This document shows, piece after piece, positions 1-64,000 of a DNA stretch of 64,000 nucleotides. The position numbers and the translations under genes were made by a program. Each line of letters starts with the position of its first letter. Within the stretch, counting starts at the first letter, position 1. This DNA comes from Lucifera butyrica. GTDB lineage: Bacteria > Bacillota > Negativicutes > Sporomusales > UPPP01. Under the pieces are notes generated by a model. The model made no database searches and was not told the origin of the DNA. It saw only the letters and a program-made list of their open reading frames with translations. Location: positions 8,651-72,650 of the forward strand of contig NZ_UPPP01000062.1 in the NCBI RefSeq assembly GCF_900476375.1, given 5' to 3'.

Positions 1-419
1 ACATCAATAGTCCGGGGGGAGTGGTAACGGCGGGATTGGCCATTTATGACACTATGCAATATATCAAACCGGATGTTTCAACGATTTGCTTAGGTCAGGC
101 CGCCAGCATGGGTTCCTTGCTGCTAACTGCCGGGACGAAAGGCAAACGGTATGCTCTTCCCTATGCGCGGATCATGATCCATCAGCCGCATGGCGGGGCG
201 CAGGGCCAGGCTACGGATATCGAGATTCAAGCGAAAGAAATTCTCCGCTTGCGGGAAATCGGTAATGATATTCTGGCCCGGCATACCGGACAGCCAAAAG
301 AAAAAGTTCAACGGGATGTAGAACGTGATTTCTTTATGAATGCAGAAGAAGCAAAGGACTATGGTATTATTGATTCGCTTATAGTCCGGGGCGAAAGGCG
401 CAAAGAGACTCCCAAATAG
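1..419 (+). CDS. clpP: ATP-dependent Clp protease proteolytic subunit ClpP (5' truncated by window edge)
   Basis: Frame continues from base 3: [38 protein letters not shown]...[18 protein letters not shown]. This is the classic ClpP core with the catalytic Ser/His region and no upstream start in the window. Confidence 0.9.
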
Positions 420-431
420 AGAGGTGAGGAC

Positions 432-1694
432 ATGTTAAAATTTGGGGATGACAGGGGCCAATTAAAATGTTCATTTTGTGGTAAGTTGCAGGAACAGGTG
501 AAGAAGCTGGTTGCCGGTCCGGGTGTCTATATTTGCGATGAATGCATTGAGCTTTGCAATGAGATTATTGAAGAAGAACTCAGTGAAGATGTTGAGCTGG
601 AACTGAGAGATGTCCCCAAGCCGAAGGAAATCAGAGATACTTTGGATCAGTACGTGATCGGACAGGATGAAGCGAAAAAAACGCTGGCAGTAGCCGTTTA
701 TAATCACTATAAACGGATTAATATGGGGACTAAGGCCGATGATGTTGAATTGCAGAAATCCAACATTGTTATGCTGGGACCCACAGGAAGCGGCAAAACA
801 TTGCTGGCCCAGACACTGGCCAAAATCCTCAATGTTCCTTTTGCGATTGCCGATGCCACATCGTTGACGGAAGCCGGTTATGTAGGCGAGGATGTGGAGA
901 ACATCCTGCTGAAATTAATTCAGGCTGCCGATTATGATGTGGAAAAGGCGGAAAAGGGAATTGTCTATATTGATGAAATTGACAAGATTGCCCGTAAATC
1001 GGAGAATCCATCCATAACGCGGGATGTTTCCGGTGAAGGCGTTCAGCAGGCGCTGCTTAAAATTTTGGAAGGAACCGTTGCCAGTGTGCCGCCGCAAGGA
1101 GGACGTAAACATCCGCATCAGGAGTTTATTCAAATTGACACCACCAATATTTTGTTTATTTGCGGTGGCGCTTTTGATGGGATTGATAAAATTATCAGTT
1201 CCCGTACAGGCAAGAAAACGATGGGATTCGGAGCGGATATAAAGAGCCGGGAAAAGAAAAAAGTCGGCGAGATTCTTCGGAATATTTTACCCGAGGATTT
1301 GCTTAAATTTGGATTGATCCCCGAGTTTGTCGGCCGGCTGCCGGTGATTGTTACGTTAGATGCGCTGGACGAGGATTCTTTGGTTCGCATTTTGGTTGAA
1401 CCTAAGAATGCGCTGGTAAAACAATACCAGAAATTCATGGAATTGGATAACGTTCAGTTAGAATTTAAAGACGATGCGTTGAAGGCGATTGCCGGCGAAG
1501 CCTTGAAACGGAATACGGGCGCCCGGGGGCTGCGGTCTATTATTGAAGGGATTATGCGCAATGTTATGTATGAGATTCCTTCCCGGACCGACATAACGAA
1601 ATGTATTGTTACTAAAGAAGTGGTCGTAAATAAAGAAGAACCCATTTTGGTAGCAGCAGACCGCAAAGCCAAGAAAAAAGAAGAATCAGCTTAA
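432..1694 (+). CDS. clpX: ATP-dependent Clp protease ATP-binding subunit ClpX
   Basis: N-terminal C4 zinc finger (CSFCGK...CDEC), Walker A GPTGSGKT, and the ClpX IGF-loop region [18 protein letters not shown]. Confidence 0.95.
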
Positions 1695-1837
1695 AAATGG
1701 AGGGATTTACCTCCATTTTTTTTTGCCTTTTATAGCGGGACTGCCGCTTATTACCAGGATAAAATTAGATTGTCGGCCCATACTATCAATACAATAAAAT
1801 AGTAGATAATTGCTGTGGAAAGGGGGTTTGAAGCAAA

Positions 1838-3520
1838 GTGGACTATGCTGTTAATATTATTAGTCTGATCCAAGTATTTTTTGCGATCGTAATTGGTTTG
1901 TACTTTTGGAATTTATTACGTTCGCAACAGGGAAACCGGGTTGCCGTAGAAAAAGAATCCAAAAAGGAAATGGACCGGTTGCAGCGGCTGCGGGAAATAT
2001 CATTAACGGAACCATTGTCGGAGAAAACACGTCCTTCCACATTTTCTGAGATTATCGGTCAGGAGGAGGGATTAAAAGCGTTACGGGCGGCGCTTTGCGG
2101 GCCGAATCCACAGCATGTTTTGGTATATGGGCCGCCCGGTATTGGCAAGACGGCAGCAGCCAGGTTAATTTTAGAGGAAGCAAAAAGTAATCCGCTGTCA
2201 CCCTTTGGGACAGAAGCAAAATTTATTGAGATGGATGCCAACATAGCCCGGTTTGATGAACGCGGGATTGCCGATCCCTTGATTGGTACGGTACATGATC
2301 CAATTTATCAGGGGGCCGGGGCAATGGGAGTGGCCGGTATTCCCCAGCCTAAGCCGGGAGCTGTTACCAAAGCTCATGGCGGCATTTTATTTCTGGATGA
2401 GATTGGGGAATTGCATCATATCCAAATGAATAAACTGCTGAAGGTGCTGGAAGACCGGAAAGTATTTCTCGAAAGTTCCTATTATAATAGTGAAGATACC
2501 AACATCCCTACACATATTCATGATATTTTCCAGAAGGGGCTGCCGGCCGATTTCCGGCTGGTAGGAGCGACAACGCGGACGCCGCAGGAAATTCCACCGG
2601 CCATCCGTTCCCGGTGTGTAGAAATTTTCTTTCGCTCCTTATTGCCGGACGAAGTCGGGAGCATCGCGCAAAACGCGGTAAAAAAGATTGATTGCACAAT
2701 GGAAGAAGCCGCGCTGGATGTAATTAAACGCTATGCAACGAACGGGCGGGAAGCAGTCAATATGGTTCAGATTGCTGCGGGAATTGCCATGAATAATAAG
2801 AATCGATGCATTACCCGGACCGATATGGAATGGGTCGTTAACTTTGGCCAATATGCGCCGCGTCCCGAGAAAAAAATTCCACCTAAACCGCAAGTCGGTT
2901 TTGTTAACGGACTGGCCGTTTATGGACCCAATATGGGAACCATGATGGAAATTGAGGTTTCGGCTATGCCGAATCCTTATAATACGGGTAAATTTATTGT
3001 GACCGGGGTTGTGGATGAGGAAGAAATCGGCGCGTCGGGGCGGACTATGCGGCGAAAAAGCATGGCCAAGGCTTCGGTGGACAATGTACTTACGGTATTG
3101 CAGAATTATAAACAAATTGATTTACGAAAATATGATATTCATGTTAATTTTCCCGGTGGCGGACCGATAGACGGTCCTTCAGCCGGAATTACGGTGGCCA
3201 GTGCTATTTACTCCGCGATTTCTAAAATTCCTGTAGACAATACGGTGGCAATGACCGGGGAAATTTCCATCCGGGGGCTGGTTAAACCGGTTGGCGGTGT
3301 TACTGCCAAAATTGAAGCGGCTAAACAGGCCGGAGCCCGCAAGGTGATTATTCCGAAAGAAAATTGGCAGGAAATGTACCGGGGACTGGATATCGAAGTA
3401 GTCGGTGTGGAAAATATCGACGAAGTTTTTAAACACGCGTTGCTGGAAAATAATGAAAAGGTGCATCTGGGGGTCGTTGTGCCACAACACGACCTGTTAA
3501 CGGCAGCCGGAGTCAATTAA
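1838..3520 (+). CDS. lonB: Lon-like ATP-dependent protease LonB (sporulation-type, membrane anchored)
   Basis: N-terminal hydrophobic segment, AAA domain (GPPGIGKT), and C-terminal Lon protease domain ([18 protein letters not shown]). Length and N-terminus resemble Bacillus LonB; position clpX-lonB-lon-engB matches Bacillus synteny. Confidence 0.85.
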   Translation: MDYAVNIISLIQVFFAIVIGLYFWNLLRSQQGNRVAVEKESKKEMDRLQRLREISLTEPLSEKTRPSTFSEIIGQEEGLKALRAALCGPNPQHVLVYGPPGIGKTAAARLILEEAKSNPLSPFGTEAKFIEMDANIARFDERGIADPLIGTVHDPIYQGAGAMGVAGIPQPKPGAVTKAHGGILFLDEIGELHHIQMNKLLKVLEDRKVFLESSYYNSEDTNIPTHIHDIFQKGLPADFRLVGATTRTPQEIPPAIRSRCVEIFFRSLLPDEVGSIAQNAVKKIDCTMEEAALDVIKRYATNGREAVNMVQIAAGIAMNNKNRCITRTDMEWVVNFGQYAPRPEKKIPPKPQVGFVNGLAVYGPNMGTMMEIEVSAMPNPYNTGKFIVTGVVDEEEIGASGRTMRRKSMAKASVDNVLTVLQNYKQIDLRKYDIHVNFPGGGPIDGPSAGITVASAIYSAISKIPVDNTVAMTGEISIRGLVKPVGGVTAKIEAAKQAGARKVIIPKENWQEMYRGLDIEVVGVENIDEVFKHALLENNEKVHLGVVVPQHDLLTAAGVN

Positions 3521-3697
3521 AAGCAAAACGGATGGGAACGGATGAAATTTGTTCCCATCCGTTTTTTGTTATAGTTTCACTAGCGCTCTTTCTTCACCGG
3601 ATGGCGGAAGGATTTTGTAATTAGCGTTAAGAATATTTATAAATACAGAAGTTGAAACTAAAGAAAGACGACAACGAAATTAAGGGGGCCGCATTGC

Positions 3698-6019
3698 ATG
3701 TCTAAACATCGTCGCAAAATACCGCTATTGCCGCTTCGGGGCATTTTAGTTTTTCCATATATGATCATCCATTTGGATGTGGGACGCGAAAAATCAATCA
3801 GCGCATTAGAAGAAGCAATGGTTCATGACCGTCTTATCATGCTGGCGACACAAAAGGAAGCTCAAAATGACAAGCCCGAACCGGAAGATATTTTCCCGGT
3901 CGGTACGGTCGCTGAAATCAAACAATTGTTAAAACTTCCCGGCGGAACAATCCGGGTGCTGGTGGAAGGATTACACCGGGCTTCGATTGAAGAGTATGTC
4001 AGTCAGGAGCTGTTTTATCTGGTTGAAATTAACGAATTTGATGAGCTGGAGCCCAAAACGCCGGAACTGGAGGCCCTGACGCGGACATCGATTCATCAGT
4101 TCGAGCAATGGGTGAAATTAAGCAAAAAAATTCCGCCGGAAACTCTGGTTTCGGTGGTGGTCGTGGAAGAACCCGGCCGGCTGTCGGATTTAATTGCCAG
4201 TCACTTGTCGCTCAAAATTGAAGATAAGCAGGCCCTGCTGGAAGCTGTTAACATTAAAGAGCGGCTGGAAAAATTATGCGAAATTCTTAGCCGGGAAATG
4301 GAAATTCTGGAACTGGAAAAGAAGATTAATGTCCGGGTTCGCAAGCAGATGGAAAAAACGCAAAAGGAATATTATTTGCGGGAACAACTGAAAGCCATTC
4401 AGAAAGAATTGGGCGATAAGGACGACCGGACCAGTGAAGTGGAAGAATACCGGCAGCGTCTAAGCGAACAGGAATTACCCAAAGAAGTGGCTGAAAAAAT
4501 AAATAAAGAAATTGAGCGCCTGGAAAAAATGCCGCCCATGGTGGCCGAAGGAGCGGTTATCCGTACATACCTTGACTGGCTCCTGGCATTGCCCTGGTCG
4601 CAGGAAACGCCCGACCGGCTGGATATTTCCATGGCGGAGACAATTCTGGAAGAAGATCATTACGGGCTGGAAAAGGTTAAAGAACGGATTCTGGAATATC
4701 TGTCCATACGGAAGCTGACGGAAAAAATGAAGGGCCCCATTCTTTGTCTGGTCGGACCGCCGGGAGTTGGTAAAACATCCCTCGCCCGCTCCATTGCACG
4801 GGCTATGGAACGCAAGTTTGTCCGGGTTTCCCTGGGCGGTGTGCGTGATGAAGCGGAAATTCGGGGTCACCGCCGCACTTACGTAGGCGCGCTGCCGGGA
4901 AGGATCATCCAGGGGATGCGCACTGTAGGCTCTAAAAATCCGGTTTTTCTTCTCGATGAAATTGATAAAATGAACGCTGACTTCCGGGGAGATCCGTCGT
5001 CGGCTTTGCTGGAAGTTCTCGATCCGGAACAAAATAATTCGTTCAGCGATCACTACGTGGAATTGCCTTTTGATCTTTCCCGCGTTTTGTGGGTAGTTAC
5101 GGCCAATGTAATGCATAACATTCCCCGGCCGTTGCTTGACCGCATGGAGACAATTACCATCGCCGGCTATACGGAAGAAGAAAAGGTACAGATTGCCAAA
5201 CGTTATTTAGTGCCGAAGCAGATGAAAGACCATGGTCTTTCGGAACAGCAAATTGTTTTTTCCGAAGGAACGATTCAGAAAGTAATCCGGGACTATACCC
5301 GGGAAGCCGGAGTGCGGAACCTGGAGCGGAATATTGCCAACTTATGCCGCAAAGTAGCCCGGCAAATTGTGCAAGAACGCCGGAAAAGCGTTAAAATTAC
5401 GGCGCAAAATCTGCATACTTTTTTGGGTGCGCCCAAATACCGCCATTCCCAGGCGGAAAAGCAGCACCAGGTAGGAGTTGCCACCGGCCTGGCCTGGACC
5501 GAAGTGGGCGGCGACGTGCTTGCCGTGGAAGTATCCACCATGAAAGGCAAAGGGAAACTTACCCTGACCGGCCAATTGGGAGAAGTCATGCGGGAGTCGG
5601 CGCAGGCCGGTTTCAGTTATATCCGGACCCGGGCCAAAGAGCTGAGTATTGACGAAGAATTTTATGAAAAAACGGATATCCATATTCATTTACCGGAAGG
5701 AGCGATTCCCAAAGACGGGCCGTCCGCCGGTATTACGATGGCCACGGCGGTAGCCTCCGCTTTAACCGGGAAGCCGGTACGCAGTGAGATTGCCATGACC
5801 GGTGAGATTACTTTGCGGGGCAGAGTATTGCCTGTGGGGGGAATCAAAGAAAAAGTGCTGGCCGCTCACCGGATTGGTATCAAGAAGATTATATTGCCCC
5901 AGGAAAATAAACGGGATTTGGATGAAATCCCCGGTAATGTGCGCCGCAGTATGGAATTTCTTTTAGTAGAACATATGGATGAAGTATTAAAAGCGGCATT
6001 GGTGCATGAGAATGACTGA
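3698..6019 (+). CDS. lon: ATP-dependent protease La (Lon)
   Basis: Lon N-domain, AAA+ module (GPPGVGKTS), and proteolytic domain with catalytic Ser ([18 protein letters not shown]). 773 aa. Confidence 0.95.
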
Positions 6020-6641
6020 AGAGAAGGCGGATTTCACGATTATTCAGGCCAAGTATTTGGCGTCGGCAGTCCGGCCGGATCAGTATCCGGCGGGGGATTG
6101 GCAGGAAATTTCTTTTATCGGCCGCTCCAATGTAGGCAAGTCCTCGCTCATTAACTCCCTTTGCCGGCATCATGGGTTAGCCCGCGTGAGCGGAACCCCC
6201 GGCAAGACGCAGACCATAAACTTTTATGTTTTAACTGCTAAATTAGCGGACGAAAAACGGCTGGACTTCTTGCTGGTCGACCTTCCCGGCTATGGATATG
6301 CCCGCACGGGTCAGGCCAACCGGCGCCAATGGTCGAGATTTATTGAAGAATATTTGCTCTATTCACCCCGGCTGCGTCTCATTTGCCAGTTGATTGATAT
6401 TCGGCACCATCCCATGGACAGTGATATTATGGTGCATCAGTGGTTAACGGAAAATAACCTGCCGGTTCAGATTATGGCTACCAAAGCGGATAAGCTGTCT
6501 CGCTCGCAAGTGAAAAAGCAGAGTACGGTCATCCGGGATGTTTTTTCCCAATCAAACAGCAATCCGATTGCTTATTCTTCTGTCCAGGGCACCGGCCGGG
6601 ACGAATTAGTTGACGCAATCAGGAAAGTTTTGCTAAAATGA
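6006..6641 (+). CDS. engB: ribosome biogenesis GTP-binding protein EngB/YsxC
   Basis: G1 motif [23 protein letters not shown]3 region, TKADK G4. Follows lon as in Bacillus. Confidence 0.9.
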
Positions 6642-6705
6642 TTACAATAGCGAAGGGACAGTATCCATACTGTCCCTTTCCTTGCAGTAATTAAAGGAGT
6701 AGATT

Positions 6706-7155
6706 ATGCTAAGCCTCTTCGACAAACAACTATTGAATCGAATTCAAACCGGGTTGCCCTTTGACAATAGACCCTTTGCCGTGTTAGCCGAGAAGTTGGG
6801 AACGGATGAAGCCACAGTGATTGAGCGGTTGCAATGGCTAAAGGAGCACGGATACATTCGGCGGGTCGGACCTTTTTTTGATTCGGCCAAACTTGGCTAT
6901 ACCGGCACCTTGGTGGCGGTAAAAGTAGCAGCAGAGAAAATGAAGGCGGTGGCGGAAAGTATTAACCGTTACCCTGGTGTAACGCATAATTATGAGCGGG
7001 AAGGAAGATTTAATCTTTGGTTTGCGCTGCTATCGCCGAACCAGGCGGCACAGGATAAAATTCTGCAGGAAGTGCGCTGTTTGAATGGTGTAGAACAATT
7101 GATTAGTTTACCGGCCACGAAAAAATTTAAAGTCAGTGTTCAGTTTACCCTTTGA
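6706..7155 (+). CDS. Lrp/AsnC-fold protein of the siroheme decarboxylase AhbA/NirD-L type
   Basis: 149 aa. N-terminal HTH (LLNRIQTGLPFDNRPFAVLAEKLG) and C-terminal RAM-like domain; paired with a paralog immediately downstream as in AhbA/AhbB. Confidence 0.55.
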   Translation: MLSLFDKQLLNRIQTGLPFDNRPFAVLAEKLGTDEATVIERLQWLKEHGYIRRVGPFFDSAKLGYTGTLVAVKVAAEKMKAVAESINRYPGVTHNYEREGRFNLWFALLSPNQAAQDKILQEVRCLNGVEQLISLPATKKFKVSVQFTL

Positions 7156-7170
7156 GAGGTGCAGTAAAGT

Positions 7171-7653
7171 ATGGATGAAATGGATAAAAAAATTGTTATT
7201 GCCATGCAGGACGATTTTCCTTTGTGCGCTGATCCTTACCAGCAAATCGCAGCCAAAATCGGTATCGGCGAAGAGGAACTGTTACGGCGCTTAAAACGGC
7301 AATTTGCCGAAGGAAAAATACGTAAAATGGGTGCCGTACTACAGCACCGGGAGGTCGGTTTTGCCGCCAATGCCCTCTGTGTCTGGGTAGTGCCGGAAGA
7401 ACGGCTGGAGGAGGTAGGACGAAGCATGGCCGCATGTTCTGCTGTTACGCATTGCTATTCACGCATTCCTGTGCCGGAATGGCCATACAATTTTTATGTG
7501 ATGATTCATGCCCGGACGCGTAAGGAATGCGAAGCCATGGTCGCCGAACTAAGCAGAAAGACCGGTTTGGACAACTACGATATGTTGTTTAGCACCCGGG
7601 AATGGAAAAAAACAAGTATGCGATATTTTCGGGAGGTAGGGAAAAATGCTTAG
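7171..7653 (+). CDS. Lrp/AsnC-fold protein, AhbB/NirG-H-like partner subunit
   Basis: 160 aa, with the same fold signature as the upstream gene (DDFPLCADPYQQIAAKIG...). Tandem paralogs are typical of siroheme decarboxylase. Confidence 0.55.
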   Translation: MDEMDKKIVIAMQDDFPLCADPYQQIAAKIGIGEEELLRRLKRQFAEGKIRKMGAVLQHREVGFAANALCVWVVPEERLEEVGRSMAACSAVTHCYSRIPVPEWPYNFYVMIHARTRKECEAMVAELSRKTGLDNYDMLFSTREWKKTSMRYFREVGKNA

Positions 7654-8557
7654 AAATTTTGCGGCCGTGTTGGATGCGGTACGCGGCATGCCTCCAAGGC
7701 GCGTAGCCGTGGCTGTGGCTCAGGATGATGCGGTTCTGGAAGCCATTAAAGCGGCTCAAGAGGAAAAAATAGCTGATTTTGTGCTGATTGGCGATAGGGT
7801 GAAAATTGAGAAGGCCGCAGCCGGGTTAAATATTGACTTACGGGGACTGGAAATTGTCAACGAACCGGATGACCGTCAGGCGGCCTATCAGGCGGTTGCT
7901 CTGGTATCCCGCGGACAGGCCGATGTCCTCATGAAAGGACTGATCAATACCGCCGATTTACTGCGAGCTGTTTTAGACAAGGAAATAGGGTTAAGAACCG
8001 GACGGGTTCTCAGTCATGCCGCTGTTTTTGACGTTCCCGGTTTTGACCGGCTGGTTATGGTTACGGACGGCGGGATGAATATTGTGCCGACACTGCAGCA
8101 AAAGGCCGAGATTATTCAAAACAGTGTTATGCTGGCGGCTGCACTCGGACTACGGCCGGCTAAAGTAGCCGTACTGGCTGCGGTAGAAGTCATTAATCCC
8201 GATATGCCGGCTACGCTGGAGGCGGCGGCATTGGCCAAGATGGCGGACCGGGGGCAGATAAAAGGAGCCATCGTGGATGGCCCGCTGGCTCTTGACAATG
8301 CCATTAGTCTGGAGGCGGCCAGACATAAGGGAATCAAGAGCGCCGTAGCCGGCTGCGCGGATATTTTGCTGGTGCCGGATATCGAAGCAGGCAATCTCTT
8401 AGGTAAATCGCTCGTTTATTTCGCCGGCGGTAAAATTGCCGGCCTGGTATTGGGAGCGGCCAAACCGGTTGTCGTGACATCGCGGGCCGATTCTCCCGAA
8501 GCCAAGTTAATGTCCATTGCCATGGGCGCCTTATTAGGCCGGGGCGTCGACCAATAA
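7646..8557 (+). CDS. ptb: phosphate acyltransferase (phosphate butyryltransferase / phosphotransacetylase family, Ptb-like)
   Basis: 303 aa, Pta/Ptb fold (VAVAVAQDDAVLEAIKAAQEEKIADFVLIGD...VTDGGMNIVP). Sits upstream of a branched-chain-type 2-oxoacid:ferredoxin oxidoreductase. Confidence 0.65.
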   Translation: MLRNFAAVLDAVRGMPPRRVAVAVAQDDAVLEAIKAAQEEKIADFVLIGDRVKIEKAAAGLNIDLRGLEIVNEPDDRQAAYQAVALVSRGQADVLMKGLINTADLLRAVLDKEIGLRTGRVLSHAAVFDVPGFDRLVMVTDGGMNIVPTLQQKAEIIQNSVMLAAALGLRPAKVAVLAAVEVINPDMPATLEAAALAKMADRGQIKGAIVDGPLALDNAISLEAARHKGIKSAVAGCADILLVPDIEAGNLLGKSLVYFAGGKIAGLVLGAAKPVVVTSRADSPEAKLMSIAMGALLGRGVDQ

Positions 8558-8806
8558 GACGCAGTGGTTACCCATTCGTAGTGCAAAATGAATAGTAATT
8601 TTACATTGGAAGGTGAAACCCGCTGGTGGTTTACCTTCTTCTTTTTTTGCCAAATACTAATTTTCCATTACCAAAACCCTGCGCTGCAGTGTTTTGAAGG
8701 ATTAAAATCTAGCAATTGGTAAAAATAGAACAGGCAGAGTATAAAAATGCAGGCATTTTTTCTCTACCTACATAAGGAGAAGCAGAAACATCTGGGAGGT
8801 GCTTTT

Positions 8807-9880
8807 ATGGCCGAAGTATCACTGCAAGGTGAACAAAGAGTTTTTATGACCGGCAACGAAGTGGTTGCCTGGGCTGCCCTGGCGGCTAATGTCGATATTA
8901 TGTATGGTTATCCGATTACGCCGCAAAATGAGATCATGCATTATTGGACACGATTGGCGCCCAAATATGGAAAGCGATTTTTGCAGGTCGAGGATGAAAT
9001 CTCAGCCGGTTTCACGACTCTGGGCGGCGTTCTTTCCGGACGGAAAGCGTTTACAGCTACCGCCGGACCCGGTAATGTGCTGATGCAGGAGTCAGCCGGC
9101 ATGGCTGAAATGATGCGGTTGCCCATTGTCTATGTGATCCAACAGCGTGGGGGGCCGTCTACAGCCACTGTAATTTATTCGCAACAGGAAACGACACTTA
9201 CAACCTTTGGCGGCAATGGCGAGGGGCACCGGATTGTATACTCTACCGCAACGCATCAGGAATTGTTCGACTACACGGTGAAAGCTTTTAATTCCGCCTG
9301 GACCTATCGTTTTCCGACCTTTGTCCTGGGGGACGGTTATCAGGCGAAGATGCGGGAGCCGCTTACCATTTATAATCCCGGGGAGCGGGGAATCGAGCTG
9401 GTCAACCCGGAGACAATTCTTGGTGATACCAGTCCTGGCAAACAATTCAGACATCTCCGTAATACCTATAATACGGAAGATGAGTTGTATAGCGTAGTAA
9501 TGAAACATCAACGGGAATGGGAAGAGATGGCTCCCAAGGTGGTGGAATGGGATACCATGGGGTGTGAGGATGCCGAAATTGTGGTTGTCTGCCACGGTGT
9601 AGTGGCCCGGGCTGCCCGCAGCGCCTGCGACCAACTGCGGGCCCGGGGACGCAAAGTGGGTTTTTTCCGTCCGGTCACCCTGCGGCCGTTTCCGGCGGAA
9701 CAGCTTAGAGCAGTGCTTGGGCACGCCGGGAAAATGGTAGTGGCGGAATCCGCTTACGGGCAGTTGCTTAAACTGGTTCAGACGGCTATTTTCGGCAGTA
9801 CCATTCCTATTGTTCCCATGCTGCGGCCGGGGGTCGGTATTACTACCGAGGAAATTGTGGAAGTAATCAGTACATTATAG
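8807..9880 (+). CDS. 2-oxoacid:ferredoxin oxidoreductase alpha subunit (VorB/KorA-like)
   Basis: MTGNEVVAWAALAANVDIMYGYPITPQNEI is the typical N-terminus of pyruvate/ketoisovalerate oxidoreductase alpha subunits. Start moved to the ATG behind a GGGAGGTG RBS. Confidence 0.8.
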   Translation: MAEVSLQGEQRVFMTGNEVVAWAALAANVDIMYGYPITPQNEIMHYWTRLAPKYGKRFLQVEDEISAGFTTLGGVLSGRKAFTATAGPGNVLMQESAGMAEMMRLPIVYVIQQRGGPSTATVIYSQQETTLTTFGGNGEGHRIVYSTATHQELFDYTVKAFNSAWTYRFPTFVLGDGYQAKMREPLTIYNPGERGIELVNPETILGDTSPGKQFRHLRNTYNTEDELYSVVMKHQREWEEMAPKVVEWDTMGCEDAEIVVVCHGVVARAARSACDQLRARGRKVGFFRPVTLRPFPAEQLRAVLGHAGKMVVAESAYGQLLKLVQTAIFGSTIPIVPMLRPGVGITTEEIVEVISTL

Positions 9881-9896
9881 ACAGGAGGATTCAAGT

Positions 9897-10667
9897 ATGC
9901 AGGAGCTTATGGAAGACAACATTCTGCAACCGGCAATGCCCAGTTGCTGGTACGAGGAAACAAAACCGCATAAATTTTGCCCCGGCTGCGGTCACGGCAT
10001 TATTTTGAAAGCCCTTGGCGAAGCTGTCGATGAACTGGGGATCAAAGATAGAATGGTGTTTGGCTGTGATATTGGCTGTTCGCTTCTTTCCTGGGATTTT
10101 TTCGCGGTGGACAGTGTGCAGACCCATCATGGCAGGACAACTCCGGTGATAACCGGGATGAAACGGGCCAATCCGGATTTAATCGGAGTGGCTTATATGG
10201 GAGACGGCGGCGGGTACGCGATCGGTTCCCAGCACTTATTTAACGCGGCCGTGCGGAACGAACGGATTACCATTATCTTATGCAACAACTGCAACTACGG
10301 GATGACGGGCGGGCAAATGGCACCGACTACGCTACCGGGTATGAAGACGGAAACGACACCCTATGGACGGGATCCGGACCAGACGGGGGCGCCGACGAAA
10401 GGGCCGGAGATGGTTGCTGCCGTTGCCCCCGAAGGGGCTTATGTTGCCAGGGGAACCATTGCCAATATACGTCAGATGAAAGGGTTTCTAAAAAAAGCGC
10501 TGGAAAACCAAATGGCCGGCAACGGAATTTCCTTTGTGGAATGTTTATCCAGCTGTCCGACAAACTGGCGCACGAATGCCAAACAAACCTGGGAATTCGT
10601 TGAAAAAGACATGACGCAGTTTTTTAAAGTTGGCGAATTGCGTCTGCCGCAGGCAAAGGAGGGCTGA
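9897..10667 (+). CDS. 2-oxoacid:ferredoxin oxidoreductase beta subunit (TPP-binding)
   Basis: CPGCGHGIILKALGEAV and the GDGGGYAIG TPP-binding motif. Confidence 0.85.
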   Translation: MQELMEDNILQPAMPSCWYEETKPHKFCPGCGHGIILKALGEAVDELGIKDRMVFGCDIGCSLLSWDFFAVDSVQTHHGRTTPVITGMKRANPDLIGVAYMGDGGGYAIGSQHLFNAAVRNERITIILCNNCNYGMTGGQMAPTTLPGMKTETTPYGRDPDQTGAPTKGPEMVAAVAPEGAYVARGTIANIRQMKGFLKKALENQMAGNGISFVECLSSCPTNWRTNAKQTWEFVEKDMTQFFKVGELRLPQAKEG

Positions 10668-10669
10668 TC

Positions 10670-11386
10670 ATGGGAAATGTCATAAAAATTGCATTAGCCG
10701 GCGAAGGGGGACAGGGAGTCCAGTCCATAGCGGAAATACTGGCGGAAGCAGCCAATGAAGAAGGCAAAAATGCCTTATATATTCCTAACTTCGGCGTCGA
10801 ACAGCGCGGCGGAGTATCCATTGCCTTTGTTCAAATCAGCGACGGAGAAATCGGGGCGCCGAAGTTTCAAAAGGCGGATATTTTAGTTCCCCTGAGCCCC
10901 CGGTCGGTAAAGCGGACTCAAATGTATGCCGGCAAAAATACGGTGTACATTTATGACAATTCGCTGGTTGCGGAAGGGGAAGTCGGCGACAGCATTGTGG
11001 GTCTGCAGTATTTTGATGTGACGCCGCCGTGTCCGGCAGCGGCTGAGCCGAATAAGGATTTACAGCAGGATCTGATTGACGGGGAACCGAAGACTTGCTC
11101 CTTTACCCGGCCGGGGCCGGGAGTAAACCCTGGCGACATTCCCGCCGTGAAAAAGGTAATTGCCATTCCTGCCAACGATATTGCCAAGACGGACCTGCAT
11201 CCCCGGGTATTTAACATTATTATTTTGGGGGCCGTCATAGCTGCCACGGAAGTTCTGCCTCTCGACACCATTAAGAAAGCATTGGAGGCTAAGCTGGGCT
11301 ATAAGTTTAAAGACAACCCCAAATTGCGGGAAATGAATTTTGCCGCGTTAGAACGCGGTTACCGTCTGATTAAGAGCGCAATGTAA
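10670..11386 (+). CDS. 2-oxoacid:ferredoxin oxidoreductase gamma subunit
   Basis: IALAGEGGQGVQSIAEILAEAANEEGKNALYIPNFGVEQRGG is the gamma-subunit signature. Operon context. Confidence 0.8.
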   Translation: MGNVIKIALAGEGGQGVQSIAEILAEAANEEGKNALYIPNFGVEQRGGVSIAFVQISDGEIGAPKFQKADILVPLSPRSVKRTQMYAGKNTVYIYDNSLVAEGEVGDSIVGLQYFDVTPPCPAAAEPNKDLQQDLIDGEPKTCSFTRPGPGVNPGDIPAVKKVIAIPANDIAKTDLHPRVFNIIILGAVIAATEVLPLDTIKKALEAKLGYKFKDNPKLREMNFAALERGYRLIKSAM

Positions 11387-11398
11387 GGAGGGGACAAT

Positions 11399-11647
11399 GT
11401 GGCTAAAGTGAATTGGGAATCTGCAAAATACGAAAGCAGTAAAGGCCAGTGGGCTATTTTCCCGCAATTGTGCAAAGGCTGCGGCTTGTGCATCGAAAAA
11501 TGCCCGGTGAAATGCATCAGCTGGTCGGAAGAACTCGGGGTTTATGGTACGCCGCGGGTAAAAGCCGATATGGAAAAATGCATTGTTTGCGGCATTTGCC
11601 AGATGGTGTGCCCGGATTGTGCGATCCGGGTGGAAAAAAAGAAATAA
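11399..11647 (+). CDS. 2-oxoacid:ferredoxin oxidoreductase delta subunit (2x[4Fe-4S] ferredoxin)
   Basis: Two CxxCxxCxxxCP motifs (CKGCGLCIEKCP, CIVCGICQMVCP). Confidence 0.8.
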   Translation: MAKVNWESAKYESSKGQWAIFPQLCKGCGLCIEKCPVKCISWSEELGVYGTPRVKADMEKCIVCGICQMVCPDCAIRVEKKK

Positions 11648-11709
11648 GTAGACTAAAGATCAAAGAATGTTGTATTATAGAAGCAGATTTTGCTGTAGGT
11701 GATAGAATA

Positions 11710-12678
11710 GTGACCAAAAATTTGATATTTACGACCGTGCAACAGGATCTTATGGTACTGGAAGAGCTGTTGGCTTCTGTAATACATTCCCCGGTGAATT
11801 TAATAACGGATATTGGGCAACATTTAGTGCAGGCGGGCGGCAAACGGTTGCGGCCCGCTTTGTATCTGTTATGCGCCAAGCAACAGAATGGACAGCCGGA
11901 ACGGATGCTGCCGATGGCGCTGGCGATTGAGCTGATCCATATGGCGACACTGGTTCACGACGACGTGGTTGACCATTCAGCCACCCGGCGCGGTATACCC
12001 ACGGCAAACGCATGCTGGGGAAATCATATTTCCGTTCTTACCGGCGATTATCTGTTTGCCAAAGCGTTTTCCACGGTGGCCGAAAGTGATACCGGCGCCA
12101 TGCTGAAAGTACTTACCGGAGCCATATGTTCCATGGCGGAAGGAGAAATTATTCAAATTCAGAGTTTGTTTCAGCCGGATCAGTCCGAGACGGACTACTT
12201 GGAACGGATTGGCAAAAAAACGGCGGAATTTATTGCTGCCAGTTGTGAACTGGGAGGGATGACCGCCGGTTTGAACGAAGTAGATATTATGGCTTTGCGC
12301 ACGTATGGACATGCTTTGGGATTGGCCTTTCAGATTACCGACGATATTCTGGATCTGACGCAGACGTCAAAACAATTAGGCAAGCCGGCAGGAAATGACT
12401 TATGTCAGGGGGTTATCACACTGCCGGTCATTTATGCTTTGCAAACAAGCAGGGAACGGGAAACATTGCGTCAAATTATTATTGACAAGGATTTATCGGC
12501 GGGGAAACTTGCCCAGGCCCTTACGCTGATTCGGGCAACGGGGGCAATCGAAGCCTGTTATCAACGGGTAGGGGAATATTTGCAGCAGGCTCGCAATATT
12601 TTGCCCTTGTCGCTGGCTCCGGCAGTCAGGCAGGAACTGATTGCAGTCGCCAATTTTGTGGGACTACGGAAATATTAG
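11710..12678 (+). CDS. polyprenyl diphosphate synthase (heptaprenyl/octaprenyl type, HepT/IspB-like)
   Basis: First aspartate-rich motif LVHDDVVDHSATRRG and second motif FQITDDILD. Start trimmed to a GTG behind AGGTGA, because the long ORF N-extension overlaps the ferredoxin gene. Confidence 0.8.
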   Translation: MTKNLIFTTVQQDLMVLEELLASVIHSPVNLITDIGQHLVQAGGKRLRPALYLLCAKQQNGQPERMLPMALAIELIHMATLVHDDVVDHSATRRGIPTANACWGNHISVLTGDYLFAKAFSTVAESDTGAMLKVLTGAICSMAEGEIIQIQSLFQPDQSETDYLERIGKKTAEFIAASCELGGMTAGLNEVDIMALRTYGHALGLAFQITDDILDLTQTSKQLGKPAGNDLCQGVITLPVIYALQTSRERETLRQIIIDKDLSAGKLAQALTLIRATGAIEACYQRVGEYLQQARNILPLSLAPAVRQELIAVANFVGLRKY

Positions 12679-12700
12679 AGATAGGCGGAGGCATTTTCCT

Positions 12701-13480
12701 ATGTTCAGACCGGTTAAAACGAGAAAAGTGTATGAGGAAATCGTAGCACAAATAAAAAAGCTGATTGTAGACGGTAAGCTGCAGCCCGGTGATAAGCTGC
12801 TTTCCGAGCGGGAACTTTCAGAACGGTTGAATGTAAGCCGCGCTTCGGTGCGGGAGGCGTTCAGCGCCCTGGAAATGATGGGAGTCATAACCATCCGTCC
12901 GGGTGAGGGAAGCTTTGTCCGGCAAGTTTCCTATGAAGGCATGCTGGAACCGTTGTCTTTTTATTTACAAATCGAGATGAACGACATTATGCAGTTATTA
13001 GAGGTGCGAAAAATTCTGGAGATCGAGACGGCAGCCCTGGCAGCAGTGCGGGCTACTGCCGAAGATATTCAGGATTTGCACCGGGCCTTGCAGCAGATGG
13101 TTGAGGAAGTCAACTCCGGCGAAATTGGCGAGATAGCGGATTCTTCTTTTCATTTTGCCGTCGCCAAAGCGGCCAACAATCCGATTCTTATCAAAATGAT
13201 GAATACTGTGGCCGATCTAATGACCAATACCTTCCGCGTATCCCGGCAACGGCTGTTTTTAGTGGAAAACATGCCCGGGTTAATTCATCATTCCCATCAG
13301 GCCATCTACGAAGCCATTGCCGCTAAAAATCCCCAGGCTGCCCGCCATAAGATGCAGGAGCATCTGACAATGGTGGAAGAGGTCATGATCCGGCTAAAGC
13401 AGGACAGGGTTTCTTCCTTAAAAGGCGGCGGAAGTATTTTTTTGCCGGCAGACAAAGAAGACCAGGTTGCTTCTTCATAA
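12701..13480 (+). CDS. GntR family transcriptional regulator (FadR/FCD subfamily)
   Basis: N-terminal winged HTH (YEEIVAQIKKLIVDGKLQPGDKLLSERELSERLNVSRASVREA) plus C-terminal FCD-like helical domain. Confidence 0.8.
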   Translation: MFRPVKTRKVYEEIVAQIKKLIVDGKLQPGDKLLSERELSERLNVSRASVREAFSALEMMGVITIRPGEGSFVRQVSYEGMLEPLSFYLQIEMNDIMQLLEVRKILEIETAALAAVRATAEDIQDLHRALQQMVEEVNSGEIGEIADSSFHFAVAKAANNPILIKMMNTVADLMTNTFRVSRQRLFLVENMPGLIHHSHQAIYEAIAAKNPQAARHKMQEHLTMVEEVMIRLKQDRVSSLKGGGSIFLPADKEDQVASS

Positions 13481-13568
13481 GGGAATACGGCTTATTGAGT
13501 TGTCGCGTTTGTTTTTTTTAGGACGGGTGATATAATGATAAGTAAAGCGACAGGGAGGATGTGAGCGT

Positions 13569-13784
13569 ATGTTTAGTTTCAGTATGCCTGAACTCATTGT
13601 AATTTTAATTATTGCTTTGGTTGTATTCGGACCGGGTAAGCTTCCCGAGGTCGGCAGGGCCCTGGGCAAAGGAATTCAGGAATTTAAACGGGCCGCCGCC
13701 GAAACAATGAATGAAGAGCCGCAGCGGCCGGAGACAGCGAAAATGACGGCTCAGGAAAAATCCCCCACCGAAGAGAAGAAGTGA
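13569..13784 (+). CDS. tatA: twin-arginine translocase subunit TatA/E
   Basis: [35 protein letters not shown]. Confidence 0.9.
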
Positions 13785-14530
13785 GGATTTCCATGTCGGA
13801 TACAGTGACGCAAAATGAGGATGAACAATCGGCTAGGCAGGGAGAAATGTCCCTTGTTGATCATTTGCAGGAACTTCGCCGGCGGATTATTATCTCCCTG
13901 ATTGCCGTGGCCTTAGGCAGCACCGTGAGTTATTTTTATGCGGCCAAACTAGTCCATATTATTACTGCTCCTGCCGGTAAGTTGTATTATCTAAACCCGG
14001 CAGAAGCTTTTTTTACATATTTGAAAATATCCTTTTTTACCGGTTTCCTTGCGGCATTGCCGGTTGTTCTGTATCAGGCCTGGGCCTTCATTGTACCGGC
14101 GTTGACCAACCAGGAACGGAAAGCATCTTTTATTCTGGTACCGGCCTCGCTGGGACTGTTTTTTGCCGGCTTGGCTTTTTCCTATATTCTGGTGTTACCC
14201 GCCGGAATTAAATTTTTTATGGGCTTTGCCACCCAGGATTTGCAACCTTTGTTTTCCCTGGGACAGTATCTGTCTTTTGTCATTTCTTTTCTGCTTCCTT
14301 TCGGTTTCGTTTTTGAACTGCCGCTGTTTATCCTGGTGCTTGCCAAACTAGGGATGATTAATTCCCGGGTATTGATTCATAAACGGAAAGTGGTGCTGGT
14401 CCTGTCATTTGTTGTCGGGGCTATTCTGTCGCCGACGCCGGATGTGTTTTCCCAAACCATGGTCGCGGTTCCTTTGTTTGTCTTATATGAAGTCAGTATT
14501 ATTATTGTAAAATATATTTTGAAAAAATAG
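13781..14530 (+). CDS. tatC: twin-arginine translocase subunit TatC
   Basis: [16 protein letters not shown]..., six TM-segment layout, follows tatA. Confidence 0.9.
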
Positions 14531-14614
14531 ATGCCGGAAACAAGATAAGTGCCATTTTAGCCGTAAGGTTAAAAGGGCTTTTACTATTTGCAGAGATAAG
14601 GACGGGTGGTAACT

Positions 14615-15505
14615 ATGACGGCAAAAATTTTGGATGGGAACTGGTTTGCCGGCCAGATCCGGGAAAGGGTCAGGAACGAGGTTGTGTCGCTGCAGCAAGA
14701 GCTGGGGATTACACCCGGATTGGCCGTCATTATTGTCGGTGACAATCCGGCTTCCCAGGTATATGTAAACCGGAAGCACAAAGCTTGCGGCGAGACGGGG
14801 ATTCACTCCGTTGTCATTCGCCTGGCGGAACAAACAACGCAGAACGAGTTGTTGCAAAAAATTGAAGAACTCAACCGGGACGGCTCGATTCACGGGATAC
14901 TGGTCCAACTGCCCTTGCCGGCTCATATCGATGAGATGGTGATTTTACAGGCTATTTCTCCGGCGAAGGATGTTGACGGATTTCACCCGTTTAACATGGG
15001 AAGCCTGGCGGCGGGGCGGGAACTTTTGGTTCCCTGTACACCGGCGGGAATCGTGCGGCTGTTGGAGATGGCCGGGATTGACCTGGAAGGAAAACGGGCC
15101 GTTATCATTGGCCGCAGCAATATTGTGGGTAAGCCGATGGCTCTCTTGCTGCTGTCCCGTAACGCCACCGTAACGGTTTGTCATTCCCGCACCCGGGAAC
15201 TGGCAGCCATTGCGCGCGAGGCGGATATCCTTATCGCCGCTGTCGGTAAGCCTGGTTTCGTTAAGCCGGAAATGGTCAAACCCGGTGCCGTTGTTATCGA
15301 TGTCGGCATTAACCGGGTAGAAGGTAAATTGGCAGGCGACGTGGATTTTCCGGCAGTGCGGGAGGTGGCCGGCGCCATTACTCCCGTACCCGGCGGTGTG
15401 GGTCCGTTAACCATCAGCATGCTGCTGGCCAATACGGTTAAGGCGGTCCGTCTGCTTCAGCCAACAGCAGGTGTTAAAGCGAAGTCAAGAGTCCGGAGGA
15501 GTTGA
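14615..15505 (+). CDS. folD: bifunctional methylenetetrahydrofolate dehydrogenase/methenyl-THF cyclohydrolase
   Basis: ILDG...[28 protein letters not shown]...GKPMALLLL, the FolD fingerprint. Confidence 0.9.
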
Positions 15506-17178
15506 TTTGTATGAAAAGCGACGTGGAAATTGCCCAGAGCGCTTGTATGAAACCGGTCGCCCAGGTTGCGGCCGAATTAGGTATAGCGGAGGAAGAACTG
15601 GAGCTTTACGGAAAATATAAAGGAAAAGTTTCGCTGAATATCTGGGAGCGAATCCGGCATCATCCCGACGGGAAATTGGTGCTGGTCACCGCCATCAATC
15701 CGACTCCGGCAGGGGAAGGGAAGACGACGACCACCGTAGGTCTGGGAGACTCTTTACGGCGATTGGGCCATAAGGTAATGATTGCCCTGCGGGAACCGTC
15801 CCTGGGGCCCTGTTTTGGCGTAAAAGGCGGTGCCGCCGGCGGCGGTTATGCCCAGATTGTGCCGATGGAAGATATTAACCTGCATTTTACCGGTGACCTG
15901 CATGCGATTACGACGGCGCACAACCTGCTGGCGGCGATCATCGACAATCATATTCATCACGGCAACGAATTGGAAATTGATCCGCGGCGGATCACCTGGC
16001 GCCGGGTAATGGACCTGAATGAAAGAGCCCTGCGGCAGATTGTCCTGGGGCTGGGCGGCAAAGCCAACGGCGTTCCCCGCGAAAGCGGCTTTGATATTAC
16101 CGTGGCTTCAGAAATGATGGCAATTTTATGTCTTGCCAGTGACCTGGAAGACATGAAATCGCGGATTGCCCGCATTATTGTGGCCTATACCTTTGATAAC
16201 AGGCCGGTTACGGTGGCGGACTTGAAAGTCACCGGGGCACTTACGCTTTTATTTAAAGATGCGATTAAGCCGAATTTGGTGCAGACCCTGGAAAACACGC
16301 CGGCTTTTGTCCATGGCGGGCCGTTTGCCAACATTGCCCATGGCTGCAATAGCATCATGGCCTCCAAATACGCCTTGAAATTGGCGGACATTCTGGTTAC
16401 GGAGGCCGGCTTCGGCGCCGATCTGGGAGCAGAAAAATTTCTCGATATCAAATGCCGTTTTGCCGGTTTCCGGCCGGACGCTGTTGTTATCGTGGCTACC
16501 GTACGGGCGTTAAAGATGCACGGCGGGGTGCCGAAAAATGAATTGGCCGGCGAAAATCCGGCGGCTTTGGCCAAAGGTATGGCTAATCTACAAAAACACA
16601 TTGAAAATATTCAAAAATTTGGTTTGCCGGCTGTTGTCGCCATTAATGCTTTCCCTACCGATACCAAGGCCGAACTGTCTTTTGTGCGGGAACAGTGTGA
16701 GGCTATGAATGCGGCCGTAGCTTTGTCGGAAGTTTGGGCCAAAGGGGGCGCCGGCGGCGAAGAGTTGGCCGGCAAAGTGCTGGCGGCAGTCAATAAGCCT
16801 AATCAATTCCGGTTTCTGTATGAGGCAACGCAGCCGATTAAAGAGAAAATTGCCACCATCGCCAGGGAAATCTACGGTGCGGACGCTGTCAACTATACAC
16901 CGGCGGCGAAAAAAACGATTCAGGAATTAACCGGTCTCGGTTTTGACAAAACACCGGTTTGTATGGCGAAAACCCAATATTCCCTTAGTGATGATATGAG
17001 TAAAATCGGCCGTCCCACCGGCTTTGCCATCACCGTGCGGGAAGTCCGGGTGGCGGCGGGAGCGGGATTTTTGGTAGCCATCACCGGTGATATTATGACA
17101 ATGCCCGGCTTGCCGAAACATCCGGCGGCGGAAAGAATGGATATTGACAAAAACGGTAGAATCGTGGGATTATTTTAA
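15502..17178 (+). CDS. fhs: formate--tetrahydrofolate ligase
   Basis: [15 protein letters not shown]-loop. 558 aa, full-length similarity to FTHFS. Confidence 0.95.
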
Positions 17179-17283
17179 TATAGTGTAATAATTCACAAAC
17201 AATCCGTGGCTGTTAACAGGCAGCGGGATAAAACCCGTAGTGCATTAAGCCGGTCCGGATTGAAGCTTTAAAGGAGGGTCATT

Positions 17284-18141
17284 GTGTATAAAATACTGGA
17301 GAAACAGGAGCTGGCGCCCAGCGTTAAGTTATTCGTAATGGAAGCGCCGCTCATCGCCCGCAAGGCGAAACCCGGACAGTTTGTCATTTTGCGGATTGAC
17401 GAAAATGGAGAACGGATTCCGTTGACCATTGCTGACTTTAACCGGGAGAAAGGCACGATTACGCTAATTTTTCAGGAAGTGGGAGCCTCAACCCGTCAAC
17501 TGGGCCGTTTAAATGCCGGCGAATCACTGCTTGATCTGGTCGGCCCGTTAGGAAAACCAACGCACATTGAAAAAATGGGAACGGTCGTCTGCATTGGCGG
17601 CGGTATCGGGATTGCCCCGGTGTACCCGATTGCCCGCGGTATGAAAGAAGCCGGCAATAAAGTGATTTCCATTATTGGCGCCCGCAGTCAGGATATTCTG
17701 ATCTATGAAGACGAAATGAAAGCCGTCAGCGACGAACTCCATATTACTACCGATGACGGCTCGAAAGGGCACAAAGGCCTGGTTACGCACGTTTTGCAGC
17801 AAATGATCGACGCCGGTACGAAAATCGACTTAGTCATGGCCATTGGACCGGTAATTATGATGCGCAGCGTGGCGGAAGTAACCCGGCCCTATGGCATCCA
17901 TACCGTAGTCAGTCTGAACCCGATTATGGTGGATGGAACCGGCATGTGCGGCGGCTGCCGGGTTGCCGTGGGGGACGAAAATAAATTTGCCTGCGTGGAC
18001 GGGCCCGAATTCGATGCCCACTTGGTTGATTTTAACGGCCTGATGGCCCGCCAGCGGATGTACAAACCAAATGAACATGATGCCAGTCAGCGCTGTGCCC
18101 GGCACGGCGGGGAGGGAGAATGCCAATGTCACTCTCATTAA
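17284..18141 (+). CDS. nfnA: NfnA-type subunit (PyrK-like FAD/NAD and 2Fe-2S oxidoreductase; sulfide dehydrogenase beta / ferredoxin-NADP reductase small subunit)
   Basis: 285 aa ferredoxin-reductase fold with C-terminal Cys cluster CGGCRV...C. Immediately upstream of a GltD-like subunit. Confidence 0.7.
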   Translation: MYKILEKQELAPSVKLFVMEAPLIARKAKPGQFVILRIDENGERIPLTIADFNREKGTITLIFQEVGASTRQLGRLNAGESLLDLVGPLGKPTHIEKMGTVVCIGGGIGIAPVYPIARGMKEAGNKVISIIGARSQDILIYEDEMKAVSDELHITTDDGSKGHKGLVTHVLQQMIDAGTKIDLVMAIGPVIMMRSVAEVTRPYGIHTVVSLNPIMVDGTGMCGGCRVAVGDENKFACVDGPEFDAHLVDFNGLMARQRMYKPNEHDASQRCARHGGEGECQCHSH

Positions 18142-19529
18142 AGAAACAAAAGATGCCGGAACAGGATCCCAAAGTACGGGCGAAAAATTTTGCCGAAGTC
18201 GCCCTGGGATATTCCGCCGGGGATGCCGCCTTGGAAGCGGCGCGCTGCCTGCAATGTAAAAATCCGTTATGCCGGCAGGGCTGTCCGGTGGAAGTAAATA
18301 TCCCCGAATTTATCAAACACATTAAAGACGGAGATATGGACGCGGCCATCGGCAGTATAAAAAATTTCAACAGTCTTCCCGCTGTCTGCGGCCGTGTCTG
18401 TCCGCAGGAAGAACAATGCGAAAAACACTGCATTCTGGCGAAAAAGGGAGAACCGGTCGGCATCGGCCGTTTGGAACGTTATGCCGCAGACTATGCCAGA
18501 AATAAGGGAGAAACCGTAAAGCCTGTCGCCTATAAGGCGGATGCGCAAAAAGTGGCCATTGTCGGGGCGGGTCCGGCGGGACTGACCGCGGCGGGCGATT
18601 TGGCCAAAATGGGCTATCAAGTTACGGTGTTCGAAGCGCTGCATTTGCCGGGCGGAGTTTTAATGTACGGAATTCCCGAATTCCGCCTGCCGAAAGAAAT
18701 TGTCCAGGCTGAGATTGATAATTTACGCAAACTGGGTGTGGAAATTGCCGTGAATGCCGTAATCGGACAAACCTTTACGGTGGATGAACTGATGGAGGAG
18801 GAAGGCTTTAACGCCGTATTTATCGGCACAGGAGCCGGTCTGCCGCACTTCATGGGTTTGCCGGGAGAAAACCTGAACGGCGTCTATGCGGCCAACGAAT
18901 TTTTAACCCGCTGTAATCTGATGAAGGCCTACCGGTTCCCGGAATGCGCCACTCCCATTAAGGTCGGCCGGAAAGTGGCCGTCGTCGGCGGCGGCAATGT
19001 GGCGATGGATGCGGCCCGGACGGCACTGCGTCTGGGCGCTGAGAAGGTATACATCGTCTACCGCCGTTCGGAGGAAGAAATGCCGGCGAGAAAAGAAGAA
19101 CTTCACCACGCCAAAGAGGAAGGCATCGAATTTCGATTGCTGACCAATCCGGTCGCCGTATTGGGTAACGACGAGGGCTGGGTTAAAGGCCTGCGGTGTG
19201 TTCGGATGGAATTGGGCGAAGCGGACGCTTCAGGCCGCCGCCGCCCGGTAGAAGTACCCGACTCGGAATTTGAACTGGATGTGGACGTTGTTGTCATTGC
19301 CATCGGTCAGGGACCCAATCCGCTGGTTCAGTCAACCACCAAAGGACTGGAAACCAACCGGAAAGGAAATATTATTGCCGATGCCGAGACCGGCGCCACC
19401 AGCAAGCCGGGAGTTTTTGCCGGCGGTGACATTGTAACCGGCGCCGCCACCGTGATTCTAGCCATGGGAGCCGGGAAGAAAGCGGCGGTTGCCATTGACC
19501 GTTATCTGAAAGACAAGAAAAACCGCTAG
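18120..19529 (+). CDS. nfnB: NfnB-type subunit (glutamate synthase small-chain-like, NADPH-dependent, 2x[4Fe-4S] + FAD)
   Basis: CLQCKNPLCRQGCPV and CGRVCPQEEQCEKHC Fe-S motifs, and GAGPAGLTAAGDLA FAD/NAD Rossmann motif. Confidence 0.7.
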   Translation: MPMSLSLKKQKMPEQDPKVRAKNFAEVALGYSAGDAALEAARCLQCKNPLCRQGCPVEVNIPEFIKHIKDGDMDAAIGSIKNFNSLPAVCGRVCPQEEQCEKHCILAKKGEPVGIGRLERYAADYARNKGETVKPVAYKADAQKVAIVGAGPAGLTAAGDLAKMGYQVTVFEALHLPGGVLMYGIPEFRLPKEIVQAEIDNLRKLGVEIAVNAVIGQTFTVDELMEEEGFNAVFIGTGAGLPHFMGLPGENLNGVYAANEFLTRCNLMKAYRFPECATPIKVGRKVAVVGGGNVAMDAARTALRLGAEKVYIVYRRSEEEMPARKEELHHAKEEGIEFRLLTNPVAVLGNDEGWVKGLRCVRMELGEADASGRRRPVEVPDSEFELDVDVVVIAIGQGPNPLVQSTTKGLETNRKGNIIADAETGATSKPGVFAGGDIVTGAATVILAMGAGKKAAVAIDRYLKDKKNR

Positions 19530-19539
19530 AAATTTTATA

Positions 19540-19569
19540 TTGACAATTCCTTACTGGATTTGCTATGAT
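19540..19569 (+). promoter_or_regulatory. sigma-A type promoter of the pyr operon (TTGACA-18-TATGAT)
   Basis: TTGACAattccttactggatttgcTATGAT read directly. Confidence 0.5.
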
Positions 19570-19589
19570 ATTTCTAATAACATATGGCC

Positions 19590-19618
19590 TTTAAACTGGT
19601 CCTGTGAGACTGGTAAGG
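19590..19618 (+). promoter_or_regulatory. PyrR-binding loop (pyrimidine attenuator anti-antiterminator)
   Basis: UUUAAACUGGUCCUGUGAGACUGGUAAGG matches the conserved PyrR box (GUCC.G.GAG.CUG..AAGG) known from Bacillus pyr leaders. Confidence 0.6.
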
Positions 19619-19646
19619 GGATATAATGATGGTTTGTAAGTATTAT

Positions 19647-19685
19647 GCCTTCTTGCATGTGTCACATGCCGGAAGGCTTTTATAT
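19647..19685 (+). terminator. attenuator terminator in the pyrB leader
   Basis: GCCTTCttGCATGTGtCACATGCcgGAAGGC followed by TTTTATATT. Confidence 0.6.
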
Positions 19686-19825
19686 TGTCTGGTAGGTATT
19701 CTACTAAAGTTTCCCAAACTACAAATACTATCCTTTAAGCTGATTCAGCGAGGTCGGCAAGGAGAGTTTATTGCGTATACAGGCCTGCTGTATACGGTGT
19801 TCCAATAGACTAACTTCTTGCCGCA

Positions 19826-20818
19826 ATGGTAAGGAGTTTTAATTTTATGGGAGGGACCGCCGTGACCAAAAGCCAAGTAACATTACGCAATAAAGATATT
19901 CTTGCCCTGCAGGATATGAGCGTGGATGAGATGCAACTGATTTTGGATACTGCCAAACAAATGAAGCAGATTATTGACCGGGATATCAAAAAAGTGCCCA
20001 CCCTGCGGGGAAAGTCGGTGATCAATCTTTTTTTCGAATCCAGCACCCGGACCCGCACATCCTTTGAACTGGCCGGAAAATATCTCGGCGCCGATGTGGT
20101 GAATATTACTGTCAGTGCCAGCAGCGTAACCAAGGGGGAAAGCTTGCGGGACACCCTGCTTACGGTGGAGGCTATGGGCGTGGATGCGATCATTATGCGC
20201 CATGAAGCGGAAGGGTCGTCCCAGTTTGCCTCCAGCATCGTCAAACCGGTCATAATTAATGCCGGCGACGGTGCGCACGAACATCCCACCCAGGGTCTTT
20301 TGGACATGTTCACCATTTTGCAGTATAAAGGACAGATACAAGGACTAAAGGTGGCGATTGTCGGCGATATCCTTCATAGCCGGGTAGCCCGGTCCAACAT
20401 CTGGGGTCTTAAAAAAATGGGGGCCGAGGTTCATGTCGCCGGACCGCAAACCCTCCTGCCGCGGGAAATGGAATGCATGGGAATCAGGGTACATAACCGG
20501 ATTGAAGACGCCATCGACCAGGCGGATGTTGTGAATGTCCTGCGCATCCAAAAAGAGCGGCAGCAAAAGGGATTGTTTCCTTCCCTGCGGGAGTATGCCC
20601 GGATCTTCGGCGTCAATGCCAAACGGCTGGCGCTGGCGAAAGAAGACGCTTTGTTAATGCATCCCGGTCCCATGAACCGGGGTCTGGAGATTGCTCCCGA
20701 TGTAGCCTACAGCGGGCAGTCGGCGATACAGGAACAGGTTAAGAACGGCCTGGCCGTGCGAATGGCAATTTTGTTTCTCGTATTGATGGGAGGGAAAAAT
20801 ATTGAAACGATTGGTTAA
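19826..20818 (+). CDS. pyrB: aspartate carbamoyltransferase catalytic subunit
   Basis: STRTRTSFE and HPTQ / ...LMHPGP motifs. The true start may be the GTG about 35 nt downstream, behind GGGAGGG. Confidence 0.9.
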
Positions 20819-22091
20819 AGGCGGCAGAGTGATCAGTCCGGCGCAAAATTTGGACGCTTCGGTAGACATCGTCATTGAGGATGGGAAAATCGTGCAAATA
20901 GGGCCGGATATTATGTGCCCGGAGGCCGAACTGATCGACGCGGCCGGTTTGGTCGTGGCCCCCGGACTCATTGATATGCACGTTCATCTGCGCGAGCCCG
21001 GCCTGGAAGCCAAAGAAGATATATACTCCGGTTCGCGGGCGGCGGCGGCCGGCGGGTTTACTACTATTGCCTGCATGCCCAACACCAAGCCGGTTATCGA
21101 CAATGCCATTTTAGTATCCGGACTGATCCGGCAGGGGAAACTCGAAGGCGCTGTAAATATTAAAGTAATTGGCGCTCTCAGTAAAGGCCAGGAAGGAAAA
21201 GAACTGGCTGAGATCGGCGATATGATTTACGCCGGTGCGGTGGCTATCTCCGATGACGGGCATTGGGTGAACAATGCCAAACTTATGCGGTTAGGGCTTG
21301 AATATACGGGGATGTTTCATAAAACGATCATTTCTCACGCCGAAGAAGATTCTCTCGTCGCCGAGGGAGTCATGCATGAAGGAGCCGTGTCGGCGATGCT
21401 GGGAATGAAAGGCCGTCCGGCCGTGGCCGAGGATATCGCCGTAGCCCGGGATATTATGCTGGCCGAATACACGGGTGCTTCGCTGCATGTTGCCCATGTT
21501 AGTTCCCGCGGGGCGGTGGAGCTCATCCGGCAGGCCAAACAGCGGGGCGTCAAGGTGACGGCGGAAGTAACGCCCCAGCATCTGGCGTTAACCGATGCGG
21601 ACGTGACCGGTTTTAACACGGCCATGAAAGTAAATCCGCCGCTTCGGTCCCGGGATCATGTTGAGGCCCTGCTTGAGGGTTTAAAGGACGGGACACTGGA
21701 TATTCTGGTGACAGACCATGCGCCGCACGCTTTTGAGGAAAAAGATGTGGAGTTCCGGTATGCTCCCAGCGGGTTTGCCGGTCTGGAAACCTCACTCGGA
21801 GTTATATTAACTGCCCTGTATCATACCGGGCAGTTTACGCTGCCGGAAATTATCCGTTTCATGTCCGCCAGACCGGCCGCTCTCTTTGGTCTTGACGGCG
21901 GTCAGCTGATTCCGGGCGCCGTTGCCGATATTACGTTAATCGATCCGGATCGGGAGTGGACGGTCGACAGCCGGAATTTTTACACCAAAGGCAAGGCCAC
22001 GCCATTTGAAGGGAAAAAGCTGAAAGGCAAGGCTGTTGCGACCATCGTTGCCGGCAACTTAATTATGCAGAATGGAGAGGTAAAAATATGA
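20802..22091 (+). CDS. pyrC: dihydroorotase
   Basis: [10 protein letters not shown] ... DHAPH metal-ligand motifs. TTG start behind GGGAGGG. Confidence 0.9.
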
Positions 22092-23155
22092 ACGGCAGAC
22101 TGGTCTTAGAAGACGGAAGCGTTTTTTACGGGCAGGTGCTGAATGACTTGCCCGCAAGCGGGGAAGTTGTCTTTAACACCGGCATGACGGGGTATCAGGA
22201 AGTCTTGACCGACCCGTCCTATTGCGGTCAAATTGTTACCATGACCTACCCGCTGATTGGCAATTACGGAATTGCCAATCAGTTTGAACAATCGCGGCAG
22301 CCTTTTGTACGCGGTTTTGTTATTAGTGAATTATGCCGTAAGCCAAGTAACTGGCAATTGGAAGGGGATCTGGCCGGATATCTGACTGCCAGGAAGATTC
22401 CCTGTATTTTCGATATTGATACGCGGGCTGTCACCCGGGCGATCCGGTCCCGGGGCACCATGAGGGGAATTATTGCGCCGGAAAATATTGCCGAAGCGAT
22501 GATTCAGGATTTGTTTCGGGCGCCGGTAGCGGCGGGCCTGGTAGCGGAAGTCACAACCCCGGCTATTTATCAGATTCCGGGGGATGGACCCCATGTGGTG
22601 GTCATGGATTTCGGCATCAAGCGCAACATTTTACATTCTTTAACCCGGAGCGGCTGCCGGCTGACCGTGGTACCGGCTCACACGAACAGCAAGACAATTC
22701 TGGCGTTAAATCCTGACGGCGTGTTTCTTTCCAATGGACCGGGAGACCCCAAGGATGTGCCGGAAGCGGTTCAGACAGTGCGGGAACTGGTAGCAACAGA
22801 AAAGCCTGTTTTCGGTATTTGTCTGGGTCACCAGCTTTTGGCCCTGGCCTTTGGCGCCGATACGTATAAACTGAAATTCGGCCACCGGGGAGCCAATCAT
22901 CCCGTCAAGGACCTCCGGTCCGGCAGAGTATACATTACTTCGCAAAATCACGGCTATGCCGTGGCGGAAGAATCTTTGCCCGGAACCGAGGTCGTTGTCA
23001 CGCATCGAGCGGTCAACGACGGTACGGTGGAAGGCATGCGCCATAAATTCCGTCCCGTATTTTCGGTGCAGTATCATCCGGAAGCGGCGCCGGGGCCGGA
23101 TGACAATACCTATTTGTTTGCTGAATTTATGATGTTATTGCAGGGGAGGAATTGA
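22088..23155 (+). CDS. carA: carbamoyl-phosphate synthase small (glutaminase) subunit
   Basis: GICLGHQLL catalytic Cys motif and HGYAV region. Confidence 0.9.
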
Positions 23156-26100
23156 GCGTGCCGAAGAAAGCAAACTTGCGCAAAGTTATGGTTATTGGCT
23201 CGGGGCCGATTGTCATCGGGCAGGCCGCCGAATTTGATTACGCCGGTACCCAAGCCTGCCGCGCCCTTAAGGACGAAGGCCTGGAAGTAGTACTGGTCAA
23301 CAGCAATCCGGCCACGATTATGACGGACGCGAATGTTGCCGATGCCGTCTATATTGAACCCATGACTCCCGAGTTTTTAGAAGAGATAATTTCCCGGGAA
23401 ATGCCGGACGGTCTTTTACCCACTCTGGGCGGGCAGGTTGGTTTGAATTTGGCCGTAGAATTGGCGAAACGGGGAGTACTGGACAAATATCAGGTGGAAT
23501 TGCTGGGCACACCGCTCATCGCGATTGAGAAAGCGGAAGACCGGGAATTATTTAAAGCGGCAATGCAGGCGATCGGCGAACCGGTTCCCGAAAGCAGCAT
23601 TGTCGAAGACATTGAGGCGGCTCAGGCTTTTGCCCGGGAAATCGGCTATCCGTTAATTGTTCGTCCCGCCTATACACTGGGAGGGACCGGCGGCGGCATT
23701 GTTCACAATGATGGCGAACTAAAAGAAGTCGTCAACCGGGGATTGAAGTACAGTTTGATCGGCCAGGTGCTGATCGAACGGAGCGTAGCCGGCTGGAAAG
23801 AGATTGAATACGAAGTGATGCGGGATGCAGCCGATAACTGTATTACCGTTTGCAATATGGAAAATTTTGACCCTGTGGGGATTCATACGGGAGACAGCAT
23901 TGTCGTGGCTCCCTCGCAAACCTTGACCGACCACGAATATCAGATGCTGCGCAGCGCATCACTGCGCATTATCCGGGAGTTGGGCATTGAAGGAGGCTGC
24001 AACGCCCAATTCGCCCTCGATACTGCCAGCAGCCGCTACTATGTCATTGAAGTCAATCCGCGCGTTAGCCGGTCCAGTGCGCTGGCGTCCAAAGCAACGG
24101 GCTATCCCATTGCGAAAGTGGCGACCAAGATCGCAATCGGCTATCGTCTGGATGAAATAGAAAACGCGGTAACAGCCAAGACCATGGCCTGTTTTGAACC
24201 GGCCCTGGATTATGTTGTCGTCAAATTTCCCCGCTGGCCCTTTGATAAATTCACTTTTGCCGACCGGATCTTAGGCACGCAGATGAAAGCGACAGGGGAA
24301 GTCATGGCCATTGACCGCTCCTTCGAAGGAGCCCTCTTAAAAGCCGTCCGGTCCCTGGAGATCGGTCTGAACAGTCTGCTGCTTGCGGAATTTGCCGCTC
24401 TCGCGTCACCGGTTATTAAAGAAAAATTGTCCCTTGCCAATGATGAGCGGCTGTTTGTCATTGCCGAGGCACTGCGCCGGCAGGTCCCGGTAGCGGAAAT
24501 CCATGAAATTACCGGCATTGACTATTTCTTTCTCGAAAAACTGACGGCCATCATTCAGATGGAACAACGGTTAAGCAGGGAAACCCTGACGGCGGAGCTT
24601 TTGCTGGCGGCGAAGAAAATGGGTTTCGCCGATAAAACAATTGGGCAATTGCACGGCCAGAGCGATGATGAAATCAGAGGACTGCGCCAAATGTGGCATA
24701 TTGCCCCGGCCTATAAAATGGTGGATACTTGTGCCGCCGAGTTTGAGGCCGTGACGCCCTACTTTTATTCCACCTATTCGCAAGAGGATGAAGTCCGGCC
24801 TGGTACGGGCCGTAAAGTTCTGGTGCTGGGGTCCGGTCCCATCCGGATTGGCCAGGGGATCGAATTTGATTATTGCTCGGTTCATTCCGTGTGGGCCCTC
24901 AAGGAAATGGGAATTCAGTCGGTGATCATTAACAATAACCCCGAAACCGTCAGTACGGACTTTGACACATCGGACCGGTTATATTTTGAACCACTGACGG
25001 CGGAAGATGTCTTGAACGTGATTGATAAGGAACAGCCGGAGGGTGTGGTTGTCCAGTTTGGCGGTCAGACCGCCATTAATCTGGCGGGAGTTTTAGCCAA
25101 AAAAGGGATAAAAATTCTGGGGACCGGCATTGACGGCATTGATTGTGCCGAGGACCGGGAAAAGTTCGAAATTCTGTTAGGACAACTGGAGATTCCCCGC
25201 CCGGCCGGATTAACCGTGACCAGTACCGGCGCCGCCGCTGCCGCCGCCAATAAGATCGGGTTTCCCGTTGTTGTCCGGCCTTCTTATGTATTGGGCGGCC
25301 GGGCAATGGAGATTGTATACAATGAAGCCGATTTAAATAATTATATGACGTATGCCGTAAAAGCTTCCGACGAGCATCCGGTCCTTTTAGACCGGTATAT
25401 GCAAGGCACGGAAGTGGAGGTCGATGCGATTGCCGACGGTGAGACCGTACTGATTCCGGGAATCATGGAACATATCGAACGGGCGGGTGTTCACTCCGGC
25501 GACAGTATCGCCGTATATCCGCCGCGGTCACTGAGTACGAAAGTAATTGCGACCATTACCGACTATACTAAACGCCTGGCGCTCCGCCTAAACGTCAGGG
25601 GGCTGATTAATATTCAGTATGTCATTGTTGATGAAACTGTGTATGTGCTGGAGGTCAATCCCCGTTCCAGCCGGACGGTGCCTTTCCTGAGCAAAGTAAC
25701 CCGGGTTCCGATGGTCAATGTCGCCACCCGGGTAGCCTTGGGCGAAAGTCTGGCCTCTATGGGCTATCAGTCAGGCCTGCTGCCTGCCGCTCCTTATTAT
25801 GCCGTCAAAGCACCGGTCTTTTCGTTTGCGAAAATGCAGCAGGTTGACATTACGCTGGGACCGGAAATGAAGTCTACCGGCGAGGTCATGGGCATTGATT
25901 ATTTCTTCACCCGGGCTTTATATAAGGCAATTCTGGCGTCGGGCATGAAGCTTCCCCGGGAGGGGACGATCTTATTTACCGTCGCGGATAAGGATAAGGC
26001 GGAAGCGGCCATACTGGCCAAAAGCTTTGCCTCTTTGGGCTATCAATTAGTGGCGACGGATGGCACGGCCAACTATTTTCAAACCGCCGGCCTCCGGGTG

Positions 26101-26406
26101 GAAACGGTGCATAAGGTATGGGAGCGGGGACCGCAAATTATTGACAGAATTAAGGCCGGTAAAATTAACATGGTCATTAATACACTGACCCGCGGCAAAG
26201 AACCGGCGCGGGACGGCTTTAAAATCCGCCGGGCCACGGTGGAACATGCCGTACTTTGTATGACTTCCATGGATACGGCCCGGGCGGTACTGCAAGTTTT
26301 GACAGAAATGCTGGACAGACGGCTGGTTTATGCACTGTCCTTACAAAACTATGTAGGGGGGAAAGAATTCCATGCCCAAAACAGCGGAGCGGATGCCTAT
26401 TACTAA
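23152..26406 (+). CDS. carB: carbamoyl-phosphate synthase large subunit
   Basis: 1084 aa with two ATP-grasp repeats ([24 protein letters not shown] ... [20 protein letters not shown]) and a C-terminal MGS-like domain. Confidence 0.95.
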
Positions 26407-27139
26407 AAACCGGCTGATAAAGAACGGCGTATATGAACTTTCCTTTCACATGCCGCACTGGGCGTACGACGCCAGGCCGGGCCAGTTCGTCCACATCCGG
26501 ATTGCCGATTCCTGTCAGCCCTTATTGCGGCGCCCCTTCAGCATTGCCGGGACGGACGCCGCAACAGGAGAAGTCAGTGTAATTTACCGGGTTGTCGGTC
26601 AGGGAACCAGCTATTTGACGCAATTAAAAGCAGGAGATTTCATCGACTGTCTCGGTCCGCTGGGCCGGCCGTTCGATCTTGAATGTGAGCGGCCGCTCCT
26701 GGTGGGAGGCGGCATGGGACTCGCACCGCTGCTGTTTTTAGCCCGGGTCTTATGCCCGCGGCCGGCGGAAATTCTGATGGGCGGCCGGACCAAGGAGGAA
26801 CTGTTCTGGACTGACCGGTTTGCCACTGTTTGTGAGAACATTCATATCACCACCGACGACGGCAGCCTGGGACAGCGTGGCGTGACTGCCGATGTTCTGC
26901 CAGCCTTATTGGCGGCGAAACAGTTCGACCGCATCTATACCTGCGGCCCTCACGCCATGATGCAGAAAGTGGCTCAATCAGCCCGGCAATTGGCGATTTC
27001 CTGCCAGGTTTCCCTGGAGGAGCCTATGGCCTGCGGGTTGGGCGCCTGCCTGTCCTGCACCTGTGAGGGACAAGACGGCAAACGGCGGAAAGTATGCACC
27101 GACGGACCGGTCTTTTGGTCCTGGGAGGTGGTTTTATGA
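26372..27139 (+). CDS. pyrK: dihydroorotate dehydrogenase electron transfer subunit
   Basis: FAD/NAD ferredoxin-reductase fold with C-terminal CGLGACLSC...C 2Fe-2S motif. Sits between carB and pyrD. Confidence 0.85.
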
Positions 27140-28047
27140 GCCGGCTGCAAGTGGAGATCGCCGGAATCCAAATGAAAACGCCGGTTATGGCGGCGTCGGG
27201 AACATTCGGATTCGGTCTGGAATACGGGGAACTGGTCGATCTCAATCAAGTGGGTGCGATTGTGGTAAAGGGGACAACCCTGAAGCCAAAGCCGGGTAAC
27301 GCGGGGCGGCGGATTGCGGAGACCCCTGCCGGAATGCTCAATGCGATCGGCTTGGAAAATCCCGGCGTGGATGAACTGGTAGCGCAAATTCTGCCCCGCC
27401 TGGCTCCGTATGATGTACCGGTTATCGTTAATATTTCCGGCAACACGGCCGAAGAATACGGCCAACTGGCGTCACGGCTGGATGTGCCGGGGATTGCGGC
27501 GCTGGAAGTGAATATTTCCTGTCCTAACGTCAAACAGGGCGGTCTCGCTTTCGGCACGCAATGCGACAGCGCCGCGGCGGTGGTCAGTGAGGTAAAGCGG
27601 CACAGCCGCCTGCCGGTCATTGTGAAACTGTCGCCTAACGTAACAGATATCGTGGCTGTGGCGCAAGCCGTCGAGGCGGCAGGGGCGGATGCCATTTCGC
27701 TCATTAATACGCTGCTGGGGATGGCGATTAACATTCAGAGCCGCCGCCCCGTTCTGGGAAATATCATGGGCGGATTGTCCGGTCCGGCTGTAAAACCGGT
27801 AGCCGTGCGTATGGTCTGGCAGGTCGCCAGGGCCGTCCGGGTGCCGGTCATTGGTATGGGCGGAATTGTGACAGCGGAAGACGCCGTTGAATTCTTTTTA
27901 GCCGGTGCCCGGGCGGTGGCGATTGGTACGGCTAATTTTGTCAATCCGCGGGCAACCGTGCAGGTGGCGGAAGGGTTGGAGAACTATTTGGCAAGTCAGG
28001 GGTTAACCCACATTAGCCAGTTGGTAGGTCAAGTGATTCTTGAATAA
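27136..28047 (+). CDS. pyrD: dihydroorotate dehydrogenase catalytic subunit (class 1B)
   Basis: [15 protein letters not shown] and GGI motifs. Start set at the ATG behind GGGAGGTGG. Confidence 0.9.
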
Positions 28048-28068
28048 TTACCAAAGGAGGACCTCGGG

Positions 28069-28785
28069 GTGAACGACAAACGGCTGATTGTTGCATTGGA
28101 TGTAGCGACCATGGCCAAAGCCAGGGCTTTGGTGGATGAGCTTGGTGACAGCGTTACTTATTACAAAGTGGGCATGGAACTTTTTTATAGTGTTGGCGGT
28201 GAGATTGTCCGCTTCTTGCGGAATGCCGGCAAGGAAGTATTTCTGGATTTAAAATTGCATGATATACCGAATACGGTGGCCCAGGGGACGGCCAGGCTGA
28301 CCCGGCTGGGAGCCTCCATTCTGAATGTGCATGCCGCCGGCGGCCGGACCATGATGAGAGCGGCGGCCATTGCTGTTACCGATGCGGCGACCACGCTGGG
28401 CATAGCCAAACCGAAATTGATCGCCATTACCATCCTGACGAGTATGGACCGGGAGGAATGGACCCATATGCATCCCGGCTCGGACATCGCCGGGCAAGTC
28501 CAGTTGCTGGCCAGGATGGCCCAGGAGGCCGGCCTCGACGGTGTGGTTGCTTCACCGCAGGAAGCGGGAAAAATCCGGGCCGTCTGTGGTCAGGATTTTC
28601 TCATTGTGACCCCGGGAATCCGGCCGCAGGGGGCGGCGCTGAATGACCAGAGCCGTACGGCGACGCCGGAATTTGCTTTGAGTCAGGGGGCGGACTATAT
28701 CGTAGTGGGACGTCCCATTACCAAAGCGGATAACCCCCGTGAGGCGGCGGAACAAATATTGCAGGAAATGAGGCGAAGCCAATGA
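28069..28785 (+). CDS. pyrF: orotidine 5'-phosphate decarboxylase
   Basis: LIVALDV...DLKLHDIPNT catalytic Asp/Lys motif. Confidence 0.9.
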   Translation: MNDKRLIVALDVATMAKARALVDELGDSVTYYKVGMELFYSVGGEIVRFLRNAGKEVFLDLKLHDIPNTVAQGTARLTRLGASILNVHAAGGRTMMRAAAIAVTDAATTLGIAKPKLIAITILTSMDREEWTHMHPGSDIAGQVQLLARMAQEAGLDGVVASPQEAGKIRAVCGQDFLIVTPGIRPQGAALNDQSRTATPEFALSQGADYIVVGRPITKADNPREAAEQILQEMRRSQ

Positions 28786-29354
28786 AGGAAACGGATGTAA
28801 AAAAACTGCTGTTAGACACGGGTGCTATTTTAGAGGGACACTTTTTGCTGACTTCCGGTTTGCACAGTCCCCTGTACGTTGAAAAATTTCAGGTCCTGCA
28901 GTATCCGGAACATACGGCCAGACTTTGTGCGGCCCTGGCGGACCGGTTCCGGTCCGAACAGGTCGAATTAGTCATCGGCCCGGTAACGGGCGGTATTATT
29001 CTGGCCCATGAAGTGGGTAAAAATCTGGGTACCAGGGCTATTTTCACGGAACGGGAAAACGGCAAGATGGCTTTGCGGCGGGGCTTTGTCATTAACCCGG
29101 GCGAACGGGTGCTGATCGTGGAAGATATTGTAACAACCGGCGGCTCGGTGCAGGAAGTAATTGATGTAGTCCGTACCCTGGGCGGCAACCCGGTTGGTGT
29201 GGGCATGCTGGTAGACCGGAGCGGCGGGAAGGCTGATTTTGGGATTCCGGCAAAATCGCTGCTACAGCTTGATGTACCTACCTACCGGCCGGAGGAGTGT
29301 CCGTTATGCCGGACCGGAGTGGCTCTGACCAAGCGGGGCAGCCGGAAGTTATAA
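28782..29354 (+). CDS. pyrE: orotate phosphoribosyltransferase
   Basis: PRPP-binding motif VLIVEDIVTTGGS. Confidence 0.9.
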   Translation: MKETDVKKLLLDTGAILEGHFLLTSGLHSPLYVEKFQVLQYPEHTARLCAALADRFRSEQVELVIGPVTGGIILAHEVGKNLGTRAIFTERENGKMALRRGFVINPGERVLIVEDIVTTGGSVQEVIDVVRTLGGNPVGVGMLVDRSGGKADFGIPAKSLLQLDVPTYRPEECPLCRTGVALTKRGSRKL

Positions 29355-29519
29355 TTATACATAATATCGCCGGTATTCTGGTGATGAATAAAAATAAAAA
29401 AGATAGTAAAACATTGAATAAGGAAGAAAATCGCGATATGTAAGCTTATAAACCATTTAAATATCCGTTTTTTTCTGTTGCTGAAATGGAAGAATCATGA
29501 TAACATAATATCCTGAAAC

Positions 29520-29595
29520 GGCCCGGTGGTGTAGTGGTTAACATGCCGCCCTGTCACGGCGGAGATCGAGGGTTCAAGTCCCTTCCGGGTCGCCA
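29520..29595 (+). tRNA. tRNA-Asp (GTC)
   Basis: Cloverleaf folded by hand: acceptor GGCCCGG/CCGGGTC, anticodon loop CTGTCAC, T-loop GTTCAAG, 3' CCA encoded. Confidence 0.85.
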
Positions 29596-29600
29596 TCGGT

Positions 29601-29675
29601 GCGGAAGTAGCTCAGTGGTAGAGCATCGCCTTGCCAAGGCGAGGGTCGCGAGTTCGAATCTCGTTTTCCGCTCCA
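29601..29675 (+). tRNA. tRNA-Gly (GCC)
   Basis: Acceptor GCGGAAG/TTTCCGC, anticodon loop TTGCCAA, T-loop TTCGAAT, CCA encoded. Confidence 0.85.
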
Positions 29676-29678
29676 AAC

Positions 29679-29754
29679 AGGGGTATAGCTCAATTGGTAG
29701 AGTAGCGGTCTCCAAAACCGTTGGTTGAGGGTTCAAGTCCTTCTGCCCCTGCCA
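29679..29754 (+). tRNA. tRNA-Trp (CCA)
   Basis: Acceptor AGGGGTA/TGCCCCT, anticodon loop CTCCAAA, T-loop GTTCAAG, CCA encoded. Confidence 0.85.
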
Positions 29755-29867
29755 GTGAAAAAACAGGGAATTCCTCAAACCGGGGAGTTTCTTTTTATTC
29801 TTTTCTAGACTATCTGGACATTTGCCAGGTAAGTTGGTATAATAATATAGTTAAGATTATTATTAAT

Positions 29868-29942
29868 GGCGACATAGCCAAGTGTTAAGGCAAAGGTCTG
29901 CAGAACCTTGATCCCCTGGTTCAAATCCGGGTGTCGCCTCCA
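29868..29942 (+). tRNA. tRNA-Cys (GCA)
   Basis: Acceptor GGCGACA/TGTCGCC, anticodon loop CTGCAGA, CCA encoded. Confidence 0.85.
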
Positions 29943-29943
29943 T

Positions 29944-30019
29944 AGGGGTATAGCTCAATTGGTAGAGTAGCGGTCTCCAAAACCGTTGGTTGAGGGTTCA
30001 AGTCCTTCTGCCCCTGCCA
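29944..30019 (+). tRNA. tRNA-Trp (CCA), second identical copy
   Basis: Identical to 29679-29754. The downstream terminator module is also duplicated. Confidence 0.85.
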
Positions 30020-30025
30020 GAAAAA

Positions 30026-30062
30026 AACAGGGAATTCCTCAAGCCGGGGAATTCCTTTTTAT
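30026..30062 (+). terminator. rho-independent terminator of tRNA cluster 1
   Basis: GGGAATTCCtcaagccGGGGAATTCC followed by TTTTTATT. A degenerate copy lies at 29762-29800. Confidence 0.7.
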
Positions 30063-30126
30063 TATTTCTAGTGAAGCTGGGTTGTCTCAATAGTGAACAG
30101 GAGAATGGAATTTGGGAGATGATGGA

Positions 30127-30708
30127 ATGAAAGTAGTTGGTATTAATGGCAGTGCCCGCAAAGACGGAAATACGGCAATTTTAATCCGGACTGTGTTTCA
30201 CGAACTGGAGGAGCAAGGAATTGAAACGGAACTGATTCAGCTATCTGGACAGGTTATAAAAGGCTGTACGGCATGTTGGGCTTGTCAGAAATTAAAAAAT
30301 AAGCAATGTGCGGTAAGGGACGATTTTTTTAATACGTGCTTTGCCAAGATGGCGGCAGCAGACGGGATTATTCTGGGTTCCCCGGTATATGCCGCCGGAG
30401 TGACGGCCCAAATAAAAGCGCTGATTGACCGGGCCAGTGTTGTATTGTCAGTGAACCAGGGGCTTTTTAAACATAAAGTGGGGGCGGCAGTGGTTGCTGC
30501 CCGGCGGGGTGGTGCAATTGGTGCCTTTGATACACTGAATCATTTTTTACACAGCAAAGAGATGTTTCTTGTCGGTTCAAGCTATTGGAATATGGTGTAT
30601 GGCAAAGATACCGGTGAAGTTGAACAGGATGAAGAAGGGATTGCCAATATGATAAATCTCGGACAGAATATGGCCTGGCTTTTAAAGAAAATTCGCAGCG
30701 ATGCCTGA
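30127..30708 (+). CDS. iron-sulfur flavoprotein (Isf-like, NADPH-dependent FMN reductase fold)
   Basis: Flavodoxin-like N-terminus (KVVGINGSARKDGNT) plus compact cysteine motif CTACWACQKLKNKQC (CX2CX2CX7C), as in Isf. Confidence 0.7.
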   Translation: MKVVGINGSARKDGNTAILIRTVFHELEEQGIETELIQLSGQVIKGCTACWACQKLKNKQCAVRDDFFNTCFAKMAAADGIILGSPVYAAGVTAQIKALIDRASVVLSVNQGLFKHKVGAAVVAARRGGAIGAFDTLNHFLHSKEMFLVGSSYWNMVYGKDTGEVEQDEEGIANMINLGQNMAWLLKKIRSDA

Positions 30709-30757
30709 AACGTTTGACTGTAAGTTATATGATTTATATATGCTGGTGTGAAATTAA

Positions 30758-30795
30758 AAAATAAACGGCGTTCTCAGACGTCGTTTATTTTTTTT
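30758..30795 (+). terminator. rho-independent terminator
   Basis: aaacggcgttctcagacgtcgttt followed by a T-run. Confidence 0.6.
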
Positions 30796-30956
30796 AGGGT
30801 GAGGTACGACTATTTTATCGATTTTTATCATTTTTTATCAATAAAGGATCGAAAAAAGAAGGTGTTTTTATAATTGCCAATAATGTATTAATAATAAGGC
30901 GCATATACTTTAAAAAGAGAAAGCAGCCTTTTAATGAATAGCAAAGGAGCGAAAAT

Positions 30957-33044
30957 ATGCACGGTATTGAATTCATCCCGGGTATTATTGGAATGGGGGG
31001 AGGGACTGTGATTTTACTTGGCTTAGTAGTATTGATGCTAATACTCATTATAGTCAAGTCCGTAGTAATTGTCGGCGGCAATGAAATCGCAGTCCTGGAA
31101 CGAAAGTATTTTGGCAAGGCAATGCCCCAGGGGCGGGTACTTGCGCAGGAAGGTGAGATCGGAATCCAGGCAAGGACGTTAGGACCCGGACTGCATTTTT
31201 TAATTCCCTTTCTTTATGAAGCGAGAAAACAGTCATTCACTTTGATTAAGGAAGCTGAAGTCGGGCTGGTAGAGAGTATTGACGGGAATTCCATACCGCC
31301 GGGAAAAATTTTCGGACGTACGGTCGACGGGCATAATACCTTTCAAGACGGACCGGCATTTTTGGCGAACGGCGGGGAGAAAGGACCGCAGATTCCGGTA
31401 ATTCCGGCAGGAACTTACCGAATTAACCCCTTCCTTTTCAAAGTAAGAGTTGTTCCGGTTACCATAGTGCCGGCCGGTTATATTGGAATCGTTACTTCCA
31501 TGGATGGCCGGCAAATCCAGCCAGGGCGTCTTTTGGCGGAGCGGATTGCCAATCATTCGACCTTTGAAGACGGCCAGACTTTTCTGGATCAAGGCGGGCA
31601 GCGGGGACCTCAGATCGATATTCTTCTGCCCGGGACCTATCGTATTAATACGGATTTATTTAAAATAGAGTTAAAAGAGGCGACAGTGATTCCGGCCAAT
31701 AAGGTTGGCCTGATTACGGCCAGGGATGGAAAACCGTTGCCGGAGCAAGAGTTTGTTGCCAGTCCGATTGCGGGACACCGCGATTTTCAGGATGCGTCGG
31801 CCTTCCTGGCAAATGGCGGACAGCGGGGACCCCAGCTTGATGTGTTAAAGCCGGGAACCTATTATATTAATCCCCTGATGTTTGTCGTTTCGCTGGATGA
31901 TGTTGCTGTGATTGAGCGGGGACAGGTTGCCGTAGTGGTTTCCAATGTGGGAGAAGAGCCGGTACAAGTTAAGCAGGCGGTAACGGAAAGTGAAACAGAC
32001 GGAAAACTGTCCGAAAAGGCGCAACATGACCTCGAAGGGCGGCTGCGGCAGGGAATTGAACGCTATGTAGTTCCCAAAGGGTTCCGGGGGATTCAGCAGG
32101 AAGTCGTCGGACCGGGCACTTATTACTTAAACCGCATGGCCTTTCATGCTTATACGATCGATACGACCAATATTACGATTGATTGGGATGAAAACAGGGA
32201 AACCCGGTTTGACCCGCTAAAAGTAGTTTCCAAAGATGGTTTTGAGATGGGGATATCCGTCAAAGTCATTATCCGGGTAAGACCGGATCAGGCGCCGTAT
32301 ATGGTCGCAAAGATTGGTTCCATTGATAATCTGATTAATCATGTAATTCATCCGATGATTGACAGTTCTTTCCGAAACCAGGCATCTTCGACTTCCGCCA
32401 TGAACTTTATGCAAGACAGGCAGAGTGAGCAAAGAAAGGCGGAAGATGCGATAAGGATAGAACTGGAACGGTATCATGTGGAATGTGTCAGTGTATTAAT
32501 CTGTCAGATTAATCTGCCGCAAGAACTTATGAAAACTCAGACCGAGCGGATCATTGCCGAACAGCAGATGGAAATGTACAATTCCCAGCAGCAAGCGGAA
32601 TCTAAACGGATCGCTACGGAAAAAACGCGGGCGGAAGCAGATCAGCAGAAGAATCTTGTGGAAGCGGAAATTGGCGTTAAGATTGCTGCGCAGAATAAAG
32701 AGAAAGCCATCCGGTTTGCGGAAGGAGAAGCCGAGGCCATCCGGCTTAAAAAGGAAGGAGAAGCCAAGGGAATTGCGGCAGTGGGTAAAGCCGAAGGTGA
32801 ACGAATCCTGGCAATCGGTAAAGCGACAGCGGAAGCTTATGAACTGCAAAATAAGGCAATCGGTGAGCAAGGCGTTGTTGCCATTGAGATTTCCAAACAG
32901 ATTGCCGCCGGCAATATCAAGGTGACACCTGATTTCCTGGTACAGGGCAATGAAAATTTGGGAGGACTTCTTTCTGCGTACCTGACCCGGCATATGGCTG
33001 GTCAGGCTAAGTCCGATAAACCTGTAACCGTGCAGGAAGCCTAG
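30957..33044 (+). CDS. SPFH/band-7 (flotillin-like) membrane protein with three N-terminal ~60-aa tandem repeats and a C-terminal EA-rich coiled coil
   Basis: N-terminal TM helix. Three repeats of the pattern xGxxxFQDGxxFLxxGGxRGPQxxxLxPGTYRINxxLFK. SPFH core near 32180-32420. C-terminal AEAEAIRLKKEGEAKG flotillin-type repeats. Confidence 0.75.
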   Translation: MHGIEFIPGIIGMGGGTVILLGLVVLMLILIIVKSVVIVGGNEIAVLERKYFGKAMPQGRVLAQEGEIGIQARTLGPGLHFLIPFLYEARKQSFTLIKEAEVGLVESIDGNSIPPGKIFGRTVDGHNTFQDGPAFLANGGEKGPQIPVIPAGTYRINPFLFKVRVVPVTIVPAGYIGIVTSMDGRQIQPGRLLAERIANHSTFEDGQTFLDQGGQRGPQIDILLPGTYRINTDLFKIELKEATVIPANKVGLITARDGKPLPEQEFVASPIAGHRDFQDASAFLANGGQRGPQLDVLKPGTYYINPLMFVVSLDDVAVIERGQVAVVVSNVGEEPVQVKQAVTESETDGKLSEKAQHDLEGRLRQGIERYVVPKGFRGIQQEVVGPGTYYLNRMAFHAYTIDTTNITIDWDENRETRFDPLKVVSKDGFEMGISVKVIIRVRPDQAPYMVAKIGSIDNLINHVIHPMIDSSFRNQASSTSAMNFMQDRQSEQRKAEDAIRIELERYHVECVSVLICQINLPQELMKTQTERIIAEQQMEMYNSQQQAESKRIATEKTRAEADQQKNLVEAEIGVKIAAQNKEKAIRFAEGEAEAIRLKKEGEAKGIAAVGKAEGERILAIGKATAEAYELQNKAIGEQGVVAIEISKQIAAGNIKVTPDFLVQGNENLGGLLSAYLTRHMAGQAKSDKPVTVQEA

Positions 33045-33090
33045 AAAAACTCCCGCCGGATTCTTCCATGAATCCGGCGGGAGTTTTTTG
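33045..33090. terminator. bidirectional rho-independent terminator
   Basis: aaaaactcccgccggattcttccatgaatccggcgggagtttttt. A/T runs on both sides, between convergent genes. Confidence 0.8.
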
Positions 33091-33091
33091 C

Positions 33092-33880
33092 TCATTTCCT
33101 TCCCCGCACTTCCTCCCGTAATGCCAGCCAAATCTGCTGATACAGCTCATTATACCGTCCCAGGGTCCGAATGGTAGCGATATCCCGGGGACGGGGCAGG
33201 TCAATATCAATAATTGTTTTTACGGTTCCCGGATGAGCGCTCATGACCATAACCCGGTCACCCAGACAGAGGGCTTCGTCAATGCTGTGAGTAATAAAAA
33301 CCGTTGTTTTGCCGCTTCCTTCCCAAATGCGCAGTAATTCCTGCTGCAGGAGAATGCGGTTTTGTTCGTCAAGGGCACCAAAGGGTTCGTCCATCAGTAA
33401 AATTTCCGGGTCATTGGCAAACGCTCTGGCTACACTGACCCGCTGTTTCATGCCACCGGACAATTGGGCCGGATAGGCATTGGCAAATTGGGACAGTCCG
33501 ATCATGCCAATGTAGTGGCGGGCAATTTCCCGGCGGATTTTTTTGGCTACGCCGCGCATTCGCAAGCCATACTCCACATTATTTTCTACTGTCATCCAGG
33601 GGAAAATGGATTGTTCCTGAAAGACCATGGAATTGACCGGCCGGCCGCAATCACCGGCTGTAATTGACACATTGCCGGAAGAGGATTTATCCAGGCCGGC
33701 CAGAATTCGCAGCAACGTTGTTTTGCCGCAGCCGCTGGGACCCACAATGCAAAAAAATTCTCCTTCGCCAATGGAAAGTGTAATATTTTGAAGAGCCGCA
33801 ATGGGGCCCGCCGGCGTGGAAAATAGTTTGTTAACGTTTTGTATCCGGATGCTTTCTGTCGCATAGATCATGGTGGCCAT
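33092..33880 (-). CDS. ABC transporter ATP-binding protein (NitT/TauT family; sulfonate/nitrate/taurine type)
   Basis: Walker A GPSGCGKTT, signature LSGGMKQRV, Walker B LLMDEP. Confidence 0.85.
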   Translation of the reverse strand: MATMIYATESIRIQNVNKLFSTPAGPIAALQNITLSIGEGEFFCIVGPSGCGKTTLLRILAGLDKSSSGNVSITAGDCGRPVNSMVFQEQSIFPWMTVENNVEYGLRMRGVAKKIRREIARHYIGMIGLSQFANAYPAQLSGGMKQRVSVARAFANDPEILLMDEPFGALDEQNRILLQQELLRIWEGSGKTTVFITHSIDEALCLGDRVMVMSAHPGTVKTIIDIDLPRPRDIATIRTLGRYNELYQQIWLALREEVRGRK

Positions 33881-33886
33881 CTCCGC

Positions 33887-34663
33887 TTATGTTTTTTGTT
33901 TCCAGGGCAGGACCCGGGCTTCCAGGAAGTCCAGCAGTAATGAAAAGATATAGCCTAAAACGGAAAGAGTGATTAGGGCCACAAACATCTGCTCGATGTC
34001 GAACATGTCGTAAGCCCGCCAGATCATCCAGCCGACGCCGGCTTTCGCGGCCGACATTTCGGCGGCGACAATTAAAATAAGGGCCATTCCCATTCCCAGT
34101 TTTAATCCGGCAAAAATCATTGGCAAGGCACCCGGCAGAGCGACGGTAAGATAAAAGTTTTTTCTGCCGGCCCCGAAGTTGGTCGCTACATCCAGATAAA
34201 TTTTATCAATATTGAGAACCCCGGCCATTGTATTAATCACGACTAGGTAGAATACGCCAATGGCAATGGTGAAGATTTTTGATGTTTCCCCCAGGCCGAA
34301 AACAAGAAGAATTAACGGCATCAGCGCCAGTTTGGGGATTGGATATGTAGCCGATAAAAGCGGTTCAAAAATGGAACGGACAATTGGCGATAAACCCATA
34401 CTGATACCCAGCAAAATTCCGGGGACGGACCCGGCGATAAAGCCCCATAGGACTCTTTGCACACTGATCCAGGTATTATATAAAAGGTCACCGGATAAGA
34501 GAAGGGGAATAAAAGCCTTTAAGACAAGACTGGGACTGGATAACAGCCGGGTGTCGATGATGCCGGTCCTGGCTAACAATTCCCATATGAAAAGGAGCGT
34601 CAAAGGAGATAGGATGGAAATAATTTTCTTTATATGATTCACTTTCCAACTCACCTCCTCCAA
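33887..34663 (-). CDS. ABC transporter permease (SsuC/TauC-like)
   Basis: BPD-transporter inner-membrane fold with an EAA-like loop. Operon with the ATPase. Confidence 0.8.
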   Translation of the reverse strand: MEEVSWKVNHIKKIISILSPLTLLFIWELLARTGIIDTRLLSSPSLVLKAFIPLLLSGDLLYNTWISVQRVLWGFIAGSVPGILLGISMGLSPIVRSIFEPLLSATYPIPKLALMPLILLVFGLGETSKIFTIAIGVFYLVVINTMAGVLNIDKIYLDVATNFGAGRKNFYLTVALPGALPMIFAGLKLGMGMALILIVAAEMSAAKAGVGWMIWRAYDMFDIEQMFVALITLSVLGYIFSLLLDFLEARVLPWKQKT

Positions 34664-34683
34664 TTAAAAATAGATGCGTAAGG

Positions 34684-35769
34684 TTATTTGTATCCGCCCA
34701 GTACGTTGATGGCAAAATCAACGTATTGATTGTCAACGGCGTCATTTAGTTCAATGTTGCTTTTTAATAAATGATGCTCTTTATACCAGGCTAAATCCAT
34801 GGCGACTCCTTTTGTGCGCAGGTAGCCGTCGGGATTTAATCCTGTTGGAAACATTTTTTCGTACAGGGAGGGATCTTTGATGACTGAGTATTTACAAAGA
34901 ATGTTAATCATTTCCTGGCGGTTCTTATTTTTAAAGAAGGCATCATTGTAATCTCTCAGCGACTTTACATAGGCTGTCATAAAGCGGTTAGCCAGGTCGG
35001 GACGGGAAGTCATACTGGTGCCATATACCAAAAAAGCGGTCTGGGCATCGGGGTCGTATTCGGCGGGGTCTTTCCAGGGGTCAAGGATGCCCTTGGCGAT
35101 GCCTTGTGCAATAAACGGCTCGATTACCATAGCCGCGTCAATGCTTCGATTGGACAGGGAGACCAGCATATCGGGAAAGGCCCGGATTACCTGAAGATCG
35201 ACGTCTTTGGTAGTGAGGTTTGCTTTCTGCAGAACCCGGTCCAGCGCGATTTCATCGAGGGAGGCTGTGCCGACGATGGCAATTTTTCGACCGCGCAGGT
35301 CGGCATAATCTTTAATGGTGTCCGTTAAATCTTTGCGAATGACAAGGCGGTAATACCCTTGGCCGGGAACATTGATTCCTTTGTCGGCTACAATTTTTAT
35401 AGGAATATCCCGGGACATGGCATTGAATAATCCTGCAGCGGATACTGTGGCGCCAACATCTAATTGTCCGGCCGCCAACTGGTTAATCATTTCCTGTCCG
35501 GAATTAAATTGTACCGGTTCGATCCGGATGCCTAAGTCTTGATAATATCCTTTGGCCATGCCGATGAGAATGCCCGCGTCGGAGATAACCTGTTTCATTC
35601 CTACTTTGACTACCGTTTCCTGCGGCAGCGGGGTAAGACCGGCAGCCCAAACCGGTCCTTGAGACGGTGCTGTTTTTACCGGTGCCTGGGCAGGTTGGCG
35701 GCCGCAGGCGGTGAAGGTAAGTATAGCAATCAGCGCCAGGGTTAAACCTATGTAAAGGTTTTTTTTCAT
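34684..35769 (-). CDS. ABC transporter substrate-binding protein (NMT1/SsuA/TauA-like), lipoprotein
   Basis: Signal peptide with lipobox (LTFTACG). Periplasmic-binding fold typical of sulfonate/nitrate binding proteins. Confidence 0.75.
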   Translation of the reverse strand: MKKNLYIGLTLALIAILTFTACGRQPAQAPVKTAPSQGPVWAAGLTPLPQETVVKVGMKQVISDAGILIGMAKGYYQDLGIRIEPVQFNSGQEMINQLAAGQLDVGATVSAAGLFNAMSRDIPIKIVADKGINVPGQGYYRLVIRKDLTDTIKDYADLRGRKIAIVGTASLDEIALDRVLQKANLTTKDVDLQVIRAFPDMLVSLSNRSIDAAMVIEPFIAQGIAKGILDPWKDPAEYDPDAQTAFLVYGTSMTSRPDLANRFMTAYVKSLRDYNDAFFKNKNRQEMINILCKYSVIKDPSLYEKMFPTGLNPDGYLRTKGVAMDLAWYKEHHLLKSNIELNDAVDNQYVDFAINVLGGYK

Positions 35770-35901
35770 GGGTATCCCTCCCGTAACCTGTTTAAAAACT
35801 ACTGCATTATATTCAGTGGATTCATTTTTGGTAACCGGCGAGGAAGGTATTTTATTGCTGGGAAAGAATATATTATTAACGTTGGGAGTGGACGACCTGA
35901 A

Positions 35902-36573
35902 ATGGAAAAAATAATTGAAAAGATTGATGAATGGGCTTTGCTGAAAACCTTGCCTGCCGAATATATGGGTTTTCAGTTAGATATAGAAAAAGAACAACAG
36001 GGGACTCAATACCGCATTTTTTCTTACCGCAATCAAGCACGTCACCGGTGCGTATCCGCTCTTTACGACCATGCTACCAGGGATTTTCTGGTCCGGCTGA
36101 TTATTGGACTGACCGAATATTGTGAAGTTATTTTCATTTCCCCCAGTATGGAATTTTTTGAAAGAATGTTGAATGAGCGCTTATTTAAGACGCTGAGCGG
36201 TATGGCCGAATTTGAACCTGATTCGTTAAGCTGTGTTTTCCGGGATAAAAAAGTGCTGGAGTGGCCGTATGGAGCCCGCTTGCCGGAGAATATCGCCGGC
36301 TTTAGCCTATTTATCCGGCCCCGGGAGCCGGTAAAGGTGATTAATGGCTCCTATATTGTTATCGATTATAGTGATTTTGCGGTAGAAAGCAATTTAATCA
36401 TATATTACAACATCTACCGGGATGAGTTTTTCGGTGAAATCCGGGTACGGCGCACGCCGGAAATGGTGGCTGTTTTTGATTCCAGGAACTTAGAGGAGTT
36501 GCAGGAAAAACTGACGCATCATTTACAGCCCGTATTGGAACAGGTCCGGCATAAAGTTGAACAGGAAACGTGA
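35902..36573 (+). CDS. hypothetical protein (no recognisable domain)
   Basis: 223-aa ORF with RBS. The downstream CheY-like gene is tightly coupled to it (24 nt). Confidence 0.5.
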   Translation: MEKIIEKIDEWALLKTLPAEYMGFQLDIEKEQQGTQYRIFSYRNQARHRCVSALYDHATRDFLVRLIIGLTEYCEVIFISPSMEFFERMLNERLFKTLSGMAEFEPDSLSCVFRDKKVLEWPYGARLPENIAGFSLFIRPREPVKVINGSYIVIDYSDFAVESNLIIYYNIYRDEFFGEIRVRRTPEMVAVFDSRNLEELQEKLTHHLQPVLEQVRHKVEQET

Positions 36574-36596
36574 TACTATTTTTTAGGAGGACGCTT

Positions 36597-36959
36597 ATGG
36601 CAAGAATATTAATCTGCGATGATTCTGCCTTTATGAGAATGATTTTGAAAAAAATGTTACAGGAGAATGGACATGAAGTCGTTGCTGAAGCGGAAAATGG
36701 CAAGCAGGCAGTCCAACTATATAAAGAACATACCCCGGATGTGACCACGATGGATATTACTATGCCGGAAATGGATGGGATTGAAGCCGTCAAGTTGATT
36801 CATGCGGAAAATCCGATTGCTCGTGTTATTATGGTAACTGCGATTGGCCAGCGGCCAATTATTTCCGATGCCTTGCAAGCCGGCGCCTCCGATTTCATCG
36901 TTAAACCGTTCGAAGCGAATCAGGTGCTGCGTACGATCCGGGATGTGCTGAATCACTAA
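36597..36959 (+). CDS. single-domain response regulator (CheY-like receiver)
   Basis: ILICDDSAFMRMILKKML...DVTTMDITMPEMDG...K receiver motifs. No output domain. Confidence 0.85.
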   Translation: MARILICDDSAFMRMILKKMLQENGHEVVAEAENGKQAVQLYKEHTPDVTTMDITMPEMDGIEAVKLIHAENPIARVIMVTAIGQRPIISDALQAGASDFIVKPFEANQVLRTIRDVLNH

Positions 36960-36975
36960 CAATGACATGTTTTTC

Positions 36976-37005
36976 TTGACAGTAAATCGCTAAGTAGGTA
37001 TAATA
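36976..37005 (+). promoter_or_regulatory. strong sigma-A promoter P1 of tRNA cluster 2 (TTGACA-17-TATAAT)
   Basis: cTTGACAgtaaatcgctaagtaggTATAAT. Confidence 0.6.
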
Positions 37006-37051
37006 CATTTTGTGTTTACGAAATAATGGCTAAGCTAAATACAAGTTGATG

Positions 37052-37080
37052 TTGACATTGTATTTAGAATGGTGTATAAT
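37052..37080 (+). promoter_or_regulatory. strong sigma-A promoter P2 of tRNA cluster 2 (TTGACA-17-TATAAT)
   Basis: gTTGACAttgtatttagaatggtgTATAAT, about 20 nt upstream of tRNA-Asp. Confidence 0.65.
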
Positions 37081-37100
37081 ATATTTTGCGATTATGTCAC

Positions 37101-37176
37101 GGCCCGGTGGTGTAGTGGTTAACATGCCGCCCTGTCACGGCGGAGATCGAGGGTTCAAGTCCCTTCCGGGTCGCCA
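37101..37176 (+). tRNA. tRNA-Asp (GTC)
   Basis: Identical to the copy at 29520. Confidence 0.85.
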
Positions 37177-37205
37177 TTTTACATTGAAACCTACGGCGTA
37201 CATTT

Positions 37206-37281
<76 letters not shown>

Positions 37282-37288
37282 TATATAT

Positions 37289-37363
37289 GCGGAAGTAGCT
37301 CAGTGGTAGAGCATCGCCTTGCCAAGGCGAGGGTCGCGAGTTCGAATCTCGTTTTCCGCTCCA
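37289..37363 (+). tRNA. tRNA-Gly (GCC)
   Basis: Identical to the copy at 29601. Confidence 0.85.
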
Positions 37364-37367
37364 GAAT

Positions 37368-37442
<75 letters not shown>

Positions 37443-37454
37443 AATTAATTTTAG

Positions 37455-37485
37455 CAAACCACCCCATGACGGGGTGGTTTTTTGT
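37455..37485 (+). terminator. rho-independent terminator of tRNA cluster 2
   Basis: aaaCCACCCCatgacGGGGTGGtttttt. Confidence 0.8.
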
Positions 37486-37639
37486 GTGTCTGAGAATGAC
37501 CACTGTCTGGGGAATTTTGTTGATTTTTGCATTGTTGTTACAATTAGAATTCATTTTATAGATACTCTTGTTTTTTCAAGCAGGATATTGCTTCTTTTAT
37601 GACGAATAAATAGTACGGAATTTGGAAGGGGTTGATGGA

Positions 37640-39301
37640 ATGATAAGTGATGAAGTAAAAAAAGGTTCAACCAGGACGGCGCATCGTTCTTTATTTTATG
37701 CCATGGGTTATACGCCGGATGATTTGGCAAAGCCGCTGATCGGCGTTGTTAATGCGCAGAATGAAATTATTCCCGGGCATATTCACTTGGATAGTATTGC
37801 GGAAGCAGTTAAGTTTGGCGTCGCTTCGGAAGGGGGTACCCCGATCGAATTTCCGGCGATCGGAATCTGCGACGGCATTGCTATGGGCCATGAAGGCATG
37901 AAGTATCCGCTTCCCAGCCGGGAGTTAATTGCCGACAGCATTGAGGCGATGACCATCGCCCATAAATTTGACGGACTGGTTTTGATTCCTAATTGCGATA
38001 AAATAGTACCGGGAATGTTGATGGCGGCGGCCCGTTTAAATATTCCCGCCGTTGTCGTCAGTGGAGGGCCTATGATGGCCGGCCGGTATAACGGCAAGGA
38101 TATCAGCGTCAGCAATATGTTTGAAGCAGCCGGTTTGTTTGAAGCCGGTCGAATTACGGGTGCGGAGTTGCAGCGAATGGAACAGGCCAGTTGCCCGGGC
38201 TGTGGTTCCTGTGCCGGCTTGTTTACGGCCAATACCATGAATTGTATGACGGAAGTGCTGGGAATGGGGCTTCCGGGTAATGGGACGATTCCGGCCGCCT
38301 ATTTCGGCGCCCGGCGGGCGTTGGCAAAGGAAGCCGGTAAGAAAATTATGGAGTTAGTGCGCCAGAATGTCAAACCGCGCGATATTATGACGAAAGAAGC
38401 GTTTATGAATGCCATTACCGTTGATATGGCGATTGGCGGTTCAACGAATACTGTTTTGCATCTTCCCGCGATTGCCCATGAGGCCGGAATTGCCTTGGAA
38501 CTGGAATTGTTTGATGCAATCAGTGCCAAAACTCCGTATATTACCAAATTGAGTCCGGGCGGTACACATCACATGCAGGATCTGAATGAAGCCGGCGGTA
38601 TTCCCGCGGTTATGAAGGAATTGAGCAAAGCCGGCGTTATTTTTAAAGGATGTAAGTCGGTTAATGGTAAAACGGTAGGAGAAAACATTGCCAATGCGGA
38701 AATTAAACGGGACGAAGTAATCCGTTCGGTTGAGAACCCTTATCGTAAACGGGGAGGCATTGCCATTTTACGGGGGAATATTGCCCGGGACGGGGCGGTT
38801 GTGAAGGAAAGCGCCGTCGATGAAGCAATGCTTTGTCATAGTGGGCCGGCCAGAGTATTTGATTCGGAAGACCAGGCCATTACGGCCCTGCTTGGCAAAA
38901 AAATAAATAAAGGAGATGTTGTTGTAATTTGCTATGAAGGTCCCAAGGGGGGGCCGGGGATGCGGGAAATGCTCAATCCGACCGCCGTCATTGCCGGAAT
39001 GGGCCTCGACCGGGATGTGGCCTTATTGACGGATGGCCGCTTCTCGGGTGCGTCACGGGGCGCCGCTATCGGCCATATTTCTCCGGAATGCATGGATGGC
39101 GGAGCTTTGGCGCTGGTACAGGAGGGGGATATTATTGATATTGATATTCCGGGCCGTACCTTAAATGTGAGGGTTAGTGACGACGAACTGTCCCGGAGAA
39201 GAAAAACTTGGCTAAAACCGGAACCCAAAGTCACGACCGGTTATTTGGCACGGTATGCCCGCATGGTAAGTTCGGCCAGCACCGGTGCAGTTTTGAAATA
39301 A
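37640..39301 (+). CDS. ilvD: dihydroxy-acid dehydratase
   Basis: [37 protein letters not shown] (Fe-S ligands) and DGRFSGAS motifs. Confidence 0.95.
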
Positions 39302-39395
39302 AATGGGAAAATCTGGTGCGGAAATTTATTATTTTTTCTTGCCAACTTTACTTTTTTGATATATAATAATTACGTTATCGTTGCTAGACACTTTT

Positions 39396-39484
39396 GCCGG
39401 GGTGGCGGAACAGGCAGACGCAAGGGACTTAAAATCCCTCGGGTGGTAACACCCGTACCGGTTCGATTCCGGTTCCCGGCACCA
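39396..39484 (+). tRNA. tRNA-Leu (TAA)
   Basis: Acceptor GCCGGGG/TCCCGGC, anticodon loop CTTAAAA, long variable arm, CCA encoded. Confidence 0.8.
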
Positions 39485-39633
39485 TTTATTTGTGTGAAGT
39501 GCTGAGCAATTTTATATTTATGGCAAATTTATTTTTGGGGTTATAAATTCTATATCATAATTGTTGTCTAGGGTTTTGGAGGAGTCTGTCATGCAGGCTC
39601 CTTTTTATTTTTTTTGCGAAAGGATGTTGTCGT

Positions 39634-40920
39634 GTGCATGAAATTGCGTTCTGGGGATCAATCCTAATTTTTCTCGTCACCTATGCCTTGATCGTTTGGG
39701 AAAAGGTTCATCGTATGATTGTGGCAATGGCGGGAGGGCTTTGCATGCTGCTGTTGGGTTTTTTAAGCCAGGAAACAGCGATTAAAGACGATATTGACTT
39801 TAACACCATCGGCCTGTTGATTGGCATGATGATTTTAGTAACGATTACGCGGCGCACCGGCGTATTCGAGGCGATTGCCATATGGGCCGCCAGAGTGACC
39901 GGCGGCCGCCCGGTCCGTTTGCTGGGGTTGCTGTCGGTTATTACGGCGGTCGCATCGGCCTTACTGGACAATGTTACCACCGTTCTGCTGCTGGTGCCGG
40001 TTACGTTAACGCTGACAGATAAGTTGCAGATTAATCCGGTGCCGTTTTTGATTTCGGAAATTCTGGCTTCAAATATTGGCGGTACTGCGACGCTGATCGG
40101 CGATCCGCCAAATATCATGATTGGCAGCGCTGTGGGGTTAAGCTTTAATTCATTTCTGGTGCATTTGGCACCGGCGGTTTTGCTTATTTTGGTGATTACC
40201 GTGGGCCTGCTGATGTTTATATACCGGAATGAACTGCGCGGTAACGCGGCAAGCAGGCAGGAAGTGCTATGTTTATCTATCCGGGAACAAATTAAGGACT
40301 GGTTGTTGTTGAAAAAATCATTATTTATTTTAGGACTGACGATGATATTATTTATGTTTCACAGTTTGTTTCAACTGGAATCAGCTACGATTGCTCTGGC
40401 CGGTGCCATGCTGTTGCTGTTTTTAAGCGGGGAAGAACCGGAGGAAATCCTGCTGCTTGTGGAGTGGCCGACTATTTTCTTTTTTGCCGGTTTATTTGTA
40501 CTGGTGGGAGGCCTGAAAGCCGCCGGGGTGATCCGGGAACTGGCTGCCTGGAGCTTAACAATCACCCAGGGACAGGTGGTGGGGACTTCTTTTTTGATTC
40601 TCTGGCTGGCGGCCATAGCGTCTGCTTTTATCGATAATATTCCCTTTGTTGCTACCATGATTCCTATGCTGCAGGAAATGGGGCGGATGTCCGGGGGAAA
40701 TCAGGAGGTAGTCTGGTGGTCATTGGCACTGGGAGCGTGTTTGGGCGGAAACGGCACACTCATTGGGGCGTCTGCCAATGTAATCGTTGCCGGTATCGCG
40801 GAAAAAAACGGAATCCGGCTTTCCTTCGGCCGGTTTTTTAAAATTGCTTTCCCACTGATGTTATTATCTATTTTAATTGGGCAAGGTTATATCTATTGGC
40901 GTTATTTTTCCGCGCCCTGA
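39634..40920 (+). CDS. ArsB/NhaD-superfamily permease (YbiR/anion-permease like)
   Basis: 428 aa with 10 or more TM segments. Internal two-fold repeat with GDPPNIMIG / GASANVIVAGIAEK loops typical of ArsB/NhaD/CitMHS-type ion transporters. Confidence 0.7.
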   Translation: MHEIAFWGSILIFLVTYALIVWEKVHRMIVAMAGGLCMLLLGFLSQETAIKDDIDFNTIGLLIGMMILVTITRRTGVFEAIAIWAARVTGGRPVRLLGLLSVITAVASALLDNVTTVLLLVPVTLTLTDKLQINPVPFLISEILASNIGGTATLIGDPPNIMIGSAVGLSFNSFLVHLAPAVLLILVITVGLLMFIYRNELRGNAASRQEVLCLSIREQIKDWLLLKKSLFILGLTMILFMFHSLFQLESATIALAGAMLLLFLSGEEPEEILLLVEWPTIFFFAGLFVLVGGLKAAGVIRELAAWSLTITQGQVVGTSFLILWLAAIASAFIDNIPFVATMIPMLQEMGRMSGGNQEVVWWSLALGACLGGNGTLIGASANVIVAGIAEKNGIRLSFGRFFKIAFPLMLLSILIGQGYIYWRYFSAP

Positions 40921-41040
40921 GCCCTGTGCCTCGAGCCGAAAGAGCGTCAGTGGTCTTTCTTTAATATGTTGTAACAGTCGACGATGGACTATCATATTAT
41001 GTTAATGGGATACCCAAACATTTATAGGAGGTGAAGTCTG

Positions 41041-41457
41041 ATGGGATATTATAATTATGGTATGTCCAGCTGCCAGTCCATGAAATGTATGTCTTGCATG
41101 CATGCCATGAAATGTATGTCCAGTTGCCAGCCTATGTATAGTTGTGAATCGATGTCCAGCTGCCAATCTATGAAATATATGTATAGTTGTCAGTCGATGT
41201 CCAGTTGCCACTCCATGAAATGCATGTCCAGCTGCCATCCCATGTCCAGTTGCCAGTCCATGAAATGTATGTCCAGTTGCCAGCCTATGTCCAGTTGCCA
41301 GTCTATGAAATGTATGTCCAGTTGCCAGCCTATGTACAGTTGCCAGTCTATGAAATGCATGTCCAGCTGTCAGCCTATGTACAGTTGCGAATCGATGTAT
41401 AGTTGCCAGTCCATGAAATGCATGTCCAGCTGTCAATCCATGATGTATGGTCGGTAA
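41041..41457 (+). CDS. Cys/Met-rich low-complexity repeat protein (about 20 tandem hexapeptides of type S-C-Q/H/E-S/P-M-K/Y/S)
   Basis: Strong RBS (TAGGAGGTGA, 6 nt spacer). 138 aa containing 25 Cys and 27 Met. 18-27-nt DNA repeats. Followed by a strong terminator. Confidence 0.7.
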   Translation: MGYYNYGMSSCQSMKCMSCMHAMKCMSSCQPMYSCESMSSCQSMKYMYSCQSMSSCHSMKCMSSCHPMSSCQSMKCMSSCQPMSSCQSMKCMSSCQPMYSCQSMKCMSSCQPMYSCESMYSCQSMKCMSSCQSMMYGR

Positions 41458-41475
41458 TAAAACTAAATAAAACTA

Positions 41476-41522
41476 AAAATCAGCACCAGGTACTGCTGTC
41501 CCGGTGCTGATTTTCTATTTTT
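41476..41522. terminator. bidirectional rho-independent terminator
   Basis: AATCAGCACCaggtactgctgtcccGGTGCTGATT followed by TTCTATTTTT, with an A-run upstream. Confidence 0.8.
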
Positions 41523-41529
41523 ACAGTTA

Positions 41530-41595
41530 CAGAAAGTATAACTTTTCAGTAAAATACTTTCTTCCTGCTTAAAGACCTTTCAGGTCTTTCTTCTT
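41530..41595 (+). repeat. copy A (short form) of a repeated structured element. The 5' block cagaaagtataactttt and the 3' block taaaatactttc...AAAGACC-n5-GGTCTTTCTT are shared with 51161-51266
   Basis: Direct comparison of both loci. Two hairpins: GAAAGTAT..ATACTTTC and AAAGACC..GGTCTTT. Confidence 0.6.
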
Positions 41596-43402
41596 ATCTG
41601 GAGAGATGAATTTGATTGAGGGGATTTTGGGCGTAGCTTTCTTTCAGTTTCCGGTAGGCTTTTTCCGTCGGCAGGTAAGAACAATGTTCTTTATAGGGGC
41701 AGCTATTACAGTTCCAGCAATTTAACTGACCTAAATAGGAAAGGATTGTTGTCTGGTTACCAAATTCACTGATTACACCGTGAACTATATTGGGAGGATA
41801 AAAGGTGCTTAAAATATCTAAAGCTTCTTCATCATTCAATTTTTCGGTCCGGGTAGCAATATAATCTCTTACACATTTATAATAAGTCACTACACTGGGG
41901 TTAGACGGATTGTTGTTTTTGTTATTTTCTAAAAAACGGTTAAATGTTGTATAGGCTTTGGCGAAGTCGCCTTTTTGATAATGGAGTGCGGTAAGGAACA
42001 GGTCTATATTGCTATAGTACCAGGGCAGCGATTCCGGTAAAGACAGATTTAACAAATCGGTAACCGCAGCGACGGGACTATAACCGGTTGTTTCCAAAAA
42101 ACGGATCAATTCTTCCCTTTGGCCGTCGGTTAAGGACGGCAGAGAACGGAGCAGCCGGCGGATTTTATTATATTCCGCGTAGTCGGTTATGGCCTTGCGG
42201 TCGGAGATTTTCTCAATTTCACTCAGTCCCGGAACAATAACATGAAAGGCGGGAAAGCCTAAAAAGGAAACGTCCCGGATAAACGTGCTGTAGCCTTGTC
42301 TGGCCAGCAACTGGATTAAATGCGTCAACAGTTCTTTATTGCTGAAGCCGTGCACGTCTTCCAATTCCTTAAAATCATAACTGTAGTTATGACTGAAAAA
42401 GTTGGCGGGATAAAAGCCGGAGCCGTTAACGAGAATTCCCATCAGGTTTTCTGCATCCAAATCGCTGTGGTAACAAAATTCTCTTACCCCCATCATCCGG
42501 TGAATGTCCTGCCCTTGCAGCAATTCGGTAAGCGTTCGTTCGGCGGCAATTTCAAATATGGGGTGGGCACCGAATTTAACAAAATAATTCTGCGTATCTT
42601 TATTGATATAAATAACGCCAACTACGGGAAAATTTAGTCCCAGTGAGCAATCTTTCAAAATGATTTCACAGTTGCTGCTGGCTTTCAATTTAGCTATCAT
42701 GGAAGCTATGTTAGAATATTTATTAATGAACCAACCAGGGATGTCGGGAGGACATAACCGTTCATTAATAATTTTCTGGTTGGCAAATCGCTCCATAATT
42801 TCCGAAATTCCTTGAACGACGGCTTCTTCCAGGGTATTTCCCGCGCACATGCCGTTTGACATGTACATCTTGGATGCCATTTTAACCGGGATATAGGAAA
42901 TTTGATTGTTTGTCCGGTTTAGGTAAGGGAGCGCAATGAAATCGGCGGGAATCGTTTCGTAGGAAACATCCATCCAGCGTTGCAGGAGTTCTGCTTTATC
43001 TATAGCCGGATCCAGACGGTTCCACTGTTCGCGGAACCAATCCTCTTTACTGCTCAGTACCTCCTCAAAACTCATTTTCTTCTCATCGGGAGCGTAAAAA
43101 AAACCAAGATACTCCAGCGCCTCTTGCCGTAAATCCAGATTGAGCCGGAAAGTAGCCTGGTTTTGCAGGCGCTCCATTAATTCGCCGTAGGCGCTGGCCA
43201 GGGCCAGGTCGGCGGTAGCGCCTTTGCCATTTGTTGATAAACAGGTGTCAACAATTTGAACGGTAACTGAGAAAAAACCTTCTACTGAATTTTTCCAGAC
43301 TGTTTCGATGGTTAAAAGATCCAGATCCTTTAAAATGGTGCGGATCGTATGGATTGTGGTTAACGGCGGCCGGTCTTTATAGTGACTGTCGGATATTGCC
43401 AT
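41594..43402 (-). CDS. ycaO: YcaO-domain protein (E. coli YcaO-like, 602 aa) with C-terminal TPR-like region and a terminal CX2CX2CX5C cysteine cluster
   Basis: TNGKGATADLALASAYGELMERL matches the N-terminal YcaO ATP-binding/active-site block of E. coli YcaO (TNGKGATKKAALASALGEYFERL). C-terminal ...CWNCNSCPYKEHC. Confidence 0.8.
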   Translation of the reverse strand: MAISDSHYKDRPPLTTIHTIRTILKDLDLLTIETVWKNSVEGFFSVTVQIVDTCLSTNGKGATADLALASAYGELMERLQNQATFRLNLDLRQEALEYLGFFYAPDEKKMSFEEVLSSKEDWFREQWNRLDPAIDKAELLQRWMDVSYETIPADFIALPYLNRTNNQISYIPVKMASKMYMSNGMCAGNTLEEAVVQGISEIMERFANQKIINERLCPPDIPGWFINKYSNIASMIAKLKASSNCEIILKDCSLGLNFPVVGVIYINKDTQNYFVKFGAHPIFEIAAERTLTELLQGQDIHRMMGVREFCYHSDLDAENLMGILVNGSGFYPANFFSHNYSYDFKELEDVHGFSNKELLTHLIQLLARQGYSTFIRDVSFLGFPAFHVIVPGLSEIEKISDRKAITDYAEYNKIRRLLRSLPSLTDGQREELIRFLETTGYSPVAAVTDLLNLSLPESLPWYYSNIDLFLTALHYQKGDFAKAYTTFNRFLENNKNNNPSNPSVVTYYKCVRDYIATRTEKLNDEEALDILSTFYPPNIVHGVISEFGNQTTILSYLGQLNCWNCNSCPYKEHCSYLPTEKAYRKLKESYAQNPLNQIHLSR

Positions 43403-43436
43403 ATAAGCACCTCACTGCCAATATTTTAGTGGAGAA

Positions 43437-43775
43437 TTAAATTTCCTGGAGTGATTCATCAACCATTTGATAAACTTTCATCAGCAGTAAACCAAATTGG
43501 TCACTGGCTTTCAGAAACTGCTGCATATCCGGATTCCGGAATAAAGAAGAGAATTTTTGGTTTAATGCGGTCAATTTGTCTTCAAATTCCTGCATGGTCT
43601 GACAGCTTGACTGTAAATCGGCCTGTCTTTTTTGATAGGTTTCCAGTTCTTGTTTTAATTTGCCGTTTTGGTCGATGATTTCCTTGGCATGCTTTAAATC
43701 TATAAATTCCTGGGTATTTTTTATGGCTGTCACAAATTGCCGGATACTTTCCTGATTGATCATGCTAACCTCCAT
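43437..43775 (-). CDS. YlbF/YmcA-family (UPF0342-like) small regulatory protein
   Basis: 112-aa helical protein whose pattern resembles YmcA/YlbF. Weak call. Confidence 0.4.
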   Translation of the reverse strand: MEVSMINQESIRQFVTAIKNTQEFIDLKHAKEIIDQNGKLKQELETYQKRQADLQSSCQTMQEFEDKLTALNQKFSSLFRNPDMQQFLKASDQFGLLLMKVYQMVDESLQEI

Positions 43776-43975
43776 TTCGCCGCTATCGCGACTGACATAA
43801 ATAGTAATCTTCTTGATAATATATTCGCGTAAGCGAGCGGCGGTTACCGGGGCGAAAAACTAAATGCTTTGCCGGAAGGAGACTATTGTTGCTTATGACA
43901 GCAGGATTCTGGAAACAGGATACGAATAAAATTATATAGAAGAACAGGTTGCGGCAGCCGGACAGGAAGGAAAGC

Positions 43976-44494
43976 ATGGGAACGGAGATTCGGAACAATC
44001 TGAACTATTTACGGTATGCGGTATTCCATAAATGGTATGTGTTTTTAGAGGCATGGAAGCTGGGGATCGTCTGGCGGGGGCTGCTGCATGACTGGAGTAA
44101 GTTTTCCTGGCAGGAATGGAGGCCCCGGGTTGCGGCATTAGCCCGGCGTCAGCGGCAAGATATTTATACACCGGAGTTTTTTGCCCCCGGTAATGTGGAG
44201 GATGAATTGGCTTTAAGCTGGCTGCGGCACTATCACCGGAATCCGCATCATTGGCAATGGTGGATTGTTGTGCTGGATGGCGGTCAACAGAAGGTGCTGC
44301 CGATGACGGATGAATACCGCCGGGAAATGCTGGCCGATTGGCGGGCCGTATCGCGAATGCCGGACCGAATGGCAATGGTGCCCTGGTATTTGCTGAATAG
44401 GGAAAAGATAATTTTGCATCCGGAAACCCGGCAGTGGGTTGAAAAACAGTTGGGATTATCAGAAACGGGAGGAGATTGCCATGACGGCATATAA
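43976..44494 (+). CDS. hypothetical protein (aromatic/His-rich, no recognised domain), first gene of the que operon
   Basis: ORF with a Trp/His-rich block ([12 protein letters not shown]). Its 3' end overlaps queC by 14 nt, so it is co-transcribed. Confidence 0.5.
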
Positions 44495-45140
44495 AGATCA
44501 GGGCGCGCTGGTAGTATTTAGCGGTGGGCAAGACAGTACGACCTGTTTATTTTGGGCAAGGAAGCAATTCAACCGGGTGGAAGCCGTGACGTTTGATTAT
44601 AATCAGCGGCACCGGCGTGAAATTGATTGTGCCCGGGAGATTGCCCGGGAACTTTCCCTGGAGCATACCATACTCGATTTAGGGTTGTTGAACCAATTGG
44701 CGCCCAATGCGTTAACCCGCAGCGAAATTACCGTTAAGGCCGGTGAGAGCGGACAGCTTCCCAATACGTTTGTGGATGGGCGCAATTTACTGTTTCTTTC
44801 TTTTACCGCCGTGGTGGCGAAGCAGCGAAACATCCGCCATATTGTGACCGGCGTGTGTGAAACGGATTTCAGCGGCTACCCGGATTGCCGGGATGTATTT
44901 ATCAAATCGTTGAATGTTACGTTGAACCTGGCCATGGACTACCAGTTTGTCATTCATACCCCTTTAATGTGGATTAATAAAATGGAAACCTGGGCGATGG
45001 CCGACGAATTGGGAGTGCTGGATTTTGTCCGGCAAAAGACATTGACCTGTTATAACGGGATTATCGGTGACGGCTGCGGTGAGTGTCCGGCCTGCAAACT
45101 GAGAAATGCCGGATTGAAGGAGTATCTATGCCGGAAGTAA
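44481..45140 (+). CDS. queC: 7-cyano-7-deazaguanine synthase
   Basis: [14 protein letters not shown]-loop and C-terminal zinc ligands CYNG...CGECPAC. ATG behind GGGAGGAG. Confidence 0.9.
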
Positions 45141-45721
45141 AATATCCTGTTGTTCAGATTTTTACCAGCATTCAGGGGGAAGGCCTGCATATGGGACTGC
45201 CCGTCACCTTTATTCGTCTGGCCGGCTGCAACCTAAGGTGCACCTGGTGCGATACGCCTCAGGCATTTGACAGCAGTCAGGCCAGGTGGCAGACGGCAGA
45301 GGAGATTGTGGCGCAGGCGATTCCCACCCGGCTGGTTGTTATTACCGGCGGTGAACCGACCTTACACGATTTGGGCAGCCTGGTCGAAGCGCTAAAAAAG
45401 CGGCATAAATATGTCGCCATTGAAACCAATGGAACCAATGAGATTCCCGCGGCCTGGGGAATTGACTGGATCACCGCCTCTCCCAAACCGGCAAGCGGCT
45501 ATATTTTACGCTGTGTGCCCAATGAACTGAAATATGTGGTCGATGATGCATTCAACCTGGAGGTCATTGCCTGGCAAGCCGTTCCGAAAGGAAATATTCT
45601 GCTGCAGGTGGAAAGCGGCCGGCCGGAATCGGCGGCGAAAGCATACCGTCTCGTCCTGGAGCGGCCGGATTGGGAGTTGCGTCTGGGGATTCAACTGCAC
45701 AAAGTGATTGCTGTGGAATGA
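45128..45721 (+). CDS. queE: 7-carboxy-7-deazaguanine synthase (radical SAM)
   Basis: FTSIQGEG...[14 protein letters not shown] cluster motif. Confidence 0.9.
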
Positions 45722-45846
45722 CAAGAAGGACTGATTTCTTATTGCTGTTGGCCGGAATGCTGTATTTGCTAACGCTAACCGGGAAAATTAGATTATTTTG
45801 TTTGCCATTTTTGCCAAAAATGTAATAAATATTTATTTTACCCTCT

Positions 45847-45874
45847 AGACAAAAACAGTATGTGTGCTATAATA
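45847..45874 (+). promoter_or_regulatory. candidate glnA promoter (TAGACA-16-TATAAT)
   Basis: tagacaaaaacagtatgtgtgctataat. Confidence 0.35.
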
Positions 45875-45904
45875 AATCCATACTAAATATTTCAAGTCGG
45901 CAAT

Positions 45905-45955
45905 GACGCTGGCATATTGCAGATTTTGTCTGCATTATGCGGCGTCTTTTTATTT
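45905..45955 (+). terminator. hairpin plus U-tract in the glnA leader (candidate attenuator or terminator of the que operon)
   Basis: GACGCtggcatatTGCAGAttttgTCTGCAttatGCGGCGTC followed by TTTTTATTTT, about 25 nt before the glnA RBS. Confidence 0.5.
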
Positions 45956-45979
45956 TATCTTAACTTTAGGAGGTAGAAA

Positions 45980-47410
45980 ATGAGTATGACACCTAAAGAT
46001 GTAGTGGCGATGGCAAAAGAAAAGGGAGCTAAGCTGGTTGATTACAAATTTATCGATCTTCCTGGTATTTGGCAGCACAAAACGGTTCCGATCAGTGAAT
46101 TTGACGAAAGTGTGTTTGCTGAGGGGCATGGTTTTGACGGATCCAGTATCCGGGGCTTTCAGGGCATTGAAGAAAGTGATATGCTTCTAATTCCTGATCC
46201 GAATACGGCAATTGTTGACCCATTTATGAAAGAACCTACGTTAAGTCTAATTTGTAATGTTGTTTCTCCTGACATGGAAAACTATAGCCGGGATGCGCGC
46301 TATGTGGCACAAAAAGCGGAAGCTTACCTTAATGCTACAGGAATTGCGGATGCCAGTTATTGGGGACCGGAAGCCGAATTTTTCATTTTTGATGATGTTC
46401 GTTATGATTTGAGTCAAAATGCTGCTTATTATTCGGTAGATTCTGAAGAAGCAATTTGGAATACCGGCAAGAATGAAGGCCCCAATCTTGGTTATAAAAT
46501 TCGTAATAAAGAAGGATATCTGCCGGTTCCTCCCGCCGATGCAACCCATGATATCCGTTCCGAGATGACTTTGGTGCTGGAAAGCCTGGGAATTCCTGTT
46601 GAAGCGCATCATCATGAGGTAGCTACCGGCGGCCAGGGCGAAATTGGCATGCGCTTTGATACCTTGACCAATATGGCCGATAAAACGATGACTTTCAAGT
46701 ATGTAGTAAAAAATGTTGCCAGAAGGTATGGTAAGCTGGCAACTTTTATGCCGAAACCACTTTTTGGTGATAACGGCAGCGGTATGCACGTACATCAAAG
46801 CCTGTGGCTGGGCGGTCAGCCGTTGTTCTTTGATGAGAAAAATTATGCTCAACTCAGTCAAACGGCCTTGTACTACATAGGCGGTTTGCTAAAACATGCT
46901 TCGGCTTTGCTGGCTCTTACCAGTCCGACTACGAATTCATACAAACGACTGGTACCGGGGTATGAAGCACCGGTAAATATCGCGTTTTCAGCTCGTAACC
47001 GGAGTGCTGCTGTCCGGATTCCGATGTATTCCAAGAATCCCAAAACAAAACGGATCGAATTCCGTCCCCCCGATGCTTCTTCTAACCCGTATTTGGCATT
47101 AGCCGCCATGTTGATGGCCGGGATCGATGGGATTAAGAACAAAATTGACCCGGTTGCGGAAGGCTTCGGACCGATGCAGGTCAACATTTATGAACTGCCG
47201 CCGGAAGAAAAGGCTAAAGTCAAGAGCGTACCCGGTTCTTTGGAAGGAGCCTTAAAGGCGTTGGAAGAGGATCATGCTTTCTTATTGGAAGGCGGGGTAT
47301 TTACCAAGGATCTTCTGGAGACCTGGATCAGCTATAAATATGCTAATGAAGTGGATTCAGTCCGGCTGCGTCCGCATCCAATGGAATTCAAGCTGTATTT
47401 CGATATCTAA
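45980..47410 (+). CDS. glnA: glutamine synthetase type I
   Basis: [32 protein letters not shown] and [12 protein letters not shown] motifs. No adenylylation-site context. Confidence 0.95.
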
Positions 47411-47562
47411 TCCGCTGGTTTTACCGCGGACGCCGGGAAATCCGGCGTCTGTGTTTTCCACGCTAAATTTTCCTCAGGGATAATTAAATGCATCTCTTTG
47501 GCAGGATAATTTTAGTATATGTGGAATAGACTATGAATTAAATAATTTTATGAGGTGAGAGA

Positions 47563-49473
47563 ATGCTTAAAGATTTGCTGTACGTGATTCCCACAGGAAA
47601 ATATAGCAAACAAGAACTGGTTGATTTATTGAGAAAGCATCCCGAAATTAAATTCGTCTCTTTGGTGGGAATTGACCTCGCCGGTAATGATACGGACGAA
47701 AAAGTTCCTATATCATTGTTTCTGAAAGACGTTGATGATTTCTTTAGTGGCAGCGCGGTGCAGACCGACGGCTCATCCGTTGTGTTAACCGGTGTTGCCA
47801 CATTAAATAATGCCAAAGTCGATATGCTGGCCGACCCTGGTGTGAATTGGTTTGTTGATTACAATTTCGAGCATATTGATGAAGAAACCAAAAAACCGAT
47901 TGGTACCTTGCGTATTCCGGCTTTCCTTGTCCATAACGGCGTACGGGTTGACTCCCGGTCGATCATGGCGCAATCGCTGGAATATATTAAAGGGGAACTG
48001 CTTAATTTATTCAAAAAGCATCCTCAGGTAGCCGGTTTGGAGCACATCGGCGCCGATGAAGTGGAAGATATTATTTTTACTTCAGCGACGGAACTGGAAT
48101 TTTGGGTGAAGACCCCGGCGGAAAAAGCCCGGGTGGAAGAACTGTCGGCAACCCAGGTAATGCAGGAAAACTATTGGGCCCGTACTCGCGGTGAGGCACG
48201 CACGGCCATGGAACAAGCCGTCATGATGCTGGAGCAGTATGGTTTGCATCCGGAAATGGGCCACAAAGAGGTCGGCGGGGTAAAAGCCAGGATCAGCGAG
48301 TCCGGTGGACTGACCCATGTAATGGAACAGATGGAAATTGACTGGCGTTTTGCCAGCGGGGTACAGACGGCGGACAATGAATTACAGGCCCGGATCCTTG
48401 TTAAGGAAGTGTTCCGCGCCAATGGACTGGAAGTAACCTTTCAGGCCAAGCCGATCATTGGTGTTGCCGGCAATGGGGAACATACCCATGTTGGCATGGC
48501 TGCCAAATTGAAATCGGGTAAAATTGTGAACCTGTTTGCGCCGAAAGATATGAAAGCCGATTTCCTGAGTGCGGTCGGTTATGGCTCTATTATGGGGCTG
48601 CTCAAGCACTATGAAGTGGTAAATCCCTTTATTTCTTCCACGAATGATTCTTTGAACCGTTTAAAACCCGGTTTCGAAGCGCCGGTATGCATCGTTACTT
48701 CTCTGGGCCACAATCCGGAAGTTCCTTCCCGTAACCGGACCATCCTGGCAGGACTTGTCCGTGATATTAATAACCCGCTGGCAACCCGCTTTGAAGTTCG
48801 CTCGCCGAATCCGTTCACGAACACCTATATTGCCTTGACGACAATTTATCTTTCCATGCTTGACGGCATTAAAGCGGCTGTTGCTTCCGGCAAGACGACG
48901 AAGGAACTGGAGAAGGAATTGTCGAAAGAGCCGGGTGTTCCCAGTTTCTATCTCGAAACCGACCGGGCCTACCGCAGTGAACATGATGTGTTTGAAGACT
49001 ACACCGCGGAAGAACGGAACCGTATGTTCAGCAAACCGCCTGCTACAGTGTGGGAAAATATGCAGGGGCTGGCCAAATATCCGCAGAAAGTGGAAGCGAT
49101 CAAAGCCGGCAATGTTTTCTCGCAGGAACTGATTGATGCCTTTGTTGCCGGAGCCTTGTTGCGCTGGAAGATAGAACTGTTGAATCGTATTATTCCCGAA
49201 AATGCGGATATCGTAAAAGCTTGTTCCTGTCTGCATACCCCGGAAGCCGGCAGTGACCTGGACGAAAAAAATTGGCAGGCTATTATGAATCTCCGGGTTT
49301 ACCTGGCGAAAGATTCTACGGCGAAGAAGAGCCTGTTCACCCGGATCGGGGAAGCGGTTAACAGTGGCGATTATAATACTGCTTCCGCTTTGCAAGTGGA
49401 AATGAGTGATAAGCTTGAAGAATTAAAAAGTGCTTATGTGCAATATAAAAGAAACATGATTCATGGTTGTTAA
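47563..49473 (+). CDS. glutamine synthetase family protein, type III-like (636 aa)
   Basis: N-terminal beta-grasp with QTDGSS. Catalytic domain motifs NGEHTHVGMA, NRLKPGFEAPV, SLGHNPEVPSRNRTI parallel the GS active-site blocks. Long C-terminal extension. Confidence 0.6.
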   Translation: MLKDLLYVIPTGKYSKQELVDLLRKHPEIKFVSLVGIDLAGNDTDEKVPISLFLKDVDDFFSGSAVQTDGSSVVLTGVATLNNAKVDMLADPGVNWFVDYNFEHIDEETKKPIGTLRIPAFLVHNGVRVDSRSIMAQSLEYIKGELLNLFKKHPQVAGLEHIGADEVEDIIFTSATELEFWVKTPAEKARVEELSATQVMQENYWARTRGEARTAMEQAVMMLEQYGLHPEMGHKEVGGVKARISESGGLTHVMEQMEIDWRFASGVQTADNELQARILVKEVFRANGLEVTFQAKPIIGVAGNGEHTHVGMAAKLKSGKIVNLFAPKDMKADFLSAVGYGSIMGLLKHYEVVNPFISSTNDSLNRLKPGFEAPVCIVTSLGHNPEVPSRNRTILAGLVRDINNPLATRFEVRSPNPFTNTYIALTTIYLSMLDGIKAAVASGKTTKELEKELSKEPGVPSFYLETDRAYRSEHDVFEDYTAEERNRMFSKPPATVWENMQGLAKYPQKVEAIKAGNVFSQELIDAFVAGALLRWKIELLNRIIPENADIVKACSCLHTPEAGSDLDEKNWQAIMNLRVYLAKDSTAKKSLFTRIGEAVNSGDYNTASALQVEMSDKLEELKSAYVQYKRNMIHGC

Positions 49474-49548
49474 CAGGCCGACTCCCTCAGCTACGTTGAG
49501 GGAGTTTTGACTAAATGGTGAAGAATAGCTCATATGAGGTGCGTTGAT

Positions 49549-49983
49549 ATGGATTCCATTGACTTGCGGATTTTAGATATTTTGCAGGCTGACGGACGCA
49601 TTACCATGAAAGAATTGGGACAGCGGGTAGGATTAACCAGTCCGGCCACCATTGAACGGGTGAAAAAACTGGAAGAAAACGGCGTGATTAGCGGCTATAA
49701 AGCGGTAATTAATATACAAAAGGCCGGTCTTGCCGTGCGGGCGTTTGTTATGCTAATGCTAACCAGTATAAATAAATCCGAATTCCGGGAATATATCCGT
49801 TCCCAGGAAAATGTACTGGAATGCCACCGGATTACAGGCGAAATGGGATATCTTATTGATTTAGCAACAGCGGATCTGGCTGGTATGGAGAAAATTATCG
49901 ACGAAATGTCGCAGTTTGGTCAGGTACGTCCGTTCATTGTCTTATCTTCGCCAATAGAGCACAAGCCGGTGTTGCTGCCTTGA
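49549..49983 (+). CDS. Lrp/AsnC family transcriptional regulator
   Basis: IDLRILDILQADGRITMKELGQRVGLTSPATIERVKKLEENGVI HTH plus RAM domain. Confidence 0.85.
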   Translation: MDSIDLRILDILQADGRITMKELGQRVGLTSPATIERVKKLEENGVISGYKAVINIQKAGLAVRAFVMLMLTSINKSEFREYIRSQENVLECHRITGEMGYLIDLATADLAGMEKIIDEMSQFGQVRPFIVLSSPIEHKPVLLP

Positions 49984-50048
49984 AACATTCTGCCGCTCAA
50001 TGGACTTGTCAGAACTGCAGTTGTATAGTATAACTAATGCTCTAAAGG

Positions 50049-50123
50049 TGCGGAAGTAGCTCAGCGGTAGACCCTCGCCTTGCCAAGGCGAGGGTCGCGA
50101 GTTCGAATCTTGCTGTCCGCTCC
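50049..50123 (+). tRNA. tRNA-Gly (GCC), divergent copy with one mismatch each in the D-stem and acceptor stem
   Basis: Same anticodon arm and T-loop as the other Gly tRNAs, but D-stem GCTC/GACC and acceptor pair A6-G67 are mismatched. Confidence 0.6.
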
Positions 50124-50267
50124 AATGTGTAACAAATAAAACCCGGTGCATTGCGCACCGGGTTTTATTTGTGTAAAAAGCAGGAAGGATGGGCGATGCC
50201 AAAAAAGGTTTTCTCTTTTTGGCGGCGAATAAAATATAAAATTATTATTTGTTGGGAGGGAAAGTTA

Positions 50268-50780
50268 ATGGAAAAATTGTTTAGCGATTTGGAAGGCTTG
50301 CGAGTCGCCCTGGAAATCGAAGTCCGCGGTAAGGAGTTTTACCGGCAGGCTTATCAGAAGTCTAAAAATGAGGCGCAGACGAGTTTATTTCTTGCTTTAA
50401 TGAACGAGGAGGTTGCTCACTACGAAGCGTTTTCCCGAATTTATGACATTCTAAAACAAAACAGAGATGCCGCGGCGGATGAGTATTTGTTCGATCCGGA
50501 AGTTTCCCGTTATTTGACTGCCCTCACCGAAGCGTATATTTTTCCCCCGCCGGAAAAAGCAGCCGCTGCCATAGATGAATTAAGCGGTATAACGGCTGTT
50601 TTAAATTTAGCTATGCAGGCGGAAAAAGATTCGATCTTACTTTATGATGAATTAGCACGAAATGCCAAATTTGAGGCTGCAAAAAAAGTTTTTAGTCTGT
50701 TAAAAGTAGAAGAACAAAAACATGTAATAAAAATAAGAGAAATGATGAATGCCTGGTTATATGAATCCTCTGCCACGTAG
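50268..50780 (+). CDS. rubrerythrin-like ferritin-fold (diiron) protein
   Basis: EIEVRGKEFY...EEVAHYEAF...EKDSILLYDELARNA, the paired E..H helices of the ferritin-like diiron fold. Start trimmed to the ATG behind GGGAGGGAAAG. Confidence 0.55.
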   Translation: MEKLFSDLEGLRVALEIEVRGKEFYRQAYQKSKNEAQTSLFLALMNEEVAHYEAFSRIYDILKQNRDAAADEYLFDPEVSRYLTALTEAYIFPPPEKAAAAIDELSGITAVLNLAMQAEKDSILLYDELARNAKFEAAKKVFSLLKVEEQKHVIKIREMMNAWLYESSAT

Positions 50781-50940
50781 TTTTCATCTTACAAGATGCT
50801 TTTCACCGGCAAGGGGCAGATAATATTCTCCGGAAAGACCCGCTATCAGCAATATTTAATGGTTGCAGGTATTGAAAATGTTGAGAAAATTTGTACAATA
50901 TTAATTAATAGGACTAGTATATATGATAGGGGGAAGATTT

Positions 50941-51072
50941 ATGGCCAAGTCGATAGGTAAGCGGGCTTATCACAAACAGGATATGAAAAAGTTGAACCGG
51001 ACGGCTTTAACAATTGGTGGAATTACGGCTGCCATATTGCTGCTTCTCATGGTCGTTTCTTTTTTGCGATAA
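50941..51072 (+). CDS. small membrane protein (43 aa; not in the ORF track because under 60 aa)
   Basis: ATG behind GGGGGAAG RBS. C-terminal TM helix (LTIGGITAAILLLLMVVSFL). Own promoter (TTGAAA-16-TgTACAAT at about 50870-50900) and terminators downstream. Confidence 0.4.
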   Translation: MAKSIGKRAYHKQDMKKLNRTALTIGGITAAILLLLMVVSFLR

Positions 51073-51130
51073 GCGCCTGGTTTAATGTAGTATCTACATC
51101 TTTTTAAAACAGGACCGATGAAAATAATTT

Positions 51131-51153
51131 GCGCCCGGCAGGGCGCTTTTTTT
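51131..51153 (+). terminator. rho-independent terminator
   Basis: GCGCCCggcaGGGCGC followed by TTTTTTT. Confidence 0.8.
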
Positions 51154-51160
51154 GTGGGAT

Positions 51161-51266
51161 CAGAAAGTATAACTTTTCGGGTTATTTTTATAATAAAACA
51201 TTCTTCTTAAGAAAGCCGAAAAGTAAAATACTTTCTTTCCATTTAAAGACCCATTGGGTCTTTCTT
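51161..51266 (+). repeat. copy B (long form) of the repeated structured element, in the 5' UTR of the small sulfite reductase gene
   Basis: Same 5' and 3' blocks as 41530-41595 with a 43-nt insertion that extends the first stem (GAAAGUAUAACUUUUCGG...CCGAAAAGUAAAAUACUUUC). Second hairpin AAAGACCcauugGGUCUUU. Confidence 0.6.
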
Positions 51267-51358
51267 AGGTTCGAAAAGATATCTAAAATATCAAGAGGAA
51301 TTTTGGCTTTCTTTGTCTAAAAATAATATTATTCTTAGCTAATATGGAGGAATTATAA

Positions 51359-52030
51359 ATGGAGATGAAAACAGATTTATTGGAAAAAGGAGCTGTCTTA
51401 CAACGGGACAAAGAAACGTATGCGATTGCCCCCCACATTCCCGGCGGCATTATTACAGATCCGAATACATTGCGCAGATTGGCCGATGTTGCCGAAAAAT
51501 TCGGCGCTCAAGCCATTAAAGTGACATCGGCACAACGAATCGCTTTGGTGGGCATTACGCCGGATAAGATCGATGCTGCCTGGGAGGAACTGGGAATGGA
51601 TAAAGGGGCGGCGATTGGCCTCTGTGTGCGCAGTATCAAGATTTGTCCGGCTACTCATTTTTGTAAACGGGCGCAACAGGACGCCGTTAGCTTGGGCTTG
51701 GCCCTGGATGAGCGATATCATGGAATGAAATTGCCCTCGAAATTCAAAATGGGTGTAAGTGGCTGTATGAACTCCTGTGCCGAACCGGCGGTCAAAGATC
51801 TGGGCATTGTGGGTACTCCCAAGGGTTTCAATGTCTTGATTGGCGGGAATGCCGGGATTAAGCCCCGGCTGGCTAATCTTTTGGCCGAGCACGTGATGCC
51901 GGAACAAGTGCTGCCTCTAGTGGAGAAAATTATCACGTATTATAGGGCAAATGCCCGTAACTATGAACGAATGGGGATGATGCTCGACCGGCTGGGCTTT
52001 GAAAAAGTAAAACAGGATTTACTTGGCTAG
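51359..52030 (+). CDS. small monomeric sulfite reductase-like protein (nitrite/sulfite reductase ferredoxin half-domain plus siroheme/4Fe-4S domain; alSiR-type)
   Basis: 223 aa. Cys ligands in CPATHFC ... SGCMNSC, matching the NiR/SiR cluster-binding arrangement. Size matches the 23-kDa assimilatory-type small sulfite reductases. Confidence 0.65.
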   Translation: MEMKTDLLEKGAVLQRDKETYAIAPHIPGGIITDPNTLRRLADVAEKFGAQAIKVTSAQRIALVGITPDKIDAAWEELGMDKGAAIGLCVRSIKICPATHFCKRAQQDAVSLGLALDERYHGMKLPSKFKMGVSGCMNSCAEPAVKDLGIVGTPKGFNVLIGGNAGIKPRLANLLAEHVMPEQVLPLVEKIITYYRANARNYERMGMMLDRLGFEKVKQDLLG

Positions 52031-52149
52031 CCGTCCGGGGATGCAGCATGTTTTTAGTCCTGCCCGATAAAATACAAAGGTACATATGGAAATATTGGCA
52101 GTTTCAGGGTATACTGTCAATAAGGAAATGTTCGGCAGGAGGCGATAGG

Positions 52150-53373
52150 ATGGAGGACAAATGGGTCATCGAGCTCATCGAGCAGCTTGCCCAATTTAAA
52201 GAAGGTGAAATCGGGATAAGCCGCCTGGCTTTCAGCCAGGCCGACCGGCAGGCCCGGGAACATATTCAAGGACGGATGAAGGACGCCGGACTGGATGTGC
52301 GTATTGATGCCGCGGGTAATATTATTGGCCGTTTGGCGGGAAAAGATCCAGAGGCCCCTGCAGTCGCAACCGGCTCTCATTTGGATACGGTTCCCCATGG
52401 CGGAAAATACGATGGTGTAGTAGGAATCGCCGGCGGATTGCTGGCGATTCAGCGCTTGCAAGCCCGGGGGCCATTGACCCATCCGGTTGAGCTCGTTGTT
52501 TTTATTGCGGAAGAAGCCAGCCGGTTTGGTTATTCGAATCTGGGAAGTAAGGCGATGAACGGTACAGCCAATATACATGCCTGGAGTCGGGCCCAGGATC
52601 ATAGCGGTATTACTCTGAAACAGGCTTTTTTAAAACAGGGTCTTGACTTAAGCGCCGTGACCGCAGCCGCCCGGAAAAAGGAAGAGCTCAAGGGATTTGT
52701 TGAATTGCATATTGAACAGAGCCGCATATTGGAAAAGACGGGAAGTAAAATTGGAATCGTGGAATGGGTTGCGGCTTCGACCCGGTTAAAGATTACTGTA
52801 GAGGGCACTGCCGCGCATTCGGGAGCGACACCGATGGATGAACGTCAGGACGCGCTGGTCAGTGCGTCGATGATTGTTCTGGCAATCCAGGAAATATCCT
52901 TGGAACAGTCGACCTATGGGACTGTGGGCACAGTGGGCGCGCAAATAGTGCATCCCGGTGTTATGAATGCTGTTCCCGGCATGGTGGAAATGTGGGTGGA
53001 TATTCGCGGCGTAGATCATGACAGCATCATTCAAACCCTGCAGGATATTAAAGATGCAATCAGCACCATTGCCGAAGAACAGCACACTCCCGTGGCTATG
53101 GAAGTGTTATCCTCGGAAAAGCCGGTGTTGATGGATGAGCATATGGTGGAAACGATCGAAAATGTGTGCCGCAGCCGGGGGGTTTCATACCGGCTCATGA
53201 ATAGCGGTGCAGGGCATGATGCTATGTATATGGCCCATTTGACGCCTACCGGTATGATTTTAATTCCCTGCAAAAACGGGCTTAGCCATCATCCGGAAGA
53301 ATCCGTGGCAACAGAAGACATTATGACCGGCATTGACGTTTTGACGGAAATGTTGTATCGGCTGGCAAAGTAG
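52150..53373 (+). CDS. M20-family amidohydrolase (allantoate amidohydrolase / N-carbamoyl-L-amino-acid hydrolase type)
   Basis: Metal ligands GSHLDTV ... AEEASRFG ... HS..GH-type blocks. Start trimmed to the ATG behind GCAGGAGG. Confidence 0.7.
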   Translation: MEDKWVIELIEQLAQFKEGEIGISRLAFSQADRQAREHIQGRMKDAGLDVRIDAAGNIIGRLAGKDPEAPAVATGSHLDTVPHGGKYDGVVGIAGGLLAIQRLQARGPLTHPVELVVFIAEEASRFGYSNLGSKAMNGTANIHAWSRAQDHSGITLKQAFLKQGLDLSAVTAAARKKEELKGFVELHIEQSRILEKTGSKIGIVEWVAASTRLKITVEGTAAHSGATPMDERQDALVSASMIVLAIQEISLEQSTYGTVGTVGAQIVHPGVMNAVPGMVEMWVDIRGVDHDSIIQTLQDIKDAISTIAEEQHTPVAMEVLSSEKPVLMDEHMVETIENVCRSRGVSYRLMNSGAGHDAMYMAHLTPTGMILIPCKNGLSHHPEESVATEDIMTGIDVLTEMLYRLAK

Positions 53374-53382
53374 GTGGTATCC

Positions 53383-54090
53383 GTGCAGGTTCATGTTTGT
53401 TTTACTCCCGGCGAATATCCGGGATGCGGAGAAAGGCATATTGCCGTTGTGATTGATGTGTTTAGGGCTACCAGTTCTATGGCAGCGGCTATGTTTCATG
53501 GCTGTAAGATGATTTGCCCCGTGCGGACGGTGGAAGAAGCGCTGCAATTGCGACAGAACGAATATCCGGCGGCGCTTCTGGCCGGGGAGAGAAAGGGACT
53601 GCTTATTCCCGGCTTTGATCTGGGCAATTCTCCGCTAGAATATACTGCCGCTGTTGTCGACGGCAGGGAAATCATTATGACAACAACGAATGGAACGCAG
53701 GCGCTGAATCATGTTTCGCAAGCTGCAACCGTATATACCGCCGCGTTCGTAAACGCGGCGGCCGTGTGCGAACGCTTGCGAAATGCGGCAACCGATGTGA
53801 TGGTCCTGTGTTCCGGTACGGAAGGAAGATTTGCGTTGGAGGATGCGCTGTGCGCCGGGCTGATTGCCGGGCGGCTGGCTGAAAATGCGGTTCTAAGCGA
53901 TACGGCAGTAGCGGCGTTGGCAATGTACCGGGATTTTTGCTGCTCCGGCAACATGATACCCCGGGTTGCGGCCTCGTCCCACGCCAGCTATTTGCGGCAA
54001 ATCGGCTATTCTCAGGATGTAGCCTATTGTTTGCAACACGATATCTATCCGGTGGTACCGGTGTTTACTCAAGGAAAGGTCACCCTATGA
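53383..54090 (+). CDS. 2-phosphosulfolactate phosphatase (ComB) family protein
   Basis: VVIDVFRATSSMAAAM block typical of the ComB family. About 235 aa. Confidence 0.6.
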   Translation: MQVHVCFTPGEYPGCGERHIAVVIDVFRATSSMAAAMFHGCKMICPVRTVEEALQLRQNEYPAALLAGERKGLLIPGFDLGNSPLEYTAAVVDGREIIMTTTNGTQALNHVSQAATVYTAAFVNAAAVCERLRNAATDVMVLCSGTEGRFALEDALCAGLIAGRLAENAVLSDTAVAALAMYRDFCCSGNMIPRVAASSHASYLRQIGYSQDVAYCLQHDIYPVVPVFTQGKVTL

Positions 54091-54094
54091 TTAA

Positions 54095-54122
54095 GAAAGA
54101 CCGCTTAGGACGGTCTTTTAGT
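54095..54122 (+). terminator. rho-independent terminator
   Basis: AAAGACCGcttaggaCGGTCTTTT. Confidence 0.7.
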
Positions 54123-54284
54123 AATTGGAAATTGGATTTTTGATTTTGGAAAAAGAGACTGCGATTCCATCTTTTCCTAATTGCCAATTACCGAAAAACC
54201 GTGCCAGCGGTTTTTCTTTAATTTTCCGTTTTTATTATGTAAACTTTATGGTACAATGGGTACTATCCTTGCGAAAGGGGAGAC

Positions 54285-55010
54285 ATGATGAAAAAGATAG
54301 CAATGGTAGTATTGACGGCTGTAATGCTGGGCACTGGATATCCGTTGACTTCTCTGGCCCATGCCGCCTCTTTGGAAAGCACACTCTCCGAACTTGCCGG
54401 TCAGAATCAGACTGCGAGCCGGATTCAGGGTTTATTGAATTGGAAAAACAATTTGAATTCGGTTAACCGGAATGTTATTATTGGTGCAATCACGCAGGCT
54501 GCTTTGGATAAAGCCGCTCAAGCCGGTTTGAATACCGCCGTGCTGAGTGGGGCCGATGGGATCAGCGTGAATGCATTGCGCCGGCAAATCAGTCAGGAAG
54601 TTATAAACCGCATGGAAAAATACCAAAAAGATTCGCCGGTAATCAGTATGTTGCTGAATGCTGCTTTAAATCCGCAGGCTGCCCTGAACAATAATTCCTT
54701 ATTGGGGGCGCCGCAAAATTATAAGCGTGTCCTGAATATGCAGGCGACTGCCTATGGACCGGGGGCTCCCGACAACGGAAAATGGGGTAACCAAAACTAT
54801 GTGGGAGGAACGGTACACAAAGGGATTGCGGCCGTAGACCCGCGCATTATCCCCATGGGGACCCGGTTGTGGATAGAAGGTTACGGCGAGGCGGTTGCCG
54901 ATGACCAGGGCGGCGCGATAAAAGGAAACCGTATTGACCTGGCTTTTAATTCGCGGCAGGAGGCAAACGATTACGGAATCAAAAATGTAAAAGTATATGT
55001 GCTCAATTAA
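54285..55010 (+). CDS. secreted 3D-domain protein (YuiC/YabE-like cell-wall remodelling protein)
   Basis: Signal peptide. C-terminal 3D domain with conserved Asp triad context (AVDPRIIPMGTRL...DDQGGAIKGNRIDLAF). Confidence 0.8.
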   Translation: MMKKIAMVVLTAVMLGTGYPLTSLAHAASLESTLSELAGQNQTASRIQGLLNWKNNLNSVNRNVIIGAITQAALDKAAQAGLNTAVLSGADGISVNALRRQISQEVINRMEKYQKDSPVISMLLNAALNPQAALNNNSLLGAPQNYKRVLNMQATAYGPGAPDNGKWGNQNYVGGTVHKGIAAVDPRIIPMGTRLWIEGYGEAVADDQGGAIKGNRIDLAFNSRQEANDYGIKNVKVYVLN

Positions 55011-55011
55011 C

Positions 55012-55040
55012 CGGACCGGCTTCGGCCGGTTTTTTTTTAT
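55012..55040 (+). terminator. rho-independent terminator
   Basis: CCGGCttcgGCCGG followed by TTTTTTTTT. Confidence 0.8.
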
Positions 55041-55050
55041 GTAGACCGCG

Positions 55051-56277
55051 CTAGCGGTCTTTCCCATCCAGTTCCTGCAAAATGTTTTGTTTTGCCTGGG
55101 ACAAGGCGATATCCACCCGGTCTGTTTGAAGACCGCCTCCTTGGGCGGAGCGGGCATTGCCGCCGCCTTTGCCGCCGATTAACGGCAAAACGGATTTGAG
55201 ATGGGTTCCCATATTCACCGCTATTTCATCGGAACAGGCAAAAACAAGATGACACTTGTTCTGTTCCGGATTGATACCGCCTACCAGGGCGATTGTGTGG
55301 GGAAACGATGCCAATTGCTTAGCCAGTTCGGCTGTTTCCGACGGTGTGGCCGTCGTGAGTATATGGGAGATAAGATGAATTCCGGCTGCGGCGGGCGACT
55401 GCTGCAATAAATTCGCTGCCAGAATCCGGGTGAATTCCTCTTTGACAGCGGCAAGCTGTTTCATTGTCTCTTCCAGTTTGGCCGCTTGTTTTTCTATAGC
55501 TTGTACGAGGCCGTTAACTGGAGTGGACAAGAGGCTGGACAATTGCTGAACCAAAAGGTTTTTTTGCTGAAAATCCCCTAGGGCGCGTTGACCACAGACA
55601 AAATCAACACGGATGGCGTTATTTTTTCGTTCCCAGGAGCGAATTTTGATAAGTCCGATTTCGCCTGTGGCCTGGACGTGAGTACCGCCGCATGGGCAGC
55701 AATCCAGGTTTTCAATGTCTACCAGACGGATGCGGAAATATTCCTTGGCTATCTGTTTCCGCAGAGGAAATTGCTCCAGCCTGTCCGGTGTAATCTCCTG
55801 ACTGCGTACCGGTTTATTAGCATAAATCATTTCGTTGGCCAGTTTTTCAGCCGCGGCAATCTCTTCCGCCGTAATTTTATCCAAAGCCAAATCAATTTGA
55901 GTGGATTCGGTTCCCAAATGAAAACCAATATTTTCCGCCTCATATAGTTGCTGAAATACGGCCGATAAAACGTGTTCGCCGCTATGCTGCTGCATGTGGT
56001 CAAAGCGGCGGTCCCAGTTGATTTGGCCCTTAAGGGTTCCCTGACCGGGGCATTCCGGCATAATATGGACGATTTCATCTTGCTCCTGCCGTACCGCCGT
56101 AACAGGAATCCGGTTGATAAAGCCGGTGTCGCATGGCTGGCCGCCGCCTTCCGGATAGAATGCAGTCCGGTCCAGTACGACCTTCCATTGCCCGTCGGGC
56201 ATGGGAGTGCATTTTATTACGGCAGCCGAAAATTCATGTACATAAGAGTCCTGATAATAAAGTTTTTCAGTATACAT
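55051..56277 (-). CDS. AlaX-L type alanyl-tRNA editing protein (AlaRS editing domain plus DHHA1)
   Basis: HSGEHVL ... CCPCGGTHV zinc/editing motifs and C-terminal GGKGGG(N)ARSAQGGG DHHA1 motif. Confidence 0.8.
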   Translation of the reverse strand: MYTEKLYYQDSYVHEFSAAVIKCTPMPDGQWKVVLDRTAFYPEGGGQPCDTGFINRIPVTAVRQEQDEIVHIMPECPGQGTLKGQINWDRRFDHMQQHSGEHVLSAVFQQLYEAENIGFHLGTESTQIDLALDKITAEEIAAAEKLANEMIYANKPVRSQEITPDRLEQFPLRKQIAKEYFRIRLVDIENLDCCPCGGTHVQATGEIGLIKIRSWERKNNAIRVDFVCGQRALGDFQQKNLLVQQLSSLLSTPVNGLVQAIEKQAAKLEETMKQLAAVKEEFTRILAANLLQQSPAAAGIHLISHILTTATPSETAELAKQLASFPHTIALVGGINPEQNKCHLVFACSDEIAVNMGTHLKSVLPLIGGKGGGNARSAQGGGLQTDRVDIALSQAKQNILQELDGKDR

Positions 56278-56439
56278 AATATACTCCCTTCAACAGCTCA
56301 ATTACTACAATATATATTATAGTCCCTAAAAATACTTCGGGCAAAATATACCGGAAAGACCCAAAGGGCTATACATTTCGATCCCATAAAAAGAGGAAAA
56401 TTGCCGAAAGGGAATTTGTTTTGACCGCAGGGGAAATTT

Positions 56440-56580
56440 ATAGTAAAATTAAAATGCCGAATCCATATAGGTACGGGGGAACCGCTAGAAAAACAGGGGT
56501 AAATCCGCATTGCGGAGGGGTTGTTTCTCTTTTCTCTCTTTCGCCCTCACCCGACAGCTAACCTCGGAGGCACTCAAAAG
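56440..56580 (+). promoter_or_regulatory. c-di-AMP riboswitch (ydaO/kimA class)
   Basis: GCCGAAUCC...GGUACGGGGGAACC ... GGGGUAAAUCCGC...GGAGGGG ... CCCGACAGCUAACCUCGGAGGC, the pseudo-two-fold ydaO signature, directly upstream of a cell-wall 3D-domain gene (typical regulon member). Confidence 0.6.
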
Positions 56581-56593
56581 AGAGGTGATACAA

Positions 56594-57175
56594 TTGAAAA
56601 AGGTTTTTTTATTGGCGGCATGTATCTTTTTGCTGTCCATGAGCGCCACGGTTTACGCAGCTGCGGCGGACAAGCCGGTTCAATTTGGTATGCGCGGTGA
56701 TGAAGTAAAAACCATTCAGAAACTATTGGCCGATTCCGGTTTTTTTGCCGGCGAGATTGATGGTGTATTCGGCAATTTGACATTGCGGGCGGTGCAAAGG
56801 TTTCAGCAGGAGAACGGACTGCCTCCCGACGGTACCGTTGGGAAAGCTACGTTGGCCTATTTAGAGCGAACCGCCCAGACCCAACCATCCCGGTATAGCC
56901 GGGCCCTGACAATGACGGCGTCAGCCTACACGGCTCAGGATGCCGGCACCGGCGCTTTTACCTATGGAGGTCATCCCCTGCGCAAAGGCTTGATCGCGGT
57001 TGACCCGTCTGTGATCCCGCTTGGAACACGCCTTTATATTCCTGGTTATGGCTATGGAATTGCGGATGATATCGGTTCCTCCATAACCGGTGCACGGATT
57101 GATCTGGCATTTGAAAACCGCGGGGAAGCCTTGCAGTTTGGTGTCCAGAGAGTAACCGTATATGTATTGGACTAA
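56594..57175 (+). CDS. secreted peptidoglycan-binding (PG_binding_1) plus 3D-domain protein
   Basis: TTG start behind AGAGGTGA. Signal peptide. GDEVKTIQKLLADSGFFAGEIDGVFGNLTLRAVQRFQ PG-binding repeat. C-terminal 3D domain (AVDPSVIPLGTRL...DDIGSSITGARIDLAF). Confidence 0.8.
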   Translation: MKKVFLLAACIFLLSMSATVYAAAADKPVQFGMRGDEVKTIQKLLADSGFFAGEIDGVFGNLTLRAVQRFQQENGLPPDGTVGKATLAYLERTAQTQPSRYSRALTMTASAYTAQDAGTGAFTYGGHPLRKGLIAVDPSVIPLGTRLYIPGYGYGIADDIGSSITGARIDLAFENRGEALQFGVQRVTVYVLD

Positions 57176-57297
57176 CAGGCGGCAGCCTGTTTTTCTTTTC
57201 CTGTTGCCTGCTGAAGGATTGTATTCGCCGTATAGGAATACCGGGAAAGGGAAGTGATATCGCATGAAGAACGAACTGAACAGGCAGGAGGTACCCG

Positions 57298-57723
57298 GTG
57301 ACAACGCAAAATTCTCGGCTTACTAAACATCTTGGAGAGATTTACGACCGCAATCCGTTTGTAAAACTTCTGGACATTTCGGTGGTGAAGTTTCAAGAAG
57401 GAATGGCCGAATTGTCAATGCCAGTCATTTCCGGCAAGCATACTAATTTACATGGCTTTGCTCATGGCGGCAGCTTATTTTCCCTGGCCGATACGGCTAT
57501 GGGGGCGGCTTGTGGCAGCTTGGGAAAACGGGTGGTTACGCTTACGATGAGCATGAACTTTGTGAAAAGCGCCGGCCCCGGTGAAGTGGCGCGCAGTATC
57601 GGCAGGGTCATTCATAACGGCCGCACAACGATGGTCGTGGAGGCGGAAATTTTTGACGCTAACGAAAAACTGCTGGCAAAAGCCACGGGAACTTTCTTTG
57701 TAGTCGGCTATTTTGAACCATAA
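57298..57723 (+). CDS. PaaI-family hotdog-fold thioesterase
   Basis: HGFAHGGSLFSLADTAMGAA motif. Confidence 0.8.
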   Translation: MTTQNSRLTKHLGEIYDRNPFVKLLDISVVKFQEGMAELSMPVISGKHTNLHGFAHGGSLFSLADTAMGAACGSLGKRVVTLTMSMNFVKSAGPGEVARSIGRVIHNGRTTMVVEAEIFDANEKLLAKATGTFFVVGYFEP

Positions 57724-57823
57724 GAATACTACCCGCAGTGGTTGAGCCGGCGGGAGGCCAACAAATAATTTTCCCGCATATGGCCTGAGGCTGTGGATCC
57801 CGTTCTCCCGGACAGTGCGCCCT

Positions 57824-57985
57824 AGTGCTCTGTAAACCCTAACTCTATAGTGTTCTTGCGAGATATTTTCCGCCCTGCTTTGTTGTCGTCGGCTTACATA
57901 TTCTCGATATGCGCGCCTCCTCCGCCGTGCAGGACAAAAAATCTTTCGCAATTCATCCTACAGATTTAAGGTTAACAGAGCACTG
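57824..57985. repeat. inverted-repeat (MITE/REP-like) element, long form: arms AGTGCTCTGTAAACCCTAA / TTAAGGTTAACAGAGCACT
   Basis: Arms are near-perfect reverse complements. Related copy at 58505-58574. Confidence 0.6.
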
Positions 57986-58053
57986 GTATATAAATAGAAC
58001 GCAAGCATTATACTAGGGTTAGGCCGAAATACTGTTTAAGGGAGGGCGGGGAA

Positions 58054-58506
58054 TTGGATATGATTCCGGGTCATCTGATGCCATTAGTGCTGGCTTTGAT
58101 ATCAGGAATACTAATGGCCGTGCAGGGTACGTTTAATGCGGCATTGAGCAAGGTTATCGGTTTATTGGAGGCCACCTTTGTTGTACATATCACCGGCACG
58201 CTGCTTCTGCTGCTGGTGCTGTTTCTGCTGAAAATGGGTAAAGGCAATTTGCTTTCCTTGCCGCAGGCACCCTGGTATGCGTATTTGGGTGGTATTGTCG
58301 GTGTATTTATTATTTATCTTGTTGCTGCGAGTATTCCCACTGTAGGTGTTGCGAATGCAACAACAGCCATTATTGTGGGACAAGTATTGACTGCCCTGCT
58401 GATCGATCATTTTGGCGGATTCGGCATGGAAAAAATGGCTTTTGGTTTTAATGATTTAGCGGGTTTGGTACTCCTTACCATTGGGGCCAAATTGCTGCTG
58501 AGTTAG
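58054..58506 (+). CDS. small integral membrane protein (DUF606/YdcZ-like, DMT-superfamily half-transporter)
   Basis: 150 aa with four or five TM helices and a Gly-rich C-terminus. Confidence 0.6.
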   Translation: MDMIPGHLMPLVLALISGILMAVQGTFNAALSKVIGLLEATFVVHITGTLLLLLVLFLLKMGKGNLLSLPQAPWYAYLGGIVGVFIIYLVAASIPTVGVANATTAIIVGQVLTALLIDHFGGFGMEKMAFGFNDLAGLVLLTIGAKLLLS

Positions 58507-58574
58507 TGGTCTGTAAACCCTAATTCTATAGCCTCCCGCAATTCATCCTATAGCTTTAGAGTTTACAGACCACT
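58505..58574. repeat. inverted-repeat element, short form: arms AGTGGTCTGTAAACCCTAA / TTAGAGTTTACAGACCACT
   Basis: Starts at the stop codon of the upstream gene. Shares the arm-adjacent blocks CTATAG and CAATTCATCCTA with 57824-57985. Confidence 0.6.
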
Positions 58575-58707
58575 GGCTGCCCGGCGGCGAGGATCGTCAT
58601 TTTTTCCAAAAATGGGTTAACAAACCAGGAAGAATAAGGTATACTTAATAACATATTGTATTTATTTATTCGTTTTATGCTAAAAATCAAATATAAGGAG
58701 GAAAAGC

Positions 58708-59841
58708 ATGGATTTTAACTTTACTCCCGACCAATTAGCGCTGAAAAAAATGGCTCAGGAATTCGTTGCTAAAGAAATTACACCCTATGCCTTGGAGATG
58801 GATAAAGCAGGAGAGATCAGAGCCGGCTTATTTCAAAAATTAAATGATGCAGGTATGTTGAATTTAACCGTACCGGAAGAATATGACGGCCCCGGATTGG
58901 ATGCACTTACCATTGCGCTCATTTATGAAGAACTGGGTAAAGGTTGCGCCGGGGTGGCGACAACTACGGCAGCGAACGCATTGGCTTCCTATCCTGTTCT
59001 GGTGGCGGGGACGGAAGAACAAAAACAAAAAATGTTTTCCGTCATTAACGACGGAAAGCTGGCGGCCTTTGCGCTTACCGAACCGGGAGCGGGTTCCGAC
59101 GCCGGCGCGGTAGCCACTTCCGCTACCAAAGATGGTGATGATTATATTTTGAACGGGACGAAATGTTTTATCACCAACGGCGGTATAGCCGATATTTATG
59201 TGATCTTTGCCAATGCCAGGAAATCCGCCGGTATCCGTGGACTGACCGCTTTCCTGGTAGACCGTGGCACCCCCGGTTTTTCCTCGGGGAAAGAAGAAGA
59301 TAAAATGGGCATCCGGGCATCCAACACCTGTGAGCTGATTTTGGATAATGTCCGGGTTCCGGCTTCGCGCCGAATCGGCCGGGAAGGCGAAGGATTTAAA
59401 ATTGCCATGAAGACTCTGGATGCGGCTCGTCCCTTTGTCGGTGCCGTATCGGTCGGACTTTGCCAGGCGGCCTTTGATTTTGCCGTTAAATATTCCAAAG
59501 AACGGGAACAGTTCGGCAAACCGATTGCTTCGTTTCAATTAGTTCAGGCTATGCTGGCCGATATGGCCATGCAGATTGAAGCCGCCCGTCTTCTTGTTTA
59601 CAAAGCCTGCTGGCTGAAGGATCAGAATGTTCCTTATGGCAGGGAGTCGGCGATAGCGAAATGCTTTGCCGCCGACACGGCTATGAAAGTTACTACCGAT
59701 GCAGTGCAGGTTTTGGGCGGCTACGGGTATTCCCGCGAATATCCGGCCGAGAAGTATATGCGTGACGCTAAAATTATGCAGATTTATGAGGGAACGAACC
59801 AGATTCAGCGCTTGGTTATTGCCAACAATATTTTGTATTAA
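58708..59841 (+). CDS. acyl-CoA dehydrogenase (short-chain/butyryl-CoA type)
   Basis: ALTEPGAGSDAG and QIYEGTNQIQR motifs. 377 aa. Confidence 0.9.
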   Translation: MDFNFTPDQLALKKMAQEFVAKEITPYALEMDKAGEIRAGLFQKLNDAGMLNLTVPEEYDGPGLDALTIALIYEELGKGCAGVATTTAANALASYPVLVAGTEEQKQKMFSVINDGKLAAFALTEPGAGSDAGAVATSATKDGDDYILNGTKCFITNGGIADIYVIFANARKSAGIRGLTAFLVDRGTPGFSSGKEEDKMGIRASNTCELILDNVRVPASRRIGREGEGFKIAMKTLDAARPFVGAVSVGLCQAAFDFAVKYSKEREQFGKPIASFQLVQAMLADMAMQIEAARLLVYKACWLKDQNVPYGRESAIAKCFAADTAMKVTTDAVQVLGGYGYSREYPAEKYMRDAKIMQIYEGTNQIQRLVIANNILY

Positions 59842-60064
59842 TTGTTCTATTAGGAAAGAAAGACAGCCCGGTACCAGCGGTATCGGGCTGTTTTGACCGT
59901 AAAAGAGAATTTTTCGCATCACCCTTTGAAGGATTGTCTGTTTATAAGAACCAGAGTTTCGCCCCGGTAATTTTTGCAAAAGGATGCCATATTCTTAAAG
60001 GATTATAAGCAGTTATGATGAATTATTATGTAAAAAGTAATATTCAATAAAGGCTGGTGCTTTT

Positions 60065-60271
60065 TTGAAGAATAGTAAATGGGGAGAATCGTCGCAGGAA
60101 GATCGCACTGGAGCGAGAACCGAAGTTAAGTACTATGACAGGGAGGGGAAGTTGACAATCCGGCAAAAAGCGGTCCGGCGAATTTGTATTAAATACGATG
60201 AACAGGGAAACTATATTGAGGGCAATTTTACATTTAACCCCAAGGGGTTTTCCGAGGAAGAAAATAATTGA
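60065..60271 (+). CDS. small hypothetical protein (68 aa)
   Basis: ORF only. Weak RBS, no domain. Confidence 0.25.
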   Translation: MKNSKWGESSQEDRTGARTEVKYYDREGKLTIRQKAVRRICIKYDEQGNYIEGNFTFNPKGFSEEENN

Positions 60272-60386
60272 TGATCCTTGCATTTTCTGCAGTATTATGT
60301 TATATTATTAAAGTGCTTCATTGCTTTCGAGGAAGCATTGGGACTGACATAAAACGCTGAATGCAGAGAATACAAATCTTAATAAT

Positions 60387-60463
60387 GGGGTTATAGCTCA
60401 GTTGGTTAGAGCGCTTCGTTGACATCGAAGAGGCCAGCGGTTCGAGTCCGTTTAACCCCACCA
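60387..60463 (+). tRNA. tRNA-Val (GAC)
   Basis: Acceptor GGGGTTA/TAACCCC, anticodon loop TTGACAT, T-loop TTCGAGT, CCA encoded. Confidence 0.85.
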
Positions 60464-60553
60464 TGAAAATTGAGGGTTTGCATATTGCAGACCCTTTTAG
60501 TTTATGATTCAGCTTGGCCGGGTTGAACTGAATAAATTGAGGAGATTTTCGAT

Positions 60554-61309
60554 ATGGTTATATTTAAGAGTGAGCGGGAAATAAAAATGATGCAGGAAGC
60601 GGGTAAAATACTTGCTTCCTGCCACCAGGAAATTGCCAGAATGATTAAGCCTGGCATCAGCACCCTGGAAATCGATAAATTTGTGGAAGACTATTTGGCT
60701 AAATGGGGTGCTACCCCTGAGCAAAAGGGATATCAGGGGTACCGGTATGCTACCTGTGCGTCGGTGAATGATGAGATTTGCCATGGTTTTCCTGACAGCA
60801 AGCCGCTAAAAGACGGTGATATTGTCACAATTGATTTCGTTGTGAATTTAAATGGGGGCCTTGCCGATTCGGCCTGGACTCACCCGGTGGGAAACATTGC
60901 CGATGAGGCAAAGCACCTGCTCGAAATTGCGAAAACCTCTATGTACAAAGGAATTGAACAGGCCCGGGCCGGAAACCGGTTAGGCGATATTGGCCATGCC
61001 ATACAAACCTATGTTGAAAAGGAAGGTTTTTCGGTAGTTAGAGATTTTACAGGGCATGGCATTGGCAGGAATATGCACGAAGACCCGGCCGTGCTGAATT
61101 ACGGCGAAGCCGGCAAAGGATTAAAGTTGAGAGAAGGCATGGTTATAACCGTTGAACCTATGGTGAATGCCGGTTCGTTTCAATGCAAAATAGACCGGAA
61201 CGGATGGACCGCAAGAACTGTGGACGGCAAACTTTCCGCTCAATATGAACATACCATTGCAATTACACCTAATGGGCCGTTCATTTTAACGGAACAGAAT
61301 TTAGCTTAA
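60554..61309 (+). CDS. map: type I methionine aminopeptidase
   Basis: Metal ligands D..D..H..E..E in the pita-bread fold (DIVTIDFVV...HGIGRNMHE...EPM). Confidence 0.9.
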   Translation: MVIFKSEREIKMMQEAGKILASCHQEIARMIKPGISTLEIDKFVEDYLAKWGATPEQKGYQGYRYATCASVNDEICHGFPDSKPLKDGDIVTIDFVVNLNGGLADSAWTHPVGNIADEAKHLLEIAKTSMYKGIEQARAGNRLGDIGHAIQTYVEKEGFSVVRDFTGHGIGRNMHEDPAVLNYGEAGKGLKLREGMVITVEPMVNAGSFQCKIDRNGWTARTVDGKLSAQYEHTIAITPNGPFILTEQNLA

Positions 61310-61526
61310 AGTTCAGGTTTTCTTGTCAATAAAAAAGCTGCTTGCATCCATGAGCTGAAGGATTGTGCAGATTCTGCAGCCTGTTAAAATACGCCGTTTA
61401 AACTGCCGGTTATCAGAAAGTCAAAAGCTATGAGGTTATGCCTTATAGCTTTTTGTGCATTTTTGTAGGAATTGCTACAGACGAGATAGAATAAACTAAG
61501 ATGGCATAAAAAATAGATATTATTTC

Positions 61527-61558
61527 CCCATGGCCGGAAACATGCCCATGGGGTTTTT
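61527..61558 (+). terminator. rho-independent terminator
   Basis: CCCCATGGccggaaacatgcCCATGGGG followed by TTTTT. A second hairpin plus U-tract lies at about 61419-61455 (AAAGCTAT...ATAGCTTTTTGTG). Confidence 0.6.
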
Positions 61559-61602
61559 AACAGGTGGAATTTCTGAACCGGGTTATTCATTGGGGGGAAC
61601 AA

Positions 61603-62850
61603 ATGGAGCAGAGCGCATTTGGCGATCTAATTAAAGCGAACGGCGGCAAGCTGTATATTGTTGGCGGCTATGTCCGGGATTTACTTATGGGCGGGAACCC
61701 GAAGGATATCGATTTTGCCGTCGCCGGAATGACGGAAGAGTGCTTTACCGCTGCGTTTCCGGCGGCAATCAAGGCCGGAAAGTCGTTTCCGGTATATCTG
61801 GTAATGGTCGATGGCCGCTGTTGTGAAGTGGCTTTTGCCCGGACGGAGCGAAAAAGCGGCAGCGGTTATAAGGGCTTTGCCGTCCAATACGATCCGGCGG
61901 TAACAATAGAAGAGGACCTTTTTCGCCGGGATACGACGATGAACAGCATGGCCATTGATACGGAGACGATGACGCTGGTGGACCCTTACCGGGGTGCCGG
62001 CGATATCAGGCGAGGCATCATAAGAGCAACATCGCCGCATTTTTCCGAGGACCCCGTACGGGCGCTGCGGGCTGCGAGACAAGCCGCGGAATTCGGATTT
62101 ACCGTCGCGGACGCCACCTTGGAACTCATGCGTTTATGCCGCCGGGAACTGATGGAAGAACCGCGGGAACGGTATATGACGGAATTGAGAAAAGCCCTGG
62201 CAACGCCCCGGCCCTCGGTATTTTTCCGTATTTTAAGAGTGGCTGATCTTTTGGATATAACCTATCCGCCGGTTTATGCGCTGATCGGCCAGACACAGCC
62301 GGAACTGTATCACCCTGAGGGCGATTCGTTTGAACATAGCATGCTGGTGGTGGACAAGGTTGCGGCAATGACTGTCCGGCCGGAGGTGCGGTTTGCCGGC
62401 CTGATGCATGATATTGGCAAGGGAATAACGCCCCCGGAGGAACTGCCTTCGCATCATAATCATGATGCAGCGGGGAGCGGAGTCTTAAACGGGTTTAACC
62501 GGTTTATGACGCTGCCGGCGGTATGGCTGCAATGCGCGAAGTTTGCCTGCCGCCATCATATGCGGGTCCATACTATGAAGCAGGCTAAAAAGATTGTTGA
62601 GCTAATTATGGAGTTAAGTAAGAACCCGCTGGGGATCGATGGCTTTAATGCGGTTCTCCTCGCCGATGCCGGCAATCTGCCGGGGTTTCTCCGGCACTAT
62701 GATAAAATTCTTGCTTCCTTACGGATGGTGGACGGAAGGGATGCGCCGCCAGGACTAAAAGGCCCCCGGATTGGTGAATGGGTATTGCAGGAGCGGATAA
62801 AAAAATATAAACAGCTGGAAAGCGAGCTGGCAAACGATAATTTACCCTAA
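61603..62850 (+). CDS. cca: CCA-adding enzyme / tRNA nucleotidyltransferase with HD domain
   Basis: Pol-beta NT motif GGYVRDLLMGGNPKDIDFAV plus C-terminal HD domain (HH...D). Confidence 0.85.
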   Translation: MEQSAFGDLIKANGGKLYIVGGYVRDLLMGGNPKDIDFAVAGMTEECFTAAFPAAIKAGKSFPVYLVMVDGRCCEVAFARTERKSGSGYKGFAVQYDPAVTIEEDLFRRDTTMNSMAIDTETMTLVDPYRGAGDIRRGIIRATSPHFSEDPVRALRAARQAAEFGFTVADATLELMRLCRRELMEEPRERYMTELRKALATPRPSVFFRILRVADLLDITYPPVYALIGQTQPELYHPEGDSFEHSMLVVDKVAAMTVRPEVRFAGLMHDIGKGITPPEELPSHHNHDAAGSGVLNGFNRFMTLPAVWLQCAKFACRHHMRVHTMKQAKKIVELIMELSKNPLGIDGFNAVLLADAGNLPGFLRHYDKILASLRMVDGRDAPPGLKGPRIGEWVLQERIKKYKQLESELANDNLP

Positions 62851-63131
62851 AATAGGATATTCCGGCTTATTTGGACTTGACAATTTATTGTCAATCCGAT
62901 ATTGTACTATACAATACGGCTATGCATGTATCCGGTGATACAAAGAATATGTTAGGAAAGAATTCTGCCTAAATACGTATGTTCTCCAAACGTGAACCTT
63001 CTCGATAGCAACGCTTACTTATCCCATTTTTCACGGTCCGCTATAAATTCAAGGGGCGAAATGTGGGACTTATGTTACACGGCATATTTTTTGAGGATAT
63101 GAATTAGATGATGGCCTGAATAAGCGGAGAG

Positions 63132-64000
63132 GAGTATTGGTATGGTCGAATTAGTAAACAAAGGGGTTTATCTTTTACAAGGCGGCTTCATCCTGGAAGA
63201 TGACGGTCATTTTAGTATGAATGAGGTTAACGGCCGCCTGGCCGGTGCCGGGTTTGGTCCGCTGTCCGGAACGGAAATCAGCCGGGATAAGGCGCGGACC
63301 GGTACGATTACTTATCAGATTTTAAACAGCCACAATCAAGCGGGGAATTCGGATACGTTAAGACTGCGTTTCGACGCCTTGGCCTCGCATGATATTACTT
63401 ATGTCGGAATTATTCAAACCGCTCGCGCCAGCGGGTTAAAAGAATTTCCCGTTCCCTATGTTCTGACGAATTGCCATAATAGTCTATGCGCGGTCGGAGG
63501 GACAATTAATGAAGATGATCACGTCTTCGGACTTTCGGGGGCCCGCAAATACGGCGGTATTTTTGTACCGGCTCATCAGGCCGTTATCCATCAGTACGTG
63601 CGGGAGATGATGACCGGCTGCGGTAAAATGATCCTCGGCTCGGACAGTCACACCCGCTATGGCGCTCTTGGAACCATGGGCATCGGGGAAGGAGGACCGG
63701 AACTCGTTAAGCAGTTGCTGGCCAAGACGTACGATATAGCCCAACCGGAAGTGACTGCCGTTTATCTGACGGGAAAACCGGCGCCGGGTGTTGGACCGCA
63801 AGACGTGGCGCTGGCGATCATTAAAGCAGTCTTTAAGAATTCCTTTGTAAAGAATAAAGTGATGGAATTTGTCGGTCCCGGAATTGCCAATCTTAGTGTT
63901 GATTTTCGCAACGGTATCGACGTGATGACCACCGAAACGACTTGTTTGTCGTCGATCTGGCTTACCGACGAAAAGGTGGCGGAATTCTACCGGATCCACG
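63132..64000 (+). CDS. aconitase-family hydratase (3' end truncated by window edge)
   Basis: [14 protein letters not shown] is the aconitase/IPM-isomerase 4Fe-4S ligand block. Open to the end of the window. Confidence 0.6.

Follow-up and report, generated by a model that had tools for sequence, protein, structure and literature searches.

A Met/Cys triplet-repeat gene paired with a long-type ycaO in spore-forming Bacillota points to a candidate spore-coat protein

Several described systems resemble parts of the locus analysed here. E. coli YcaO (PDB 4Q84; NCBIfam model NF040716), the closest solved or curated relative of the enzyme in this locus, is reportedly linked to RimO-dependent methylthiolation of ribosomal protein S12, and its gene has focA and ycaP as neighbours. 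In the TOMM systems McbA/McbBCD, SagA/SagBCD and BalhA/BalhCD, a YcaO is encoded beside a small, repetitive, Cys/Ser/Thr-rich precursor ORF with a leader and a core, together with an E1-like partner, a dehydrogenase, a protease and an exporter. The cotG and cotH genes of Bacillus subtilis place a tandem-repeat coat protein of the late mother cell next to the kinase that modifies it. Sulfur-rich late mother-cell proteins, such as B. subtilis CotY and CotZ and C. difficile CdeC and CdeM, are thought to be cross-linked in the outer layers of the spore. Ctr1, CopA, PcoA and CueO bind Cu(I) through Mets-motif segments in which methionine recurs at positions i and i + 3, a spacing also seen in the (GGM)n tails of GroEL.

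The window examined here comprises 64,000 nucleotides from the spore-forming bacterium Lucifera butyrica. An ORF at 41041–41457(+) encodes a 138-amino-acid Met/Cys triplet-repeat protein, ([small]-[M/C]-[polar])n, that is without annotation in public protein sets. It begins with MGYYNYG, continues through 16 M[SY]SC[QEH][SP] hexapeptides, 8 interspersed MK[CY] tripeptides and one MSCMHA, and ends with MMYGR. Serine (39), methionine (29) and cysteine (24) dominate, with Met and Cys making up 38% of residues and Gly occurring only three times. A previous reading of the letters alone (the sequence-only reading) had given 25 Cys, 27 Met and about 20 hexapeptides, counts that these figures correct. 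The DNA repeats within the gene have periods of 45, 18 and 63 nt and match at 88–95%.

The plus frame was read as coding because variation follows the codon: entropy at positions 1, 2 and 3 is 0.24, 0.15 and 0.89 across the 16 hexapeptide units, and codon differences from the consensus comprise 19 synonymous and 14 non-synonymous changes. A Shine–Dalgarno sequence, AGGAGGTG (41026–41033, plus strand), lies 7 nt before the ATG, and GAGGTG-type sites precede nearly all orthologous repeat genes. Downstream, an intrinsic terminator shared with the convergent gene (41468–41523) has a folding energy of −22.1 kcal/mol (z = −6.45) when read from the plus strand; the same stem carries a U-run on the minus strand, so it can work in both directions. 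The gene, its strong ribosome-binding site and its terminator, all proposed by the sequence-only reading, are thus real features. We regard it as scarcely credible that 41041–41457 is instead a non-coding tandem DNA repeat that is open in several frames by chance. Several frames are indeed open and gene callers passed over the region, but the third-position variation, the strong Shine–Dalgarno sequence, ATG and terminator in almost every species, and the conserved promoter all argue for a gene. So does a protein-level rule that is kept while the DNA is not, with M (ATG) and C (TGY) exchanged in one register. One of the other open frames, a His-rich ORF of 144 amino acids at 41002–41436 on the minus strand, was rejected as a gene: no Shine–Dalgarno sequence precedes it, it runs across the promoter, and by the codon-position signal the plus frame is the better supported of the two.

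Comparison of orthologues indicates that the key unit is the triplet [small]-[Met/Cys]-[polar]; the relevant period is three residues, not the six of the hexapeptide favoured earlier. Position 0 holds M or C; in about 83% of triplets it is preceded, at −1, by S, P, G, A or C, and the residue that follows at +1 is polar (Q, N, H, K or D). Family members range from 60 to 218 amino acids and contain 26–43% Met plus Cys, so that approximately one residue in three bears sulfur. The Negativicutes versions are Cys-rich with abundant S-C dipeptides, whereas clostridial orthologues are almost pure (Mxx)n with 0–2 Cys. Two known repeat architectures were considered and set aside. The left-handed β-helix 'hexapeptide repeat' (PF00132, [LIV]-G-x2-[STAV]-x) gave no Pfam match and does not share the true period of three. 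A collagen-like (GXY)n protein such as BclA is contradicted by the three Gly of the window protein and by a family −1 position that may be any of S, P, G or A; only orthologues L038 and L056 approach (G-M-x)n.

The repeat gene is a member of an undescribed protein family that annotation has missed. As the sequence-only reading had supposed, it belongs to no described family: Pfam and NCBIfam gave no match at E ≤ 0.1, metallothionein and copper-storage families (SmtA/BmtA, MymT and Csp) included, and a homologue search with the protein as query gave none at E ≤ 1e-3. Exact look-up of the window protein and nine orthologues in a collection of 15 billion proteins found none of the ten, and exhaustive phmmer against 1.84 billion representatives returned only unrelated low-complexity or eukaryotic proteins. 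A profile built from 20 members recovered no true members, and its only informative match was an orthologue of the coat protein CotJC that carries an (Mxx)n tail. We attribute this absence from the protein collection to gene callers that skip or mis-frame the repeats and to short-read assemblies that break at them; the same tandem repeats would allow copy number to evolve quickly. The family thus exposes a systematic blind spot, and neighbourhood mining for RiPPs or coat proteins could not have found it because its members are missing from protein sets. A repeat-first scan of metagenome contigs for the pattern (ATGN6)7ATG gave at least 120 loci. Most were microsatellites of ATG, low-complexity sequence from eukaryotes or the GGM tails of GroEL, and the matches listed in this swamped scan included no YcaO.

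Gene neighbourhood was more informative. A YcaO-anchored scan covered 80 loci and all-against-all clustering of flanks covered 82. A triplet-repeat ORF lies beside ycaO in 50 of 58 loci in which the YcaO is at least 44% identical to that of the window (weaker or truncated cases counted in), compared with 3 of 25 loci with a more distant YcaO. The pair spans Negativicutes and Clostridia, and its orientation is convergent for 42 of 46 extracted repeat ORFs, their stop codons lying a median of 95.5 nt from those of ycaO. In a periodicity scan of about 800 kb, every (M/C-x-x) ORF was adjacent to ycaO except one about 3 kb away (L070), shadows of the repeats in other frames not being counted. These results show that the repeat gene and the convergent long-type ycaO form an evolutionarily conserved module, to which some lineages add an upstream YlbF-like gene. 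The two genes are convergent and not co-transcribed, for which reason the sequence-only reading had doubted a link; the neighbourhood comparison that it proposed instead found them together in most close-homologue loci of two bacterial classes.

The YlbF-like gene, which in the window encodes a 108-residue YlbF/YmcA-like protein (PF06133; 43437–43763, minus strand), precedes ycaO in 15 of the 82 loci and is the only other conserved neighbour recovered by flank clustering. It probably shares one operon with ycaO, given that both lie on the same strand and are 34 nt apart. No E1-like, Ocin-ThiF, TfuA, dehydrogenase, protease or exporter gene is conserved in the flanks of the 82 loci, and the same clustering showed no conserved metal-responsive regulator or efflux gene. 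A ThiF gene occurs 1.8 kb away in a single locus (L002).

The enzyme of the pair, encoded at 41594–43402(−) and identical to Lucifera butyrica LUCI_1522, is a long-type YcaO of 602 amino acids. Its YcaO domain (PF02624; 4.9e-54, 184.3 bits against a cut-off of 25.7) covers residues 58–394 and is followed by a helical C-terminal region. S70, E74, E77, R78, Q197, G198, E201, E204, R205, E288, R289, T290 and E293 are invariant in 18 homologues and align with E. coli YcaO, and the nucleotide-binding motifs SxxxExxER, QGxSExxER and ERTxTE are invariant in the clade and common to E. coli YcaO. Presumably these residues have the nucleotide- and Mg-binding roles described in the structure paper on E. 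coli YcaO. The two enzymes are 30% identical over 537 residues (aligned over residues 9–534) and share the N-terminal region, the ATP-binding domain with its acidic and Arg motifs, the helical C-terminal region and the lack of an E1-like or TfuA partner. They differ near the C terminus, at which the window clade has an insert, CX2CX2CX5C (CWNCNSCPYKEHC; residues 562–574, codons 41681–41719, minus strand). Its cysteines C562, C565, C568 and C574 are invariant in the 18 aligned homologues, and the motif is found in most of the clade, whereas E. coli YcaO has no Cys cluster at its C terminus. E. coli also has no counterpart of the sporulation-type promoter and the conserved repeat gene that accompany the window ycaO. 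The sequence-only reading was right to see a long, E. coli-type YcaO with an added Cys cluster.

Such kinship raises the prospect that the genes are coincidental neighbours, with the YcaO a housekeeping factor like the E. coli RimO/S12 accessory protein and the repeat gene encoding an unrelated coat or storage protein. E. coli YcaO is the nearest curated relative, NF040716 (YcaO_for_S12) is the best NCBIfam match, the convergent genes have their own signals, and many more distant clade members have a YcaO without the repeat gene. We nevertheless consider coincidence unlikely. The pair persists over Negativicutes and Clostridia while all other neighbours change, and in the Tepidibacter group loss of the Cys4 motif goes with loss of the repeat gene beside ycaO. 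The NF040716 score, 311.2 bits, falls short of its cut-off of 700, and mother-cell-type promoter elements, described below, are found at both genes in many species.

In a Cys-rich repetitive peptide encoded beside a YcaO, the sequence-only reading had seen the 'textbook' mark of a RiPP precursor for thiazol(in)es or thioamides, whose cysteines the YcaO would convert to yield a secreted or diffusible product. The conserved adjacency, the intact ATP-binding motifs and the frequent S-C dipeptides of the Negativicutes versions, in which a small residue before Cys suits cyclodehydration, are all compatible with this proposal. The likeness to the Mcb, Sag and Balh systems lies in a YcaO next to a small repetitive ORF that, in Negativicutes, is rich in Cys preceded by small residues. 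However, many orthologues have next to nothing to cyclise: L032 and L038 contain no Cys, Ser plus Thr number merely 3–8 in L025, L038 and L056, and L025 has three in 159 residues. Because many orthologues are without Cys, Ser and Thr, azoline formation cannot be the conserved chemistry, and with no E1-like or TfuA partner in the flanks the azoline-RiPP reading fails. The enzyme itself scores far under the cut-offs of TIGR03604 (SagD family; 62.5 bits, cut-off 219) and TIGR03266 (McrA-glycine thioamidation; 59.2 bits, cut-off 365), a Pfam search found no E1-like or Ocin-ThiF domain within its 602 residues, and the C-terminal PxPxP is not present. The TOMM systems also differ in product, as the repeat protein is protein-sized (60–218 residues of repeats, with no division into leader and core) and its gene is apparently controlled by sporulation. 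A classical RiPP is in our judgement improbable.

The suggestion of sporulation control comes from the promoters. Upstream of the repeat gene, a σK-type promoter (40974–41001, plus strand) consists of a −35 'AC' at 40974–40975, a 17-nt spacer and a −10 element, CATATTATG, at 40993–41001, and ends 39 nt before the ATG. The pattern AC-N16/17-CATAnnnT[AG] precedes 31 of the 46 repeat genes, ending 33–51 nt before the start codon; by comparison, it is found in 1.3% of 100-nt control windows and in a mean of 0.3 of 46 shuffled sequences. The other 15 repeat genes have no match to it. The same bases permit a weak σA reading (GTAACA-N18-TATTAT, 9/12), and the promoter geometry is common to σK and σA. 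As a positive control, the promoter of a clostridial cotJ coat operon has the same architecture. The pattern matches the C. difficile σK consensus, which has AC at −35 and a CATATAAT-like element at −10 (PMC3789822). From the promoter pattern we infer that σK, the late sigma factor of the mother cell, directs transcription of the repeat gene.

The same factor appears to act on the ycaO operon of many species. A promoter-like element, AC-N17-AATATATT, lies upstream of the ylbF-like gene and ycaO in the window (43818–43844, minus strand). This relaxed mother-cell-type pattern, AC-N16/17-[CA]ATAnnnT, precedes ycaO or ylbF at 28 of the 53 loci that have a repeat gene, so that about half of these operons have no match. 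It occurs in 8% of control windows, and the 22 most distant homologues do not have it at all. Many ycaO operons are preceded by 'GAATATA', which we considered as a σE, σG, σF or σH element and rejected, the expected partner hexamers not being at the right spacing; it may best be read as the relaxed AC-N17-AATAnnnT form. Literature searches returned nothing relevant on a connection of YcaO with methionine-rich proteins, the spore coat, sporulation or YlbF, or on methionine-rich coats of Clostridium spores.

The repeat gene, with its late-sporulation promoter and its tail-to-tail ycaO in about 50 spore-forming Bacillota, looks like one half of a new pair of coat protein and enzyme. On balance, we think it somewhat more likely than not that the repeat protein belongs to the spore coat, is made late in the mother cell, and is the partner and probable substrate of the adjoining YcaO. 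The sequence-only reading had listed a sulfur-rich structural (spore- or coat-like) protein among its alternatives, and it is this one that now has the best support. The (Mxx)n tail of the CotJC orthologue and the spore-forming habit of the host speak for it as well. Under σK, the repeat protein would be made during assembly of the spore coat, and it would most likely help to build the coat or an outer layer of the spore. The conserved pairing suggests that the YcaO, with its ATP-binding motifs intact, is an ATP-dependent activator of backbone amides that most likely acts on the repeat protein in the mother cell. Backbone modification or cross-linking might harden the layer or render it reactive towards metals or oxidants. 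If so, a new kind of coat component, with sulfur on one residue in three and perhaps enzymatically modified, may bear on how spores of Clostridia and Negativicutes withstand oxidants, metals and proteases.

Two further proposals would assign the sulfur a different purpose. The first, a YcaO-independent cytoplasmic, metallothionein-like sponge for Cu(I), Ag or Hg that binds through MxxM and CxxxC ligands, draws on the resemblance of Met or Cys at every third residue to Mets motifs and on the origin of the host from acid rock drainage rich in metals. Copper sensitivity is reported for this host, however, and dozens of taxa that carry the family come from ordinary anoxic habitats. The flanks show no conserved gene for a metal-responsive regulator or for efflux, the promoter kept across the family is of a sporulation type rather than metal-inducible, and the YcaO pairing would be unexplained. 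Mets motifs and GroEL tails make up only short stretches of larger proteins that have other roles, whereas the window protein is repeat throughout, is paired with a YcaO and has a sporulation-type promoter. We rate a dedicated soft-metal buffer as improbable; metal binding could still be a property of a coat protein, so that the proposal overlaps in part with our preferred explanation. The second proposal, a Met/Cys reserve laid down in sporulation and degraded at germination, is very improbable. Its attractions are the sulfur content and the apparent production of the protein late in sporulation, but, by what is known of SASP biology, a σK product comes to lie outside the core of the spore, and reserves are not usually drawn from there; the strict three-residue register, the small −1 residue and the YcaO pairing would all go unexplained.

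The coat-protein explanation has its nearest precedent in cotG and cotH. There, as here, an enzyme gene is kept beside a fast-evolving, low-complexity repeat gene, and composition and position are conserved rather than sequence. Late mother-cell expression would be a further likeness, to judge from the promoter sequences of the repeat/YcaO module, for which a coat location and an enzyme–substrate relation are likewise proposed by inference. In contrast, CotH is an atypical kinase and not a YcaO, its substrate has Lys/Ser/Arg-rich repeats rather than Met/Cys triplets, and the genes are divergent in Bacilli rather than convergent in Negativicutes and Clostridia. CotY, CotZ, CdeC and CdeM would match the repeat protein in being sulfur-rich products of the late mother cell. 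They have no sequence relationship to it, given that it has no Pfam or NCBIfam match, and do not have the three-residue register, Met-dominated variants or an enzyme partner.

What the YcaO might do to such a protein invites a more tentative proposal. Thioamidation (without TfuA) or a yet-undescribed reaction would be more compatible with the repeat sequences than azoline formation. We know of no YcaO that modifies Met-only sequences, and action on such repeats would be chemistry outside the azoline, thioamide and amidine repertoire described for Cys, Ser and Thr. It is possible, at rather less than even likelihood, that the long 'orphan' YcaOs of spore-forming Bacillota are coat-protein modifiers that install poly-thioamide or a new backbone chemistry on ([small]-[Met/Cys]-[polar])n. 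Backbone amides would then be activated processively along the repeat protein in the mother cell with no need for Cys, Ser or Thr, and a Cys4 module (metal or Fe–S) and the YlbF-like adaptor may help the enzyme. The product would be a sulfur-dense structural polymer, resistant to proteases, oxidants or metals, and not a diffusible RiPP. Were this so, the repeat proteins would be the first natural substrate class for the long E. coli-type branch. A conserved, protein-sized partner in dozens of culturable anaerobes makes the function of long-type YcaOs directly testable with YcaO, repeat protein and ATP.

Solenoids are over-predicted by AF2 for repeat sequences, and a Foldseek search of the PDB with the AF2 model of the repeat protein gave no match at E < 0.5. 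The single-sequence model itself is β-solenoid-like with low confidence (mean pLDDT 59.7), rising to 76–83 over residues ~50–110.

The 138-aa Cys/Met repeat gene that the sequence-only reading placed at 41041-41457(+) is real, as its ORF, ribosome-binding site, terminator and codon-position variation attest. Its product runs from MGYYNYG through 16 M[SY]SC[QEH][SP] hexapeptides, with 8 MK[CY] tripeptides between them, to a terminal MMYGR, and contains 39 Ser, 29 Met and 24 Cys among its 138 residues; it has no match in Pfam or NCBIfam. The ribosome-binding site is AGGAGGTG (41026-41033, +), and a strong hairpin terminator with U-runs in both directions (41468-41523; -22.1 kcal/mol, z = -6.45) follows the gene. 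Repeat periods in the underlying DNA are 45, 18 and 63 nt, and more than one frame is left open, probably a source of confusion for gene callers. Antisense to the gene and overlapping its promoter is a His/Thr/Ala-rich ORF of 144 aa (41002-41436, -), which we rejected as a gene owing to the absence of a Shine–Dalgarno (SD) site. When the 16 hexapeptide units are compared, entropy is 0.24 at the first codon position, 0.15 at the second and 0.89 at the third, and codon differences from the consensus comprise 19 synonymous and 14 non-synonymous changes. Because of this third-position bias, the synonymous excess and the missing SD site of the minus-strand ORF, we take the plus frame to be the coding frame; the same coding signals contradict a reading of the region as a non-coding repeat.

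Convergent with this gene is ycaO (41594-43402, -). Its 602-aa product matches Pfam YcaO (4.9e-54) and has the same sequence as Lucifera butyrica LUCI_1522. Among curated models the product scores highest against the E. coli-type NF040716 (311 bits; cut-off 700), and its scores against the TOMM model (62.5; cut-off 219) and the McrA-thioamidation model (59; cut-off 365) fall far under threshold. The enzyme shares 30% identity with E. coli YcaO (4Q84) over residues 9-534, with the nucleotide-binding motifs conserved and those for ATP intact. The two differ at the C terminus, where E. coli YcaO has no Cys cluster, whereas the Lucifera enzyme carries a CX2CX2CX5C (Cys4) motif, CWNCNSCPYKEHC. The four Cys are invariant among 18 YcaO homologues, and this clade-specific motif was found in most of the wider YcaO clade. 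A YlbF/YmcA-like gene (PF06133; 108 aa) precedes ycaO by 34 nt on the minus strand. Divergent from this operon are a DUF5662 gene (PF18907) and then queC and queE, for 7-cyano-7-deazaguanine synthesis (43949-45721), a neighbourhood that is not conserved in other loci.

The ycaO neighbourhoods of a Negativicutes MAG and of Sporomusa aerivorans have only one gene in common with that of Lucifera: a convergent Cys/Met repeat ORF just beyond the ycaO stop codon. A YcaO-anchored scan with one genome per species gave 80 loci, and approximately 800 kb was scored for stop-free segments with Met or Cys at every third residue in at least 10 of 12 consecutive triplets. With other-frame shadows of the same repeats left out, all matches adjoin ycaO except one that lies about 3 kb away. 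Where YcaO shares at least 44% identity with that of Lucifera, the repeat gene is beside ycaO in 50 of 58 loci; where YcaO is more distant, the gene is present in 3 of 25 (truncated and weaker cases included in both counts). Most extracted repeat ORFs (42 of 46) are convergent with and downstream of ycaO, the two stop codons being a median of 95.5 nt apart, and GAGGTG-type SD sites precede nearly all of them. All-against-all BLAST clustering of the flanks identified the YlbF-like gene as the only other conserved neighbour (15 of 82 loci, including Lucifera). Because no other neighbour is conserved, we conclude that the repeat gene and ycaO, at times as a trio with the ylbF-like gene, are passed on together in Negativicutes and Clostridia alike. 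This cross-genome comparison, which the sequence-only reading had proposed, upholds the link to YcaO that it had raised but called unproven; mere chance adjacency to a housekeeping YcaO could hardly explain a pair kept across classes although all other synteny is gone.

Tepidibacter-group loci have lost the Cys4 motif together with the neighbouring repeat gene. In four such loci (L037, L039, L040 and L046; Tepidibacter or Peptostreptococcaceae), this joint absence looks like correlated loss, and the upstream YlbF-like gene and a promoter-like AC-N16-AATATAAT element are retained. In Clostridium uliginosum (locus L038, 3294-3806) and C. gasigenes (L056, 3237-3884), the repeat gene precedes ycaO in the same orientation, and its product is a near-perfect (G-M-Q/K/D/N)n, in formal terms a collagen-like G-X-Y with Met at X. 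Six loci without a repeat gene (L065, L067, L071, L073, L074 and L080) have YcaOs of 31-37% identity with the Cys4 motif and, directly 3′ of ycaO, a B12-binding radical-SAM-like ORF of 630-685 aa (~5800-7900 in each). In L067, L071 and L073, sequence upstream of ycaO resembles the C terminus of a second YcaO, which suggests tandem paralogues. These distant loci may represent a different, RiPP-like type of cluster.

Comparison of the family shows that its unit is a triplet rather than a hexapeptide. Met or Cys occupies position 0, with Met at 45% and Cys at 55% in Negativicutes and Met at 98% in Clostridia. It is preceded at -1 by a small residue (S/C/T, 82% in Negativicutes; S/P/G/A/C, 83% in Clostridia) and followed at +1 by a polar one (K, D, Q, H or N). 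Members are 60 to 218 aa in length, with M and C making up 26-43% of residues, and repeat copy number differs widely among close relatives. An N-terminal M-x-x-Y or MYY, with an acidic run after it, is frequent, and several Clostridium members have acidic C-terminal tails. Some orthologues contain little Lys; the Sporomusa one is Cys-rich, and that of Clostridium sp. OS1-26 is Met-only. The sequence-only reading had favoured a textbook RiPP precursor, but classical azoline formation fails as the conserved function of the module: several orthologous repeat proteins contain no Cys and nearly no Ser or Thr, and no E1-like partner, TfuA, dehydrogenase, protease or exporter is conserved in the flanks.

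The family is effectively missing from protein databases. A homology search with the repeat protein returned no matches, all 10 family products tested were missing from an exact look-up in a collection of 15 billion sequences, a family-profile search of a protein database found no true members, and an exhaustive phmmer search recovered unrelated low-complexity proteins only. Matches from a reciprocal pattern scan of metagenomes, which started from the repeats instead of ycaO, were swamped by microsatellites and GroEL tails, and literature searches found no earlier description. The repeat gene of the Negativicutes MAG (L002, 7894-8385) is uncalled in public annotation, and in S. aerivorans (L003) the annotation misses the gene (7916-8287) and calls a wrong-frame 89-aa ORF (7980-8249, -). 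The Lucifera ycaO also occurs on a short-read contig (L001), which breaks off 43 nt beyond the gene. In Clostridium sp. UBA6640 (L053), an (Mxx)n/(GMQ)n repeat ORF located upstream of ycaO contains a stretch of masked or unresolved N (~3570-3760), which again indicates that the repeats defeat assembly.

Repeat genes of both classes are preceded by a conserved element, gtAACA-N16/17-CATAttaTG or CATAnnnTA, that ends 33-51 nt before the start codon and, judged by its bases, is the sigma-K consensus (that of C. difficile; PMC3789822). A search for the pattern AC-N16/17-CATAnnnT[AG] gave a match in 31 of the 46 upstream regions, compared with 1.3% of control 100-nt windows and a mean of 0.3 of 46 in shuffled upstream sequences. 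The candidate sigma-K-type promoter of the Lucifera repeat gene (40974-41001, +; -10 element, CATATTAT) is the sole intergenic occurrence of the pattern upstream of a strong-SD ORF in the 64-kb window; the same bases could also be read, weakly, as a sigma-A promoter. A relaxed form, AC-N16/17-[CA]ATAnnnT, precedes ycaO or ylbF-ycaO in 28 of 53 repeat-gene loci, including Lucifera (43818-43844); it occurs in 8% of control windows and in none of the 22 YcaO homologues that are most distant.

The same promoter architecture is found in a clostridial cotJA-cotJB-cotJC coat operon, and the lone database protein of known role from the family-profile search is a CotJC orthologue with a C-terminal (Mxx)n tail. 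Given these promoter patterns, this tail and the spore-forming host, we infer that the repeat gene is under sigma-K control and expressed late in the mother cell, and that its product probably resides in the coat or outer spore layer. The promoter type thereby favours the coat-like protein that the sequence-only reading had listed as an alternative. A Cu(I) or soft-metal buffer would be compatible with the chemistry, but regulatory or contextual support is absent and L. butyrica is reportedly copper-sensitive; metal binding could nonetheless be a trait of a coat protein. A role as a sulfur store would leave both the strict register and the enzyme partner unexplained. In the Clostridium sp. operon (L206, 9547-10705), the tail of the CotJC (Mn catalase) orthologue is SMNPMHEMNQMNQMNSMNSMSQMNLMHEMKSMKPMHEMKSMKPMNK, a sigma-K-type AC-N17-CATAacaTA lies upstream of cotJA and YcaO is absent from the 19-kb locus.

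The module pairs an enigmatic YcaO branch with an unannotated protein family, as a new variation on an enzyme with an adjoining, here putative, repeat substrate. Its closest functional analogy is B. subtilis cotG/cotH, in which a repeat coat protein is encoded next to the gene of its modifying enzyme. More tentatively than its place in the coat, the repeat protein may be acted on by YcaO. Should YcaO modify the repeats, thioamidation of the backbone or some reaction not yet described would be a better fit than azoline formation; the YlbF-like protein and the Cys4 module (a putative Zn or Fe-S site) are candidate accessories. A single-sequence AF2 model of the repeat protein is beta-solenoid-like, with pLDDT 76-83 at residues ~50-110; it is a hint only, owing to the low mean pLDDT (59.7) and the lack of a significant match in the PDB.

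Elsewhere, the window contains twelve tRNA genes, some of them in two groups of four to five (29520-30016, 37101-37439, 39396-39481, 50050-50121 and 60387-60460), a neighbouring pair of glutamine-synthetase-family genes (45980-47410, 476 aa; 47563-49473, 636 aa) and a c-di-AMP riboswitch (56445-56587; RF00379, 79 bits).

Follow-up and report, generated by a model that had tools for sequence, protein, structure and literature searches.

Two copies of a two-hairpin element beside intrinsic terminators of Lucifera butyrica: a possible small extragenic palindromic repeat

We analyzed a 64-kb stretch of DNA (here called the window) from Lucifera butyrica. The draft genome of strain ALE was assembled from MiSeq 2x250 reads into 134 contigs totaling 4.67 Mb (PMC6315149). 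The GlnA, NIR_SIR, and YcaO proteins encoded in the window were 100% identical to the Lucifera butyrica proteins LUCI_1533, LUCI_1522, and their neighbors. Two intergenic regions of the window carry one copy each, A and B, of a short element predicted to fold into two hairpins. The features at the two loci are as follows.

41476-41522, both strands: bidirectional strong intrinsic terminator, between a Cys-rich ORF (+) and ycaO (-)
41530-41595, + strand: copy A, the short form (66 bases; 94.8 bits in the covariance-model scan)
41594-43402, - strand: ycaO, whose stop codon (41594-41596) abuts the 3' end of copy A
51131-51153, + strand: intrinsic terminator (GCGCCCGGCAGGGCGC followed by T7) that ends a small membrane ORF (50923-51072)
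51161-51266, + strand: copy B, the long form (106 bases; the core of copy A plus 43 extra nt)

Each copy begins 7 to 8 nt past its strong terminator (8 nt for copy B). Terminator scans agreed with the preliminary description of this DNA, which had placed both copies directly 3' of the terminators at 41476-41522 and 51131-51153; its wording that the element "always" follows a terminator generalizes from two cases. Copy A lies between two convergent genes, the Cys-rich ORF (+) and ycaO (-), and is upstream of no gene. Since the terminator at 41476-41522 works both ways, copy A forms the 3' untranslated region (UTR) of ycaO on the minus strand. Copy B follows the terminator of the membrane ORF (43 to 49 amino acids) and precedes an operon encoding NIR_SIR, an M20 peptidase, and ComB. 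The sole promoter-like site for this operon, TTGGCT-18-TATTAT at 51303-51332, is predicted downstream of copy B, which would place the transcription start near 51339. Copy A has a weak, non-conserved promoter-like sequence, GTTACA-18-TAAAAT, and nothing equivalent was found inside or before copy B. The contexts of A (ycaO 3' UTR) and B (upstream of the operon promoter) differ, so that the element does not occupy the same place relative to a transcript at the two loci.

The Cys-rich ORF next to copy A (41041-41457, +) would encode 138 amino acids. It has a strong ribosome-binding site. The predicted protein matches no Pfam family and has a very high content of Cys, Met, and Ser. The ORF contains repeats (e.g., MSSCQSMKC and MYSCQSM) with a DNA period of 45 nt and about 80% identity between units. 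It is located just after a CitMHS/ArsB-type transporter gene, converges on the YcaO gene, and is not among the called genes of the independent Logan assembly described below, neither whole nor as a predicted partial product. The protein may bind metal or sulfur, or it may be a substrate-like peptide.

Pairwise alignment of copies A and B gave, from 5' to 3', 18 exact nucleotides, a 43-nt stretch present in B only, 16 exact nucleotides, a 5-nt linker (CCTGC in A and TCCAT in B), 9 exact nucleotides, a 5-nt loop (TTTCA in A and CATTG in B), and 10 exact nucleotides. The 63-nt core common to both consists of the exact 18-nt 5' block and a 45-nt 3' block. Between the two cores, 53 positions are identical, and all 8 substitutions are confined to two 5-nt patches. 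The edges of the homology are sharp, with unrelated DNA flanking it on either side. In the window, the 17-mer CAGAAAGTATAACTTTT occurs only twice, at 41530 and 51161 (0.14 occurrences expected), and TTAAAGACC-N5-GGTCTTTCTT likewise only at 41569 and 51243 (0.01 expected). These pattern counts and the alignment bore out the shared 5' and 3' blocks reported earlier, as well as the claim that the stem of hairpin 2 is kept while its loop differs. The parts of the two copies are as follows.

41531-41562, + strand: copy A, hairpin 1 (H1), with outer stem AGAAAGTAT / ATACTTTCT and a short tip
41563-41570, + strand: copy A, linker
41571-41589, + strand: copy A, hairpin 2 (H2), AAAGACCT-TTC-AGGTCTTT, followed by CTT
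43 extra nt, + strand: copy B, extension of H1 with inner stem ACTTTTCGG / CCGAAAAGT
51245-51263, + strand: copy B, H2, AAAGACCC-ATT-GGGTCTTT

The arms of H1, which match at 41532-41561 in copy A, are separated by 14 nt there and by 57 nt in copy B (14 + 43, from the indel). The additional 43 nt do lengthen H1, as had been described. The earlier reading of this as a sign of a structured RNA did not hold, as a deletion of the tip in A fits equally well. Such a deletion in A would have taken away the tip together with most of the inner stem's 3' arm. Because any tip deletion can account for the short H1, the difference in length is no evidence of selection on the structure.

H2 is also found outside the full copies. 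A stretch of 13 kb (40939-54118) contains four instances of the module AAAGACC-loop-GGTCTTTCTT, with loops of 5, 5, 6, and 9 nt. The 10-mer GGTCTTTCTT itself occurs four times in the window, against 0.11 expected, and all four occurrences are inside these modules. The two modules that stand alone are as follows.

40939-40961, + strand: stand-alone H2, imperfect (AAAGAGC-GTCAGT-GGTCTTTCTT), with one arm mismatched
54093-54118, - strand: stand-alone H2 (17 bits) with exact AAAGACC/GGTCTTT arms (54096-54118) and a 9-nt loop

The first of these begins 19 nt past the stop codon of the CitMHS transporter gene and was absent from the preliminary description. The second starts 3 nt past the comB stop codon, and its GGTCTTTCTT flank (CTT) reads on the minus strand. 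After comB, the stop codon and this H2 are followed by a long, unrelated hairpin and then by the operon terminator (54193-54216), an order that mirrors the stop codon, H2, H1, and terminator at ycaO. Of the two recurrences of the AAAGACC/GGTCTTT stem proposed before, that at 54096-54118 was found with exact arms, while 55043-55062 contains only AGACC/GGTCT. In a terminator scan the H2 of copy A passed; those of copy B and of 54096 failed.

Searches for the element outside the two loci were negative. A covariance model of the 63-nt core detected only A and B in the 64-kb window and nothing at the corresponding loci of relatives. Another 22 kb or so of L. butyrica DNA from outside the window contained no copy; of this, 20.7 kb was scanned with the model and patterns and about 1.7 kb, upstream of the window, was partly read. 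At gathering thresholds, Rfam models matched only a c-di-AMP riboswitch and tRNAs in the whole window; at the two loci themselves, with E values up to 10, there were only sub-threshold chance matches. There was no Intron_gpII match (E up to 10) that would suggest the 3' remnant (domain V/VI) of a terminator-targeting class C group II intron, and H1 varies in length by 43 nt. Blastn against plasmids and phages did not return the element. A scan of 185,579 species-representative genomes with the pattern ATACTTTC-N5-20-AAAGACC-N3-8-GGTCTTT produced 30 matches in unrelated taxa, all of them ordinary AAAAAGACC...GGTCTTTTT terminators. No Lucifera locus was among them, so that either this genome is outside the collection or the additional copies proposed below are wrong. 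The 3 matches in a pattern scan of JGI metagenomes and the 7 matches to the 5' block in IMG/VR viral contigs were all in coding DNA. A 63-aa ORF spans copy B, and a protein-level search for spurious ORFs over other copies gave 0 matches.

Among the other RNA features of the window, the c-di-AMP riboswitch (ydaO/yuaA type, 79 bits) is at 56445-56587 (+), upstream of the ORF at 56510-57175. The tRNA-Gly(GCC) at 50050-50124 (+) is 92% identical to two tRNA copies, at 29600 and 37288, that are identical to each other. It scores much lower with the tRNA model (47.9 bits compared to 70.8 bits), stands alone between AsnC-type regulator and rubrerythrin-like genes, and may be a diverged or decaying extra copy.

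One locus selected by a search pattern was in Lutispora thermophila (NZ_FQZS01000004.1), where two copies of a palindrome, GGAAAGTATAAATTTT(T)AATTTATACTTTCC, are located at 291-370 and 7859-7940, 7.5 kb apart. Each directly follows the T-run of a terminator and is followed by AAAAGCATTTCAAsAAAGGCTTC; one of them comes after a 5S rRNA and tRNA operon. Its stem and H1 have GAAAGTATAA/ATACTTTC in common. We considered the palindrome as a relative of the element and rejected it as probably a coincidence, as the locus was picked by the search pattern and the likeness is limited to a stem of 8 to 10 nt.

The element was also absent from syntenic DNA of relatives. Thermosinus carboxydivorans has the same order of small ORF, NIR_SIR (85% identity), M20, ComB, and 3D-domain genes. 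The gap before its NIR_SIR gene is 109 nt, compared to 286 nt in L. butyrica, and holds only a terminator and a promoter/ribosome-binding region. In a metagenome-assembled genome (MAG) with 87% GlnA identity, the small ORF and its terminator are present and the element is absent, and a Selenomonadales MAG has only a plain terminator in the region 3' of ycaO. Absence from the gaps of relatives and from the scans of large collections indicates that the element is lineage specific and not a conserved leader. The element was placed into, or has spread between, terminator-adjacent "dead" intergenic DNA in the L. butyrica lineage. As to gene content, the MAG with 87% GlnA identity (17800-19800, compared with 50151-52030 of the window) lacks NIR_SIR between the small membrane ORF and M20 and has a DUF4337 gene and extra small ORFs at the same junction, where Thermosinus keeps NIR_SIR. 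From these gene orders, the junction of the small membrane ORF and M20 is a hotspot of gene gain and loss.

An independent Logan assembly of the same strain (k = 31, run ERR2625866) breaks inside both copies. Contig ERR2625866_134 ends at 41551, ERR2625866_336 ends at 51174, and ERR2625866_190 starts at 51238; the 63-nt gap between the latter two spans the interior of H1 in copy B. We used the rule that a Logan contig runs exactly 30 nt into an exact repeat, which we checked at three places. At the tRNA-Gly (50049-50124), the contig begins at 50081, with 50111 as the first unique base. The second check was the 3' end of a tRNA at the start of contig_205. The third was a different inverted-repeat family, whose start at 57823-57825 is overrun by a contig that stops at 57854. 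Applied to copy B, the rule points to another locus identical to 51145-51175 and 51237-51267, with the linker and loop of B. The stretch of exact sharing derived in this way, 51145-51267, has its right edge 1 nt from the edge of the A/B homology, and its left edge is further left than the start of that homology. Applied to copy A, the rule points to another locus that shares 41550-41580, including the linker of A, and then differs at the fourth base of the H2 loop. Breakpoints predicted by hand for a simple deletion, an inversion between the arms of H1, or a mixture of long and short alleles miss 51174 and 51238, and we rejected these explanations. Judging from the contig ends, the family probably has at least four members, at least two of them beyond A and B. 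The Logan breaks at the element may instead be due to hairpin-related loss of coverage.

The repeat family of the third check has two copies (57823-57986 and 58504-58576) that flank the ORF at 58054-58506. Its 27-nt arms (AGTGSTCTGTAAACCCTAAYTCTATAG and its complement) are 85 to 89% complementary, and its tips are 107 and 16 nt long. That a Logan contig ends where the repeat starts suggests more copies in the genome. The variable-length tip in this family too hints that such elements are general in the L. butyrica genome.

Three identities had been proposed for the element: a small repetitive extragenic sequence of the REP or MITE type, an sRNA family, and a cis-regulatory leader. The sharp edges, the absence in relatives, the recurrence of H2, and the assembly breakpoints favor the first. 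We consider it about an even chance that A and B are copies of a small non-coding composite palindromic repeat, REP/BIME-like or hairpin-MITE-like, that is restricted to Lucifera butyrica. Counting against this is that only two full copies were read in the 64-kb window. The identical stems could instead result from a very recent duplication.

The H2 modules and the breakpoints also bear on an explanation without mobility, in which hairpins at the 3' ends of genes were copied within 13 kb among terminator regions, by duplication, template switching, or gene conversion, and no wider family exists. All four H2 modules and both full copies are indeed within 40939-54118, and neither the window's first 40 kb nor the 20.7 kb of the other L. 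butyrica contig yielded any. The genome-collection scan had no Lucifera match, and terminators shaped like AAAAAGACC...GGTCTTTTT are common across many Firmicutes. We nevertheless judge this explanation unlikely. The Logan breaks at both copies fit exact repeats elsewhere, and the edge at 51267 is within 1 nt of the homology edge. Moreover, it is hard to see what substrate would allow gene conversion, with edges this sharp, between two unrelated intergenic regions separated by 9.6 kb.

The folding of the two copies was examined in relation to the composite repeat and to an RNA family. Two hairpins were predicted for each copy (z = -4.2 for A and -6.1 for B), and the reverse strands fold about equally well (z = -3.6 and -4.8, respectively). 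Of 20 core base pairs, 19 are invariant. The sole compensatory pair is the closing pair of H2, which changes from U-A to C-G; with two sequences only, this is not significant, as 233 of 500 shuffles reached the same value. A covarying basal helix, formed by pairing of the variable linker with the variable left flank, was rejected because shuffled or random flanks were equal in 8 to 75% of trials. The single-stranded linker, where the seed of an sRNA would be expected, is the least conserved part of the element. The clustering of the substitutions in two patches would fit conservation of the REP type, with stems kept and loops free, as well as it fits an RNA. The preliminary description had regarded these patterns as the behavior expected of a structured RNA. 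In light of the invariant pairs, the non-significant covariation, the folding of both strands, the poorly conserved linker, and the finding that no promoter is conserved ahead of both copies on either strand, that argument is weak.

The form of this idea that fares best concerns the minus strand, on which each copy with its adjacent terminator forms a predicted three-hairpin RNA that ends in the terminator (z = -8.7 for A and -6.3 for B). The copies would then belong to an sRNA or 3'-UTR-derived RNA family, with the order H2, H1, and terminator, whose stems act via a bound protein. Copy A is certainly transcribed as the ycaO 3' UTR, and the order of stop codon, H2, long hairpin, and terminator recurs after comB. 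Copy B, however, has no minus-strand gene upstream, and the U-tail of its terminator is poor on that strand. The element also has no Rfam match and is not conserved in relatives. Together with the missing conserved promoter, the variable linker, and the non-significant covariation, this makes a minus-strand RNA family quite unlikely.

The conserved half-sites with variable centers look like operators, and the predicted NIR_SIR promoter is found shortly after copy B. DNA sites for a regulator that coordinates the Cys-rich ORF, ycaO, and the NIR_SIR/M20/ComB operon are nonetheless highly improbable, given that copy A is downstream of both neighboring genes, that the orthologous Thermosinus promoter region lacks the site, and that the half-site spacing is not fixed. 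Spacings of 14 and 57 nt in H1 and loops of 5, 5, 6, and 9 nt in H2 fit recognition of a folded hairpin and not a double-stranded operator.

That copy B acts as a leader or attenuator of the NIR_SIR operon and copy A is its paralogue is barely conceivable, even though copy B is 5' of the operon and the H2 and CU-rich tail of copy A resemble a weak terminator: the upstream terminator and copy B are too close together to fit a promoter between them, the predicted promoter is downstream, the syntenic leader in Thermosinus, whose NIR_SIR protein is 85% identical, lacks the element, and copy A precedes no gene. The earlier proposal of a cis-regulatory leader was dropped on these grounds.

We compared the composite repeat with known repeat systems. 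Like the REP/BIME sequences of Enterobacteria and Pseudomonas, it consists of short imperfect intergenic palindromes at sites between stop codon and terminator or between convergent genes; stems are conserved, loops and linkers vary, and two hairpin units combine. The role of REP/BIME sequences as RNA is protection of 3' ends. Unlike them, the element has no 5' tetranucleotide of the GTAG type (the feet of its hairpins read CAGAAAG and TTAAAGACC), its copy number is apparently low, its H1 is much longer than a REP, and its host belongs to the Negativicutes. PATEs, which are hairpin-only non-autonomous derivatives of IS200/IS605, likewise have a hairpin near each end, no convincing terminal inverted repeats, and no target duplication, and their recognition as folded single strands would tolerate a variable H1 tip. 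The left-end and right-end hairpins of IS608-type elements are alike. Here, by contrast, the two hairpins are dissimilar and the bases to the left of the A/B homology differ (TTAC in A and GATC in B), and the element is only loosely PATE-like. By the breakpoint rule, however, the true left edge of B would be at 51145, further left than these bases.

RUP and BOX of Streptococcus pneumoniae, bcr1 of the Bacillus cereus group, and the Correia elements of Neisseria resemble the element in being non-coding, 60 to 160 nt long, and restricted to a species or genus, in forming stable folds near gene ends, and in having long and short forms that differ by internal deletions. What sets those families apart is their copy number, in the tens to hundreds, and their clear terminal inverted repeats and/or target duplications; neither feature is shown here. 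The only candidate terminal inverted repeat at the edges of the A/B homology is 6 nt long (AGAAAG / CTTTCT), and the flanks show no target-site duplication (...CAGTTA|C and T|CTTATC for A; ...GGGAT|C and T|AGGTTC for B). H2 is similar to ordinary intrinsic terminators, as its A-tract, GACC stem, and T-rich tail are those of many Firmicute terminators; it differs from them in that a separate strong terminator is always beside it and in that four copies of H2 have the same 17-nt sequence. As the hallmarks of REPs (GTAG) and of MITEs (target duplication) are missing, we file the element under the general class of small extragenic palindromic repeats and under no named family.

In our working model of the composite repeat, the unit consists of H1, a long hairpin with a tip of variable length, and H2, a short terminator-like hairpin that also occurs alone. 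It would spread as DNA, mobilized in trans by a transposase that recognizes folded hairpins, or alternatively by recombination or gene conversion between terminator regions. The identical stems would mean that the folded duplex is the recognized form or that the copies are young. As for the host, we infer no more than an accessory hairpin that serves at the 3' end or as an insulator. Copy A and the H2 after comB both lie past a stop codon and ahead of the real terminator, where they would impede 3'-to-5' exonucleases or contribute to termination, and copy B would insulate the NIR_SIR promoter from read-through. A bolder version, which we regard as doubtful but worth stating, is an undescribed Lucifera-specific family of hairpin-only mobile elements that insert beside intrinsic terminators, with H1 and H2 moving or recombining separately as portable structures of 3' UTRs and terminator regions.

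The composite repeat is a fairly ordinary type of bacterial feature and has no bearing on any long-standing open question. The analysis removes a false lead, as it rules out a conserved riboswitch or leader role for the element at the sulfite-reductase-like operon. If confirmed, it would be the first REP/MITE-like repeat family described in Lucifera (Negativicutes). It would then serve as a marker for assembly breaks and strain typing and may provide a handle on a hairpin-recognizing transposase that targets terminators.

Follow-up and report, generated by a model that had tools for sequence, protein, structure and literature searches.

What does it mean that a single small gene, ydcZ, stands between two related inverted repeats in the genome of Lucifera butyrica? 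A first-pass annotation of the window, the whole 64,000-nt stretch of DNA analysed here, had described the repeats as MITE-like and non-autonomous and had proposed that they might form a cassette-like unit with the gene. We find that both most probably belong to one family of small foldback elements of the bacterial MITE class, non-coding and non-autonomous, and that each was inserted independently beside a pre-existing ydcZ. The family can be classed with the Correia, RUP and ERIC-like bacterial MITEs and is apparently undescribed; in the literature searched, the arm sequences occur in no relevant paper and no paper links Sporomusa with MITEs. New here are an invariant core, a core distance of ~58 nt that is kept with differing, covarying arms, and the folding of one strand.

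Two related inverted repeats beside ydcZ

Element 1 is a full-length foldback element (inverted repeat I2) of 161 nt at 57824-57984 (57823..57985 with its flanks), whose better-folding strand, termed R, is the minus strand. Its 27-nt arms, 57824-57850 and 57958-57984, are 85% complementary and 107 nt apart. Element 2 (inverted repeat I1), an internally deleted copy of 70 nt at 58505-58574 (58504..58575 with flanks), has 27-nt arms at 58505-58531 and 58548-58574 that are 89% complementary and separated by 16 nt. The first-pass annotation had located both repeats correctly, but the 19-nt arms it gave are only the outer part of the 27-nt arms, and the end it assigned to element 1, 57985, lies one base past the last paired base. 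In an inverted-repeat scan of the whole 64-kb window the two elements rank first and second, with no further foldback of their kind, and the arm motif AGTGSTCTGTAAACCCTAA, with up to three mismatches allowed, is matched only by their four arms against a chance expectation of 0.01 matches. The sharing of arm-adjacent blocks that had been noticed earlier is borne out by a 5' block of 28 nt (93% identical) and a 3' block of 40 nt (85%).

Relative to shuffled sequence, both elements fold stably as RNA (−58.1 kcal/mol, z = −5.9 for element 1; −37.6 kcal/mol, z = −8.0 for element 2). Compared by strand, element 1 reaches −76.0 kcal/mol on the minus and −53.5 kcal/mol on the plus strand, and its covariance-model score is 163.6 bits on the minus versus 58.5 bits on the plus strand; element 2 scores 55.7 bits. 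Between TA on the left (57823-57824) and TG on the right (57984-57985), element 1 runs GTG...CAC from 57825 to 57983, and element 2 runs GTGG...CCAC from 58506 to 58573 between TA (58504-58505) and TG (58574-58575); by their ends, GTGC and GTGG, they are of different subfamilies. The apical core of element 1 (57882..57926, minus strand) lies 58 nt from each end and is invariant in 13 members with different arms. Read on the plus strand it consists of GTTGTCGTC (57882-57890), a small hairpin ACATATTCTCGATATG (57896-57911) and CCTCCGCC (57919-57926), and on the minus strand of GGCGGAGGA, the hairpin and then GACGACAAC. Element 2 has kept both arms and the CGCAATTCATCC block and has lost the apical core. 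The sole ORF across element 1 is a spurious minus-strand ORF of 158 aa.

ydcZ and its position in element-free relatives

The bracketed gene, ydcZ (58060..58506, plus strand), encodes a DMT-family protein (PF04657 DMT_YdcZ, Pfam E = 6e-39). Starting at ATG 58060 it yields the 148-aa product annotated for L. butyrica, 100% identical to protein P0001, with an alternative TTG start at 58054. Element 2, which had been said to start at the gene's stop, shares its first bases with the stop codon TAG (58504-58506): the TA is the left flank of element 2 and the G its first G.

A single mobile unit made up of both elements and ydcZ, a composite transposon or cassette with which the gene arrived, would fit the pair's outer arms, which are inverted and 85% complementary (I3). 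Moreover, a second pair, in Sporomusa acidovorans (locus L015), also brackets a single ORF, of the DUF6036 type. The gene order thioesterase, (hydrolase), ydcZ, acyl-CoA dehydrogenase is kept, however, in at least four element-free relatives (Anaerospora, Anaeroselena and two uncultured relatives; loci L033-L037 and L038), the two elements belong to different subfamilies, and the arms of the L015 pair are unrelated. In addition, a conserved plus-strand block upstream of ydcZ (GGTATATAAAT...GCATTATACTA, 57985..58015), probably the promoter region of the gene, starts exactly at the end of element 1 and aligns with L038 at ~84-114, immediately past the stop codon of the hydrolase gene that lies upstream in L038; a similar TATACTA box occurs in L033 and L037. 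This block and the spacer downstream of the gene both align with L038 up to the element ends. We therefore regard a gene-carrying unit as extremely unlikely. For the L015 gene the relatives are not syntenic at the neighbouring mtnA, so that a cargo comparison there is uninformative. Because the same neighbours flank ydcZ where the elements are absent, its synteny indicates that the gene is ancestral at its present position and is not the cargo of a gene cassette, and that the elements are separate insertions beside it. The cassette-like unit suggested in the first-pass annotation is not supported.

In the relatives, a hydrolase of 253-262 aa is encoded between the thioesterase gene and ydcZ, and most of this gene is missing in Lucifera. 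A possible N-terminal remnant of an alpha/beta-hydrolase gene at 57744..57779 (plus strand) is indicated weakly by tblastn, with 7/12 identities (EPAGGQQIIFPH versus EPAGDSVVIFCH) and E = 0.056 in a 500-nt region, a match that is not significant window-wide. From this comparison, element 1 probably lies at the junction of a deletion by which the hydrolase gene was lost. For the locus itself the outcome is a clean-up: an ordinary, syntenic ydcZ flanked by two repeat insertions, one in its stop codon and the other at the edge of the hydrolase-gene deletion.

A different origin for the repeats would be local, as regulatory palindromes, terminators or mRNA stabilisers, that evolved specifically at the ydcZ locus. 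That element 2 begins at the stop codon and forms its −37.6 kcal/mol hairpin in the mRNA sense fits such an origin. Yet neither hairpin is followed by a U-tract, the sole terminator-like site (58583-58598) lies outside element 2, and the same sequences are found at unrelated loci in another genus while they are missing at orthologous loci. The dispersed copies contradict a purely local origin, to which we give almost no weight; later co-option at the locus may have occurred. As insertions, both elements are probably passengers here. Element 2, whose best-folding strand is antisense to ydcZ, would add a hairpin to the ydcZ 3' UTR.

Dispersal of the element family

The first-pass annotation had asked whether the arms occur elsewhere and whether empty sites exist, and had named as the contrary outcome arms found nowhere else in the genome together with orthologous loci of the same sequence but no repeat structure. 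S. acidovorans carries at least five copies of the family, the same arms and the same interior occur there, and orthologous sites in relatives are element-free, which upholds the description of the repeats as MITE-like and non-autonomous. Element 1 is 86% identical to the S. acidovorans copies, and the 5' block of element 2 matches them at 28/28 positions. Copy number looks low: in S. acidovorans, whose genome is 5.96 Mb, exact arms occur at only 4 loci. The covariance model found 14 full-length members, made up of 11 beyond the window sequence set first employed and some others, in Bacillota MAGs and in IMG/VR contigs (phage or prophage). Beside the 161-nt full-length form there are short forms of 70 or 48 nt, and core-less copies with intact arms persist (element 2, L019 and L011). 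An independent short-read assembly of the same strain (Logan contigs) breaks inside both elements, one contig ending 31 nt into element 1 and another starting 30 nt before the end of element 2, as is expected of multi-copy repeats. In practice, these repeats break short-read assemblies of genomes that carry the family.

The ORFs adjoining the copies encode PFK, DUF421, DUF6036, MtnA, RecT-like, PDDEXK, HTH and PPIase proteins. Some members occupy sensitive sites: one separates a glmS ribozyme from its gene, and another adjoins a tmRNA gene. Two sets of candidates were set aside: 13 IMG/VR arm matches considered as phage copies look like chance, having no partner arm nearby and including several identical copies from related contigs, and a candidate 4.1-kb element in L022 has its second "arm" inside an 861-aa ORF, a chance match. 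Neither element 1 nor a metagenome member had a plasmid relative by blastn.

Insertion sites

Comparison with near-empty sites shows insertions bounded by TA within (C/T)TAG. For element 2 the L038 site reads AAGC-TA-GGCG where Lucifera has GAGT-TA-[element 2]-T-GGCT, and the blastn alignment with L038 stops exactly at 58506 and restarts at 58609, with 65 extra nt in Lucifera. A filled site in S. acidovorans reads GTAGTTTT-TA-[element]-TA-G-GCAGTGG, and three relatives have 7-12 unrelated nt between flanks matching that site. Of 22 elements, ~76% are preceded by T and ~76% followed by A, and c...g lies beyond these bases. Enrichment of c-TA...TA-g is strong, with c present in 14/21 and g in 19/21 elements, although an extended hairpin stem would look like this palindromic site. 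Both sides carry TA in ~12/21 elements, and nearly all have it at one end or both, the Lucifera copies having TA/TG and L107 AA/TT. The flanks of L107 (AA...TT) and L082 (aTA...TAt) vary as inverted rather than direct repeats, and because TA and CTAG are palindromic, the flanks may be the last pairs of the hairpin and not a target duplication. In L043 two elements stand in tandem, joined as CAC-TA-GTG and sharing a single TA.

These sites are consistent with elements that are excised from and inserted into CTAG-like sites at the TA by a hypothetical protein provided in trans, with a target signature that would resemble that of IS630/Tc1-type transposases. With G...C ends, each insertion would recreate CTAG at both junctions, which would explain tandem and clustered copies, including the pair of elements 1 and 2. 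IS630 prefers TA in CTAG (Tenzen & Ohtsubo 1991, as cited in PMC2170065), and imperfect target duplications are known from ISY100 in vitro (PMC2170065). In the window, screened for the IS630/Tc1-type signature (YSPxLNPIE regex), no transposase was found, in line with the earlier remark, and that signature is absent from the fetched loci screened as well. No transposase was found beside any copy or in any fetched locus, no Y1 transposase was seen in the loci examined, and no IS with element-like terminal repeats was present in the fetched loci. DDE cut-and-paste alone leaves the conserved core, the fixed arm length and the strand-biased folding unexplained.

Conserved core, covarying arms and strand-biased folding

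All 13 full-length members compared share the invariant apical core, GGCGGAGGA, a covarying hairpin and GACGRCAAC, at ~58 nt from each end, with arm sequences of more than seven types that covary. Within the core hairpin (helix 6), 4/6 pairs are changed on both sides. Over the alignment, 90.9% of cells are paired, versus 76.9 +/- 1.3 in shuffles (0/500 reach the observed value), and 29 pairs are changed on both sides, versus 12.8 in shuffles; slid controls are 32-46% paired. The R strand, which carries GGCGGAGGA...GACGACAAC, is the more stable by 10-29 kcal/mol in 13/13 members, independent of the direction of the host gene. This advantage holds with DNA energy parameters (10/10 tested) and without the apical domain, where there are 43 G-U pairs on R and 14 on F. 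Relative to flanking genes in an ORF scan, the weak strand is sense in 5 cases, the strong strand in 2, and 1 is ambiguous; the ORFs adjoining L082 and L107 suggest two more in the strong-strand-sense group. The fixed core and the one-strand-only folding, conserved across many bacteria, make the family unusual.

Several other readings of these features were discarded. A mutational bias does not account for the strand asymmetry, with copies in both gene orientations and an expected C-to-T bias that favours the opposite strand. A dif/Xer site was suggested by the apical hairpin of the Sporomusa copies, GGTGCGCATAT-CGGAAA-TATGTAAG, which agrees with E. coli dif at 10/11 XerC-arm positions, a coincidence given that the hairpin sequence is unrelated in L007, L012, L027, L082, L107, L235 and L237. 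A small ORF behind an SD-like GGAGGA has no conserved start (GTG, GCG, TTG, ATG), and GACGACAAC is not in one frame across lineages. No sigma-70 promoter or intrinsic terminator was called inside the elements, TTGACG appearing by eye in only some members.

The covariation and the strand bias suggest that the selected step acts on a single strand. In full-length members, one strand would be selected to fold into a rod of two 58-nt arms and the invariant core, whose GGCGGAGGA / GACGRCAAC strands are predicted to hold tandem G.A pairs. If that strand were RNA, the full-length elements would be primarily R-strand structured-RNA genes or modules that spread secondarily, with the core as an RNA protein-binding motif. 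Strong stem covariation with an invariant core is what such modules would have, the one-strand G-U excess is a classic RNA signature, and the architecture is fixed across lineages with no coding potential conserved: no reading frame is shared, the frames differing between L007, L012/L027 and the Sporomusa copies. Against RNA, there is no conserved promoter or terminator, and the fold includes both termini, so that no transcript from an internal promoter could form it. Copies lie in either orientation to flanking genes, R is antisense to all neighbours in the window, core-less copies keep intact arms, and the bias holds with DNA parameters. Rfam gave no match on either element at the gathering threshold, none with E up to 10 in 57700-58720, and none on 12 loci holding other members. 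An RNA module is thus unlikely, and because the whole element with both termini lies in the fold and orientation is mixed, the evidence suggests that the single strand is more likely DNA during mobilisation.

A folded DNA strand raises the question of REP/REPIN-like elements, or of single-stranded hairpins processed by an HUH enzyme (Y1, RAYT-like) or another ssDNA-specific enzyme rather than by a DDE transposase. REPs, too, are extragenic hairpin repeats whose palindrome is kept by compensatory changes, and their GT(A/G)G head resembles the GT(G/A)N ends seen here, GTGG, GTGC and GTAC (PMC2817692). The strand-specific folding that takes in the termini and the L107 and L082 flanks that covary as inverted repeats fit such processing as well. 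REPs, however, are self-palindromic units of 20-35 nt that number in the hundreds and flank a rayt gene, whereas the present unit measures 161 nt, has arms that are not palindromic in themselves, and is low in copy number; in the loci examined no Y1 gene is flanked by copies, and RAYTs are described only in Proteobacteria (PMC2817692). We consider this origin improbable.

For the foldback elements with a core, we tentatively put forward a broader proposal, doubtful as it may be: that they are widespread, undescribed mobile hairpins of Bacillota and their phages that move as a folded single strand, a dedicated protein reading the invariant G.A-containing core and making its cut ~58 nt from there, where TA flanks the base of the hairpin. 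If so, the arms need only pair and need not keep their sequence, and structure-dependent single-strand mobility would have a third form, next to IS200/IS605-REPIN elements and integron attC sites. Should the kept core and arm length, the compensatory arm changes and the strand bias reflect an ssDNA intermediate of transposition or a conserved protein partner, the elements of Negativicutes, Clostridia and their phages would define a new mechanism of mobility. Such a mechanism would also offer a way into the movement of "orphan" MITEs without a known transposase, such as Correia elements.

Comparison with known systems

Set against the description of bacterial MITEs by Delihas 2008 (PMC2229807), the elements are small and without a conserved frame (161 and 70 nt), they have 27-nt terminal inverted repeats that are 85-89% complementary, with the whole element folding back, and they occur as dispersed copies (at least five in S. 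acidovorans) at sites that are element-free in orthologous loci. The Correia elements (NEMIS/CREE) of Neisseria are alike in being non-coding, shorter than 200 bp, mostly intergenic and able to form a long stem-loop, with TA at the terminal repeats; they too come in longer and shorter versions, the difference being an internal segment (155 versus 107 bp there, 161 versus 70 or 48 nt here), and have no identified cognate transposase (PMC2229807). The arms bear a loose resemblance (...GTTAACAAAA...). Correia elements differ in being high-copy and confined to one genus, and a conserved core with variable arms, 58-nt arms and strand-biased folding are not described for them. ERIC/IRU elements of enterobacteria share with the Lucifera family the imperfect palindrome, a similar size (127 bp) and the intergenic position; they are transcribed together with adjoining genes and have orientation-dependent effects on mRNA (PMC2229807). 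Their sequence and host range are other than those found here, and ERIC is not known to have an apical core.

MITEs mobilised by IS630/Tc1-mariner elements, among them RUP of Streptococcus pneumoniae, resemble the family in insertion at TA in a CTAG context, with a TA that may be duplicated. RUP is linked to IS630-Spn1 through matching terminal repeats, whereas the Lucifera elements have neither a matching IS nor an IS630 signature in the sequences screened. The flanks of the two Lucifera copies may be imperfect duplications comparable to those of ISY100 in vitro (PMC2170065).

Integron attC sites likewise are imperfect palindromes after a gene's stop, with one folded active strand and a variable interior. 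An attC/cassette identity was rejected: the arms misfit RYYYAAC / GTTRRRY (TGTTAAC / GTTAACA, of a single arm type, agree at 5/7 positions, and the remaining types not at all), integrase and array are both lacking, housekeeping genes adjoin the locus, and the bracketed ydcZ is syntenic in relatives. In most bacterial MITEs the ends are kept and the interior drifts; in this family the interior core and the arm length are kept, and the arms are replaced by compensatory changes.

Two related foldbacks enclose ydcZ

The gene ydcZ (58060-58506, plus strand), whose product is a DMT_YdcZ protein (PF04657), lies between two foldbacks. In element 1 (57824-57984, 161 nt), two 27-nt arms (57824-57850 and 57958-57984) enclose 107 nt and are 85% complementary; the 27-nt arms of element 2 (58505-58574, 70 nt), at 58505-58531 and 58548-58574, are 89% complementary and separated by 16 nt. 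Two blocks are common to the elements, one of 28 nt on the 5′ side at 93% identity and one of 40 nt on the 3′ side at 85%; element 2 has kept both arms and the CGCAATTCATCC block and lost the centre. The arm motif, with up to three mismatches allowed, has only four matches in the 64 kb, all at these arms, against a chance expectation of 0.01. Moreover, a window-wide inverted-repeat scan ranked the two elements highest and returned no further foldback of their type in the window. Element 1 is predicted to fold with −58.1 kcal/mol (z = −5.9 relative to shuffled sequence) and element 2 with −37.6 kcal/mol (z = −8.0). Arms, common blocks, motif scan and folds thus confirm the related pair around one gene described in the first-pass annotation, and element 2 does begin at the ydcZ stop codon.

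A dispersed family with long and short forms

In an arm-motif scan of one genome per species, Sporomusa acidovorans proved to contain copies as well, at four loci, with the remaining matches at chance level. Element 1 has its arms and its entire interior in common with the S. acidovorans copies at 86% identity; the orthologous YdcZ proteins of Lucifera and Sporomusa are only ~70% identical. Short forms of 48 nt (locus L019) and 70 nt (a Syntrophomonas MAG) are found elsewhere, and element 2 is a short form of the family. Short reads of this Lucifera strain have also been assembled independently; there, one contig stops 31 nt inside element 1 and another begins with the last 30 nt of element 2. 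Multi-copy repeats are typical break points of De Bruijn graph assemblies, and because the assembly breaks in both elements, which have no 31-mer in common, each probably has further copies in the Lucifera genome.

Four loci from Sphaerochaeta UBA6084 and Spirochaetae HGW-4 MAGs (L009, L010, L017 and L023) contain TA-GTGGTCTGTAAAC arms that end foldbacks of 195-267 nt with a different, Spirochaete-specific interior, and therefore the arm motif crosses phyla. A 393-aa ORF of L017 lies between a truncated copy and a second arm. In the Bacillota MAG CTSoil_071 (L012, 2639-2994) a full-length element follows a glmS ribozyme (2639-2788) after ~45 nt and lies directly upstream of, slightly overlapping, the next long ORF, presumably glmS; the element would be part of the 5′ UTR, the mRNA corresponding to its weaker-folding strand. 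A proviral IMG/VR contig (3300014043_000185; L080, 13037-13548) has, close to its end, a minus-strand tmRNA gene (13037-13388) with an element 6 nt from the gene's 5′ terminus.

Insertion sites

Lucifera aligns with the relative L038 up to the ydcZ stop codon (58506) and again from 58609, Lucifera having 65 additional bases. The L038 site corresponding to that of element 2 reads AAGC-TA-GGCG, with CTAG at the stop codon, and Lucifera reads GAGT-TA-[GTGG...CCAC]-T-GGCT. A filled S. acidovorans site (L026) reads GTAGTTTT-TA-[GTGG...CCAC]-TA-G-GCAGTGGAGGG; in a close MAG and in S. malonica its flanks are conserved, with 12 or 7 unrelated bases between them. Across 22 elements from many sources, a T before the terminal A-GT and an A after AC-T are each present in ~3/4, and the adjoining outer positions are occupied mostly by c and g (cTA-GT...AC-TAg).

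The published IS630 signature is a TA duplication within CTAG, and in vitro insertions of ISY100 include some with TA at one border and only one base at the opposite border (PMC2170065), imperfect flanks like those of both Lucifera copies, which read TA...T. In the metagenome contig JACCDV010737826.1 (L043, 626-965), two different foldbacks stand in tandem with one TA in common (…CAGAGCAC-TA-GTGCTCTG…; second-element arms GTGCTCTGTCTCAAAAAATT). The junction, ...CAC-TA-GTG..., would result if one element had inserted into the TA bordering another copy. With G and C as the terminal bases of the element, each insertion would recreate CTAG on both sides. Since TA and CTAG are palindromes, the flanks could just as well represent the terminal pairs of the hairpin and not a duplication, and those of two members, L107 (AA...TT) and L082 (aTA...TAt), vary as inverted and not as direct repeats. 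The search for target-site duplications yielded TA flanks in a CTAG context that also fit stem extension, with the Lucifera copies imperfect.

Gene order around ydcZ

YdcZ of the window is 100% identical to a Lucifera butyrica (Negativicutes) protein, and its gene is preceded by a PaaI-type 4HBT thioesterase gene and followed by an acyl-CoA dehydrogenase gene. The order AlaX (minus strand), YkuD, 3D/PG-binding protein, thioesterase, alpha/beta-hydrolase, YdcZ, acyl-CoA dehydrogenase is found at all loci of the closest YdcZ homologues: L033 (an uncultured relative), L034-L036 (Anaerospora) and L037 (Anaeroselena agilis). An element profile search found no element in these five loci. Given this conserved order in element-free relatives, ydcZ is ancestral at its present position, and the proposal that the elements and ydcZ form one cassette-like or composite unit is rejected.

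The hydrolase gene of the relatives is missing in Lucifera, and element 1 occupies that gap. Its right end adjoins a block, GGTATATAAAT...GCATTATACTA (57985-58015), whose counterpart in L038 lies directly 3′ of the hydrolase stop codon; to its left, the hydrolase N-terminus has left a weak remnant at most (7/12 residues). From these borders we infer a deletion of ~0.65 kb with element 1 at the junction. Two genes present in Anaerospora, Anaeroselena and two uncultured relatives are absent from Lucifera: the YkuD L,D-transpeptidase gene of the alaX-3D interval (window 56278-56444) and the alpha/beta-hydrolase gene of the thioesterase-ydcZ interval (57724-58053). A c-di-AMP (ydaO-type) riboswitch (56445-56587, 79 bits) lies upstream of the 3D/PG-binding cell-wall protein gene (about 56510-57175), a known association. 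The window also holds two tRNA clusters of partly repeated content, Asp-Gly-Trp-Cys-Trp and Asp-Phe-Gly-Cys (29520-30019 and 37101-37442).

Since element 2 starts in the stop codon, it almost certainly lies within the 3′ end of the ydcZ transcript, contributing a hairpin (−30 to −38 kcal/mol) that has no U-tract; the sole terminator-like site (58583-58598) is just past it. Element 1 is upstream of the conserved promoter-like block of ydcZ. No sign of function was found for either element at this locus, and both are best regarded as passengers that mark two insertions and, next to them, probably one deletion.

A single small gene is flanked by a pair of elements in S. acidovorans as well, just downstream of a tRNA cluster (L015, NZ_CP155571.1). 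Two core-bearing elements (5060-5220 and 6336-6493) with unrelated arms and the same orientation enclose a single 208-aa ORF (5593-6219) with a weak match to DUF6036 nucleotidyltransferases. Relatives are not syntenic around this pair. A few uncultured near relatives aside, the closest homologues of the nearby MtnA (6840-7928) are from Lachnospiraceae (Lacrimispora, ~78% identity), and the upstream context of its gene differs in every relative, which suggests that the region beside the pair was horizontally acquired or rearranged.

A conserved core, covarying stems and strand asymmetry

At least five unrelated interiors are found in elements that end in the 14-nt arm TA-GTGSTCTGTWAAC: that of the Spirochaete MAG locus L010, also found on this arm in L009 and L023, where the elements are incomplete in view; that of four contigs of one metagenome (L039-L041 and L044); those of L042 and of L045; and the Sporomusaceae type. 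Identical arms with differing interiors are the usual MITE pattern. The converse is also observed, as the core of element 1 is found with quite different arms in S. acidovorans L015b (GTGGAGCGTCTACG), L007 (GTACAGCATTGCATAG), L082 (GTAAGCCTACTTGG), L235 (GTACTCCATCAAGTCAG), L237 (GTGGTGCATCCGGTCAG) and L223 (GTCGACGCACTTGAG).

With a covariance model of seven members, six more were recovered from IMG/VR contigs after two core-pattern scans. In all 13 full-length members one strand of the core reads (C)AAGGCGGAGGA, a 6-7-bp hairpin of covarying sequence, then GACGRCAAC, with 58 nt (54-64) from the core to each terminus. The predicted core pairing comprises GCG/CG(A)C, tandem G.A/A.G and GG/YY. 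The stems covary strongly: 90.9% of their cells are paired versus 76.9 ± 1.3 in column shuffles (observed value reached in 0/500), 29/54 pairs are changed on both sides versus 12.8 ± 2.5, and registers slid by 1-3 columns are 32-46% paired.

One strand, R (GGCGGAGGA...GACGRCAAC), folds better than its complement in 13/13 members, by 10-29 kcal/mol with RNA parameters, and by 2-12 kcal/mol with DNA parameters in the 10 members tested. R remained better in 10/10 when the apical domain was replaced by a tetraloop, with 43 G-U pairs versus 14 on the complement. These observations are largely independent, because stem sequences differ between lineages; other interior families on the same arms (L039, L040, L045) fold nearly symmetrically. 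With respect to adjacent genes the elements point both ways: an ORF scan places the weaker strand in the sense direction in five cases and R in two, with one ambiguous, and adjoining ORFs suggest L082 and L107 as two further R cases. For element 1, R corresponds to the minus strand and runs antisense to ydcZ and the genes beside it. This mixed orientation rules out host mRNA function as the cause of the family-wide bias, and post-insertion mutational bias is likewise ruled out, as copies lie both ways. Both termini are included in the fold, and an internal promoter could therefore not produce the folded form. For that reason a single-stranded DNA form of the element during mobilisation would be favoured over RNA.

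Comparison with known elements

The elements fit the descriptive definition of bacterial MITEs (PMC2229807): they are <200 bp, non-coding, dispersed and bounded by terminal inverted repeats, and they form a long stem-loop, in support of the MITE-like nature first proposed; TA is common at their termini. No transposase was found, either as an IS630/Tc1-type signature in the window or in the ORFs adjoining copies. The elements matched no Rfam family and no plasmid sequence, and we found no paper containing the arm sequences. Identity with attC sites was rejected, as was identity with REPs (PMC2817692), the arms not being self-palindromic, copy number being low and no RAYT gene being seen. Like Correia elements, which come in long and short forms (PMC2229807), the Lucifera-type elements occur in both. 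The family thus consists of MITE-type elements with an unexpectedly constrained architecture, which makes it worth genome-wide study.
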